The position numbers and the translations under genes were made by a program. A stretch of 64,000 bases of DNA from Paraspadella gotoi (Eukaryota > Animalia > Chaetognatha), in contig CM119269.1 of the NCBI GenBank assembly GCA_051294375.1, positions 20,254,814-20,318,813 on the forward strand, written 5' to 3'. How positions within the stretch are numbered: the stretch's first letter is position 1; every line of letters begins with the position of its first letter. The notes under the pieces are model-generated. The model ran no database searches and was not told where the DNA came from. It saw only the letters and a list, made by a program, of their open reading frames with translations. Below are positions 1 through 64,000 of the stretch, piece after piece.

Positions 1-3000
1 TACCGCGTCCAGAGTGTAACCATGTATAATTCTGTTGTAATCAGCGACATGTTTATTACTATTATAATTCTTTGTTTTAAGTAGGAAACCAAGGCCTCTG
101 AGGTCAACTGTTACAAGCCGTAAACATAATAGTTTACAGCCAAATTTTTCTTTCCTGTGATAAACGTCCGGTGTAGACGTAGTTTAGATTTTTTTTTTTT
201 TTTCGTTTTCGCTGTTTAACAACCATTGTGTAATTTGCACTGAGTAGTAAGCTTTGTGTACTGATCGTCGTTCAGTCCGCAAAATATTTTGACTGTTTCG
301 AACGAGAGTAGACACTTTCCAAAAAAAAACATCGATAATCAGTATTTCTGTTGTTTAAAAATTCGTCTGAGACTAGAAAAACTCTGTTTTACTTTAAATC
401 GGAAATATTATCGGTAGAATTTTGTAAAAAATACCGTAAAATCGAGTAGTTTTACTAATTAAATCTTTATGTTACAAAATCGTTACAGTCACAAACTCAC
501 GACTAAAAAAAAAACAAAAACCAAAATAAAATCGAAAAAATAACTAAAATCTGTTCATAAAATGAGCCAACATTTTTTCAACGAAACAATACTGTATTTA
601 CACCATCGTTCCTTTATTTCGATTACTTTTCTGCCAAACTTATCAAACCCACTTTACTACCAAAAACAAAACACAAAAACTCAAAACTCAGTCTGCTCTC
701 TGTTTTTTTTTTTCTCTTCTGTTTTCTCTTTTCCGAAACTCGAGTCCGATTCAAAATAATCACAAAGTCATTTTTTTCACCATCAACAATGTTTTTTTTT
801 CCTTGCGTCCGTGACACGTTTTCTCGTGTCTGTCACAATCTACATTCGTTCACACTGTTATTTATTTTCTACTCCGTTGTTCCTTCCTGTCTACAAGTGA
901 TTCCGAAACTAAAACAAACAAACAAACAAAAACGCAAAAGACCATCGTTACTTATTCTGTTTTTTTTTTTTCATTTAAAGCCTTTTTTCTTTTTCTGTAA
1001 ATATAAACAAAAAAGAGAAAATTTTGAATATACTCTGTTTGAAATTAAAATAATTTGTACTGTTTAAAAATGAAAACATATTGAAAATTAAATCTATGCA
1101 GAAGCGTTTAAAGCTTTCATCATGAAATGTATAATTGTGAAACTTTTTAATTTGTCTTTACGATTGGTTATTTAAATTTGGTTTAACATTTTTTACCGTT
1201 GAATCTTCGTTTTAAAGTTTTATACTTAAAATATCCAAACCTTGTCCTGTCAAGAAAAACAAAAATATATAAACTTATTAAACTTACTCCGCTTTTAAAT
1301 TTTTTTTTAAATTACAGTTCCGTGCAATAGAGAAATTGTAAATCCGTATCTGTACTACCCTGTTGGATTGGAAATAAAATGAATGGTCTGACAAAAATCC
1401 GTGTCCCTCTCTTTGTTCCTCAATTATTATTATAAACACAAAGTTTTGGGAGCATCGCAATTATGTAGAAGAGCGAATAGAAAAACCGGGGCAACACATT
1501 CACAATAGAACCCGCGTGACCATATAAAATCTAAATGAGTCTAGTTATTTGTCCTACAAACTAAAGTACTTCCTTCTTTTTTCGAAAACACTGAGCTTCT
1601 TTGATTAATTTTCATTTCACCAGGGTCATTTGAGGAAAATAGTAATAATGAAATTTAATAAAATTGTTGAATTATCAAATATTGTAAGACAGAAAATTTT
1701 TTTGAAAGACGTCACCGCGATGTACGGATCAGTGCAGCCCGGTGACCTTAGTGATCCAGGACATGTAGTAAGCGACGTTACTATAAATTCCCGGCCTGAA
1801 CCTCTGGGCGCATCCCATGCCCCAGGAAACCACGCCCACGACCGTCACGTGGTTATCTTTTATCGACACCAGAGGGCCGCCGCTGTCGCCCTGACACGTG
1901 TCAACCCCTCCGTTCATGGAGCCCGCGCAGAACATTCCTAGAGAGTAAATATGAATATTTAGGTATATTCACGTATTCCTTTTAAAGCTTTTGTTACTAT
2001 TCCACAAACTGTCGAAAAAAGGTCACAAACATGTGAACACTCTTTAAATAAAATAATATCCAATAGGTGTCGGAACTGTACGAGTTACGACCATCGCTAG
2101 AGTTCGAGTTCCTGAAGACAAATGATTAACATCCAATTCTTCAGAATGATATTATGATGAGTAATATTATGTTTCCTTTCAGAAAAAAAAAATGATTAGA
2201 GAATATTCCAAAAATGAAAAAAAAACAATTTTGCAATACTTTTGTTTAGTTTAGTTCAAAATTAAGACGTTAGTGCATTTTAGTTTGGTTTGAATCGCAA
2301 TTCTCCCTAGCTGTTTTAATGTCATTTGTGTACTCTGTCCAATTCCATAAAAATCAAATACAAATGACAAGAAGAAAACTATTAATTTGTACCTGGTTTG
2401 ATCAATCCGTGGTATTTGCTCACGCAGAGATCCTGGTCGACGACTGGTATGCCGACGGCTTTTAGTATTGTGCCGATTCACCGGGCTCTTTGTCGAAAAT
2501 TTCTTATTATGGAAATAAAATCATCTGTTATTATGATAAATTTATACCCTCACTCAATTCAAATTTAAATCAATCTGCCCTCCAACGTTTATTTTATTTA
2601 TATAATGGGTTCAGTCGAAAATATTATGTATTTATTTATTTTTGTCGGTTGACAGTTAATTGAATTATTATTTCAACTTTGCACAGCGGAATTTTAGGAC
2701 CCACTATCTTATCCGAGGATAAGGTTTCTCAGTCGCATCTTCTTCGTCCAATGTACCGCCCTTTAAAACCGATAGATGGCCAAGAAAAGCCCAAGATGAC
2801 TTATTATTCAAAAGAGTTTTCAAACGGCCGACGATATACCCATTTCCACATACCTCCAGAGAAGATAATGTGCCCAACAATAGACGCCGCACAATGTACA
2901 ATCAATAATTGAATATAATTGAATATTTGAAATAATCTTCACTTATCTTCACTTATCTTTTGGACACGAGAGTCACTTACTAAACCCTTAAACTTACTTT

Positions 3001-3346
3001 TCGGATTGATTTCACCCCATCCGGAGACAATGACGGGACTTCCGGCGTCGTAGAAGCTCGTATCGGTAGGGTCCGGCAGGCATGCCGGTTGGACGTTCGG
3101 TGTCCAACTTAGAGGCGTCTTCAGGCGCAGCAGAGCAATGTCGTTTTCGTTCGAGTCCTTGAACAAAGAGTTTACTGAGATCAGTTTTTAGCGTGCTCTT
3201 AAAGAAATTGTCGGATGTTTTCATTTTTATGATACATGTGTCTCCCTACTCTCTATGTCGTGGTCTTCCGCAATATTATATTATTTTATTTTATTCACTT
3301 TTATTAACCTCGTTGTAATCAGGATGCAGAATAAAGTCTGCGATTT
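1..3346. repeat. Segment duplicated at 9360-12699 (copy A, ends at N-gap)
   Basis: Starts TACCGCGTCCAGAGTGTAAC as at 9360 and is collinear to ...GTCTGCGATTT (12699); differences are mostly homopolymer-length indels. Confidence 0.95.
1729..3346 (-). CDS. Trypsin-like serine protease 1, partial duplicate copy (3' exons only, cut by gap)
   Basis: Exons encode NDIALLRL (catalytic Asp), PACLP, SGWG and [10 protein letters not shown] (catalytic Ser); essentially identical to 11074-12699. Confidence 0.85.
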
Positions 3347-3447
3347 NNNNNNNNNNNNNNNNNNNNNNNNNAATTTAATTAAAAGCACAACTCCCTAAGG
3401 ATTAGTTTAGGAAATACGATTTTGCTCAGCTGCAGCATCGAAATACA

Positions 3448-6400
3448 ATGTGCTTCTTTTTTTTTGACGACTATCTCTTCATCTACTCTTCTACTTCTCA
3501 CACCTTCCCCCCTCCACCAGAGTCGATCAACAACCTCCGTAAAAAGGGTCGATTCTGCGACGTCACAATCTCCATCGGCGACAACAGATTCCGCGCCCAC
3601 AAGGTCATCCTCGCCTCCTCGTCCGAGTTCTTTCGCCAGCCTCTTCGAAAAGGACCGCGAATCGGCCGAGACGCTGGTCGGTGTCTTCTCGCTATTTTTT
3701 GTAGTGCTAATTGTCGTTCTTGTTATTGTTCTAGATTTTGTTTTGTCTTAAAGGATGCGGTGGTTTTTTGTAGGAGCTGTAGTTGTGTTGTTGTTTTGTT
3801 CCTTTGAAGTTAAAACACTTTTAGATCTTTTAATTATTGTCTTTCAGCCATTAAGTGATAGTACCACATCATTTTCAACTGTTTTATTTTTTTAATTTTT
3901 TCTCGTCTGAAATCTTTTCCTCCAGATTCATCTTGACGATCCCGTCAAAGCGAATGGATTCGAACCGATCCTCGATTTCTTTTACACGTCCGTCTTGACG
4001 GTTGAGGTAGGCGAATTCATAAATCGTTTAAATTTATTAAACCGTTAAATATATTACATTTAATCTCTCATCAATCCATCAGTCTTCTGCGTTGTTGGAC
4101 GTACTCTCCGTCGCCTCCTTTCTCCAGCTCCATCAAATCGTTCACAAATGTTGCGACTTCATGAAAGATTTGCACAAAGTCGCCGCTGCATCGTCGGCGG
4201 CCGCCGCCGCAGCAGCCGCCGCGGCGCAGGTAAGCCTCCGAAAAATGACGCGGAAGAGAATACAGCAGCATTTTAATCACAAACATTGGTCACTTCAGTC
4301 TCCGAATTTTCCCTCTCGACCTCCGCCGACGCAACTGGGCCTGATGCCACCGTGCCGCACCCTAAGTCGGCAGGGCCGCCTCCGCATCCGTTGCCGGTAC
4401 CGCCGCCTCCGCCACCGTCGCAATCGCCGCAGTATTCCGGCGGCGGCGGAGCGGCGTCGTCGTCCTCGGCGACCGGGCCTATTCACGTCCGCGGCGCCGC
4501 GGTGGGCGTGTCACCGGAAGTGGCGTCGTTTCACTCGTCGCAGAGGGCGCTGTTGTTCGAATCGATGAGGCTGGGGTTGGCGATGGCTGCGTCAACGGGT
4601 AAGGTTTCGGATTGTTATGAACTTATGAGGGTCAGGGGGAAATTTCCTATTTTTGTTATTCTTACTAAATCCTAACCTAATCTCTCAGCGCCGGCGACGA
4701 CTCTCGTCAGCCAAGACAGCGCACCCTATCACCACGCCCCTTACCGGCGCCCTTCCCCATGCTCCTTCCCTCCCGGCGTCGACCGGAAGAGACGCTGCGG
4801 CGTCGATGAAGCGTCAATGACGCCACGTGACGTCGCCGACGCAGCCGAGCCGCGCGATGCCATGAGAGCGCCGAGAGACAAACCGGCGTCGCGCGATTCG
4901 TCCCTTGAATCTCGAGACGCTTCGGGCAGAGAATCTTTCGTTCGAGAGCAGCAGCAAAAGCAACATCGGTTGCTGCAGCAGCAACATAATTTTCCGCAGG
5001 AAGAGTCCCTTGATTTGTCGCAGGTAACTTTTTAAAATTTATTTCTGCCGATTTTTTTATATAATTTTTTTTTGGGGGGGAGGAAATTAATAATATTTTC
5101 CAAAGGCTTATATTAAAAGTGTTCGAAAATCAAAGAACTGAAATGGGGAACCCTGACACAAATTTCTTGCTTATAATTCTTTAGCAATTAATACTTTAAG
5201 GTCCCTTTACCGTTCGTGACCCTTGGAATTTTTACGAGTCAATTAGTTTGAATAAAATAATAATATGATTCAATTATTATAATCTTATAATTCAATGATT
5301 TTAAAATTTCAGTCCGGTCGCCCTTTCATCAAGCGAGAGTCTTCGTCGACCCTGGAGGAGGCGGTTTCCACAACCGGCGGTCGCCGCCAAGAAATCCCAG
5401 CGGTGGGCGGCGGCGGCGGGAGCGGCGTAGGTGGAGAGCGACGACACTGCCCCCCGGCGGCGTCTCAGCCCGCAGCCCTACGAGGGTGGCGGAGGCGGCC
5501 CGTGGGCGAGGGAGGAAGAGACCGGAGGAAGAGGAGGTGGTTGAGGATGAGGAGGAAGTGACGGAGGAGGGAGGAAGGAAAGAGTCAAGGTTAGTGAAAG
5601 CGAAAATTTCGAAAGAAAGGGGACGAAAAGAAGAAAGAAAACGAAAAAAAAGGAAACGAGGCAAAGAAAGACAAAGTTATGAGTGGAATCGCGAAAAGGA
5701 AATTATTGTTCAAAGGAGTGCTAGTCTAAAAATTTCATCCGTTTACAGATGTTAAATTCTTAAATTATAAAATTTTGCGAATGCTAGTCTTAAAATTCCA
5801 TCCGTTTACGGTTGTTAAATTCTTATATTCTAATTATCTCCCCTCCTTATTCTCCATTTTCAGAGAGGATTCTCTCCAATTCACCCCAAGCGACGACGCA
5901 GCGTCTCGCCCTCCGTGGAGACAATCGACCCTTCTGACCGCCGCGCCTCCACCCCGGGCGCGCCACAGCCCTTTCCCCGTCCCCTGGCCACGCCCCCTCA
6001 GCAGAACCTCTCCGCCCCGCGCGGCACGCCGCCCCAAAGACCTCAGGACTTTCAACAACAACAGCAGCAGCAACGGGAACTTCAGCAACTTCAACAGCAA
6101 CATCAAAGAACCTCAACCGGAACGACCTCTAGTCAGCGACCCAACTGTGGATAGCAGGGCGCCTTTGTCCATAGCAGGTTGGGATTCTTGTTGTTCTATC
6201 TTTGTCACTCTGTCTCTGTCTCTCTCTTTCTCTTTTTGTCACTTTGTATCTCTCTCTTTGTTTCTCTCCTCTGTCTGTCTCTTTCTCTCTCTCTCTGACT
6301 CTCTCTCTGTCTCTCTCTCTCTCTCTCTCTTTCAAATATATCTTTCTCTTCTTATTTTCTCTCATTACCTTATTCTAACATTGTTGCCATTTTCCCTTCC

Positions 6401-6683
6401 TTTTTTTATTTCCCCTTCCCCCCCCCAGAATTCGATCGCCTCCTCCCCTCCCACTTTCACCCTTCCCGCTCCAAATCCTCCGCCTCCCTCGCCATCGTCC
6501 CTCTTCACTCCCGCCTCGCCCTGGCGCCGTCCGGGCTCGATCTTGCGGCGCCGCCATCTCTCGCGGCGCCGCCCGTCGATGCCGCTCGGAATGGCACTCC
6601 TCCGCCGAGTCCGAGGGGCGAGCCGGCGACGCCGAGAAGACCGGAGGGAGCAGAGGGCAGCCGGAAGCCGGACAGGTAGATGA

Positions 6684-6751
<68 letters not shown>

Positions 6752-8429
6752 GAGAAGGAAAGAAAGAAAGAAAGAAAGAAACTAATTCAAAAAAATATTC
6801 CATGATATAAACACTGAAAATACCCAGCTAAAAACTGAAGAATATTTCTTTTCTTAAAAAAAAAAACACTATCGAGTAATAATAAATAATCTTAATCAAC
6901 TACTGATAACTAATTAATTCTAATCAACCCCAGTACCGGCCAATTCGGCGCCTCTTACGACCCCGAACCGTCGACGTCTATGGAAGAAGATCGACAGAGA
7001 ATGCAAGCGATTAGACAGCAGCACAGCCTTCAGCAGCAGCAGCACCAACAGCACCAGCAGAACCTTCGGGCCATTGAGTTACAAGCAGTTTTCAACCGAT
7101 CAGGCTGGACGAAGATGGAAACGAGCAAAAGTACGACGATGAATTAATGAATTGATTGGCTGGTTTTACGGATGTTATAGATTCTCATTGACTGATTCGA
7201 ATGACGGCCCACGTTATCCTCACGTTATCATCCACGTTATCATTGATTGGTCATTTGTTTAATATATTTGCTTTCCTTCATCCGAAAACCAGCCGCGCCG
7301 ACGACGCCCCCTCTCGCTCCTCCTCCCGCGCCGACGACGACTCCGTCCACGCCCCACGGATCACGTGACCGCCTCCGACCGCGACGCAGTGACCGCCTCC
7401 GTCGGCTGCTCCACGGCCGCCACTACGTCGTCCACGTCGTCGTCCTCGACGTCGTCGTCGTCGTCTCTGCTCGATGCTCTCTTCGCCCAGCGAAGCGCCG
7501 GGGTCGACGTCCGAGTTCACAGGTGGGAGAGGGAAGAGTTCCCAGATGGGAGAGGGAGGAGTAGGGGTTCAGAGGACGTGGATAAGGGGGTTGAAAGGTG
7601 AACGGGGGGAGAGGGAAGAGGGAAAGGAAGATGGAGGAAGAAGTCGGGGAAGACTGATAGAAAGAGGGAAATGAGGACGAGCTCATCAGAATTAAAAAAA
7701 GACTTTAAACTAATCACTCCTTTTCGTAAATTGTCCAAGTGCAGCCCTTCAAAAAATGAGGCCCTCAATACAATTGCGGTATTAAAGTGCAATTGCTTTT
7801 AATTTTCCCGTTTCTAGGAAGCGGCGCTCAGTTGCGGTTCCATTCGTTGGTTCGTAACGCTGCGGAAAAGGCGGACATTTGGAGTTCGGGAATTCGAGTG
7901 CGCGACATCACCACGGATCAGGTTGGTTCAGAAAGAAGCATCTCAATCAAATTTAGATTCTCTTTGGTGCAAAATACAGAGATTGATTGTCATTGATGCT
8001 ATTAAAATATCTATGAGTTTGGCAATAGTATTTAATCATAGTCCTGACTTCTAAGGCTTTTCGAGTTACTTTTTAATTCGAGTACTTCAACAGTCAGTCT
8101 TTCCATGTATTCTTTGATCGCTTCTTTTTTTTATTTCCATCTTTATTAAAATTAAAATGAAAGAAAAGATTCCGTCCCTCTTATCAATAATTTTACTTCT
8201 CATTTTCGACTCACAACCAATTCTCCTATCACCATCACCGCCCCCCCCCCTCCGAACTCAACAGGCCGGCGTTTTCTTCGAAGAGATTTTCGTCAAGGCT
8301 CCGGATCTTCGTCCGTTCAAGGAGCAGGTCTGGAAGAAACTCTGTTCCAAACTCAAGGGAAGGCGTCAGTACTTGAATCAGCTCAGCCGGCGAAAGCAAA
8401 GCGCCGGACAACCGGATCAGCCGAGTTGA
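3448..8429 (+). CDS. BTB/POZ-domain protein with low-complexity Q/P/A/S linker and basic helical C-terminal domain; multi-exon, start uncertain
   Basis: Exons ~3448-3676 (LRKKGRFCDVTISIGDNRFRAHKVILASSSEFF, then 1-nt indel), 3926-4006 (GFEPILDFFYTSVL) and 4083-4229 (VLSVASFLQLHQIVHKCCDF) form a ZBTB-type BTB; GT-AG borders; last exons 7819-7921 and 8265-8429 end in TGA. Middle exons only approximately resolved. Confidence 0.85.
6682..6780. repeat. (GAAA)n microsatellite
   Basis: Direct reading. Confidence 0.95.
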
Positions 8430-9359
8430 AGGCTCCAGACATCCGGAAAGTTAATCGGCGGATGAGAGGATGATAAGAGTTATTCGGAGACAGCAAAGGA
8501 TTTTCAGCAGAATGTAAATTAAATAAAAGAGTAAATTTATTTTTTTTTTTTTTTTTTTTTTGTGAACCTGATGCGTTTTTAGGTCCTTTCCTTTCCTAAA
8601 TCTTTGCTCGTAGCTCGTCGAATTTTTATCGCCTCACCTTTCTAACTAGTTTAAAATAGTAACAAAAAACAAAAAAAAAGAAAAACAAAAGAATAAAACG
8701 CTAACAAGCAGATAACTCCGACGCCGTTTTTTTGTTAATTTACTAATCCCGAACGTTTCTCTTTGTCCAAAGGAGTCGAGAGCGTCTCAGTAAATTACGT
8801 ATTTGTTACCTCCGATCAGTGCTAAAGTTTTTTCCTCCAGACCAAGACTCTTCGTCCTCACTTTTCCCTCTACCTTATTTTCTCCAATGAATCTGTTATG
8901 GTAAATGAAAAAAAAACAAACTGTAGTTTGTAGGAAGCGAATTGTTAACTGAATCTCGGTTTATGGCCGGAGCGAACGACAACAAAAACTGAAAGGAAGG
9001 ACCGATTATTTTAAGAAAAAGGTGCAGCTAATTTAAAAATATCCAAAAATCATTTAGTGGTGCCCCTAATGCAACATACCTAGGGGTGACCAAGGGTGAA
9101 TAGATTTCTGACCGTGAGAGCGGCGCTCCTAAAGCTAATCCCTTTTGGGAATTTGGATTTTTTTTTAGATTTCAGTCGTAACTTTCTTGCGATTATTTTT
9201 TTTGTCAGTTCGCTACTGCAAGGTGATTGATTGTATTGACTACCATGTACCCTGATTTTAAAATCGTCTAAACCGCTTCATAGCGATAGAAGTTTTATCT
9301 CTGTTATTATTTTCAAAAATTTTTACCTAAACCACTAAATGTACAATAAACGGAATTTT

Positions 9360-12300
9360 TACCGCGTCCAGAGTGTAACCATGTATAATTCTGTTGTAAT
9401 CAGCGACATGTTTATTACTATTATAATTCTTGTTTTAAGTAGGAACCAAGGCCTCTGAGGTCAACTGTTACAAGCCGTAAACATAATAGTTTACAGCCAA
9501 ATTTTTCTTTCCTGTGATAAACGTCCGGTGTAGACGTAGTTTAGATTTTTTTTTTTTTTCGTTTTTCGCTGTTTAACAACCATTGTGTAATTTGCACTGA
9601 GTAGTAAGCTTTGTGTACTGATCGTCGTTCAGTCCGCAAAATATTTGACTGTTTCGAACGAGAGTAGACACTTTCCAAAAAAAAACATCGATAATCAGTA
9701 TTTCTGTTGTTTAAAATTCGTCTGAGACTAGAAAAACTCTGTTTTACTTTAAATCGGAAATATTATCGGTAGAATTTTGTAAAAAATACCGTAAAATCGA
9801 GTAGTTTTACTAATTAAATCTTTATGTTACAAAATCGTTACAGTCACAAACTCACGACTAAAAAAAAAAAAAACCAAAATAAAATCGAAAAAATAACTAA
9901 AATCTGTTCATAAAATGAGCCAACATTTTTTCAACGAAACAATACTTATTTACACATCGTTCCTTTATTTCGATTACTTTTCTGCCAAACTTATCAAACC
10001 CACTTTACTACCAAAAACAAAACACAAAAACTCAAAACTCAGTCTGCTCTCTGTTTTTTTTTCTCTTCTGTTTTCTCTTTTCCGAAACTCGAGTCCGATT
10101 CAAAATAATCACAAAGTCATTTTTTTCACCATCAACAATGTTTTTTTTTCCTTGCGTCCGTGACACGTTTTCTCGTGTCTGTCACAATCTACATTCGTTC
10201 ACACTGTTATTTATTTTCTACTCCGTTGTTCCTTCCTGTCTACAAGTGATTCCGAAACTAAAACAAACAAACAAACAAAAACGCAAAAGACCATCGTTAC
10301 TTATTCTGTTTTTTTTTTTCATTTAAAGCCTTTTTCTTTTTCTGTAAATATAAACAAAAAAGAGAAATTTTGAATATACTCTGTTTGAAATTAAAATAAT
10401 TTGTACTGTTTAAAAATGAAAACATATTGAAAATTAAATCTATGCAGAAGCGTTTAAAGCTTTCATCATGAAATGTATAATTGTGAAACTTTTTAATTTG
10501 TCTTTACGATGGTTATTTAAATTTGGTTTAACATTTTTTACCGTTGAATCTTCGTTTTAAAGTTTTATACTTAAAATATCCAAACCTTGTCCTGTCAAGA
10601 AAAACAAAAATATATAAACTTATTAAACTTACTCCGCTTTTAAATTTTTTTTTAAATTACAGTTCCGTGCAATAGAGAAATTGTAAATCCGTATCTGTAC
10701 TACCCTGTTGGATTGGAAATAAAATGAATGGTCTGACAAAAATCCGTGTCCCTCTCTTTGTTCCTCAATTATTATTATAAACACAAAGTTTTGGGAGCAT
10801 CGCAATTATGTAGAAGAGCGAATAGAAAAACCGGGGCAACACATTCACAATAGAACCCGCGTGACCATATAAAATCTAAATGAGTCTAGTTATTTGTCCT
10901 ACAAACTAAAGTACTTCCTTCTTTTTCGAAAACACTGAGCTTCTTTGATTAATTTTCATTTCACCAGGGTCATTTGAGGAAAATAGTAATAATGAAATTT
11001 AATAAAATTGTTGAATTATCAAATATTGTAAGACAGAAAATTTTTTTTGAAAGACGTCACCGCGATGTACGGATCAGTGCAGCCCGGTGACCTTAGTGAT
11101 CCAGGACATGTAGTAAGCGACGTTACTATAAATTCCCGGCCTGAACCTCTGGGCGCATCCCATGCCCCAGGAAACCACGCCCACGACCGTCACGTGGTTA
11201 TCTTTTATCGACACCAGAGGGCCGCCGCTGTCGCCCTGACACGTGTCAACCCCTCCGTTCATGGAGCCCGCGCAGAACATTCCTAGAGAGTAAATATGAA
11301 TATTTAGGTATATTCACGTATTCCTTTAAAGCTTTTGTTACTATTCCACAAACTGTCGAAAAAAGGTCACAAACATGTGAACACTCTTTAAATAAAATAA
11401 TATCCAATAGGTGTCGGAACTGTACGAGTTACGACCATCGCTAGAGTTCGAGTTCCTGAAGACAAATGATTAACATCCAATTCTTCAAATGAATGAGTAT
11501 TATTGAGTGAGTAATATTATGTTTTCCCTTTCAGAAAAAAAAAAATGATTATGAGAATATTCCAAAAATGATAAAAAAAACAATTTTGCAATACTTTTGT
11601 TTAGTTTAGTTCAAAATTAAGACGTTAGTGCATTTTAGTTTGGTTTGAATCGCAATTCTCCCTAGCTGTTTTAATGTCATTTGTGTACTCTGTCCAATTC
11701 CATAAAAATGCAAATACAAATGACAAGAAGAAAACTATTAATTTGTACCTGGTTTGATCAATCCGTGGTATTTGCTCACGCAGAGATCCTGGTCGACGAC
11801 TGGTATGCCGACGGCTTTAGTATTGTGCCGATTCACCGGGCTCTTTGTCGAAAATTTCTTATTATGGAAATAAAATCATCTGTTATTATGATAAATTTAT
11901 ACCCTCACTCAATTCAAATTTAAATCAATCTGCCCTCCAACGTTTATTTTATTTATATAATGGGTTCAGTCGAAAATATTATGTATTTATTTATTTTTGT
12001 CGGTTGACAGTTAATTGAATTATTATTTCAACTTTGCACAGCGGATATTTTAGGACCCACTATCTTATCCGAGGATAAGGTTTCTCAGTCGCATCTTCTT
12101 CGTCCAATGTACCGCCCTTTAAAACCGATAGATGGCCAAGAAAAGCCCAAGATGACTTATTATTCAAAAGAGTTTTCAACGGCCGACGATATACCCATTT
12201 CACATACCTCCAGAGAAGATAATGTGCCCAACAATAGACGCCGCACAATGTACAATCAATAATTGAATATAATTGAATATTTGAAATAATCTTCACTTAT

Positions 12301-12699
12301 CTTCACTTATCTTTTGGACACGAGAGTCACTTACTAAACCCTTAAACTTACTTTTCGGATTGATTTCACCCCATCCGGAGACAATGACGGGACTTCCGGC
12401 GTCGTAGAAGCTCGTATCGGTAGGGTCCGGCAGGCATGCCGGTTGGACGTTCGGTGTCCAACTTAGAGGCGTCTTCAGGCGCAGCAGAGCAATGTCGTTT
12501 TCGTTCGAGTCCTTGAACAAAGAGTTTACTGAGATCAGTTTTAGCGTGCTCTTAAAGAAATTGTCGGATGTTTTCATTTTTATGATACATGTGTCTCCCT
12601 ACTCTCTATGTCGTGGTCTTCCGCAATATTATATTATTTTATTTTATTCACTTTTATTAACCTCGTTGTAATCAGGATGCAGAATAAAGTCTGCGATTT
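9360..12699. repeat. Segment duplicated at 1-3346 (copy B)
   Basis: Collinear near-identity with 1-3346. Confidence 0.95.
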
Positions 12700-13502
12700 C
12701 TCGGTGCTGTTCCGTTCCTTCCTCCCTCTCCAAGTCATGTTCTCCGGCGATGATGAAGAACTTGAAATATTCTGACCAAAGATAAATATTTTTAATAACT
12801 TTCATTCCATTTATACAAGAGAACCTGAAATAAAAAAAAATATTAATAATTTATTTATTTATCAATTAATTAAGCAAGTAATTAAATTCGAAGGTTCATT
12901 TTTTTTTCTTCATCAATCGAATTCATTTCATTTATTTTATTTAATCTTTTCGTTATTAATTCTTTTAATCAATTTCGCCCAACGGCATATTTGCGATCAC
13001 CACTTACTGATATCGAAAATGCAGTGAGCAGCAGTGAGAATCCAGTGAGAATTGATGATAGTTCCGCCACAGTTGTGAAGGTCACCCGACAACCGAGTCC
13101 GCCATTGGTAGCTGATCTGAAGGAGAGTGAAAGCTGTGAAGAATATTGAAGAATTACTATTTACACGCATATATATATATATATATCTATATACGTAAGA
13201 CTAAGAGAACATAAATTAACATAAAAGCGGGCTTTTCCGTGATTTATTTTCAAATATAATTTTGAATCATAATGGATAATTTAATAAGCTTTGGCTATGA
13301 ATAGAATATTTTAAATGACAATCCGTTCTACCATTTTTACCTGCCAGGGGTAAGCCCCTTTCGTCGCTTCCTCCCCACCGACGATCCAATGTTTCGATCC
13401 GAAGAGATCCTGTTGTTTGAATCTCTTTCCGCAGGAGGCCGCGAGAGTCGACGTCGAGTACGACAAAAGGGCAAAGAGCGCGAAACAGACGTTGCTAAGC
13501 AT
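11074..13502 (-). CDS. Secreted trypsin-like (S1A) serine protease 1; 6 exons, apparent frameshift in exon 5
   Basis: Exons 13341-13502 (signal peptide, [15 protein letters not shown]), 13008-13116 (CGGTII..LTAAHC), 12662-12771 (AGEHD..HPDYN), 12352-12511 (NDIAL), 11749-11857, 11074-11282 ([10 protein letters not shown]; Asp at S1 indicates trypsin specificity). Confidence 0.92.
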
Positions 13503-13853
13503 TTCGTCTTTCGCAATCGGTAATATATATGGAGAAAAAAAATATATATTGACAAATCTTCGTTAAATGTTAATAAAATTTACAACAATTAAATTCACAA
13601 TACGTAAATGATGAGTCCGTAATAATGAAGAGTAATGAAGATTCTAACTTTGCATGTCCATCTTTGATCTCTTTAAAAAAAAAAAACCGCTGCTGACAGA
13701 GAAACCGATTGACAAATGATTTGACCTATAGACGAAAATATAGAATGACGAACGAACAGATATTTTCAAAATCGCCCTAATTTGCAAACAACAACTTTCG
13801 TTCAAAGATTAAACCTTCACTGCATCACACATTATCTGTTCCCCATCTCTCCT

Positions 13854-16973
<3,120 letters not shown>

Positions 16974-18261
16974 GTCTGAAAATATGCATAGAGAGACGAA
17001 AAAATCGAATTCAATAACGATATTAGTAATATTGTTATTGAATTCGATTATTACCATTATTCGATTATTACCGTTATTACCATTAACTGTTGTTATCATG
17101 AATCGTTTTTTCTACGCGATTTCAATCGTAAATATGTCAATGTTATATTCATACAAAATGCATCGATACAAAATACAATATGAAAATTGTCGGTATCGCC
17201 CGGCTTTCCCTCTGAAGCAAAGAAAATTGAAACCGTCAGCCTCACTCGGTTTCGTTGATTTTGGTCGGTCGTTTTCTTAAAGGTGACTGACCTTCGACCT
17301 TCGTAAGGATCGAGCTCATAATCACAGGAATTAAAGATGGAAAAAAAAAGGGAAAGTCAAAAAAAAAAAAAAAATGTTATATAGGCAGTTACTAGACATT
17401 GTGTGTGATTTCTCTCTTTTTCGTTACTCGAAAAAAAAAAAGGGGATATCCTTAATAAATGGAATTTTGTAGTTTCGCAGTGAATGCCAATTAATGCCTG
17501 ACACCGACCATTCTAAAGAGAATAGTGTCAGCCTTTAAGCTAATCTTGTGCGACAGAAACAATGAAGCTTCTGAAGGAGCTGCAGCTGAAGTGAAAGAAT
17601 CGTTTCCCACGTGTCGGACAGTTGGTCGGTCTGTCAGTCTTTCGGTAAATCGATTATCGTCCTTCGGTCGGTCGGTCGGTCGTTCAGTCCGTCATGTAAT
17701 CTCTCTCAATTAATTCTCTCGAATCAATGAATTTTTCCTTCATCAGTTCGATACACCAATTACCACTGAACTCAAGAGTTAAAACTGTAGCTTTTGACAT
17801 ATCCATAGTACGAGTGAATTCGAATTGTCAATACTAGCTCCGGACGAAACGTTTGACAAGGCGAAGAATGTCACCGGTTCACCGACTCTAGAGGTCAGAG
17901 ACTGAAAGGAGAAAAGGAACTTGTACCAATTGAAAAGACACACAATCAAATTCTTGTCTTCCATTCTTATTCAAGATTATCATCAACTCTCACTGTCATT
18001 CGCCTCAACGAAATATTGTATTGTAAAGAAAATGAAAAGAAATACACAATGATAATCGGATTTTTCCTCCCACAGTGTCCCGAGGGTATGATAGTGGTTA
18101 TATTACACTAGTCTATTATTTTAGTCTGTTTTTTTTATCTGCGTATCAGTCTCTAATACTCCCATTTTATTTTAATTATTTCTTTCGCACACTTCCTGTC
18201 TGAACGTCTTCGTCTTCGTCTCACTTTTTATATAATTTAATCAATTTTAAATTTTTCCCCG

Positions 18262-20175
18262 TCTCTGTTATCTTTTTTGTACTTCTCTCGTTTTTTTCTC
18301 CTTTCTTTCTCTCCATATACTCCTCTTTTGTCTCACTTTCTCTGTTATCTTTTTTGTACTTCTCTCGTTTTCTCTTTCTCTTCTCTCTATACTCCTCTTT
18401 GTCTCACTTTCTCTGTTATCTTTTTGTACTTCTCTCGTTTTCTCTTCTTTCTCTCTCATACTCCTCTTTGTCTCACTTTCTCTGTTATCTTTTTTGTACT
18501 TCTCTCGTTTTCTCTTTCTTTCTCTCTATACTCCTCTCTTGTCTCACTTTCTCTGTTATCTTTTTTGTACTTCTCTCGTTTTTCTCTTTCTTTCTCTCTA
18601 TCACTCCTCTTTGTCTCACTTTCTCTGTTATCTTTTTTGTACTTCTCTCGTTTCTTTCTTTCTTCTCTCTATACTCCTCTTTGTCTCACTTTCTCTGTTA
18701 TCTTTTTTGTACTTCTCTCGTTTCTCTCTTTCTTTCTCTCTATTACTCCTCTCTTGTCTCACTTTCTCTGTTATCTTTTTTGTACTTCTCTCTGTTTTCT
18801 CTCTTCTTTCTTCTCTCTATACTCCTCTTGTCTCACTTTCTCTGTTATCTTTTTTGTACTTCTCTCGTTTTCTCTTTCTTTCTCCCTTCTACTCCTCTTT
18901 GTCTCACTTTCTCTGTTATCTTTTTTGTACTTCTCTCGTGTTTCTCTTTCTTTCTCTCTCTCTCATACTCCTCATTTCTGCTCTTCACTTTCTCTGTTAT
19001 CTTTTTTGTACTTCTCTCGTTTTCTCTTTCTTTCTCTCTTTACTCCTCTTTGTCTCACTTTCTCTGTTATCTTTTTTGTGTACTTCTCTCGTTTCTCTTC
19101 TTTTCTCTCCCTCTACTCCTCTTTGTCTCACTTTCTCTGTTATCTTTTTTGTACTTCTCTCGTTTTTCTCTTTCTTTCTCCTCTACTCCTCTTTGTCTCA
19201 CTTTCTCTGTTATCTTTTTTGTACTTCTCTCGTTTTCTCTTTCTTTCTCCCTCTAACTCCTCTTTGTCTCACTTTCTCTGTTATCTTTTTTGTACTTCTC
19301 TCGTTTTCCTTTCTTTCTCCTCTACTCCTCTTTGTCTCACTTTCTCTTTATCTTTTTTGTACTTCTTCTCGTTTTCTCTTTCTTTCTCCCTCTACTCCTC
19401 TTTGTCTCGCTTTCTCTGTTATCTTTTTGTACTTCTCTCGTTTTCTCTTTCTTTTCCTCTCTACTCCTCTTTGTCTCACTTTCTCTGTTATCTTTTTTGT
19501 ACTTCTCTCGTTTTCCTTTCTTTCTCCCTCTACTCCTTTGTCTCACTTTCTCTGTTATGCTTTTTGTACTTCTCTCTTTTCTCTTTCTTTCTCCCTCTAC
19601 TCCTCTTTGTCTCACCTTTCTCTCGTTATCTTTTTTGTACTTCTCTCTCGTTTTTCTTTCTTTCTCCCTCTACTCCTCTTTGTCTCACTTTCTCTGTTAT
19701 CTTTTTTGTACTCTCGTTTTCTTCTTTCTTTCTCTCAACTTCCTCTTGTCTCACTTTCTCTGTTATCTTTTTTGTACTTCTCTCTTTCTCTCTTTCGTCT
19801 CCTCTACTCCTCTTTGTCTCCTTTCTCTGTTATCTTTTTGTACTTCTCTTTGTTCTCTTGTCTTTCTCCTCTACCCTCTTTGTCTCACTTTCTCTGTTAT
19901 CTTTTTTGTACTTCTCTCCGTTTTCGTCTTTCTTTCTCCTCTAACTCCTCTTTGTCTCACTTTCTCTGTTATCTTTTTTACTTCTCTATTTTCTCTTTCG
20001 TTCTTCTCTATACTCTCTTTGCTTCTCACTTTCTCTGTTACTTTTTATGACTTCTCTCGTTTTCTCTTTCTTTCTCTCTATACTCCTCTTTGTCTCACTT
20101 TCTCTGTTATATTTTTTGTACTTCTCTATTTTTCTCTTTCTTTCTCTCTATACTCCTCTTTGTCTCACTTTCTCT
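18262..20175. repeat. Pyrimidine-rich ~70-75-bp minisatellite, about 26 copies
   Basis: Unit TCTCTGTTATCTTTTTTGTACTTCTCTCGTTTT...ACTCCTCTTTGTCTCACTT; explains the long F/L/S ORFs. Confidence 0.95.
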
Positions 20176-20996
20176 CCCTCACTTTTTAACCCACTCGACG
20201 TCTCTCTCTCTCCTACTCGAGCAAGAAGTCGATGTTGCCGGCATAAGCATTAAAAAAAAAAAAAGACTAGTTTTCACTCTACTTTTTATTGAGAGATTAT
20301 TATTCTCATTCAAATCGGAAACCTTAAATCTATTTGCCGAGGGATGAGACGAGCGTATCTCTCTCTGCCCCGAAGTCCTTTGTCAAAAATGGCGAAGACC
20401 GACCGGCTCGTTTCTCTCCTCAACAAAATATATCAGTTCATGAACAACCATGTATATCGTAATTGATTTTTTTTTTCACTTCCCTACGTTTCTTCTCTCT
20501 ATTTTACTGACGCATTTTTATTCTACTGAATAGTTTATTCCTACAACTTTCTTTAACTTTTTAGTTGTTATTTTTATTACGTAATTTATACTGTAAATAT
20601 CTAAACTTTGTATTTTTTTCCCCCGTTTCTACTGATTAAATTTTTTTCTCCTTTAAACTTAAGCCTTATCTTCCCCCTCCCCCACAGCGATCGATTCTTC
20701 CCATTTTTTTTCGCAATAAAATCTTCGGTTAGTTTCCTCATTCCTCAGTCGTCATTTTTTTTTCTTTCTCTCTTACTCCATTTACTAAGCACTTGACCTT
20801 TTTTTTATTTTTGTTTTTTTTATTTGCTATTTATTGTTTTAATTTAATCTATGAATTTTCTAATCATTTAGCATTTTATTTTGTCATCTTTTATTTTATC
20901 TTTTATTTTATCATCTTATTTATATTGTAGTATTTCTTAGATAATTTAATATCAAATCTTTTTTTTGTTTTTAATTAAAGATGTTTTCCCAGATTT

Positions 20997-21053
<57 letters not shown>

Positions 21054-21103
21054 TTTGTCATTGCCCCAACCTCATCTTTTTTTAACAAAAACAAAAGATC
21101 GAA

Positions 21104-24100
21104 ATGGGTCTCGTCTTCGTCCTTATTTCGTGCTGCTGCGTCCTGCTGTCCTGCGGCGTCGGCGTCGTCGTCTCGACTTCCGCCGAGTGCGCAGCCAACC
21201 CTCACCTGACGTCTCCGACAGAGTGCACCAACTTGCAGGTGGGAACAAGTGAGGCTTGTGACTGGTGAAGTGATAGGAAACTTATTCGAACAAGCATCAA
21301 TAGAGGAAGACGACGGAAGTGAGTTAAATATGTCAGAGAGAGAGAGAGAGAGAGATTAATGATAAATGATACAACAACGGACCTGAGAGAGAGACAGAGA
21401 GACAGAGAGACAGAGAGACAGAGAGAATATTTAAAGAAAGAGAGAATGATATGATACCACATTCGTCGTCCTAAATCTTGTGTTTTGTGATTTTTTCGCA
21501 AGCTCCGAAATAATCAATAATAATTAATATAGTTATCTATTTTCAATACTCGACGACATTTACAAAATTCTACGGAAATTACAAAGAAATATACATATAT
21601 ATAAAAAAAAATAAAAATTAGGATTGGAAAATTTTACTCTCGGACTCGTTGCCAATATACCGAGTCTGGCGGAATCAGCGGCTGGGTGTCGTGATCCACG
21701 GTGCCCAACGCCCGCGCTGCCAAATATAAAAAAAGATTGGAGGGTGTGACTTAAGTACTNNNNNNNNNNNNNNNNNNNNNAAAAAGATTGGAGGGTGTGA
21801 CTTAAGTACTTTCCTTTTTTCGCTTTATTTCTCTTTCATAATATTTTAACGTCATTCGATTACCGACGATCTCTTTTTCTTCTTTTGTTTTTCTTTGTTG
21901 TTTGTTTGTTTGTTTGTTTGTTTGTTTGTTTGTNNNNNNNNNNNNNNNNNNNNNNNNNCAACAATGTCGGATCTTGTATAGCCTACAATAATTAAGCGGT
22001 AATCTGCATCAGATGATAAATCACAATATTTTTTAATTTTTTTAAACTGTGCATGATTTTTCCACGCACATAATTTTTCAACTCATCATTTTTTCAATTT
22101 ACATCAATTTTACAATTTGCATGCTTTTTTAACTTGCATCATTTTTCAACTGCATCATTTTTTCAACTTGCATCATTTTTCAATTGCATCATTTTGTTTC
22201 AAACTTGCATCAGTTTTCAAACTTGCATCATTTTTTCAACTTGCATAATTTTTTCAACTTTGCTCATTTTTTCAACTTGCATTTCATTTTTTTCAACTTG
22301 CATCATTTTTTTTCAACTTGCATATTTTTTTCAACTTGCATCATTTTTTCAACTTGCATCATTTTTCAACTGCAAAGGTTGTTTTCAACTTGCATAAATT
22401 TTTCAACTTGTATCATTTTTTCAACTGCAAAATTTTTTCAACTTGCATAATTTTTTCACTTTCTATAATTTTTTCAACTTGCATAATTTTTTTCAACTTG
22501 CATAATTTTTTCAACTTGCATAATTTTCAACTGCATATTTTTTTCCAAACTTGCATATTTTTTTTCAAACTTGCATATTTTTTTCAAGCTTGCATATTTC
22601 AACTTGCCATAATTTTTTTCAACTTGCATATTTTTTTTCAACTTGCATAATTGTTTTGCAACTGCATAATTGTTCAACTTTGCATAATTTTTCAAACTTG
22701 CATATTTTTTCAACTTGCATAATTTTTTTAAATATCATTTTTCAAAAAATGAAATTAATATTAACCATTTATTAGTAAATCATAAATAAAAAAATTCAAG
22801 TTAAATGTGACTTATGTTTTTGTTCATTTAAACTCATTCGCCACTGCACAATTGGCCGCTCAAACTTTATATCTAGCTTCTTCACACACTTTCCTTTTCA
22901 ATTATTATTCCAATTATGGATAATTCGGAGTAATTTATGGGTTAAAATAAGTAACATTGCAGGGACTAACAAGGATCGTTGAAAGCAAAAATCAAATAAA
23001 TGTGACTCATATTTTATTTATTAAATTCATTTCGCACTCGTACTGTTTCCACCGAAACTTTGTATCAGCTTGCGTCACACACTTCCTAACCACACACAAA
23101 ATTTCAACTCAATCTATCCATCCAATTAGGATTAATTAGAGTATTTATTGGTTAAAATAAAAAAAAATTTTAGTAAATGCAACTTATGTTTTTTCCATTT
23201 AATCTCTATTTCCACTCGCACGATCCATTCGAAACTTTATGATCCAGCTTCATCTCACACTGTCCTACCAACACACAAAAATTTCATTCCAATCCAACAG
23301 CCAATCACGAGTTATTGGAGCTTTTTGCTAAGATGGGACGGATGGACGATTGATTGACTAATTAATTAATTATTGATAATTATTTGATTTATTATACTTC
23401 CTTCATTTACATTTAATATAAAAGGAAAAAGAAGCATAGATCAATCTAGTGAAACAGGTTTGTTTGTTTTTTCCATTTTAAACTCATTTCCACTCAAACG
23501 ATTCTCATCCAAAATTGATTTCCAGCTCAATCACACACTTTCCTACCCAAATACCAAAATTTCAAGTCAATCGCCCCATCCACTCTAGAGTAATTGCTGC
23601 TCAAATAGTGAAATTTATTTTTTTATTTTTTCAATTTAAACTCATTTCACTCGGACAAAATTCATCGAAACTTCATAATACAGCTCAATCACACCCACTT
23701 GTCCTACCCACACACAAAATTTCATTCCAATCCGTCCATCCAAGTCACGAGTAATTGGTGTTTTTGATTAAGGTGGGAACGGACGAGGACGGAACGGACG
23801 GACGACAAGACAGGTGACGACGGACATCGATTTTTTGGCATAATTTAGTCATAATTGCGGATTTTCTGCATGATATAAAGTTAGGCCCGGACAATATTGA
23901 GGGGGCGACCGACGGACGACAAAGTGAATATAGAGTCGGGTTTCTGATAAGCATATCCGACTAAAAATACTGAATTATAGAAAAATCAGTCTATCCAGCT
24001 TTTAAATCAATAAAGGTAGATCAAAATTAAAGATACCATGTAGAATTAAAGAATTTGTCAGAAGGCATGTTGGAAGTAATTATTAGAAGATTATTAGCCA

Positions 24101-27100
24101 TTTTAACTTAGTTTTTTCCAATCATTTTTATTGGTTCAATCATTATATTTAATGGGTTATTTATTTGAAAAGATATATTTTAGGCATTTTTAAATTTTAT
24201 TTTGATTATTGATAAATGTAAAGATGGTTAGGCTTAATTCTTATGTTACAATATTCTTATATAATATTCTTCTTCAAAATTCCAAGAGGCTTTCAAAATG
24301 AGTATTAAACAATAATATCTTTTTATCTAAAAGTTTTTAAAAAAATATTTAAAAGTGAGACAAAAAGATTGAATAAAAAACTTAAATTTTTAAAATGAAA
24401 CACGATTTTAAGACAACTTTTCTTTCCCTCATTGCTAAGTAAATCATAACCAATTAATATGAATTGCATACATAAATTATTAGTATCTTTTACTACACGA
24501 AAAATTTCAGATTAAAAATCTTTGCACATTTGCAAATGACGATAATTTATTTTGACGGCGGGCTGTGTGTTCACCTTGTATACCTTGTAAGATGGTTGAT
24601 TCGCTGTTCTAGAGGCGTTCCTGTGCAAGATTGTATATCCCTGCGCAAAGATTTTTTCCTGTCAAATATCTTCCTTGTACTTCAAATTCATCCTGTGCAA
24701 ATTTCATTCCTGTACAAAATTGAATTCCTGTGCAAATTCATTCCATGTCAAAATTCATTCGGCTTACAAATTCATTCCCTGTGCAATTCATTCCTGTACA
24801 TAAATATCAATTTCCTGTGCAATTATTCATTACTGTACAAATCATTCCTGCTGCTAAATTTCATTCTGTGATAAATTCATTCTCTGTGGGTGCTAATATT
24901 CTTCCAATATAATGTATTCCTGTACAAATTAATTTCTGTTGCAAATTATTTCTTTTAAAAATTGTATTCCTACATGTCCAATCATTCTTGCTGAAAGAAT
25001 TCGATTTCTTGCTACAAATAGCATCTCTTTGTTGCATATGCATTACTGTTTGCATTAATATTAATTCTTGTCTAATATATGTTGTTTCAACCTACCTAGC
25101 AATTATGATGTTTTACTTGTGCGCATAATTTAATATCTTAGTATTTGGCACAGACTTCTATTATCCTTTAGTATTGACAATAAGAATATACTCTTATTGA
25201 CATATAATTTTATAAGTCTAATGTATATCACTACATGACGTATTCAGTCACCGCGGAATGCCAGGCTTGTTACCCACCCCTTTATTGCACACTTAAAGTC
25301 CTAGAATTCAGGGTATAGAGATAATTAGCAGCTACATCATTGTACAATAATGCACTCTACCGTGGACCAAAGTTTGTAGAAATCCTCGTGACCAAATGAC
25401 TTGTTTACTCGTAGACAATACACATTCCTGAATGCAAGAGTATGTCCTTGCAGCAATGCTATTCCTCTGCAATTCCTTAGACAGCATGCAAGTAGATATT
25501 CCCAATCATTTTACAATACTGATTATATTCTGCGTGCTTTAATGATCCTAGTCGCTGTAACTTAATATGTGAAGTTATTTCCAATAGTGTGTAAATTTGT
25601 CTAGTTTGATAGCAATAAATGCGTTTTCCTGATTTGACAAATAGATCCTGTAGCAAATTTCTCCTCCGGTGTCGCAAAAATGTTTTCCATGGCATAATAC
25701 ATTACCTAGTTGAGCATAATTATTTTATAGTGCCAAAGTGTTATAATCACATACTGTGTAGTTTCAAAACAATTGTATTCCTGTATTGAACCTGAATTGC
25801 GCGTATTAACCTCTCGGTGTGCGCTAACAAAATGCCCTAAATTTCCTGGCTAAACATGTAATTCCAGTGCCAAATTACTCGTTGTTCTTCGTAAGACTGC
25901 TTTACCCCCGTAATGCATCTATAACTATCATTCTCTATTATTTGATGAAAACTGTCAACCCCCTCGTACAAAACAATCTCTTATTTACTGAGCCACACTC
26001 CTCATTATGTTTCTGGTACTAAATCCTTTTAAATCTCCCTCATTGACCATTTCACTATGCACGACTTATGTCATTAATTTGTTCACTAGCTGCAAATTTC
26101 ATTCCTGTGCAAATTCGTATCCTGTTGCCATAAATTATTCTCCACCAGTAAACCACCAAATTCCCATTCGTTAAGCGATAATTTTAATCTGTGCAAATCA
26201 ATCCTGTGACAAAAAATTTCTTATCCATTACCAAATGTATCCTGTACCATATTATAACTATTACGCCTGTACTACAAATTATATTCTGTCTCCAAAAATG
26301 TATTCCTGAGTGCAAATACATATTTATCTCGTAAAAAAATATCTTTGCCAATGCATCAATTCATTCTGCTGCAACGAAGGATATTTGCAAGAAAATATGG
26401 TTGTCAGCACACGAAAATGAATTGCAACTGAGAATGAATTGTAGCACACGAAAGAATAATGAATGTGATCTTACAAGGTGTGAAAATTAGCTAAGATTTT
26501 TCTTCTTAAAAATACGGGAATGAAATTTGCACGGAGGATAAATAGACAATTCTCACATTAGTGAATTTGGACACCCTGTAGTTAAGGAATACTGAATTTA
26601 GAAGCACAGAGGTATTGGGCCAAAATTTTTTGCAAACTATAGGAAGGAATTTAAGCGACACAGAAATGAGATAGATTTCATATTAGAAAACCACGTAACA
26701 TATAATGATTTCAATAATTAATAAGTTATCATTTGCTACAGAATTATTCTCAGATGTGTCGAGAGCGAGTGTAGTTTAGCAGTATAGGTTATCAGTTGAC
26801 ACAGATAATGTATAGTACAAGTTTGTCTAGAATAGAAATAAAAATTGCTCGACCAGCTCAGGGATGTAAAATTTGGTCATCAGAAATAGTCTTTAGAGTA
26901 CTGAGGAATAAATATTTTTGAAACAAGGAGATGCCACCATTGCACAGGATACTTATTATACTACATTGTGGATACTGCAATTCAGTTCGAAAGTGGGTAC
27001 TTTGCAACTAGAATGAATTTTTCGCATCATGAACTTCAATATGCCAAGAAATTTATATTCATCTGAATTTTGCACATAAGAGTGACAAATTCATTTGTTA

Positions 27101-30100
27101 CTCTATGCACAAATGTACATTATACCATGTGAGAGTACAGGGAATTGTTAATGAATGTCATTGTTATGAGGTCCTGAATTAGATTAAAACACATTGAATG
27201 ATTACTTCTGTGCGTAGCTAAGAGAATCGAATTTGACATTCCTATGGGCATAAAATTTTTGCACCAGAAATACCATATTGCACTCATAGCCAAATTTCAT
27301 GAATCCTTGCTACCAATAAGTGTCAATTCCTAGTCAATATTTTAGCAATCATGGTATAGAAAATATTTTGCTACATAGGAATTTCACCATTGTGGTACAA
27401 AATTTCATTTGTCAACTGACTATCTAAATGTGTTCAAATCATTTCCTAGTTTATACCTATTTGCCCCAACATCAATCCTGCTTGCGCCAAAATTATATAT
27501 TCATTTCCTCTGGCATTAAGTGTCAATCCTGATATCAAATTCTATCCTGTGCAAACTATTCCCTTTTTCCGAAACTTCAATCTGAGTTCTAATTCATCAT
27601 CTAGTGGCAAATATGCCCGTGCATAACAAATCCTGCTGCAGTAAATCATTCCGTGCAAACTTCATGTCCTGTGTACAAAATTCATTCCTGTGCAAAGGTC
27701 ATCCTGCTACTAAATTCAAATTCCTGTGCTAACTTCCATTTCTCTGTAGCCAAAAAATTCAAATACTCTTCTGTGCCAAAATTCTCTATCTACTGTGCAA
27801 ATTCAATTACCTGTGCAATATACTATAACTGTCTTGTACCAATATAGTAATCCTGTGCCCTATGTGACTACATTAAATTTCTCTGTGTCAAATTATCTTC
27901 TCTTTTAAGAATAGACATTCACTACACCAAATTCATTCATTGTGTAAAATTCATTTCTTACAAAGCATTCTTGTGCATATGCTATTTCCCTGTGTCATTA
28001 ATGAAATTCCCATGTAGGTAATTACTATGATAAGTACTTTTCTCTAGTGTCTCCATAGTAGTTGCATAATCATTGTTATTTCAAAACTTGTTGACTTCTG
28101 TAGAAATTTACATTTCCTTAGCTAACTTCAAAAGAATTCTCTCTTCCTCACCTATTAAGTCAATGTATTCTCTCGTTGCGAATCGATCTCACGAGCTATT
28201 TCATTACCTGACTCCTATTGTCACGAGCAAGTACAACTGTGACTTTCCTATCCCCGTTTTATATTCCGCCACAATCCTAGATAGCATATGCTTCACTTTG
28301 TCTGTTCAAAATTGTCTGATGCATAATGTGTTACTGAGGCAAAATTTACCCATTCCTGGTTGGCAAAGAGTATTTCTCTTTGCATATATTTCACTGTTCA
28401 TGCATGCAAGTTATTCCATTATCAATCCCTAGTGTGTTTCTCTAGCAAGTTCCTTGTTTTTAAAATCGTCTAAATTACAGCTGTAGTTCCACTGTTCTTG
28501 CTGAGCAAAAAAATATTCCTTGTGCTGATAATCCTGTGCATAAGCTAGCTTCACTGTCGCAAAATTCCATGTTTCCTGTCAGACCAATATTCTGCATTCT
28601 CTGTGCATCTAGAGTGTTTTGCTAATATTTTACTTTTGCCACTAAGAACATCTCACTGTGCAAAATGTTATTTCAGCTTGTCGCATAATAGAGTATTCGC
28701 ATGAATGCCTAAAATGTATTCTGCTGCAAAATAATTACCTGTCAGAGATTACTTTACAGTATGCAACATAGCCCTATTTCGCACATACCCGTGTAAGCGA
28801 AATATTATTACTTGTCACAAAAGTATTCCTGTCACCCACAATATATCCTGTGAAAATGCATATCCTGTGGCAATATTTTTTCTTGTGTCATAATGTGTTT
28901 ACTGGTGCAAAAGGACATGATCCTGTGCATACTGAATATTTCCTGTGCAAATATATCCCACTGTGCAAATGATATTCCTGTGCAATAATTTACTCGTGTG
29001 CAATATATTCAAGTTCATTTATGCAAAATTTCCCTTATCAAATGTTTTCTGTGCCAAATGTCAATTTACTAGTATCAATCTATTTAATCCGTGTATTATT
29101 TTTAATCCTTATTGCAATAATGTGTTCCCCGTGCAATAGTCATTTCCAGATGTTTCAATTTGTTCTCTTGTATGCCACAATGTATTCCTAGTCAATGAAT
29201 TCTCTAGAATGCCACATCTATTTCAAGGTTACATAATTGCGCATAATACCGAGGCATATATGTGACTCTGCACTTGCAAATGTTATTCCTGAAGTCAAAT
29301 GGTTACCCTGTAACTAAATACAGTCTTTTAATGCAACAAATGGTCCACCATTACAACCTCATGTGCAAAAAATTTATTACTCATTAAAAAATTAGTTTCT
29401 TGCATAATCCATCCTGTCAGCACTGTATATTAGTATCACTAAAAGAATGATTTGCACACGAATGAATTTGCACTGGAAAGTATTGAATGCACAGGATATG
29501 AATAGGAGGTGAACAATTAGGCTAAAATAGTTTCATTATAATAGGTCCAATAGACAAATATCTGATGGGCTTTACCCCCACACCTTTAACACCGCTTCAC
29601 ATCCCTAAGTTGATTGACAAGATTACCCAACCACCAGATCTCTACACCCAAAGATCAAAGTCGCCCCAAAAATTTATCCCGCTAAAATTTCAGCCATGCC
29701 CCGATTCTTCCAACTCACTTCTAATAACATCACCCCCTATTAGTAAGATAACTGAATAAAAGTAGAGCAATTTTAAATTTCACCAAGAACTAACCTTAGA
29801 ATTGTCGAGAAGAGAAGACATTTAGTAAAAGATAAATTCCCGATATTATTGACATAAATAGTTAATTTTGCACAAGGAAAATAACATTAATAGTAACAAG
29901 AAATAATTATGCACAGGATATTGAAATTTTGACTATGTATTAATTAGCCAACAAGGAATTATATCCTTCTATGATACAGAATAAATTTGAACAAAGAATG
30001 CCTTTTGCAGGAAATACTTTTGCTCTGGAAACTTAGCAAAGAGATAAACTATTGCAACAGACTGGAATTTGCCACAGAATTGATTTGCAAGGAATGAATT

Positions 30101-33100
30101 TGCCCAAACAAGATCCACGAGGTACTTTTACCAGGAATAGAATATTACAGATGAATTTGCTAGAGGGAATGAATTTGCAGAGGAATGAATTTGTCAACGG
30201 AATGAATTTTGCATAGTAATGAATTTGCACAGGAATATACAGAATATTGCACAGGAATGATTTTTTGCATAGGAATGAAATTTGCACAGGAAATAAATTT
30301 GCACAGGAATACATTTGTAACAATAATTTATTCTGTGCAAATATTTTTCATATTCCTGTAAAAATTTATTCCTGGTGCAAATTATTACTATCTTCCTCTG
30401 CATTTCACTTTTCTGTCAAATTCATCCTAGTGCAAATTTATTCCTGTGCAATTCAATCTGGTTCAAATTCCATTATCTGGTGCACAATTTCCTACTGTGC
30501 AAAATTCAATCCTTTGCAAATCATTCCTGTACAAATCATTCCTGTGCAAAATCTCATTCTGTACAAAATTCATTCTCTGTGCAAAATTCATTCCTGGCAA
30601 ATTCAATCCTGTAGCATTCTTCCATTACAATTTGTAAAAAATTCCTGTTTACAATTAATTCTGTGCAAATTATTTTCTTTTAAAAAAATGTAGTTCTACA
30701 CAAATTCCCATCTTGGTGAAAATTCCATTTTGTACATAAAGCATTCTTGTGCATATGCATTCCTGTGCAAATGAATTCCTGTGAAAATGTTTCCTGCAAA
30801 TGATTTCTTGTTCAAATTTTTTCTGTGCAATTCATTTCAGTAAGCAAGAGTTCCCTTTGCTAAAGTATAAGTTACAATGTATTCCTCGTGGAATTCCAAC
30901 GGCGAGAATTTTTACCAATTCCATTGCACACAGGTCGAATTTCAGGGTTTGAGATATTATCGCAACATCCTGTACATATGCCTATCCTGTACAAATTTGT
31001 TCCTGTGCAAATTGTTCTGGCAATACATTCCTGGCAATGTTTCCTTTGCAAATTCATCAGTTGCAAAGTTATCCATTTTTCATTTTTGTTTTCTGTGCAA
31101 ATGTATTCCTGTACAATGTATTCCTGTGTAAATTTGTTCTTGTGCAAATGTGTTCCTGTGCAAATGCATCCTGTGCAAATTGTTCCTGTGCAAATGTGTT
31201 ACTGTGCAAGACATTCCTGTGCATGTATCGTGCAATATTTTCCTGTGAAATATATTCCTGTGCAAATGAATTTTCCTGTTGGAAAATCTTCACTTCAGTT
31301 GCAAGAGTTATCCTTTTTCCAATGTTTTCTGTCAATATGTATATTACTGTACAAATGTATTCCTGTGCAATGTGTGGGTCCCCTGTGCAAAATGCATTCC
31401 TGTGCAAATTATCCCTATCCTGTGTGTGCGCAAATAATTCCTGTGCAAATGTAGTGTGCAATATTTCCTTCAAATGTATTCTGTGCAAATTTTTCCTGTG
31501 CAAATTCATTCAGTGCCAAAGTTATCCCTTTTTATTCCAAATGTTTTCTGTGCAAATGTATTAACGTGGTACAAATGTCTTTCCTGTGAATTTGTTCAAG
31601 TGAATGTGTCCTGTGCAAATGCCATTTCCAGTGCAAATTGTTCCTTTTTGTGCAAATGTATTCCTGAGCAAATATGAAATGTATTTCGTCAAATTGGCAA
31701 AAATTCACTGTGGACAAATGATTATTCCTGTGCAAATGTTGTATCCTGTCAAATGTTGTCCTGTGCAAAAACATTTTTTTGAAATGCATTTCCTGTACAT
31801 ATTTCATTCCTGAGCCATCATTCTTTGTACAATATTATTCCTATGCCAATTCATTCCTATGCACAATTTATTCCTGTGCAAATTTCATTCCTGTCAAATA
31901 TATTCCTGTGCAAATTTATTATCTGTAACAAATTCATTCCTAGTGCAAATTTAATCCTGTGCCAAATTAAAAATCCTGGCAAATCTTCCATTACAATGTA
32001 TTCCTTTCCCAATATTCCTGTCCAAATTATTTCTTTCAAAAAAATTATTCCCGTGCAAATTATAACTGTAAAATTCATTCCTGTGCTATTCATTCCTGTG
32101 CAAGAATGATTTTGCACAGAATGATTTTGCAATGAATGATTTGCACTGGAATAATTTGCCAGGAATGAATAAGGGTGAAATTAGGCAAAGCTTTTCTTAA
32201 ATAGGTATTATATTTTTGGTTTACCTAGTATTAACTGAATAAAAGTAGGCAATTTTAATTGAGGAAAGATCTTTAAAACTAAGATATAACTGATAAACTT
32301 TATGATCTAATTTGCCTAAGATTTAAAAGGGAAAAGGTTATCTTTAATAATTGAAGCCAAATGATATTAAATTAAATATTTAGTCTATTATTCTATTTAG
32401 TCTACCTTGTGTTGTATAGATCTCCTCTATTTCCAGAAGACAACACAGACCTCCCCTCCCAAAAAGAGTATTAGATATATAAGCAAATAATGTTTTAAAA
32501 AGTAATATATATAATTAAATAATATAGTTTTAATAGTAAATATTCATAATATATATAAGATAGTGAAACGAGTAATTTGAAATTTCATATAAAATTTAAA
32601 ATAACAAAATATGATATTTTTTGGTATATTTTAAATAAAATATTTATCAAATTAAAACTTTAATTTGCTAACATTGAAATCAATTATTTTTAGCCCAAAT
32701 ATTTTAAATAAGATAAAAAAATTTATAAAAAAAAAATAATAGCTAAAAATATATTTGGTTTTGGTGTTTGGTGTTTTGGGTGATAGGGGTTGGGAGTCTA
32801 TTTATATTGTTTTTTAATTTAAAACATTTTTCAGTATGCTCAATATTATTTTTACTTTGAGTCAAAATCTTGTTAATGATAAAAAAATAGAAGGAAAATT
32901 TTTTAGATTTTTTTTTATTTGAAAATCATATCCAGAGGATATTTACTTTCATATCGAGCTCGAAATTTTTTAATTATAATCAGCTGGGAATTATTGATAT
33001 CATATAATTCTGTAAATAATCAATTAGTTTTGACATTCTAAATAAGATACAAACATTTTGGGCACTTGAGTCTTGTGTACATTTTACATCATCTTTGATC

Positions 33101-36100
33101 GAGGTTTTAATCTTGTCATCATATCAGGATACAACTGAATACCTTACATTGAAAATCTCTTTAAATGTATGCATCCTATGTTATTACTAATTTCTTTATT
33201 ATCTGTTATTTTTTTATTTATCATGAATTTAATCTTCTTAATAATTTTATTGGTTCTGGTCTGTATTTCCAAGTATTTTACTACTTAATGCTGATACTCA
33301 TAAAAAAATTCATGCCATCTGGGAAAAGTATTTTTGAGGCTTAAAATATTAGTAATACAAATTGAAAATATAGTTTAAAAGAAATTAAAACAATAAAAGA
33401 AATATATGTTTTTATTTATCTTAAAAATAATATAAGACAAAATATTTTGATTCAGAAATTGTCCTATCTTAATTAAAAATATTTCTTTACCTAGGCAATA
33501 TCAGTAACACTTTGCTCACTGGCAATGCTCAGTTAAATCAACAAAATATTACCTAAGTTCACCCCTTAGAAGAATTTGGTAGAGGAATGAATTTGAAAAG
33601 AAGGAATTTGCACAGTAATATTTGCACAGGAATGAATTGCACAGAATAAATTTGCACGGAATACTTTTTGAACGGAACAAATTTTCACAGGATTTGAATT
33701 TTGAACGGAACATAATTTGCACAGGATAATTCACAGGAATACATTGTAAAGAAAGAATTTGCACAGCATGAATTTGAACAGGAACAATTTGCACTGGAAT
33801 GAATTGCACAGAATAAATTTGCACAGAATGAATTTGCACAGAAATTAGTTTGCATAAGATACATCGTAAAAGAAATAATTGTACAGAATTAATTTGCACA
33901 GGAATACATTTGTAACAGGAATATTTGCACGGGTTGAATTTGCACAGTAATGAATTTGCACGAATGTTTGTAAGGAATAAATTTGAAAAGAATGCCTTTG
34001 CCAGGAATACTTTTGCTCTGGAAACTTTTAGCAAAGGGATAAGTTATACAACAAATGAATTTGCACAGGATTGAATTTGCCAAGGAATGAATTTTGCACA
34101 AGAATGTATTTACACTGGAATAATCTCACAGGATTGAATTTTCACACAATGAATTTGTAGAGGAATAATTTTGCACAGGAATGAATGCATAGGAAGAATT
34201 TGCACAGGAAAATTTACACAGGAATACAATTGCACACTAATGAATTTGCATAGGAATGAATTGCCACAGGAATAAATTGCACAGGAATAGCATTTGCACA
34301 AAAATTTATTCCTGTGCAAATTCATTCCTGTTAAAATTTATTCTGTGCAATTTTTTTCTCTGCAAATCATTCCTGTGCAAATCAATCCTGTGCAAATTTA
34401 TTCGCTGTGCAAATCAATCTGGTTTCAAATTCATTTCTGGGCAAATTCCTCTTGTGCAAATTCCAATCCTGTGCAAATTCATCTGTGCAAATCAATCCTG
34501 TGAAATTTATTCCTGTCAATTATCCCTCTAATTATGTCCATCCTGTGCAAATTTATTCCTATGCTAATCATTCCTGTGCAAATTCATTCCTGTGCAATTC
34601 TTCCTTTTCAAATTGTATTACTGCGCATTTTTATAGCTAAGTATAGTTAATATAGTTGATAAGTAGGAGGTTAGGGTTAAGTGGGAGGTTAGGGATCATA
34701 TCGGTATCAGGTTACGAATTATGTAGGTTAGGGTTAAAGGTTAGGAACTAGGGTAAGGTAGGGTCAGAATTAACATTAGGGATAAAGCTAGTTAATTTCA
34801 GAATTAGGCTAAGGATTTGAGATTAGGTTTTGGATTAGTATGATTATATATTAAAAATATTTAAGGTTAAATATTTTGAAAATTGCCGAATTTTTATATT
34901 AAGTTATTAACTGAAAACATTTAATACTCTAATAATCTCAGGTTTAAATATTATTATTGTAACTGGTAGAGCCTTCCTTTGATTCTAAAGTATTGTTTCT
35001 AACCCTGTTAATTTTTTTTTTAATCTAATCTAAAACGTTCGATTCCCGCGGTAGTATTGTTTAAAAATTTAAGATTTTTAAAAAGTAGTCGCCAATAGAT
35101 AATAAACCTACTAAATTGGTACTTAATAAAGAAGAAATTTAAAAAATAAAAATAATTATAAAATTTTTGGAGAGTCTTTTAAACCCAAGCGTAATTCAGT
35201 AAAAGGGTTATGGTTAAATAAATTAGAATATGTTAAGTATAATAACGTTGTATTCTTGGTAACTTGGTAAAAGGCCTTCCTTTTGATTAGGAAGGTTGCT
35301 GGTTCTAACCCTGTGAACGTTTTTATTTTTATAATGCCAAAAGCTGGACGTTCGATTCCATGGTAGTATTTTTAAAAAAATTCAAACAAAAAAATTATAT
35401 AAATAATAATATTGATATTATAAGAAGAGGTGCCAATAGATATAAACATAATAAATTGTATAGCCAGAAATAAAAATTATGATGTATTTAGGATTTCCTT
35501 TACGCTTTTTTAAAATCTTCATTCAAATTATAAAACTTAAAAAAAACTAAAAAACCAAATAGTATCACTTTTTATATATGTTTGGTATTTGTTTTGATGC
35601 TGACGTTTTTTGTCTTTCAAATATATAGTCAAAAATAGGGCGCCAAAAATATTCTAAAAAACTATTAAATAGTTTCTCTTTCTAACAAACTAAAAACTTC
35701 AAGTGATGAATCAAATTGACATTTTACTAGCCAATAAAAAACTATCTTTTTGTTGGTAACTGTAACAAGCCTTCTTTTAATTGAAAAACATGAAGGGAGC
35801 TGGTTCAAACCCTGTGACCGTTCTCATTTTTTTTTATGCCAAAGCTTTAAACGTCCGATTCCCGTCATAAAGTATATTTTTAAAATTAAGCAGAAAAAAA
35901 AATATAATAAATAATAAATGATAAATATATTAAGAATAGCGGGCATAATTACTTAACCTAATCAATTGTATACCAAAATAGAAATATGGTAGCATTTATG
36001 ATATTTCTCCTTTACACCTTTTAATAAAATCATCATTAAAATAGTAAAACTTTTTAAAAACTAATAATCCCAAATGGTATCACTTTTAATATAGGTTTGT

Positions 36101-36848
36101 ATTCATTTTGATGCTGACGTTTTGGTCTTTCAGAATTATATTGTCAAAAATAAGGCCGCCAAAAATACTTCTACACACTATAAAATAGTTGTCTTTTCAT
36201 ACAAACTCAAACTAAATGTAAAGTCATCATTCAAAATATAAAACTTTAAAAAAACCTAAAAAATCGCCAAATGATATCATTTATATGTGTTTGTATTCAT
36301 TTTATGCGGACGTTTTGGTCTTTCAGAATATATTGTCAAAAAAGGGGCGCCGAAAAATTCTAAAAACATTTATTAAAATAGTTCTTCTCATACAAACTCA
36401 AAACTTAATGATGGAATCAAATTGTACTTTTTTCTAACCAATAAAATATCGGTCACTCAGTATCAAAATTTTCGACCAATAGAAGTCTCGTCACACTCTG
36501 TCGCAGCAACGGTCACAAATGTCGCATCAAAAGTGACATGTTCCGCAAAGCGTGTCACAGTCGGTCACATCAGAAAGGAAGATTTGGTGTGGACGTCACG
36601 ATGGAAGGAAGATATTGTTGACATGTCACTCACGGTCACCAACTTTCCAGCCAAGTCAGTTCCGCATCATAAGAAGGAAAATAATATTCATTCCTTCTTT
36701 CTTTCTTGTCTTTCTTTCTTTCTTTCTTCTTGTCTTTCTTTCTTCTTTCTTTCTTCATTCTTTTCTATTTTCAGCTTTCTTATTATTTTTCTTCTTTTTT
36801 TTTTAGACGTTCCTCCTCGTCTCTCTCTCTCTCTCTCTCCTCTCTCGT

Positions 36849-36933
<85 letters not shown>

Positions 36934-39900
36934 CTCTCTCTCTCCTCTCCTCTCTCTTTCTCCTTATCTTATTTCTTCTTTTACACATTCTCTCTCTCTC
37001 TCTCCAACTTCTCCTCCACCTTCATGTTTTGCTACCCGTTACCGATGGCGTTTTCTTAAAGCGCTCCCGTCGTTCTCCGTCCTCGTATCCTTCCCGAAAT
37101 ACTGATCAACAAACTTGAAGCAAATTCTCCCAAGCGTCTCGCGTCTGTTCGTCTATTGTGCCCAGCGCTCGGTCGAGCAGTGGCGGAGAGTACGTGCAGA
37201 GCTTCGTCAGGTCCTGATCGGAAAAAGTAATTGATAGATTTCGCTCGCTCTGTATCTCTCTCTCTCTCTCTCCTCTCTCTTCTCTCTCTCTCTCTCTCTC
37301 TCTCTGACTAGAACCAAATCCGAAAACTCGATCCCAAACCTTTTCATTAATATTTTTATATTTTGGATAAGAATGACTGATAATGTAAATTCTTAAGTTA
37401 CGGTCAAATTGGCCCATGGGTTTTAGAAAGAAATCGACCCAAAAAAACCAAAATTCCTCTCCCTTTTTTCAACATTCTCGCCTTTTAAGATTTTCGGCCG
37501 ATCTGACTTCCTTCTACAACTTATAATTCCGCTAGTTAATTTTTTTTCCTTATAAGGAGCGAAAGATCACAAGACTTTCTAATCTTTATAATTCTAGGCT
37601 AAAAAAATATAATACATTATTTTAACATTGGGATATTGTAAAAGTGTAATGACTTGTGAAGCCTGTGAAAGTTGAGTAATTAAAAAAATTGCCTATTTTA
37701 TTATTAAAAACTGACATTAAAGTGAAGAAGTTGAACATCTTCTGGCTCCTTTCAGTAAACATCCCTGTTCTCTAAAATAAGATAATGTTTACTTTTTGCT
37801 GGTGGAAAAGAAAGATAAATACTTAGACTGTGATGGGGTGAATAATATTTTGTAGAATTTTGTAAGCATGCTTGTAAAATCAGACAAGCAATTATTTAAG
37901 TGACGAACAGACAGAATGACAGAGACCTCGGCTTTGATATTCCTTGAGTAGTGAAGGAATCCCTGACTCTTGATTGCAAAGATGAATTCGTCGTAGTCGC
38001 CGTCACACAGGAGGGTGATGATCTCGTCCAACTGGACGATCAACTTGGTCGCATGGACCCACATACGCTCCGACCTCGAGGATGATGTAACGATCTTTAA
38101 AGTCTTACCAAGTCACAGAATCACTTTTTCACTTTTTTTTTTCTGATCCTTGAATGACAAATCCTATTAATATCATCTCACTCCCCTGCTAATACCTTCT
38201 TACTAGATTAATAGATTAATAGATAAATATAATCTCACTTCCCTGCTAATACCTTCTTACCTTTTCGTAACTAATTTCGCTTCGATAATTTAACTTTCTC
38301 TCATATCACTTTCCACCTCCTACCTCACTTTCCCTCAAATCGCTTCACCTCCTACCTCACTTTCTCAGTTATATCTCTTTCCAGCCGGACTTACCTCACT
38401 TTCTCTCATATCGCTTCACCTCCTACCTCACTTTCTCTTCATATCACTTTCCAACCTCCTACCTCACTTTCTCCTCATATCACTTTTCCACCTCTACCAC
38501 TTTCTCTCATATCACTTTCACACTTACCTCACTTTCTCTCAAATCACTTCCACCTCCTACCTCATTCTCTCATTATCACTTCCACCTCCTACCTCACTTT
38601 TCTCCTCATATCACTTTCACCTCCTACCTCACTTCTTCTCATATCACTTTCCACCTCCTACCTCACTTTCTCTCATATCGCTTTCTTTTCTACCTCTCTA
38701 TTCTTACTTTCCTCCTCCAAGTAGCACCTTACTTTGTCGAGACTTACCTCAGAGCGTCGAATCCGGACGCTTCCCCGAACTTTTCCCCCTCCTCTGGGAA
38801 CATTGCGAAAAAGTCCTCGAAGATAATGACTCCGAAGTCTTTGATTTCTCGTACTTCCATCCAGGACGAGTAGATCAGTTTTATCTCCCGCAACGTCAGG
38901 TGGCGCCCGGCCGCCCTCTGCTGTTGCCGGCAGCAGCAGCCACAGGCCCCCATGGCGGCACGAAGAGAGAATTTTCCCTTTCCCTTTTACGTATTTATTA
39001 TTGTGGGGGGGTTAATAATGATATTTTTGGTATTCTTCTTCTTATTGTAATACTAGAGCTTTTCTGCTACAATCGTTTCTAGGTTTTTATTATAAGTGCT
39101 ATTTTACGAAAACGTTATCAAATTTACATTTTAAAATTATCTCTTGTTTTTCACTTGTCTTGTTTTTCTAAGTTTTAAAAAAGGTATACTTTATTTTTAG
39201 GCCTGAATCGTTTTGTAATTTGATACATTGCGCGTTTCGTTTAAGTTCACTTTATATCGAAAGAAAAAGAACGTTTTCTTAACCGCGAAAGAACCGAATT
39301 GAAAATCAATAAAAAAACGAGGCGGAGATTTTGACATCCGAGTCCCAAGTTTCCCGATTCGCGACGGAACGAAACGTCGCGACGATGAAGATATCGACAA
39401 AGAAGAATGCGAACGTCTTGCTTTTTTTTTAATGTTTGAAATTAGATAGACGTCGACCTATCAATCAACTGATCAATCAGCCAATCAATCATTTTAATTA
39501 AGAGAGGCAGAGAAAGAAACTTTAATATTGAAAAAGATGTGACCTTTATTTTTTTTTTAATTCAAACTCTTAAATTCGATTCCATCGAAACTTTATATCT
39601 CGCTCAAATTGAGCCTCAATCACACACTTTCCGACTCAGTACCCACACACAAAATTTGATCTCAAACCATCCATTCAATTATGAATTATTTGAATAGTTA
39701 TGTAGGACTAAGCTCCGACGAACAAAGCCCGAGGTTTTTTTTATATATTCTTTATACCGGCCAAGGTAGAATGATGCAATATTGTTAATATTAAGTTTCA
39801 AAAAAACCGACTATAAATATAGAAAATATTAACCAAAATCTTTGGAAAATTCACCCCTTCTTTGGAAGATTTTCGCCATAGAAGATTTTTGCCGAATCTG

Positions 39901-42900
39901 ACTCCCGGTTGAAAACTCTTTAGAATTCCGATCGTTAGCTCCTCTTTTACTTTTACTTTAAATAAAAATTTCACCAAAATGGACTAATTCACTTTTACCA
40001 TGATCGTATCATATCAAAATAACCTAATAAAATGTAAAGAAAAATTTTGAGAGCCCTTCAGACACTTTGCCAAAGATTCCAAAATTGGACCTCATTTGTT
40101 GAACAGGAACATACCTCAGTCATGTTTATATCGTTTTCAAGGAAAAAAATCCCTTTCATTTCTATATAAAATCAGAGATGGAAAATTTTTCGTCCAGAAG
40201 CAGTCTATTTGTTCTGGCTTGTTTGATATCAAGATGTTTATGATTTGACAAGAGAAAAAAATGCGAGCCCTTCAGATGCAACAGGATCAGAATCAAGTGT
40301 TTTTTACATCGAATATTTTACCAGAATTTTTACCAGGAGCGTTTATATTGTTTGGTAGTCAGATTTGAACGAAAATCTCCATTGAAAAAGTCTTCCTCGA
40401 TCTCTAAGAACGACGTAGACTCCTAAGTTATGAGTAAATATAAGTAAACGAATTCAAGTAAATATGACTTTGTTTATTCCATTTAAATTCATTTCAATTC
40501 GCACGATTCCATCCAAACTTTATATCCAAACTTTAGCTCAATCACACACAAAATTTCAAGTCAATCTTGCACTCACGTGTAATTGAGTTTTTTAATTTTC
40601 GCAGTAGGCTATATTTATATATAGTACAATCCTTATAAAATCGAAAAATTTCAAATTAGGCTTTTCTTAATTTTGATTGCAGATTTGAATTCCTCGTCAA
40701 AAGTTGATAAAAGAAAATATAGATCGTTTTTAAAAATTATTTTATTAAGTGGTTAAAATTTAAAAAACTATATTTAATATATAAAAAGTTAATTTTCAGC
40801 TTAAACTATAGCTTTTTCTAATTTTTGACCCACTTAATGAAGGAATTTTTCAAAAAGAGTTATATTTCTTTTTATCAACTTTTTATGACAAATCCAAATC
40901 TGCAAAAAAAATCTTTAAAAAAACTGTTTTGAAATTTTAACATTTATTGGTTTAGTACTAGTATAAATATGGCCTACTGCGTTAATTGTAAATTTATTAT
41001 AAATTTTTTATTACATAAATGTTTATTAGTATAATGTTGTTCGTTCCTCACTTTTAGAATTTTAATTAAAGTTAAATTTAGGAATTTTACTACGCCTTAC
41101 TGCTAGGCGGCACCGGGCTAGAACCCCGGACCTTTGGGTTGGGAGGCAAATGACTTGCCTCCGGCACCAATGGCACTGATGAGGTTGGTGGATTTAAGTC
41201 CACCATACTAACAATTAATTTTACCATTTTTTAAAATTTATCCTTTCATTAATTAATTTTTGCTTTTCTCCTCGGCTTCATTTCTTTCTTTTTTTTCTTC
41301 TAACTCTTTATTTCTTCAACTTTATATCTCGCTCAAATTGAGCCTCAATCACACACTTTCCGACTCAGTACCCACACACAAAATTTGTCTAAACCATCTC
41401 ATGATTTTAATTAAAATATAAAAATTCCTTAATCCTCAATTCAATTCGATTCCATCCAAACTTTTATATCAACTTTATATCAAACTTTAGCTCAATCACA
41501 CACAAAATTTCAAGTCAATCTTGCACTCACGTTTAATTGAGTTCAAAGCAAAGGGGGACGGACGGACGGACGGACGGATGGACATATAGATGGACAGACA
41601 GACAGACGGATGAACATATGTTTTTTTACATAATTTATCATAATTCCATGCTCTGACATGAAGTGTCTTACCGACAAGATTGTGGTGACGGACCGACGGA
41701 CCGACAAAGTGAAATTATAGAGCCGGAATCTGCTGTAAGTAGATCCGGCTAATAAAAAAATTCAACGATATTCAGTCCAGATTTTCTAAATTTACGGGAA
41801 AAGTTAGGATTCTTAAGGGAACCCAGTGATCGAGGGGGGTCAGGGGGGGTAAAAGGCTGATATCATAACGTTTGGTCCTTCAATCTCCCCCGATTCCAAA
41901 AATGTAATTCTTTCTTCTCTAGTCCAAGGGGAAAGTGGTCAAAAAATTCGATGTTGTCAGCTCGCCTATTTTGTTTAAAAATTCGGTAAGGGGCAAATCT
42001 TTTCCAAGTTTCGATTTTTTCTTTCACGTAAGATGGTATAGAATTTTTTTTTGTTTCCAACTTTACACTAAAAATTATTCGAAAACGAAGGCGAAGACCA
42101 TGACAAAAAATATGACGAAGAAAAGACAACAAAGAATACGGCAGCAAAAAAGAGAGAGAGAAAGAAAGAAAGACTCGGAAAGAGAGAGTTTCAAATTTAA
42201 GCAAGCAGCGGGGATTTAGTACAGATTAATAAGTTAATAATTGACATTTTTATTGTGATTATGACGACGAAAACGACAAAACAATGACAAAAAATACGGC
42301 GAATATGACGAAAAAAAGTTAGAGGAAAACGACGATGAAGAGGAAGACAAAACCGATGACGAAAAAGACAAAGAAGACGAAAACGACGGCGAAGACGACG
42401 AAAAAGATGAAGCCGAAAACAACGAAGACGAAAAACGATGGTGAAGATGACGGCAAAGACGAACTCATAAACACTGTCAATGATTTTTTATTATAAATTT
42501 ATTGACATAGTGGTAATAACCTTTCTTTTTCGTTGTTATGTGTATTAGAAATTTAGAGGCAATTTGGTTTCCTCACCACTTGATCACTATTCTTTCTCAA
42601 CTCTGTGTGGGAAACTTTGCCCTCTCTCTCTCTCTCTCTCCCTTCTTTCACACAAAAAAACTGTCTAACAATTCACAAATTATTTGACGCTGATGAAGGC
42701 TTGCATTCAAAGCCGAAACGTTTTGAAACGTTTCTTTGAAATAAAAATTTGTTGTAAACTGAAACCAAATTGCCTATAAATTTATTATAACGAAAACGAC
42801 AACGAAACGATGAAAACGACGACTAAACGACAAAGAAAACAATACGAAGACGACGACGAAAACGACAACGAAAACGATGAAGACGACAAAAACAACGTAA

Positions 42901-45900
42901 GATGACGACGAAGACAACGATGACGACGAAGACAACGATGACGACGAAGACAACGATGACGACCAAGACGACGAAAATTACGACGAAAACGACGACGAAA
43001 AAGATGACAAAAACGACGACGAAAAATGACGGTGAAAACGACGACGAAAACGACGACGAAAATGACGGTGAAAATGACGGTGATAATGACGACGACGGTG
43101 AAGACGACGACGACGAAACTGTGTGTAAGTTAAAGAGAGGAGAGAGACAGAGAGAGAGAGAGAAAGAGAGAGAGTCATCGTTTAAATTGAACGAACTTCC
43201 ATGAATAATCACTGGATTTACCGGGTCTCCAATATTTCTAAATTTGTTTTTTTTTTTAGATTCGGAAAGAATTTTAGAAAGAAATCGGTGAAAACGACGA
43301 CGATGAAAACTGACTGTGAAGACGAAGACAAAACCAACTCACTCTCTCTCTCTCTCTCCAAACCGATGACGAAAAAGATGAAGAAACGACGGCGAACACT
43401 TTGTCATTGAATTCTTTTTATTAGAAATTTTATTACAACGAGTGAGATAGAAATGAGAGAGAAAGGAAAAAAAATATAATTGAAACCAATATGCATTTTC
43501 AATTTTATTATAAATTTGATTTTGAAATTCATTAGCCTCGCAGACGTATTTTGCTGGTCGTCTTCTATTTCTGTTAAAAATATTGGTTAAGAGTTAAATT
43601 TTATTCATTCACTATTTACTAACTTTATAATAAGATTTTAGCATCAATATCTCCATTTTATTGTTGGAATTAGTCCAGTCTTTTCCGTACGATGTTGAGT
43701 TCATCACTTTCCGTCGGGGCCACCTCGTACGCTGATTATTTTCAAATCAATTCACTAATTGGATAGAAACGTAACCTCCAACATTAATACAAGTATGAGA
43801 AGAGGAAGCGCTCTTTATCTCTCCTAAAATTAAATCTGTTGCAAACTACAGTCAACGGAAACCGGAAAGATATCACATAGGGCATAAGAAATGTTTACCA
43901 AATGAAATGACATCCTTGTTTGAATTTTAAGAGGGATTTGACCTTTTTTTCTGTCCTTTCCTGTGCGTGTATGAAGGAGATGATATCACTATTAAAATTC
44001 CTTTATCAGAGGAGGCCCAGACCCAAGAATTCAGCTTTCTGCATTAAAAAATAAAAATTCGAATTATGGAAAAATGACTTCCCAAGTGAAAGTAGAGAAT
44101 GGAGGGTATCAGTATTTAGGGGAGATCAATTAAAAATTTTCCAAATAAATATCTCGTCCTTGTTCGAATTGCAACAAGGAGATGGGAATTTTTTCTCCAC
44201 TTTCCCGCGCGAAGAAAAATTAATGACTATCACCATTCGAATTCATTTAATGATAGACCCTTAAGCTTATGATATCATTTTTATCACTGGGTCCCCTTAA
44301 GGTTTACGTTTACGTAGAATAAAAAAGTCGAGACAGAGTGCAAAAAATTGGAGCCCGAAACAAAGTTACAAAGGTATACCGTATAGAGTTTGACTACAAA
44401 AAAATATGAAATTAGTACAACCAATTTAAAAAATATCAATTCATTGGATAAATGCTCTCTTGCCCCTGACGTTAGACACGCTATGTAATAGAAAAATGGC
44501 AAGAGAAGTAAACAAGCTTTAGCAACAAAGACGTGGTGACATTGACAGTAATTATTAATGATAAAAATAAATAAATGAAAAAAGTACTTTGCAAGTATAG
44601 GTGAAAAAAAAGTAAGAGAAAAAAAGGAAGGGAAGAGTGAATCACTGAATCACCGTCACCTTTGACTTCCTCAATTCCTCATCCCTCTCAGGTTGATGGA
44701 ATCGTGACCAAAACCGGAGACCCGACTTCCTACATCTGGTGCGAGGCAACGACCAACAAGGGTGTCGTGGTCAAGTGCACTCCGGACGGTTACGTCTACA
44801 ACGAGGACATACCCGCCTGTGTCCCTCCGCAGTATAATGCCGTAAGGAAGTGGTGGTGCAATGGCAATATCCACTAGCACATATTTACAATTAAAAAACT
44901 TTTTTTCTTAAATCAGGCGACGACTAAATGCAAAAACCTTCCGAATACCTGGACTTGCACTACAAACTTTAACGTGGGAACCGTCTGTACTCTCACTTGC
45001 GATACAGGTGAGGGCTGAAAAAGATAAATGTAAAATATTGTTCAAACTTTCTCCAATAAAGCCTTAAAGTGATCGTGACTGAGTCAAGGTTGAAAATAGG
45101 AGTCAATTCGAAATTCTTCTTTCTGGAGTTTCGCGTTTGAAAATAAAAAGTTTAATAAATTTTTATAGTTGCCCGTTTACCTTTGGTTGGGGTGCTTAAA
45201 ATGCCGGTACTAGTGTAAATATAATTCAAAGCAAAGTTGCCTTTTTTTCTCGTTTTACAAGCTTGTTTCCCTGCTTCTCTAAGGTTACGCTCCCTCGGAC
45301 GGAGGAAATGGGATGGTCACTTGTTTGCAAGGATCGAACACGCACGCCAAATGGGACAAACCTATTCCGACATGCAAGTCCAAATGCGTCCCAAATCCCT
45401 GCGTGCAAGGAACATGCGCGCTTCAGGGGGGCAACGCCCAATGCACTTGCACTGCCGGTTGGGAAGGTGAGAATAAGAAAGTGAAGGACGACGTATGGGC
45501 GAAATAGGCTCGGTTTACGAGGATCAAAAATTTGTATAGAAAATTCGTTTTTTAACCGTTTGTTCATTTGATTTTTTTCTTCTTATAGTAAGTTTTTCCA
45601 GCTAACAAAATTTATTAAGCTACGAATTTTTTTATCGAGGCCCAACCTGCACAAAAGTTAAGTTCATGTGTGGCTCCAAAAATTGCGGAAACAAAGGCTA
45701 CTGCATCAACAACATCAACGATCCAAAATGCGAATGCGTTGCTGGTTACGAGGGGAGCACTTGCGCCGACAAGGTAAATCTCAAATGTGGTATGGTTTGG
45801 AATTCTTGGGTAAGGAAGTGAAGATTAAAAACTTGTAGTTAATTGAATTGAATATTCGTGAAAGAACTTAAGGGAGTGGTCTTTTCATACAATTGAAACA

Positions 45901-48900
45901 TTCTTTGAAATATTATACCACTTCATTGATAGGGAAGCCAGGTACTCTGGGAGTGAATAAACGAGACTGTGAGAGAGTCTTGATTGAAAGCTTGCAGGGA
46001 CCTGCTATGTCATTATCTTGTAAGAGTGATGGAGGCCTTAAACCACCAAAGCCTGTCCAAAGTCAGGGGCAAGATAGCTTATTTATTAAATGAATGGATA
46101 ATTTTTATATTGGTTGTACCAATTTCTTAATATTCCTTTTTCTCGTTTTCAGGTTCAGTGTCCCGATCCGACCGCAGCGGTGAAAGGGACGATTGCACCC
46201 ACAGCATCCAAATACGAATTTGAAGATAAGGTCAAGGTCACGTGCGCCACCGGGTGAGTAAGAGTAAGAGAGAGAGATAGATATGGATATTGAATGAAAC
46301 GAACAAATTCCCAATGATCAGCAAATACGTCTCCGGAAAAGCGGCCACCTCCAAAACGCAAGATATTCAGTGTGGAGCAGACAAAAAGTGGACGCCAAAT
46401 ATCGAGTGTCTGCCGGTCGACTGTGGCCAGCCCAAAATACCGCCTGAAAGCGGCTCGGCGACTGCCACAGGTAAGTTTGAATAAACGACCAGCACGAAAT
46501 CCATCCCGCAGGAAGCCGCTCGGATGCCATAGGTAAGTTTGTATCAACAGCTAGCCCAACAACTTCCCATCAAGCTGGAGTCCAACTGCCATAGGTAAGT
46601 TTAAATTAAACTCCAGTTCAACATCGCTCCGACAACCGACAATAGTAAGTTAAACTTAATGGCAAAACAAACATTGCAATCGCTACAATGTCGCCACATT
46701 GTTTGCGAAGAAAAAGTGACTGAGCAGTCACAAGTAACAGAGTTGTGACAGAGAAAACTTGCGACAGAGTTGACTGTTGAGTGTTGACCTTTTCTCGATT
46801 CTCCCTCACAGCCACCGTTTACGACAGCACCGCAGATCTGAGGTGCCAAGTGGGTTACTCCATCCCTACTCTTAGCGGTGCCAACAGCGGAACTTTGAAA
46901 TGTCAAGACAACGGAGAGTGGGGCACTGCGGTTTGCCAGCCGCATAACTGTCAAGCTCTCACGGCGCCTGCCAACGCTCTATCCGTTACTCGTGAGTACT
47001 TTAAATTAAAAGTTATGTCTTTCGTTAATTCATTCATTTAATCATTTTTAGTTTTATTTATTATTGATAATAAATTTTTATTATTATTATTATTAATATT
47101 ATTATTTTACAACTATTCATAGAAAAATTTAAGTCATTTTGTCTTTCTTTATTCCCTTCCGAGACCTAGGTTGATTCTTTAATTTCCATTTTCATTTATT
47201 CATAAATTCACCTAATGAAGAGACAGTAATTATTGATATGTGTTAATGACAGAACCGTTCAATATAAGCAGTCCCTGAGCTTCGGATCAGGCAGTAACAC
47301 CGAGTTAGTTAGGCGGCCACCGGGATAGAACCCCGTGCCTTTGGGTTGGGAGGCGAATGACTTGCCTCCGGCACCAATGGCCACTGATGAACGGTTGGTG
47401 GATTTTAGTCCACCATACTAACAATTAATTTTACCATTTTTTAAAATTTATCCTTTCATTCATTAATTTTTGCTTTTCTCCTCGGCTTCATTTCTTTTTT
47501 TTTCCTCCTAACTCTTTATTTCTTTCACCCTTAGAACCCGTGACTACTTTTGGCAAATCGGCGACGATCACCTGCAGCGTGGGTTACATCGTCAAGGACA
47601 CCACCTCCAACACGGGTTCCGTCATCTGCAAACTTCCCGGCACCGGAACTAACGCCGCCGGTTGGGCCGATTTCCCGGGATGTGTGGAGAAGGTCTGCGA
47701 TGGTCCGCCCGTACCGACCTCGCCTACGGGTGAGTCAATTCGTCTCGAATTAAAATTTTACATGTCGTAGAACAAGTGAAGATTTATACTTGCCACAATA
47801 GCATAAAATATTGAATTTTTAATTTTACAATTTACCTATTTTAGGGACATTGTTATTTAGTGAGTTGTCATAAAAATTGTATAAAAAAGAAATGTAACTC
47901 TGTTCACAAAATTCACGTTGGTCAAAAGTTTTATATATATATATATCATAAATAGATAGCGGCATTATATGTATTTTTTTTAGTGTGGCATATGGTGGAT
48001 GAAGATATTTTGAAACGATTTTTCGGTTAATTTTCAGGTTTAACCAACATCGGAAGTCTTAACTACAACGGGAATTCTTCACCTTACAAATACAACAATG
48101 AGGTACAAACTTTGATGATGGTCCATGAACGACTTGAACGTATCATCTAAACATAAATATCTATTTTTTAAACCTATTGTCGTATCGTATCCTTTCTTTG
48201 CGTTGGGTAGTATCATTAAATGAAGAATTTTGTTTTCTTAACAATTTTGTATAAAGTGAAAATTATTTTCCCCCGCAATCTAACCTCTTCAGGTGACCCT
48301 CCAATGCCAAGCAAATTACAAAGTCAACGGCGGCGACGCAAACAAAAAACTCAAATGCTCCTACACCGGGTGGGTTCCGATGACTGTGACGCCGTCTTGC
48401 ACTCCGCTCAAGTGCAATATAGCATTCGGGACGGGATTCGCCAACGGAGACGTCGTCTTCTCCAACTCGGACAATGTCGGCACTAAAGCCACCATTACTT
48501 GCAAGCCGGGATATATCATCGACTCCACGGTCGGAACGCTGCTAACTCAAGTTTAAAATATACTTTCGTATTATTTCAGTCCTTTCAGTTCTGCTTTTCT
48601 TTAATATGATCTACTTTAAGACTCGGACGGCACATAGGTCCATTCTGTACTGAACATTATTCATCTCCATTTTTTGGTTGTGCCAGGAGTACTCTAGAGC
48701 AACTCTATAATATCACGTGTAGGTGGTTCGATCGGTGGTTCTGTCTGTTTGTCTGTCTATCCATTGGCCTGTCTTACATTTAAATTGATCAAAGTAATTC
48801 GGGTAATATTGCCATAATTCAGTTAATAATACATAGTAGTAGGGTGATATACCATAAGATTCAGAATGTGCACGTGTTTCATATGATGACTGAAAAAAGC

Positions 48901-51028
48901 GCGGGGTATCTCACAAACTGGCGTAGGGGCTGCGGACCCTCAGTGTCCGCCTCTGTCGCTGGCATGTTTAAACCACCTTCGTCACGTTTAAGCCATAATC
49001 GGGATAACCCGGGATTGAACCCGTGACTCATGTTTCAAACGAGATGATTTAGACTACACAGCCATTGAGACGAGGCTGATGACGGACAGCGGTGAGGCAG
49101 CTTTAAGTTATGCTGCAGTATATGTAGTCAATCCTCTGAAAATAATTATTCAAAAGTAAGTCACATAAGAGCTTGAACTTACCAGTTACTGTATCCATGC
49201 TGTTGACGTGCCTTTTAAATCTGTCTTCCCTCAATTTTTTTTAGTTTTAAACGTTAAGCTATCAATCAATATCTATAATTTCCTCAACAATTGAATTAAA
49301 CAAATACATCTTCAAAACGACGACTTATCGTTTGATGCCTCATCTTTTTTTTTCCTCTCGCAAAGACGACCACCACGAAAGATCTGACTTGCTCGGCCAA
49401 CTCTCAGCAAGACGACACCGTCTGGAGCCCCTCAAGCATCCCGTCATGCAACAAACGATCTTGTCCCGGCCTCAACAACCCGACCCATGGCTCCTGGTCG
49501 GTCAACGCGGGCTCCTTCGGCGATAAGGCCAAACTCACCTGCAATACAAACTACTTCCCTTACCCGCAAAATGGCAATGATGTCGCTTGCGGACCCGCGG
49601 GAAAGTGGTTGCCCGATCCAGCAACCTGTAATGTGCGTAGTGAGACCGTTTGTGAACTGGCAAGGGTTGGTTTTATAAAAAGGACTGGCAAAGAGAAAAG
49701 TGTAGTGACGAGTAGAAATCGTGGTTGGATTAATGAAAGTAGGGAAACTAAGAAGTTCTGGCGGTATATTTACACCGCCTCAAAGTAAAAAAAAAAAGAA
49801 TAAGAATAGCATTAAGCGAATCAAAAAAAAATATTTTTTTTTCTCTAATAGGTAAAGTCTTGCGATCCGGTGGAGATCACCAACGGTAATGTGAAATTGA
49901 AGAGCAACAACAACGTCGTCACTGGATCAATTCCGGTTAACGAACAAATTTATTTCGTCTGCGACAACGGATTTAAGCTAAGCAAGGAAGGTTAGTCGCA
50001 GATTGGTAATGTTTTATTATTTCATTTAAGTAACATTCGGATTCTACCCGAGTCGCGGATCCGATTCCATTTTCGGTTCTGATTCCATCTGTGATTATTT
50101 CAAGTGTTTTATTTATTGAAAGGAGAATAACTTCTTTCCATCTTCCACTCAGTGACTCTAACCTGCCAAGATCAACCCAGCCTTAGCGTAGGCAAGTACA
50201 GCGACGATGCGCCCACCTGTCAGAACGAAGACAATTGCGTCGTCAACAAGGTCCCCGTCAATTGCGGCGCCAACGGAAATTGCAAAGACGGCGTCGCCAA
50301 ATACGTGTGTGAGTGCAATCCTGGTTGGACCAATGTCGACGTCAACGACAAGACCTCGCTCTGCACGACGCCGGTGAGCAGATTCGAAATCGGACGGAGA
50401 GTAGGTGCTATTTATTCTCTTGTCGTCAATATGGCGCTGCTTTGGTGTAGTTTGTTTTTAAGTCTCGTTTCTGTTTTAATTCCCAGGTGGATCCATGCCA
50501 AAACCAACCGTGCAAAAACAATGGGGCCTGTACCCTCAACACCGCCTACACAACAGATTCCAACCTTTATCCCTATAAATGCGACTGCAATCCGAGCACC
50601 AGATTTTCTGGGTACGATTGTGAGAAAGACAACCAGATTTCCGCGCCAGCCAAATGTTCTGGTGAGTTCAACGTCAACTCGTTCTCTCGTTTCTCGATTT
50701 TTTTTTTGATTCATCCTTGTCATCTTTTATGAGGCAGTCTATATGGCAGAAAATTATAACAATAATGTTAAAAATAGAAACCGACCGACTAACTTTTGAA
50801 TTTTTCTTCCGTTTCTTCTCAACGTTTTTCTCCGCCATAACCCTTTCAAAAGATGTGGGTAGTCAACCTCACCCGGGCAGCTGCTTGAAGTTTTACACCT
50901 GCCAATGGGGTAACTCTCAAGTCCAAAGTTGTCCACCCAACAACGTCTTCGACTCGACGATCAGTAATTGCCAAGTGCCTCTCCTGGCGAAGGCCGCGTC
51001 CAAATGCACCGCCAACAACAACTTGTGA
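21104..51028 (+). CDS. Secreted multidomain protein: signal peptide - CBM14 - sushi - EGF x2 - sushi x7 - EGF x2 - CBM14 (16 exons)
   Basis: Exon 21104-21238 (MGLVFVLISCCCVLL...ECTNLQ, phase 0) joins 44692-44841 (..YIWC..KC..YVYNEDIPAC); then 44917-45007, 45284-45466, 45640-45773, 46153-46253, 46322-46469, 46812-46991, 47535-47729, 48038-48102, 48293-48529, ~49366-49632, 49852-49990, ~50153-50373, 50488-50661, 50852-51028 (HPGSCLKFYTC..SCP..VFD..C). Cys/Trp spacing fits CCP, EGF and peritrophin-A domains. The link to exon 1 crosses N-gaps. Confidence 0.85.
22100..22730. repeat. ~18-20-bp satellite (TTTTTCAACTTGCATAA)
   Basis: About 30 degenerate tandem units. Confidence 0.9.
22860..23970 (+). 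mobile_element. Non-autonomous Helentron/DINE-like element with internal ~90-bp subrepeats, (GGAC)n tract and terminal hairpin
   Basis: Subrepeat AAACTTT..AGCTCAATCACACAC..ACAAAATTTC; end GACAAAGTGAATATAGAGTCGG...CCGACTAAAAA matches 41555-41760. Confidence 0.6.
24600..34625. repeat. ~16-bp satellite (AAATTCATTCCTGTGC) in alternating forward and reverse blocks, partly highly degenerate
   Basis: ATTCCTGTGCAA blocks versus TTGCACAGGAAT blocks, with polarity switches near 26370, 29440, 30320, 32105 and 34290; AT-rich spacer at 32200-33550. Confidence 0.9.
34668..34835 (+). repeat. Degenerate TTAGGG-like tract
   Basis: Multiple GGTTAGGG/TAGGG variants next to the satellite end. Confidence 0.55.
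34950..36420. repeat. Degenerate tandem repeats: tRNA-like unit x3 (~34958, 35257, 35753) and ~170-bp unit x3 (~35550, 36070, 36270)
   Basis: Recurrent GGTAA..GCCTTCCTTTTGATTAGGAAGG..GGTTCTAACCCTG..ACGTTCGATTCC, and recurrent GCTGACGTTTTGGTCTTTCAGAAT..GGGCGCCAAAAA. Confidence 0.65.
37022..38953 (-). CDS. N-terminally acylated (globin X-like) globin, 3 exons, nested antisense in an intron
   Basis: Exon 38748-38953 MGACGCCC...SW..FGVIIFEDFFAMFPEEGEKF (B10 Phe, C2 Pro, CD1 Phe); exon 37927-38074 MWVHA (E7 His), GFLHY (F8 His); exon from 37213 with H-helix TRDAWENL. In-frame TGA at 37106-37108; next stop at 37022. Confidence 0.88.
38290..38685. repeat. ~34-bp minisatellite in globin intron 1
   Basis: Unit CACTTTCTCTCATATCACTTTCCACCTCCTACCT, about 11 copies. 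Confidence 0.9.
40600..40981. mobile_element. Palindromic MITE (~380 bp)
   Basis: Ends CGCAGTAGGCTATATTTA / TAAATATGGCCTACTGCG; imperfect complementarity continues inward (TGCAGATTTG/CAAATCTGCA, AAAAGTTGATAAAA/TTTTATCAACTTTT). Confidence 0.85.
41097..41205 (-). mobile_element. tRNA-headed element family 1, truncated copy (ribozyme part lost)
   Basis: Reverse complement matches 51243-51346 and stops after AGCAGT. Confidence 0.85.
41320..41760 (+). mobile_element. Helentron/DINE-like element end with (GGAC)n and hairpin GCCGGAATCTGC-TGTAA-GTAGATCCGGC
   Basis: Same family as 22860-23970; the subrepeat also occurs at ~39590 and ~40500. Confidence 0.65.
42549..42783 (+). mobile_element. Inverted-repeat-bounded Penelope-like remnant with degenerate minimal hammerhead motif
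   Basis: IR AAATTTAGAGGCAATTTGGTTTC / GAAACCAAATTGCCTATAAATTT; CTGATGA-A-GGCTT-GCATTCA-AAGCC-GAAACGTT at 42690-42722. Confidence 0.6.
42790..43116. repeat. Degenerate (GAC/AAC/GAA)n trinucleotide tract (similar tract at 42260-42460)
   Basis: Direct reading. Confidence 0.85.
47216..47415 (-). mobile_element. tRNA-headed element family 1, internally deleted copy
   Basis: Reverse complement matches 51243-51466 except for loss of the 5' half of the ribozyme; retains P4 CCTGA-TCCGAAGC-TCAGG. Confidence 0.9.
48670..48770 (+). mobile_element. Helentron-like element terminus
   Basis: TTTTTGGTTGTGC...GAGCAACTCTATA followed by a (GTCT/GTCG)-type tract; like 51840 and the reverse complement of 60420. 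Confidence 0.5.
48919..48995 (-). ncRNA. Twister ribozyme-like RNA, P5-type permutation, diverged (family 2)
   Basis: Reverse complement: TGGC-TTAA-ACGT-GA-CGA-AGGTGGTT-TAA-ACAT-GC-CAG..CTG-AGGG-TCCGCAGC-CCCT-AC-GCCA; twister element order conserved, several point mutations. Confidence 0.6.
48996..49085 (-). mobile_element. tRNA-derived head of element family 2
   Basis: Reverse complement has arm CTCGT-TTGAAAC-ATGAG, B-box GGTTCAATCC, and upstream TCATCAG as in family 1; acceptor stem decayed. Confidence 0.6.
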
Positions 51029-51104
51029 TCGACCGACTGGTAAAGAATCTATTTCCATTTTTACCAACCAATTTTTGCTCCGCTATAATAATTTCAAGAA
51101 ACGT

Positions 51105-51110
51105 AATAAA
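51105..51110 (+). promoter_or_regulatory. Polyadenylation signal of the CBM14/sushi gene
   Basis: AATAAA 77 nt after the stop codon. Confidence 0.55.
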
Positions 51111-51242
51111 AAAAAATGAACTAAAATTTTATTCGTACTAATTAATTAAATCGTCGTTTTTTCATGAGATGTATGATATATTTCGTATCGTATCCTTGTT
51201 GCCCAAAGATTCCAGCTTTTTTCGTGAAATATATATATATTA

Positions 51243-51466
51243 TGGTGGATTAAAATCCAACAACCGTTCATCAGCGGCCATTGGTGCCGGAGGCAAGTCA
51301 TTCGCCTCCCAGTCCGGGGTTCTAGCCCGGTGGTCGCCTAGCAGTTAAGAGGGACGGGGCGCTTAACCCGCCTGTAACATGGTGTTACAGCCTGATCCTA
51401 AGCTCAGGGACTGCTTATATTGAACGCTTCTGTCACTAACACATAACAATAATTACTGTCTCTTCA
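51243..51466 (+). mobile_element. tRNA-headed SINE-like element family 1, most complete copy, inserted in (TA)n
   Basis: Three copies in the window; head 51274-51337 has acceptor-like stem GCGGCCA/TGGTCGC, A-box-like TGGTGCCGGAGG and T-arm CCGGG-GTTCTAG-CCCGG. Confidence 0.85.
51340..51415 (+). ncRNA. Twister self-cleaving ribozyme, P5-type permutation (family 1)
   Basis: P5 AGCAGTT/GACTGCT; P2' GAGG; conserved GA; T1 CGG; GGCGCT at the P1 position; U^AA at 51364/51365; P2 CCC; T2 GC; P3 CTGTAACA/TGTTACAG; P4 CCTGA/TCAGG with loop TCCTAAGC (twister UNNNAAGC loop). Confidence 0.75.
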
Positions 51467-51838
51467 ATATATATATAATTAGAAAATATTTTTCAGGAAC
51501 TCTCACGACAAAACCAGGACCTCCGGAGCCACAGATTTCGAACAAAAGAAAAAAAAGAAATTGTGACACCAAAAGATTCGGGATATTTTCGGGAAAAAAA
51601 ATATGAAAAAAGGGTCCTTCTGTATTTTTTTTTCCGCTACCTGGCGAGTCAATTTATGTTCTTAACTCAATTTCTCACTTTTTTATGCGTTGAACTTGGA
51701 ATCTCACTGTTGGATTTTATTTACCCTCACATTGACAATACATCTCGTTCATGAACTTTCACTTTAATGTTTTGTTTCACTACGTCAAAAGAAACTAAAT
51801 TTTTACTCTCCGTGAATTTTCAGCTAATTTAGAGTTTG

Positions 51839-52060
51839 CTTTTTAGTTACGCGGAGCAACTCTATGACTAACTTTCGGTCTTCTGTCGGTCGGTCTTTCG
51901 GTCTGTCGGTCGGTATGACTGTCCGTTGTTCTGTCCCACTTACGTTAAAAATGCACATAATTTGCCTATAGTTAGTTGCTCATTTGTTAAGAAGGAAAAT
52001 CTAAGGGACTGCTAGTGCCGCTTTCTGGAAATCCTAAATGCGAAATTCCGTTGCAGTGCT
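51839..52060 (+). mobile_element. Helentron-like non-autonomous element (inverted copy at 60230-60423)
   Basis: TTTTTAGTTACGCGGAGCAACTCTAT + (GGTC)n + CTGTCCCACTTAC..AAAATGCACATAATT; reverse-complement match at 60290-60423. Confidence 0.7.
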
Positions 52061-52384
52061 TGTCATAAATACAAAGGCAAAGATAGTTATTGAAGTCATA
52101 TATAGTCATGTCATTTTTGTTTTGTTTTATTTTTTTTAATTTTTTTGTTTTTATTGAAAAGAAATATTTTGATCATAAGAGGGTAAAAAAAAGGAAAAAA
52201 AAACATTAAAAATCATCATCATCATCGATCAATGATGTTATTATTTTTTTTTAATTTTGACTACGAATTTTAACAGTTTTAATTCTATTTTTTATATAAA
52301 TTTTTGTGGTCTATCAGAAAAAGTTAAGACTGATCATTATCATTATAAAAACATTATAACTGAACTTTTTTTAAACAAATATTT

Positions 52385-52614
52385 TTAATTATCGCGAAAT
52401 CCCTGTGATGTCCAAAAGTCACGCTCGGAGGCGGGAGCGTGAATATAGGTGAAGAGGCGTGGAACCAAACCCTTGTTTGACCTTTCGATTCGCGCGAGAC
52501 CAAAGTCGAAAAAAGTCCGAAAATCACACAAAACTTACCTTTTGAGGACCAGGATTAACTCACCCGCCTACGACGCCGGGCCTTTTAGACTTATCCCCAT
52601 CCTCCACACAAACA

Positions 52615-52666
<52 letters not shown>

Positions 52667-53402
52667 TTCTCTATACATTTCTTTGTTTCTTCGTTTCTTC
52701 GTCTCTCTTGTATAATATATAATATTACTCTCTCCAAAAGAGTTTCGAGATTTCGATACAATGAAACATCCAATTAATCAATCAATCTAATTAGCACGAA
52801 AATGAATCATTAAATCTTTTTAACCTATTTAAGATTAATAAATAAAAAAAAAAGAAATCATTCCATTGGAAAATCAATTTGTTATCAATTAAACATTTCA
52901 TGCAATTCAATCAAATTAAAAACAACAACTGATAAAACCAAGTCAAGATTCTGTCCAAAAATATTTTCTTGTTAAAGTAATACATAACTCAAGCACTCAA
53001 AATATATTTGTATATAATAGTCAGGAGTTAGGAATAAATTGATAATTTTATATTGATTGTATCATTTTCATTATTATTTAATATAATACTTATACTTTAT
53101 AACTTTTCCTAAATCTAGGAAATGAAATAAAAAATACTATATCTAATAATACTCGAATAAATAAGATATTGAGTTGTGAACCAATCATCGATGATAAAAT
53201 CACGGATGATAAAATTGACGACCAATAAGTGAAGTCGTTGTCCGCAAAACTAAAAGCGTCTCTTGTCGCCGTTTCTCCGCACCAATGGAAGAACTCGGAA
53301 CTTTGCGGAACTCCACAAGTTCCCTTGTCTTCGATCAACCAATGAAAGGAAATCGGTTTATGGCAGCGACCAATCAAAGCTCTTACTTTGTTCCTCGTTC
53401 AT
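52385..53402 (-). CDS. Putative small spliced gene, unknown product (~80 aa)
   Basis: Phase-compatible GC-richer segments ~53387-53402, ~53222-53328, ~52564-52581 and ~52385-52481 give MNEEQNKGTCGVPQSSEFFHWC...DFTYWPGVVGGSNKGLVPRLFTYIHAPASERDFWTSQGFRDN*; no homology recognised. Confidence 0.3.
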
Positions 53403-53493
53403 CCGTTTTTTTCCCGGCGAATGAATGTAGTTAGCCGATAGGAACCTCGAGCCAATCAGAGAGTGGAGGAAGGAACGGAGAAGAGGAAAGCTG

Positions 53494-53539
<46 letters not shown>

Positions 53540-53629
53540 TATGGCTTCGTCTAGGTCGTAATCCTCGTCGTCGCCGTCGTAACCGTCGTCGTCATAATCG
53601 TCGCCGCCGCCGCTTCCTGGCACCGCGAT

Positions 53630-53702
<73 letters not shown>

Positions 53703-55041
53703 ACGCTTTCCCTCCCTCCCTCCTCTCTTCTCTTTCTCGTTTTCTCGCGTCCTTTCCTCTCATCTTTTTCCGCGACGAGAAAAAAAAAATTACGAAACCG
53801 AAATTTCTTTTTTTTTCTTTCTTTTCTTCTTTGAGCTAAAAATAGGATCACGTCAAAAGCCAAGGAGTGAAATCCCATTAATACCGATTATTTTTGTTAT
53901 CATCAATTACTTCAATGATATAAATGACATTAATGACAGAACTGGTAATCATCTCGGTTGATAAACTCCTGATCTCTGGTTGCTTGAGAACTCAATGACT
54001 TTGATCAATCGCAATGCGAATCCAAATCTCCATCTCTAATATCGCAATTCTATAATAATTTTTTCTCGCCGACTCCAATCTACACGATCACACGTGAACA
54101 ACGAAAAATATCATCAAATAGATGTTTATTACTTCAGTCAGTGTGTATGTGACTGACCAGTTCGGATCGACAATCGCCAGTGAAGTCAACTGAGTCACCA
54201 ACTGTGATCGAATCGAGTCCAAAGGAGCACGGTCAGCGAAACGCGAATCGATCAGCCTCACAGTTTCACCTCGTCGATCGAATTTCCATCACGAAAGAAA
54301 GTCACGGAAGAGAGGAAACTGAAGTGTTTGTTCAACAGAGCGGTTTTAAACGAATCTTATTTGCTGCTGCGGTATCATCATTGACGTTCCAACGCCTTCG
54401 TATTATTTTGTCGCCCTCTCAGTCCCTGAGACTTCGACGGTTTAAACGTGACACAAAGCATCACAGCGCGTCATAATCGTTGAACAGCACCAGTTTAAAC
54501 GTCAAAAGTGCAACTACAACACAACATCACTCCTTCCCCAGCTACATTGTTTCTGACAACATCAACTCCAGGCTCGACGATGGCACCAACTACTTCGTCG
54601 ACCCTTGAACCCTGAGCTCAAAATAGGTGAGTTAATATAATTCACCGACCCACCAGGGGTCATTCTTGGAGATCATTGACCTTTTTACCACTTGACCTCA
54701 GGACCATAACACTTTAAGTAATTGGTTTCTTTGATTGGTTTCTTTGTTTCTTAGTTTCTTTGTTTCTTTGTTTCTTTGTTTCTTAGTTTAATTCTTGGTA
54801 GTTTTGTCGTAAAATTTCTTGATTACCATTAGGCTACATAAAATTACAACAAAAAAAAGACAATATATTACTCATTTTACTATATTAGACTTTAAAATAT
54901 ATAGAAATTTAAAATATGAAATATAGTTTACAAACAAAATATGGATTTCCCGTTGTCATCGTCTTCGTCGTCGAAGACTCTTAGGCGTCATAATTATGGG
55001 CGACGTCTTCTTCATCAGCGGCGACGCTGTTACTGGCATCT

Positions 55042-55075
<34 letters not shown>

Positions 55076-55220
55076 TGCCGCGGGCGTCGCGAGGCGAAAC
55101 TTTTTTGGGGGACAACAACAACAACAACCGAAACTCGGAACGGAATCCGTGAAAAGTTTTCGTGGAGAAGAATCGAGGGGGCTAGAGGCATCGTGGAAGC
55201 CGAGGCCGTCGGTCACACCA

Positions 55221-55327
<107 letters not shown>

Positions 55328-55935
55328 AATTGAAATAAGGCGGGAAAAATTTGCACAGTGACAGTGCGTTTGAAAAGAAAAGAAATCTCTCAAAATTCAT
55401 ATCAGGTTGTTATTATGTCTCAGACGACCCCCACAATTTCTTTGCTGCTAACTAAATATGACAAGATAAAAACTAACTTAGCATTTAAACCAATAGGAAA
55501 AATGTAGCAAAAAAGATTTATTGTAATTTCTTTACTGAAATAAATTAATTTTTTTTGGTAAAATTTGCGGAACGCTTGGGAATTGGGAATTGGGAATTTC
55601 AAAAAACTTCAAAAAGAAAATTTTAACAATCGAAAAGGAGAAAAAAAAATCCGCAAAAAAAGGCAGCGACCTGCTGAGGCACTCTTGCGCAGTCGAGGTC
55701 GACCCGCTCATTCGGACGCCGGGTCTTACATTGGGAGTGTTAGGGTGTGAGAGAGACAAGAGTAGCGGGGAGTGTGGCAAAAGAAGCAATGGAAGTGTAG
55801 CAAAAGAAGCAAAGGGAAGTGTAGCAGAAGAAGCAAGGGGAGTGTGGCAAAAGTGCTATTAGGATCGCGGGGCGGTCGCGGTTTTCGTTCTTTCCCGAGA
55901 CGGGCATTCTCGTGATTAATGGCTTGAGGGAGTAA

Positions 55936-56040
<105 letters not shown>

Positions 56041-56126
56041 AGAGAGGGAGAGAATAAAGAGAACAATAACAAAAAAAAACTCGATTATCAAATCTGGGAC
56101 GAAATGTTGCGCGGCGTGACGAAAAG

Positions 56127-56174
<48 letters not shown>

Positions 56175-57335
56175 TGATACAACTCGAAAATGATAACAAC
56201 GACGACAAAGAAGAGAATTATATGTATTTTCCTCTTTTGTTATGACCTATGAGTTACGGAGTTTGCTTCAAAGACCAAGTTTAAAACTTTGTTTCAACTA
56301 AAATATACCATTTAAAATTAACAGATCGCCTCTCAATGTTTTCTTTTTTTTTTTCTTTTCCTGACTTCGCTCCTCTTCCTTTTTCCCTCTTCTTTCCCCG
56401 AAACCTCGTAAAACCGAAAAAGATGGTTGAACGAGATAAAAAAAAAAGTTAAACCCATGAATTCGGATATTTTTTTTTTTTTTCACTTTTTTTTTCCTCT
56501 CACCTGTTCTTTGCTTCTTATATTTTCCTTTTTCTACCTCCGCTCTTCTTCCTCTCTTCGCTTCTATATTAATAGTATTATCACATCATCATAACCTAAT
56601 GCTCAAACTCGATTCCTATCTTCTCCTAACCGATCGGACGTTTTCAATCCCTCGTTTTTTTTTCCATGCAATTTCTATTGCGTCTATCTCGTGTAAATTC
56701 TTGCACGACTGCATAACCAGTTGCCACTCCATTCAACTTTGCGCTCTCTTACTTGGTAAATTATCATAATTATACTAATATTTCCCCCCTTCGTTATCTG
56801 TTCTGCTCCAGTTCCACCCTTTGTAATCTTTTTGCGATCGCTTCCGCTCCTCTTCCTCTTTAAAATCTCTGATTCCTTTTATTCCTCTTTTCCAACGGAC
56901 AGAATTTGAATTTTTTTTCCTTCAAAAAATTAACCTTTTTATGTTTTTTTTTTCTTTCGGTTTCCAGCGGTTATTTTTTCATTCTTTTTCTTTCCTTTCT
57001 TGTTTGTTTTTCTTTTAGTTTTAAGTTCACTTACTTTACTTTTTTGTTGTTGTTTTTTTTTCTGTCTCAAGTATAGAGATTAAGGTCAGACTCGAACTAT
57101 CGGGCATCTTCAATTTTCGAAAAAAAAGGGACGCTGCAATGAAAAAAATGTTTATTTATGGTAAAAGTTTTCGTTTCTACAGTAAAAAAAAAACACCATA
57201 GTCGAAATATAAGCAGGGAAACAAACCAATTAAAAAAAAATTAATCTCCATAAATGGGCGTAGATAACGTTGAAAATTAACGGGCTTTTTTCTCCTAAAC
57301 CACCCATAAAATGGGCGGTAACCACCCGTTTGGTT

Positions 57336-59582
57336 TCACTGTCGCTCCTCCGAACTTTTCTCCGATTTGAGTTGAAATTGAGGAATTTGACAGCGAATGA
57401 CTTCCCCTGAATCGTTGTCCTCCAACTCGAGGTGACCCCAGATCGATCCCGCGGAGGCCTGGGCGCGGAAAAATGGGGACAAGAAAGGTTTTTGATATAG
57501 GGAATTTTGATTGTAGGGGACCAGCGGCTTTAACGAACCACCGTATGTCCAATCATCTTCTCTATTCGATTACTGCAACGCATTAGTATTATACATTATA
57601 CTTGATAAGTTTTTAAATGAATTGTTATATTTGTAAAGCGTTGATGAAAAAAACTCCTGACCGAGAAGCTGCAGTAGCTCGTGGTCTGGAAACTGGGATT
57701 CCATTTGCTGAGGACGGCATGCCGACCATCGAGACCTCGTTCCATTTTCTTGTCGTAAGTTCCGTTCTGAGGCGAATTGTGGTAAAGAGAGAGATGAATT
57801 TTTACGACCTCTTCTGAGAAGGTTGGGGCGTAGGAGAAAAAGGTAAGAAAAAGTAGGCAATTCTAAAAAAAAAAATTAGGATATTTAGTATCAATATTAA
57901 ACCGAAAATATACAACGTAAAACAACTCTCACCCGAGAGGAAACCGTCCAGTTTCTTCTTTTAATTCGAAAATTTTTTTCTCCTAGATTCTCGACCCTTA
58001 AAATGTAGCGCCACCAGTACCGAGTATCTATAAACATTTCGACGAGTTGATTGATTGATTGCTTGATCGATTGATGTTCTCTCTCTCCAAGCTCACCCCC
58101 TCTTTCCCCGCCGTGCGATCCCATGTAAAACGGAACCACTGTGATTCTCACGTCACCCGTACACGCCCTGTAGGCCACTTCAGGTTTCAACCAGCGCAGG
58201 TTCCGCTTCCTCCACTTGATCAAAGTCCTCGTGCCAACGTTGGCCGGCTCCTTGGCGTCGCGCGCCGGCGGCGCCGCTTCGAAGAAGCGTGAAAAGAGAT
58301 CGTGGGTGATAGGCGGGCGGCGTCGGTGAGCGTGGAAGGCGGAGAGGGCGTTGCCGAAAGGGAGGAGGCTGGAAGAGGAGGAGGAGGAGGAGGAGGAGGA
58401 GGAGGAGGAACGGAGTGGTTGAGAAGGGAAGGTTGGATTTCAAGTGAAAGAAAATTGGGTGAAATCTTGCTGATGCCGCAAAAAGGGATCTGCCACCGGG
58501 AACGCCGACGACGACAAGATCCAAGATCCTCACCTGAAATCGTCCTCACTCTCCGTGAGACGGTAAGGCAGGATGTCGGCGTTGTGGACGTAATCGATCC
58601 CTGGCATCGAGAAGACGACGAGCCGATCGCCGACGTCGCGACCCAAGAAGCTGACCCCGTCAACGTTGCTGCGGACGTAGGAAGAGTCGCCCGCGTCGAC
58701 GAGCACGTTGTAGAAGAGCTCGGGGGAGCGGGCCGAGAGAGACTGTGGAAGGCGAAGCGGTAAAGGAAGAATAGCGGGAAGGCGAGTTCGGACAAAATCA
58801 ATCATGTACTCTTTGATTTTGACATTTTGACATCGAGAAACTTGAAGTCAAAAAATCTAAATTTCCCTCTACATATGTTAGGATAAAAACTCGGGACCTC
58901 GTGACCTTTTAACGGTACCTTACAGTACTCGATGACACCGTTAAGTGAAGACATTATATAGTATGAATGAGGTTTTGACCGTCTGATCTCTCGTCAGCGA
59001 AAGATGTCAACCCGCCCCTAGACCCGGTTCCCCTTCCAAAGATGTCAACCCGCCCCTACACCCGGTTCCCCTTCCAAAGATGTAAACCCGCCCCTAGACC
59101 CGGTTCCCCTCCCAAAGTGGCCCGACCGGGTTCTCGATGTCCCCAGTCATGATCTCGATCGTCTTCTCTCCGTCCGCGACCGGCACCGTCGGCGTCGTCG
59201 CCTCGAAGATCTTCGTCTTCCACGGGAGAAGGATGATGCCTCTGTAGCCGAGTTGCTTGTGGAGGAAGAGCTGGCCTGAAGGATGGGGTATCGAAAGGGG
59301 GATGAGGAGGGTGTGGAGGGGATGAAAAGGGGAGACGAATGGTCAAAGAATTATTGAAAGATGATAGTCCACAACGACGTCGACAACGACAGAAGCTACT
59401 CCATAAACGCATCAACGTCGACGTCCTCAACTACCCGTCTTGTAGCTGAGATTGGTGTCCATCGGATCCAGTGGAGTCTGCAACTTCCCGACTTCCTGGA
59501 GGAGAGTCGACGCTCGACGCCGACCGTGGACGAGCGAGTCGGCCGCCGCCCTGCACGCAACGACGCCGAGGCTGCTGAACAT
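57336..59582 (-). CDS. POLDIP2: Polymerase delta-interacting protein 2 (YccV-like + ApaG domains), 7 exons
   Basis: Exons 59435-59582 (Arg-rich transit-like N-terminus, ..YKTG), ~59128-59275 (QLFLHKQLGYRGIILLPW), 58533-58743 (YNVLVD..MPGIDYVHNADILPY), ~58097-58368 (HDLFSRF..VRITVVPFYMG), 57932-58027 (YWWRYILRVENL), ~57661-57767, 57336-57458 (GSIWG..IPQFQLKS*); motifs recalled from animal POLDIP2. Confidence 0.93.
59000..59117. repeat. ~38-bp tandem repeat x3 in POLDIP2 intron 2
   Basis: AAAGATGTCAACCCGCCCCTAGACCCGGTTCCCCTTCC. Confidence 0.9.
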
Positions 59583-59907
59583 TATGATTTAATATATGTT
59601 GGGATAGGAATGTGACGTTGTGTGGTTTTAAAGGGGGCGGGGCAATTGGAGGATAATCGTTTATAAATATTGTTTAAAAAAATTAAAAAAATGAAATTTG
59701 AACTGGAAGTAAGCAAAGGGTTTTTCGCTTGGAGAAAAATTTATCGTTGGTTTTTTCTGACTTTTTTCTTTCTCTCTCTTTGTCTCTGTCTCTCTCTCCC
59801 TATCTCTCCTTCTCTCTCTCCTTTTTAAATCTCTGTTTCTCTCCCCGGTTTGTTTTGGTTTCATTGTGGGGGAACAACTTAAACATGAGCTGGAGATTAA
59901 AACGGAA

Positions 59908-59950
<43 letters not shown>

Positions 59951-60229
59951 AAAAAGAAAGAAAGAGAGAGGGGAAGTGAAATTGTCCTATATCTATGGAC
60001 TGATATCTTAGTGAGTAAATGGATTTGATGAACACCTTGGTTATCTCTCTTTCCTTATCAGTTTTGCTTCAAGAAATCTGAAACAAGAAAAGAGAAAGAT
60101 TCGGAAAGAAAACAAGAACGGTAATTCCAATGTGTTACGCCGCAGTGACTTTATTTTATTACTAAAAAAACCTTTTTTTTGGATTTATGACATGCACTGC
60201 ATCAAAAATCTGTCTTTTATTCTTTAGTT

Positions 60230-60423
60230 TTAGGAATTCCTGAAGGCGGTGCTTGCAGTCCCTTTGATTTGAGGTTTTTTCTATCTTAACAAATGAGCGA
60301 TCAATTATAGGCTAATTATGTGCATTTTTATGTAAGTGGGACAGACTGTCAGACAGACATACCAACCGACCGACCTAAAACTGACTTAAAGAGTTGCGAG
60401 TACTCGCGGCGCAACTAAAAAAA
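60230..60423 (-). mobile_element. Helentron-like element, same family as 51839-52060
   Basis: Reverse-complement similarity; ends (GACA/GACC)n..AGAGTTGCG..CGCAACTAAAAAAA. Confidence 0.7.
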
Positions 60424-60990
60424 CGACAAAGGGAAGAGGGAAAAAAATCATGGTGAAGGTCGATGAGATTACCGATTAACATTAAACAATATCGTAGGAT
60501 AATGTTTTTCGTTTGCTCAGACTTAGTCTATGTTTGTTTGTTGATGATGATTGTTCTGAATCAACCTTGTTGTATTCGAATAAAATCGCATGATGATTAG
60601 ATTATTGAATAAGATTTAAAAGCAACCAACTTTAGATTTTATATCAGAAAAAAACAAAAACAAAATAAACAGAATGAAATGAACAAACAATTCCACAATT
60701 GAGTCGCTCACATTGCGAAGGAAACCGCAACGGAAATTAAGGCTTTTAAAACAAAGTAATTGAATACAAACTAATAAAAAAAGTAATATGATACTGTTGA
60801 ATCACGAAAATTAAAACTGAAATCTTTCTTGCGGAATCACTGTGGGTCTTAAGGCTCATGAAGTAAAATGTGGGGAGACGAAATGTCTTAGTTACGCCTT
60901 GAAAGGATAATCTCAACCCCTTGGGGCCACCCCACGGATCTCTGTCCTAGCGACGATGACCCAGTGTGTGTGAGAGAGAGAGAGAGAGAG

Positions 60991-61052
<62 letters not shown>

Positions 61053-63204
61053 CTTTTCCCGGAGGTTAAATTTTTTTTTCTCTTTTCAAACGTGTGGAGG
61101 AATGGAATTAAATCCCATGAAAGAGTTTCGGTTGTCGGACGGACGACGACAACGACGACGACCACGACGACGACCACGACGACGACCACGACGACGGTCG
61201 CTATCCAAAAACTCATGCATGGTTACGAAGGCAACTTTAAAAATTCCTCTAGTCCCCCATTTCCTTTGCCTTTGGTCTCCCGTAATCACTAATCAGCCTT
61301 TAAGTCACCGTTTCTTGGCAGTCTTTCGACAGTTCGCCTTTATTTTGCCTCGGTTTTGCTGTGAAGCCTCAATATAAATTGGTTAGTCTCTGCATAGTAA
61401 TACCATTTTCCTTATTTTTCAAACCATAATTTTCTTTTATTATTTATAGTTATTTTCTTTGCTGCCAATAATTTGGCCAACGAATATTCGGTTGCCAAGC
61501 GAACTTTGATGTGATCTTCTTTTTCGTCATCGTCTTCGTCGTCGTAGGTTTAGACATGGTCATTTCAGTGCCAAAGGAAAATAGTCACGGTTTTCATGAA
61601 TATTTATCATACATTTATGAAATATTAATTCACCGGCAGCTCAGGTCGTCTCACTCATCCAGTTTATAGTTCGTTGGTTGATTTTGCTTTACATTTTGTA
61701 ATTAGCAGAAAGAAACTGAACCTTAATTTAACTTTTATCTGCTCTGCTATTTTTAGGTGTTTTATCCCAACAGATCTTTCTCTAGCGCCCCTACCTTCAA
61801 CTGACTTCTCAACAGCTGACTTTTCTCCGACTTACCTCATTCTAAATCTCGTGCTTATATGTAAGCAGTGACCAGCAGTGACCAGCAGTGAGCACTCTCT
61901 CCAATCCTCCTTTCTCAAACCGCCCGCTTCCCTTTGCCGTCAAAGAGACGATCCGTTTAGGACACGTGAGTCCCAATCGATCCTTATCATCAGCGATTAT
62001 CACTAACGAGAGTGATTATCAGTTTTATCACAAACTTATAATCTCCAAAGCATCAGACCGAAGCTCCGGTCTCGGCGAGAACTGGTGTTGATAACGGCGC
62101 TAAAAGTTGTTGTTGTTGTTGTTGTTGCGATTGTTTGTTTTTGTTTTTATTTATTTTTATTCAGTAGCTGTTATTGATGTTAATTTCCATTGTTGTAGAT
62201 TGTTTTTGTTGTTTAGTCGAGATGTGGCTAAGTTGGTTGGTCGTCGTCGTAGAAAAAATTGTTGTTGTTCTAATTTTTGTTGATGTTGTCGTCATTGTTT
62301 TCGTCGTGTTTCTGTTATATTATGTGGGGAAGTGAGAAAGACGAGATCTAGGTAATCCTATCAATGAAAAGGAAAGANNNNNNNNNNNNNNNNNNNNNNN
62401 NNNNNNNNNNNNNNNNNNNNNNNNNNNNNNNNNNNNNNNNNNNNNNNNNNNNNNNNNNNNNNNNNNNNNNNNNNNNNNNNNNNNNNNNNNNNNNNNNNNN
62501 NNNNNNNNNNNNNNNNNNNNNNNNNNNNNNNNNNNNNNNNNNNNNNNNNNNNNNNNNGGGGATTAAGGGGTGGTGAGGCAGCGATGGGGCGTTGCGTCCA
62601 TTGGGTCAATTCGCCGCCAGGGGCGTTTTTTTCGAGAAACCGACCCACGTGAACTGAGGTTCGGTCATTTTGACGAAGACGACGACGAAGACGACGCTCG
62701 CGACGACGAGGACGAAACGACGTCGTAGATGACGTCTCTGGCAGCAGCGGGGGCGCAGCGAGAGCGCGATGCTGCTGCGACGGCTACGGCTCAACTCAGC
62801 CCGGTTTATCAGCGCGAGAAAACGCTTTGGGCACCGACGCCGCTGTAAACTTTCTCTCGCCAAATACAACGACAACGACAACGACGACAATGATGAGGAT
62901 GAAGACGAAGACAACGAGGACGACGACGTTCATAAAGACGAAGTCGTCATTGCAGACGAAACTCGGATTCGTTCCCGACGGAGGTGTCGCGCGGACGCAT
63001 CGATGCATCACTGAAAATTTGACGGTCGACCGCGTCAAACTCTCTCTCTCTCTCTNNNNNNNNNNATCTCTCTCTCTCTCTCTCTCTCGCGACTTACCCT
63101 CACGTGATCTTAATTCGTTCGGACCGCGGCGGTGAAGATATTTCTCCTTTCGTTTCTCTTTTCCTTTTCTCGCCGATTTCTTGAAGTTGGCGACCTATGA
63201 AAAA

Positions 63205-63292
63205 GAGGAACCAATCACGAGTGATCATTGAAGGGAAGTTCACTTGACCAATTAGGGTTCGTGGTCGAGGGGAGTTGTGCCCAATCAGAGTC
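63205..63292. promoter_or_regulatory. Cluster of three CCAAT boxes (candidate NF-Y promoter)
   Basis: ACCAATCA (63210), ACCAATTA (63248), CCCAATCAG (63280), 32-38 bp apart, next to a GC-rich island at 62560-63135. Confidence 0.45.
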
Positions 63293-63325
63293 TGGTTCGT
63301 TGGAAGGAGAGAGAGAAAAGGCGAG

Positions 63326-63363
<38 letters not shown>

Positions 63364-63520
63364 GAGAGAGAAAACAACTGAAAGTGACAAGAATTAATGG
63401 GTTTTTCTGTGTCCTTCTCAAAAAGGGAGGAGCTAATAGGATATCTCACCTGCTCATGGGCTGGGTTCTCGTTTTTTTCGGTCTCCAGACTCAATAGCCG
63501 ATGAGAAAAAAAAAGAGAGA

Positions 63521-63562
<42 letters not shown>

Positions 63563-64000
63563 CAGTCCAGCTTGGAAAACCGTTTGATTTGGTGAATTAT
63601 GGGACGGGAAGTTTCCGCCTTCGAGGCACGGAGTCAAAGATTGTGGGAAATGGAAATCGAAGGAAGATCGAATTGGGAACAGGGCGGGGAACGCAGTGGG
63701 GAACGGGGCGGGGAAGGGAGAGGGGAATGGATTAAGAAGGAAGCGGAGATTTTAGGGAATAATGAATTGGCAAGATTGGTAATAAAAGTGGAAGGGTTCA
63801 TAGAATCGACGATAGGAAAATAAACAAAACACAGAATAGAATTGTAATTTGTATTGACTGTGAAATAAAAAAAGAACCGAATGGAAAACGATTCATGTTA
63901 CTCTTACGTTTACTTTTTCTCTAAAGCCCAATCATTACTTGTTCTACCCCAAAAATATGGAAGCCAACTATTCATCCTAAAGTCTAAAAACATTTCCTGT

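Follow-up and report, generated by a model that had tools for sequence, protein, structure and literature searches.

A repeat on the minus strand of the Paraspadella gotoi genome joins a tRNA-like promoter to a fold of the twister ribozyme, which raises the question of what kind of element would combine the two and what the ribozyme would do there. We addressed this in a stretch of 64,000 nt (the window), whose DNA is of animal type, with microsatellites and short exons. The repeat copy is flanked by Sushi- and EGF-type exons of a gene on the plus strand (Pfam PF00084 and EGF matches), and we infer that it lies in an intron.

Copies were analysed using public contigs of sequencing runs aligned to the window. 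The region is present in nine of 11 runs, which come from three studies and include none on record as RNA. For the repeat in question (family 2) contigs were aligned over 48780-49200 in run X1, possibly the source sample, and in run X9, which is from another study. The preliminary description had postulated a second multi-copy family at this site, and it does exist, with 424 contigs in X1 and 40 in X9. The summed depth, which is not a copy number, is 2-5 x 10^5 on the conserved parts vs 93-95 in the flanks, and on the 5′ side 19 + 8 contigs carry unrelated flanks. Because of this depth excess and of at least 27 contigs with unrelated 5′ flanks, family 2 has many copies, probably hundreds or more. 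Runs X10 and X11, which are from other organisms, gave no contigs for family 2, and X10 gave none for family 1, described below, which does not in itself prove absence from these organisms. Exact patterns of both families had no match in metagenome contigs or prokaryote genomes.

The window copy spans 48899..49116 on the minus strand, as defined by depth steps at 48899 and 49116, and thus extends further at both ends than the interval 48919..49085 originally assigned to it. The 5′ end of the family lies about four bases beyond 49116 and reads TG in the consensus of loose contig ends. Beyond 48899, 31 contigs share a continuation of at least 30 bases (agreement 0.8); therefore the window copy is truncated at its 3′ end and the full family-2 unit is at least 250 bp long. 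The copy is also decayed, as had been suspected, with at least 19 differences from the family majority over 218 bp. A dip of depth in the middle of the family coincides with the densest private changes of this copy, so that the middle rests on 5-15 contigs. The motif TCATCAG, first taken for part of the family layout, is private to the window copy, since position 49080 differs in 57 X1 contigs (99% of the depth) and in 15 contigs of X9. Read backwards, it gives a hammerhead core motif. A hammerhead reading was rejected, as no GAAA with a stem II follows inside family 1 or 2.

The repeat begins with a leader of about 45 nt (49072..49116, minus strand) that starts with a short hairpin, is present at full family depth and lies upstream of the tRNA-like part (49001..49071). 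The latter has lost its acceptor stem and is recognised by ARAGORN at relaxed thresholds only: default settings gave no genes in the window, while the tRNA-like part was one of seven window matches at -ps85 and one of 31 at -ps80, the latter number being too high for naming a donor tRNA. The A box of the tRNA-type RNA polymerase III promoter (49053..49064) is damaged at three places in the window copy. The majority letters at these places, 49053, 49056 and 49058, restore a clear A box of the TRGCY..GG form described for Helenus elements in the available text of PMC10886601. The B box (49011..49021) lies inside a hairpin resembling a T arm. A leader of 35-45 nt precedes the promoter throughout families 1 and 2. 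A tRNA-like part with A and B boxes behind a leader, all inside the repeat, is a Helenus feature; a tRNA-derived SINE would start at the 5′ end of the tRNA. The longest T run is only 2-3 in the three copies measured from families 1 and 2, a figure that is not significant alone.

Downstream of the promoter, 48918..48996 on the minus strand can be folded as a type-P5 twister, as judged by a descriptor, an Rfam scan and the majority letters. The fold consists of P5 (48995-92/48922-19), P2 with one mismatch (48967-64/48987-84), P3 (48961-41), P4 (48940-37/48928-25) with its loop (48936-29), and the tertiary contacts T2 and T1, the latter with one mismatch between 48981-79 and loop positions 48935-33. 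The cut is predicted, from the U-A step at which twisters are cleaved, to fall between 48970 and 48969. All stems and motifs of the preliminary description, including the B box, were found where it had placed them on the minus strand. A type-P5 descriptor that tolerated a single mismatch in each of P2, T1 and P3 matched the window copy and, at 51.3 kb, a copy of family 1, and gave six matches in 2873 dinucleotide-shuffled windows, although it was composed after the sequence had been seen. No match was found in the whole window at the Rfam gathering threshold, and the best that the family-2 copy gave was twister-P1 (RF03160) at 15.2 bits and E 2.3, with a threshold of 67.2. Single-strand folding of the window copy was no better than that of shuffles (z 0.15). 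Rfam scans of the window by E-value otherwise gave simple-repeat noise. A degenerate core pattern yielded 10 viral loci, none of which (0/10) had P2 and P4 pairing, and they were discarded.

Within 48918-48996, all seven majority differences listed for X1 restore a pair, and X9 agrees at all seven: one each lies in P2, T1 and P5, two in P3, which is thereby brought to seven perfect pairs, and two in the P1 segment. The majority stems comprise 4 bp in P2, 4 bp in P4 and 5 bp in P5. T2 is intact, and so is T1 in the majority (1010/1327 of the depth from five contigs in X1, two contigs in X9 and 18 loose ends), whereas T1 is broken in the window copy. The consensus had been forecast to restore the predicted pairs, with P2′ reading ATGT and T1 reading CGG, and the majority agrees on each point. 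The forecast loop TCCGAAGC did not materialise: no G>T is among the differences listed in X1 or X9, so family 2 keeps its loop C. Very probably the family carries a twister fold under selection.

Of the core nucleotides UAA, GA, GC and loop U..AGC, only the loop A that corresponds to A28 is missing, being replaced by C, and the general-base G and general-acid A positions relevant to self-cleavage are found in the type-P5 fold. In the rice twister, A28C has a relative activity of 1.00, and A28C combined with G49A, the state equivalent to the window copy, one of 0.16 (PMC5113685 supplement; matrix columns were counted in rows extracted from the PDF, with the known compensatory pair C25U/G49A, at 0.77, as a check). 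Because of these two values, extrapolated from another twister, family 2 is predicted to be active and the window copy to be nearly dead.

Family 1 has the same layout and is represented by 11,365 contigs in X1, 2,658 in X5 and 874 in X9. Its full-length copy in the window (51241..51466, plus strand; defined by contigs and flanks) has the termini TA..CA, where family 2 starts with TG, and ATAT on both sides within a TA run. A second copy (47216..47417, minus strand; flanks) has a 32-bp deletion in the ribozyme and TTAG on both sides, and by sequence comparison a 5′ half at 41099..41207 (minus strand) is part of a duplication that includes the flank of the 47.4-kb copy. The ends are sharp at 51241 and 51466-7 in three runs, with unrelated, AT-rich flanks, and a 4-bp flanking match is thus present in both complete copies. 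A TA start is also found in a Helenus LTR listed in the available text of PMC10886601. We detected neither a poly(A) or simple-repeat tail at the ends nor clear terminal inverted repeats. Loose ends past the 3′ end have no common sequence (agreement 0.39-0.42), in a table of contig counts, where copies of a shared internal region would be merged into a small number of contigs. As in family 2, the majority letters restore T1. An Rfam scan of the family-1 copy gave no match.

A third family was found by a relaxed scan and Rfam RF02684. Its type-P5 twister fold (46014..46076, plus strand) has a palindromic P1 6-mer and no P3, and reaches 25.8 bits (threshold 37.6), with E 0.0015 in a 301-bp scan and E 0.32 in the whole window. 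A partial second copy lies at 44405-44485, and no tRNA-like head was seen at the family-3 locus. The twisters of families 3 and 1 align with a score that none of 1000 shuffles reaches, and their differences are paired swaps in T1, T2 and P2; the swap in T2 equals G13A/C31U, which has a relative activity of 0.89 in the rice twister (PMC5113685 supplement). Judged from the alignments, these swaps are better evidence of selection on structure than the comparison of families 1 and 2. Standard Rfam thresholds miss very abundant animal twister families.

The twisters of families 1 and 2 align weakly (36/1000 shuffles reach the score), blastn finds no match between the two families, and their leaders, with the private base masked, are not significantly alike (an equal or higher score in 1105 and 3092 of 5000 shuffles). 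Their tRNA parts do align (0/5000 shuffles), but as any two tRNA-derived promoters might. The idea that structure rather than sequence is conserved therefore holds insofar as the majority restores the pairs of family 2, but the true compensatory evidence comes from families 1 and 3 and not, as had been thought, from families 1 and 2. Similarly, the proposed old and diversified superfamily gains a second family with restored pairs, while common descent of families 1 and 2, suggested by their layout, is plausible but unproven, because likeness in the tRNA part and the twister is what shared function would give. A MAFFT alignment of all three families was uninformative.

Between T1 and UAA each family has a gap of only 6-8 nt, and this gap holds a different self-complementary 6-mer in all three families. 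In family 2 the 6-mer occupies the P1 position (48972..48977, minus strand) in the majority, as read from positions 48975 and 48976 and a loose end at 48953, and is broken in the window copy; its self-duplex has -8.9 kcal/mol in the majority vs +3.0 kcal/mol in the window copy. The values for the three families, -8.3, -8.9 and -9.1 kcal/mol, all rank among the best 1.2% of 6-mers. The self-complementary pattern, which was noticed after the fact, is shared by 2.3% of 6-mers. The palindromic segment leaves no room for a hairpin stem P1. Its four inner bases cannot find a partner on their own strand, so that pairing would be between two copies, and the recurrence of a palindromic P1 in three families suggests cleavage as dimers. 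There is precedent in the minimal hammerheads of Penelope pseudo-LTRs, which have a palindromic, too-short stem and are cut as dimers (PMC6765202), and amphibian retrozymes also carry palindromic minimal hammerheads (PMC7229834), as far as the available text of both sources goes. Co-folding of homodimers was favourable for all three twisters, including the decayed copy, and is hence no test of the dimer idea; only the family-3 homodimer folded into the swapped form through P1. Since P1 is dispensable in twister (PMC5113685), monomers may also cut without forming dimers.

Starting from the observed repeat family, its limits, its promoter boxes and the pairing of its fold, we read the window copy, by analogy with described elements, as the solo LTR of a Helenus-type TRIM, with a probability of about 0.5; the twister would cleave the RNA of this element into unit lengths. 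Such a solo LTR fits better than a SINE because of the leader before the promoter, the sharp ends, the missing poly(A) tail and the 4-bp target duplications, the latter being evidence from two of two copies of the sister family 1, one of them in a TA run. Transcription of a SINE begins at the tRNA, so that the leader could not be passed on, and cutting in the middle of the element would cost a SINE its promoter. A terminal repeat that is copied from a circle, or from a template with two repeats, would have neither difficulty. The leader, the palindromic P1 and the LTR-like ends are absent from the preliminary description. RNA polymerase III would initiate within the first repeat, at its tRNA part, and, meeting no run of four T, would read through a short internal region into the second. 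The two twisters, probably paired through their palindromic P1 segments, would then cut at U-A, and the unit-length RNA, with a 5′-OH and a 2′,3′-cyclic phosphate, would be closed by the host tRNA ligase. RtcB closes such RNAs in animals. The RNA circle could be copied by a Gypsy-type reverse transcriptase and integrase, which would restore the leader upstream of the promoter, and insertion would leave 4-bp target duplications, often around single repeats. The model for this scheme comes from plant LTR retrozymes, in which solo LTRs also occur (PMC4918200), and two wasp Helenus LTRs described below have, as judged by eye, a hammerhead at the corresponding position. The short contigs showed neither a two-LTR element nor a primer-binding site or polypurine tract. 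In one X9 contig two equally oriented pieces of family 2 are separated by about 470 bases, and there is one head-to-tail joint in family 1; both are within chance adjacency.

The same promoter-then-ribozyme order in a permuted unit is found in schistosome-type retrozymes (available text of PMC6765202 and PMC4918200), and the repeats could be non-LTR, SINE-like elements of that type, in which tandem arrays are transcribed, cut to monomers, circularised and inserted by a LINE, with a twister replacing the hammerhead. At 230-260 bp the unit is of a size also found among animal non-LTR retrozymes (PMC7229834, same limitation), and the head-to-tail joint of family 1 would be expected. The animal non-LTR retrozymes described there, however, form tandem multimers and have duplications longer than 4 bp, whereas each of the four copies in the window stands alone, both ends of family 1 are fixed and flanked by 4-bp matches, and the head-to-tail case is the only one among the joints listed. 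We regard this origin as unlikely, though deserving serious attention. The dimer logic of the P1 palindromes would also suit a non-autonomous partner or pseudo-LTR of a Penelope-like element with a twister in place of its hammerhead, as a palindromic short stem and dimer cutting are found in the Penelope pseudo-LTR hammerheads. No reverse-transcriptase frame was recognised among the nine window frames scanned, family 1 is fixed at both ends, and there is a single opposite-strand joint among those listed, which makes a Penelope origin improbable.

The fold could further be a fossil that an ordinary tRNA-derived repeat took over from an RTE-type LINE, where it had stood at the 5′ end, and that has ceased to cut or to matter. 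Truncated twisters do occur at the 5′ ends of RTE/Perere-3 LINEs (available text of PMC8501958 and PMC7761336), P1 is reduced here, and a mid-element cut would destroy the RNA of a plain SINE. This is hard to reconcile with pairing kept in the majority of two families and compensatory changes in the third, at places where unpaired mutants are inactive, or with a P5 permutation that has both halves inside the element, and we find it decidedly improbable. A terminal hairpin opens both families 1 and 2 and might drive movement at the DNA level, in a Helitron/Helentron-like element or a MITE with the tRNA-twister unit as cargo. The 4-bp flanking matches, the absence of clear terminal inverted repeats in family 1 and an identical cargo order in two unrelated sequences leave very little room for this.

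Each part of the proposed solo LTR has been described elsewhere. The fold resembles the type-P5 twister of Rfam (RF02684, clan CL00120) in its order of P5, P2, GA, T1, UAA, T2, P4 and loop 4. It differs in that P1 is a self-complementary segment of 6-8 nt, where the Rfam model has 3 bp and a 14-position insert, and in that C replaces the second-last loop A in family 2, and the scores remain below the gathering threshold. With Helenus TRIMs, as described in the available text of PMC10886601, the repeats share a short leader, A and B boxes kept while the tRNA fold is lost, a repeat of about 120-320 bp, 4-bp duplications (in animals), solo copies and several families per genome. Many of the Helenus LTRs listed there have a T run after the tRNA part, in the place where our repeats have the ribozyme, and Helenus elements have two LTRs, a primer-binding site and a polypurine tract, whereas ours are known from single repeats. 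In that text 'twister' does not occur and 'ribozyme' is found in one reference title only. Searching the Helenus consensus set with six loop-4 octamers gave no twister context, although motifs split by line ends could escape, and the set had no match to our families.

Retrozymes offer the other half of the comparison, again within the available text of the sources cited. Plant LTR retrozymes likewise have a ribozyme in the terminal repeat, 4-bp duplications and solo repeats, for which a circular RNA is proposed as template, but their ribozyme is a type III hammerhead, their hosts are plants and no tRNA-type promoter is described (PMC4918200). SINE-like hammerhead repeats of schistosomes and animal non-LTR retrozymes have a tRNA-type promoter followed by a ribozyme in a unit of similar size, and in some of them cutting depends on dimers; they differ by their hammerhead (type I in animal non-LTR retrozymes), tandem arrays and longer duplications (PMC6765202, PMC7229834). 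The Perere-3/RTE variants are twisters with a weakened P1 in an animal retroelement, but their cleavage site defines the 5′ end of a coding LINE, with flanking DNA supplying the rest of P1 (PMC8501958), whereas our fold has the P5 permutation and lies inside the element, behind a tRNA promoter. Among literature titles and abstract openings, a search that covered neither subscription journals, Repbase entries nor bioRxiv supplements, we found no twister in a tRNA-promoter repeat or an LTR, and none linked into dimers by a palindrome. Within that scope the combination is new.

Most eukaryotic twister ribozymes have no assigned biological role, and in the available sources LTR-type retrozymes are described from plants, with hammerheads. 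If the solo-LTR reading is true, a twister in a terminal repeat with a tRNA promoter would be a second job for twister in retroelements, Helenus elements and retrozymes, described as separate groups, would be joined, and it would be explained how a polymerase III element retains sequence upstream of its own promoter. Natural twisters gated by dimer formation would also be useful for the engineering of circular RNA. More generally, and as a tentative proposal that we doubt will hold in every part, animals may have polymerase III-driven LTR retrozymes of the Helenus type, with a twister here and a hammerhead in gall wasps, in which the twister would be an obligate P1-swapped dimer that fires only in two-repeat transcripts and yields an exact circular template. 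In two of five motif matches, as judged by eye, a complete type III hammerhead directly follows the tRNA part of a gall-wasp LTR (Helenus-2_SyJa and Helenus-2_SyUm), with a GUC site, a 7-bp stem I, CUGAUGA, stem II, GAAA, stem III and complementary loops. These wasp hammerheads pass unremarked in the available text of the publication (PMC10886601).

The window contains a third family of type-P5 twisters, found on the plus strand at 46014-46076 and, as a partial copy, on the minus strand at 44405-44485. The family is akin to family 1, the sister repeat of family 2, and compared with family 1 it carries compensatory changes in the pseudoknots T1 and T2 and in stem P2. Two of the family-1 copies lie within a 213-bp duplication (41104-41316 and 47310-47524, 93.5% identity). 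As this duplication includes the family-1 5′ half together with its flank, the two copies are not independent insertions.

In the majority sequence of family 2, the end of the leader pairs with the A box to form a 7-bp hairpin (49080-49053, minus strand), which is disrupted at two places in the window copy.

Read by eye alone, the LTRs of two Helenus elements (TRIM-type miniature retrotransposons) in the supplement of PMC10886601, Helenus-2_SyJa-LTR and Helenus-2_SyUm-LTR, each show what seems to be a full type III hammerhead, kissing loops included. In both it lies downstream of the tRNA part, and the article text makes no remark on a hammerhead in either LTR.

Several other features of the window were observed. 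A direct duplication of 3.3 kb (1-3346 and 9360-12699, 98.9% identity) is either recent or an assembly artefact. Short diverged repeats built on TGTGCA/AAAT-like units are densely clustered in both directions at 24600-34600. Three or more tRNA-like units, all degenerate, in the same orientation and 71–81% alike, lie in a very AT-rich block at 34950-36450, which may be DNA of organelle origin or the remains of an array. Strongly diverged exons of an ApaG-domain gene, which we take to be Poldip2-like, occupy 57300-59700 on the minus strand, with one homologue at 70%.

Follow-up and report, generated by a model that had tools for sequence, protein, structure and literature searches.

We have identified, in the 64-kb window (the whole stretch of DNA analysed), a dispersed repeat with sharp ends that combines a tRNA-like head with a P5-permuted fold which, judged from its sequence, is almost certainly homologous to the twister ribozyme. 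The fold recurs in two further lineages, its helices covary between two of the three, and a palindromic six-mer stands in the place of the P1 helix. The six-base P1 and the two further lineages are new relative to an earlier reading of the same DNA made from its letters alone (the sequence-only reading). On balance, we favour the view that the repeat is the terminal repeat left over from a retrozyme-like element, the RNA of which would be cut efficiently only with two copies per transcript.

The copy under study is 226 bases long (51241-51466, plus strand) and lies in a TA tract, ~210 bases behind the last detected exon of an intron-rich plus-strand gene with Sushi, EGF and chitin-binding domains that extends to about 51028; this gene marks the window as eukaryotic, most probably invertebrate. 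Its limits were given by alignment with a sister copy and by clusters of loose contig ends at 51241 and 51466/51467, which moved the start from the previously proposed 51243 to 51241. BLAST found three lineage-1 copies in the window, none of them in tandem: the studied one, the sister (47216-47417, minus strand), which has an intact head, TTAG at both flanks and a ribozyme core shortened by 32 bases, and the 5' half of a third copy (41099-41207, minus strand). The flank of the third copy is identical to that of the sister, and thus it represents a local duplication and not an independent insertion. Behind 51311, the head of the studied copy is short of 8 bases that are present in both other window copies and in the loose-end consensus. 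Because of the 32-base core deletion, only the P4 loop of the sister is informative for the ribozyme.

Both full copies terminate in GTCTCTTCA and have no A-rich or short-repeat 3' tail; in the studied copy this 3' segment (51430-51466, plus strand) carries neither poly-A nor a repeat tail, and its terminus is common to lineage 3. There is no T4 run inside the unit. Sister alignment and public contigs showed a leader of 33 conserved bases ahead of the tRNA-like head, including a hairpin (51243-51262, plus strand) that pairs 6/7 here and 7/7 in the sister. The stem expected to close the whole unit was found as a basal stem around head and ribozyme (51262-51270 and 51421-51429, plus strand), with 8/9 pairs in the studied copy and 9/9 in the sister.

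The interval 51203-51506 was aligned by 7,398 (X1), 14,090 (X3), 873 (X9) and 2 (X10) public contigs, which reveal neither RNA ends nor strand; the RNA origin of run X9 is only a guess. Loose ends pile up before 51241 (66, 82 and 16 contigs), with a second cluster behind 51466/51467, and outside these clusters the flanks are random and AT-rich. The only inner cluster among the 17 of 578 rows listed corresponded to the 8-base indel at 51311. Depth was similar on either side of the predicted cut, with no upstream drop beyond the dip at this indel, and depth at 51269-51290 resembled that at 51390-51422 (runs X1 and X3), so that a large 5'-truncated class is not visible. The contig joints listed (15 of 52) were all internal skips, and no head-to-tail joint between repeat copies was among them. 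Taken together, the sharp loose ends, the even depth and the joints indicate that the unit is a dispersed, full-length, very high-copy repeat. Summed depth gave a copy number of ~25,000-40,000, an unreliable figure since overlapping contigs are counted repeatedly.

The variant shares at 51337, 51340 and 51380 differed strongly among runs X1, X3 and X9, which suggests subfamilies. C>T and G>A were in excess at CpG among the repeat variants, suggesting a methylated host genome. Among the deviating flanks, the base before the start was mostly G (three runs) and the base after the end C (two runs), which is odd for AT-rich DNA and may reflect a symmetric target preference.

The twister-type fold extends from 51340 to 51415 (plus strand), and each landmark that the sequence-only reading had named for it, a 76-nt fold in P5-permuted order, was found in its place. 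GA (51353-51354), with its G as predicted general base, is followed by the T1 strand CGG (the two spanning 51353-51357), a minimal P1 formed by the self-complementary six-mer GGCGCT (51358-51363) and the cleavage site U^A predicted by position within the motif (51364-51365), all on the plus strand. P3 (51372-51390) has 8 bp, P4 occupies 51391-51408 and P5 is formed by 51340-51345 and 51410-51415. Pairs were counted by position with a script, since alignment misregisters P4 and P5. In the studied copy, T1 (CGG/CCT) pairs 2/3, T2 is GC/GC, P2 (CCC/AGG) pairs 2/3, P4 4/4 and P5 6/6.

The mismatch in T1 that had been ascribed to this copy is due to the T at 51399 in its L4 loop (51396-51403, plus strand), which reads TCCTAAGC. 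The pairing G at this position is the majority letter in public contigs (94% of depth in X1 and 85% in X3), and with it T1 of lineage 1 becomes 3/3 (CGG/CCG); the sister loop TCCGAAGC was confirmed at 47279-47286. The A opposite C in P2, previously taken as a bulge peculiar to this copy, shows no variant among the 40 of 50 rows listed and is also found in lineage 2; hence it is not copy damage. The studied copy is probably impaired by the T1 mismatch together with the head deletion. Of 56 paired core positions, four had variants among the 40 of 50 rows listed: 51355, 51360 and 51399 G>A, in CpG context, and 51379, which closes the P3 loop. The lineage-1 variants in T1 resemble independent CpG decay, so compensation is seen between lineages only.

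We have searched for the core with covariance models. The Rfam twister models, a check proposed with the sequence-only reading, had no match in the window nor, at E up to 10, in 46500-52500 or in the 86-base core, and they missed lineage 2 as well, whereas 20/20 control loci matched a twister family. Since Rfam also misses A-U-closed twister-like sites in six metagenome loci, we have not taken this null result as a refutation. Patterns derived from the Rfam consensus were used to gather P5-type twisters in viral contigs, and two models were built from phage and metagenome twisters without the query sequence (R1 from 14 sequences, R2 from 10). Both placed 51350-51407 at the top of the 64 kb, with modest scores of 21.3 and 22.6 bits and rough E-values of 0.014 and 0.0067, respectively. 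The second-ranked site of the window was 46025-46067 (17.8 bits), which falls in lineage 2.

A descriptor allowing one T1 mismatch returned one real site, and any site in 15/300 block-shuffled windows; with a perfect T1, a site appeared in 1/300. A tighter descriptor, written after both sites were known, returned two real sites, with at least one site in 5/200 shuffles and two in 0/200. Apart from the Rfam score and a canonical P1, lineages 1 and 2 display all the features examined for the twister motif.

The scan of metagenomes yielded 40 loci that share just the 19-base P4 word with the repeat. Twister-like sites with this word were seen at L002/L004/L005, L006, L007, L014, L015, L022 and L031; in such loci T1 covaries (CCA/TGG, CCT/AGG) and T2 has an A-C mismatch. 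In the six P4-word loci scanned with Rfam, it missed the twister-like sites and matched other twisters nearby. Family patterns had 0 matches in viral contigs; in prokaryote genomes they gave 0 matches and 1 match, the latter a 21-base stretch due to chance.

Lineage 2 has its twister core at 46015-46075 (plus strand) in a unit tentatively placed at 45844-46127, with all T1, T2, P4 and P5 pairs intact and AGGCCT as P1; a partial, decayed copy lies at 44405-44485 (minus strand). Lineage 3 is represented by a decayed copy with a twister remnant (16432-16728, plus strand, 5' start tentative), located by nhmmer (E 3.6e-4) and by a model of sequence only (E 0.001). It has GA at 16628, GTTGGT as P1 and GAC at the cut site, and ends in GTCTCTTCA as lineage 1 does. 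Counted by position, lineage 2 pairs 3/3 in T1 (TGG/CCA), 2/2 in T2 (AC/GT), 2/3 in P2 (ACC/AGT), 4/4 in P4 and 6/6 in P5, and the lineage 3 remnant 3/3 in P2, 4/4 in P4, 2/3 in T1 and 1/2 in T2. P4 is therefore 4/4 in all three lineages, and P2 is 3/3 in lineage 3, with just two standard pairs and an A-C in the other two lineages.

Between lineages 1 and 2, T1 changes from CGG/CCG (majority letter) to TGG/CCA, T2 from GC/GC to AC/GT, the first P2 pair from C-G to A-T and P5 from AGCAGT/ACTGCT to ATCTTG/CAAGAT, while GA, TAA, the TAAG linker and the GA-to-cut spacing are identical. Such compensatory change argues for selection on the fold. Thus, the compensatory changes anticipated among copies were present between lineages (T1, T2, P2 and P5), and the variation within lineage 1 looked like CpG decay. 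With the custom models ranking the site first and lineage 2 covarying, the twister reading itself was supported.

For lineage 2, the prediction includes a basal stem comparable to that of lineage 1 but unlike it in sequence. Within it, a long branched hairpin (45930-46010) occupies the place of the tRNA head; the fold z-score for 45860-46135 was -2.52. Around the collapsed core of the partial lineage-2 copy (44405-44530, minus strand), TCTCTTG upstream pairs with CAAGAGA as a compensated P5.

The segment from the T1 strand to the cut is exactly six bases in each lineage (GGCGCT, AGGCCT and GTTGGT in lineages 1, 2 and 3), and every one of these six-mers can form 6/6 pairs with another copy of the same sequence, in the third case through G-U pairs only. 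A six-mer is expected to self-pair by chance with a frequency of ~0.055, G-U allowed, and the three lineages are related by descent. Positions 3 and 4 change from C-G in lineage 1 to G-C in lineage 2; adjacent bases cannot pair in one strand, and the pairs inside the six-mer require a second copy in order to form. As a monomer, P1 would consist of one pair and a palindromic tetraloop, and six pairs would arise only between two copies. In phage loci, the P1 segment had 16-30 bases in 42/46 distinct descriptor matches.

The same design has been reported for hammerheads that act as dimers, with a palindromic stem III: those of axolotl, with a single pair and a palindromic tetraloop, are described as weak as monomers and much better as dimeric constructs (PMC7229834), and a dimer-acting palindromic design is likewise described in the part of PMC6765202 that deals with Penelope hammerheads. 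According to the passages on P1 in PMC6154101, this helix is dispensable for twister cleavage; accordingly, pairing between copies may speed cutting rather than permit it, and a monomer may cut unaided. An enhancement of the predicted cleavage by a second copy is reasonably probable. The phage contigs L080 and L093 (20-139), considered as a precedent for the six-base P1, turned out to be two P1-type twisters back to back, separated by a six-base linker. An isolated exact 12-base match to linker-GA-T1 at 8172-8183 (minus strand) has no flanking core and is probably due to chance.

We have also compared folding energies. The minimum-energy fold is not the twister, as the T1 strand pairs with the P2/T2 strand; fold z-scores were -2.27 for the core and -0.91 for the whole unit. 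The secondary-structure energy of a strand-swapped dimer was -50.9 kcal/mol, against -31.4 kcal/mol for two monomers in the twister-compatible fold (-39.2 kcal/mol when the lone P1 pair is left out). In the competing fold, two monomers reached -58.0 kcal/mol, better than the swapped dimer, in a calculation that excludes tertiary terms.

The degenerate tRNA-like head (51274-51337, plus strand) is, from its sequence features, very probably derived from a tRNA, and resembles Gly-CCC in the undeleted sister. Its acceptor-like stem (51274-51280/51331-51337) is paired 7/7 with one G-U, and the common variants retain pairing: 51334 T>C turns G-U into G-C, and 51337 C>T turns G-C into G-U. A B-box-like motif (51318-51328, plus strand) starts with GGTTC, the conserved box B in the pertinent part of PMC10886601, and would serve as a Pol III internal promoter; the A box is partial, and the D and anticodon arms pair poorly. 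ARAGORN reported no tRNA with default settings. At a lowered score, it called the sister head a tRNA-Gly(CCC) pseudogene (84%, attained by 1/1000 shuffles) and the head of the third copy at 80% (reached by 8/1000 shuffles), a level that is weak alone with 31 calls across the window; the studied copy, with its head deletion, was called only in another register. Rfam had no tRNA match in the window, in 46500-52500 or in the sister head. The sequence-only claim of a tRNA head was thus sustained in its placement and acceptor-like stem, with support weaker than for the twister. By its sequence, the head is not a working tRNA, and its use by Pol III is presumed. No tRNA head was recognised in lineage 2; the head may therefore have been gained by particular lineages only. 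A possible B-box remnant, seen by eye only, is present in lineage 3.

Two features of the copies bear on how the repeat may spread. The 33-base leader is out of reach of transcription from an internal Pol III promoter, and the head would be lost to an active ribozyme, yet the copies are full length; a permuted RNA from two repeats would explain both. In addition, the loose ends at 51241 and 51466/51467 and the absence of a depth drop speak against a template that starts at the head or at the cut. In the full two-copy mechanism, which we regard as slightly the better bet, Pol III would initiate at the tRNA-like head of the first copy and, with no internal T4, continue into the second. The six-mers of the two copies would pair, giving a full 6-bp P1 to each core, and both U^A sites would be cut, releasing a permuted unit that has a 5'-OH at one end and a cyclic phosphate at the other. 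These ends, held together by P2, P5 and the basal stem, would be joined by a host ligase, and the circle, with one weak monomer ribozyme, would be stable. A borrowed reverse transcriptase would then copy the circle back, restoring leader and head before the ribozyme, and the copies in the window would be single, mostly dead repeats. Precedents in which two repeats in one transcript give a permuted unit are described for retrozymes in parts of PMC4918200 and PMC7761336, and also for SM-alpha. More tentatively, this may be a new animal retroelement family, a pair-gated "double twister" whose palindromic six-base P1 would leave a lone copy weak, with two copies in one Pol III transcript completing each other's active site and releasing a permuted unit that is then circularised.

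As to the partner, an LTR-type (Gypsy) element is the one we prefer, at somewhat less than even confidence, and a Penelope-type partner seems less likely. The sister has the 4-bp flank TTAG on both sides, and the studied copy is compatible with ATAT but lies inside a TA tract. Duplications of 4 bp are produced by plant retrozymes and by animal Helenus, according to the portions of PMC4918200 and PMC10886601 that describe insertion. Lineage 3 has no such duplication (CAAA vs ACTA), and in lineage 2 it depends on a start chosen afterwards. The unit ends in TA...CA, with the 3' CA common to lineage 3. In the loose-end consensus no PBS or PPT stood out (agreement ~0.4, among 17 of 578 rows listed), and no paired LTRs with PBS and PPT between them were found within the window. 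The 3' consensus of X3 and X10 has TGG one base past the end, a faint PBS-like hint.

We have weighed other readings of the repeat. The same ribozyme and two-copy logic could belong to a non-LTR retrozyme or to a Penelope-like pLTR, perhaps of Naiad type, with a partner encoding RT and GIY-YIG, which we hold to be rather unlikely but the strongest of the competitors. The end repeats of Penelope elements typically carry palindromic ribozymes that act as dimers (PMC6765202, in part), animal retrozymes are proposed in the available portion of bioRxiv 2026.07.22.740005 to be non-autonomous Penelope derivatives that can be mostly monomers, initiation of the Penelope RT at fixed internal sites (PMC11167929, in part) may yield a sharp end, and a TA tract such as that around the studied copy is the target of Naiad Penelope-like elements in the corresponding section of PMC8557442. 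On the other side, the window copies have no partial tandem, inverted arm or one-sided tail, the joints listed (15 of 52) are only internal skips and both ends are sharp; moreover, three family words from the ribozyme (9-10 bases) are absent from the Naiad/Chlamys supplement, where a 9-base end word occurs once, in a different context. It is improbable that the repeat is a SINE or SINE-like composite, transcribed by Pol III and copied by a LINE, with the twister as a passenger from an RTE 5' end and a poor cutter or none at all. The B box in its tRNA-like head and the lack of an internal T4 run would suit this reading, as would the competing inactive fold that computes as more stable and the twisters found at the 5' termini of RTE elements, Perere-3 among them (PMC8501958 and PMC7761336, in part). 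Yet the leader lies upstream of the internal promoter and is present in copies, there is no tail, and the way in which paired bases change together from one lineage to another points to selection on the fold; RTE twisters are P1-open and cut at the element 5' end in the part of PMC8501958 describing them, whereas this one is P5-permuted with a mid-element cut. The sequence-only reading had proposed a SINE/retrozyme-like family; the retrozyme-like half fits better, and leader, missing tail and even depth across the cut tell against the SINE half.

Still less probable is the capture of the tRNA-like sequence and the twister by a MITE- or Helentron-like non-autonomous element that now spreads as DNA, with 9-bp inverted arms and an end hairpin as its signals. 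A 4-bp duplication is compatible with some DNA transposases too, and such an element would agree with the fixed ends of the full-length copies, with the inverted arms, which are short and asymmetric, and with the hairpin at the terminus. However, there is no terminal inverted repeat, the arms double as closure of the RNA fold, with lineage 2 predicted to have a comparable stem of other sequence, and spread at the DNA level would not preserve pseudoknot pairs across lineages. That the twister likeness arose by chance in a repeat of other origin is highly improbable: the missing Rfam match, the whole-element z-score of only -0.91 and the T1 mismatch of the studied copy would fit, but independent models rank the site first, two sites occurred in none of 200 shuffled windows and four helices compensate. 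We have further discarded a minus-strand hammerhead (CTGATGA near 51266-51272), for which no GAAA partner was seen by eye, and a theta-like maturation of a tRNA 3' end, the predicted cut being too distant from the head.

The reading as a leftover of a retrozyme-like element, which we continue to favour, can be set against known systems. With twister type P5 (RF02684, clan CL00120) the repeat shares the strand order P2'-GA-T1'-P1-UAA-P2-T2-(P3)-P4, the L4 loop UNNNAAGY and two pseudoknots, and its P3 start GCCTGTA matches the twister-P1 consensus. It differs in its six-base palindromic P1 instead of a 16-30-base hairpin, a P2 of two pairs plus A-C, a P5 helix that closes the core and the lack of an Rfam match. 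Animal non-LTR retrozymes and schistosome SM-alpha repeats are, in the parts of PMC7229834, PMC6765202 and bioRxiv 2026.07.22.740005 that describe them, short non-coding repeats with a self-cleaving motif mid-unit, as is predicted here; SM-alpha is also described with a Pol III promoter before the ribozyme, and amphibian retrozymes with one pair and a palindromic tetraloop, which cleave as dimers (PMC7229834). The analogy with SM-alpha drawn in the sequence-only reading is apt as to the tRNA-like, promoter-like head and the mid-unit motif; the ribozyme class differs, with a type I hammerhead there and a twister here. Animal non-LTR retrozymes differ also in that here the copies are dispersed and single, with a duplication apparently of 4 bp against a longer one in the portions describing theirs. 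No hammerhead was matched by Rfam in the window, in 46500-52500, in the 86-base core or in the sister head. As modelled, the repeat would work like a retrozyme, but it falls outside the class as defined by a hammerhead, its motif being a twister.

Plant LTR retrozymes have the ribozyme inside the terminal repeat, a 4-bp duplication, solo repeats and conserved short ends, and cleavage in two repeats gives a permuted RNA that is circularised; as far as the retrozyme sections of PMC4918200 go, they differ in a type III hammerhead active alone, in being restricted to plants and in having no tRNA-derived promoter described. Helenus TRIMs share a tRNA-like sequence inside the terminal repeat, the repeat flanking both sides, a 4-bp duplication in animals and many solo repeats; the portion of PMC10886601 concerned describes no ribozyme and an example LTR with TG...CA ends, unlike the TA...CA of the repeat, and five family words had no match in its supplement. 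The T-variant twisters of Perere-3 (RTE, Schistosoma mansoni) have a weakened P1 in a high-copy animal retroelement, and in their P1-open form the cut sets the 5' terminus of a LINE that codes for protein (PMC8501958, as far as its Perere-3 section goes), whereas the predicted cut of the repeat is internal and its unit non-coding with a tRNA-like head; the five family words were also absent from this supplement. Theta ribozymes of gut phages also lie directly behind a tRNA sequence, but in the part of PMC10879173 treating them they are HDV-like and cut beside a functional tRNA. In the mobile repeat, the predicted twister cut lies 27 bases behind a degenerate tRNA-like end and not at the end, and the earlier analogy with theta ribozymes is therefore weak. 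Against SINE2 elements, the unit has the tRNA segment with Pol III boxes, does not start at the head and lacks a tail.

Twisters are widespread in animal genomes. Their documented role in animals is the trimming of the 5' end of RTE-type retrotransposons (PMC8501958, in the passages on that role), PMC5680766 mentions twisters only generally in its pertinent passages, and the retrozymes in the compared parts of PMC4918200, PMC7229834 and PMC6765202 are all hammerhead-based. Searches of the openly available full-text literature listed no paper on a twister in a tRNA-headed repeat, LTR, Penelope element or dimer, in agreement with the earlier statement that no description of the family was known; the family could be catalogued in subscription papers, in repeat databases such as Repbase and Dfam, in bioRxiv supplements or in the original twister lists without its ribozyme being noted. 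If the two-copy mechanism holds, a second ribozyme class would support the cut-and-circularise route, through a twister placed mid-unit in a repeat that is non-coding and tRNA-promoted, and its palindromic P1 would be evidence that gating by copy number arose in twisters as well as in hammerheads. As a tRNA-promoted twister retrozyme, present in one genome in at least three lineages, the repeat would stand to twisters as the double hammerhead does to hammerheads, and its retention of a ribozyme that otherwise would sever its own promoter would be explained. As the cores are invisible to Rfam, more may be overlooked.

Two further repeats or duplications were seen in the window. Directly downstream of the studied copy, a separate repeat with a GTCG/CTGT microsatellite block (51840-52040, plus strand), which looks like a Helentron-associated (DINE-1/HINE-type) element, has a related copy at 60229-60379 (minus strand). 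The segments 1-3346 and 9360-12699 form a 3.3-kb duplication with 98.9% identity, which may be a recent segmental duplication or may have been introduced by the assembly.
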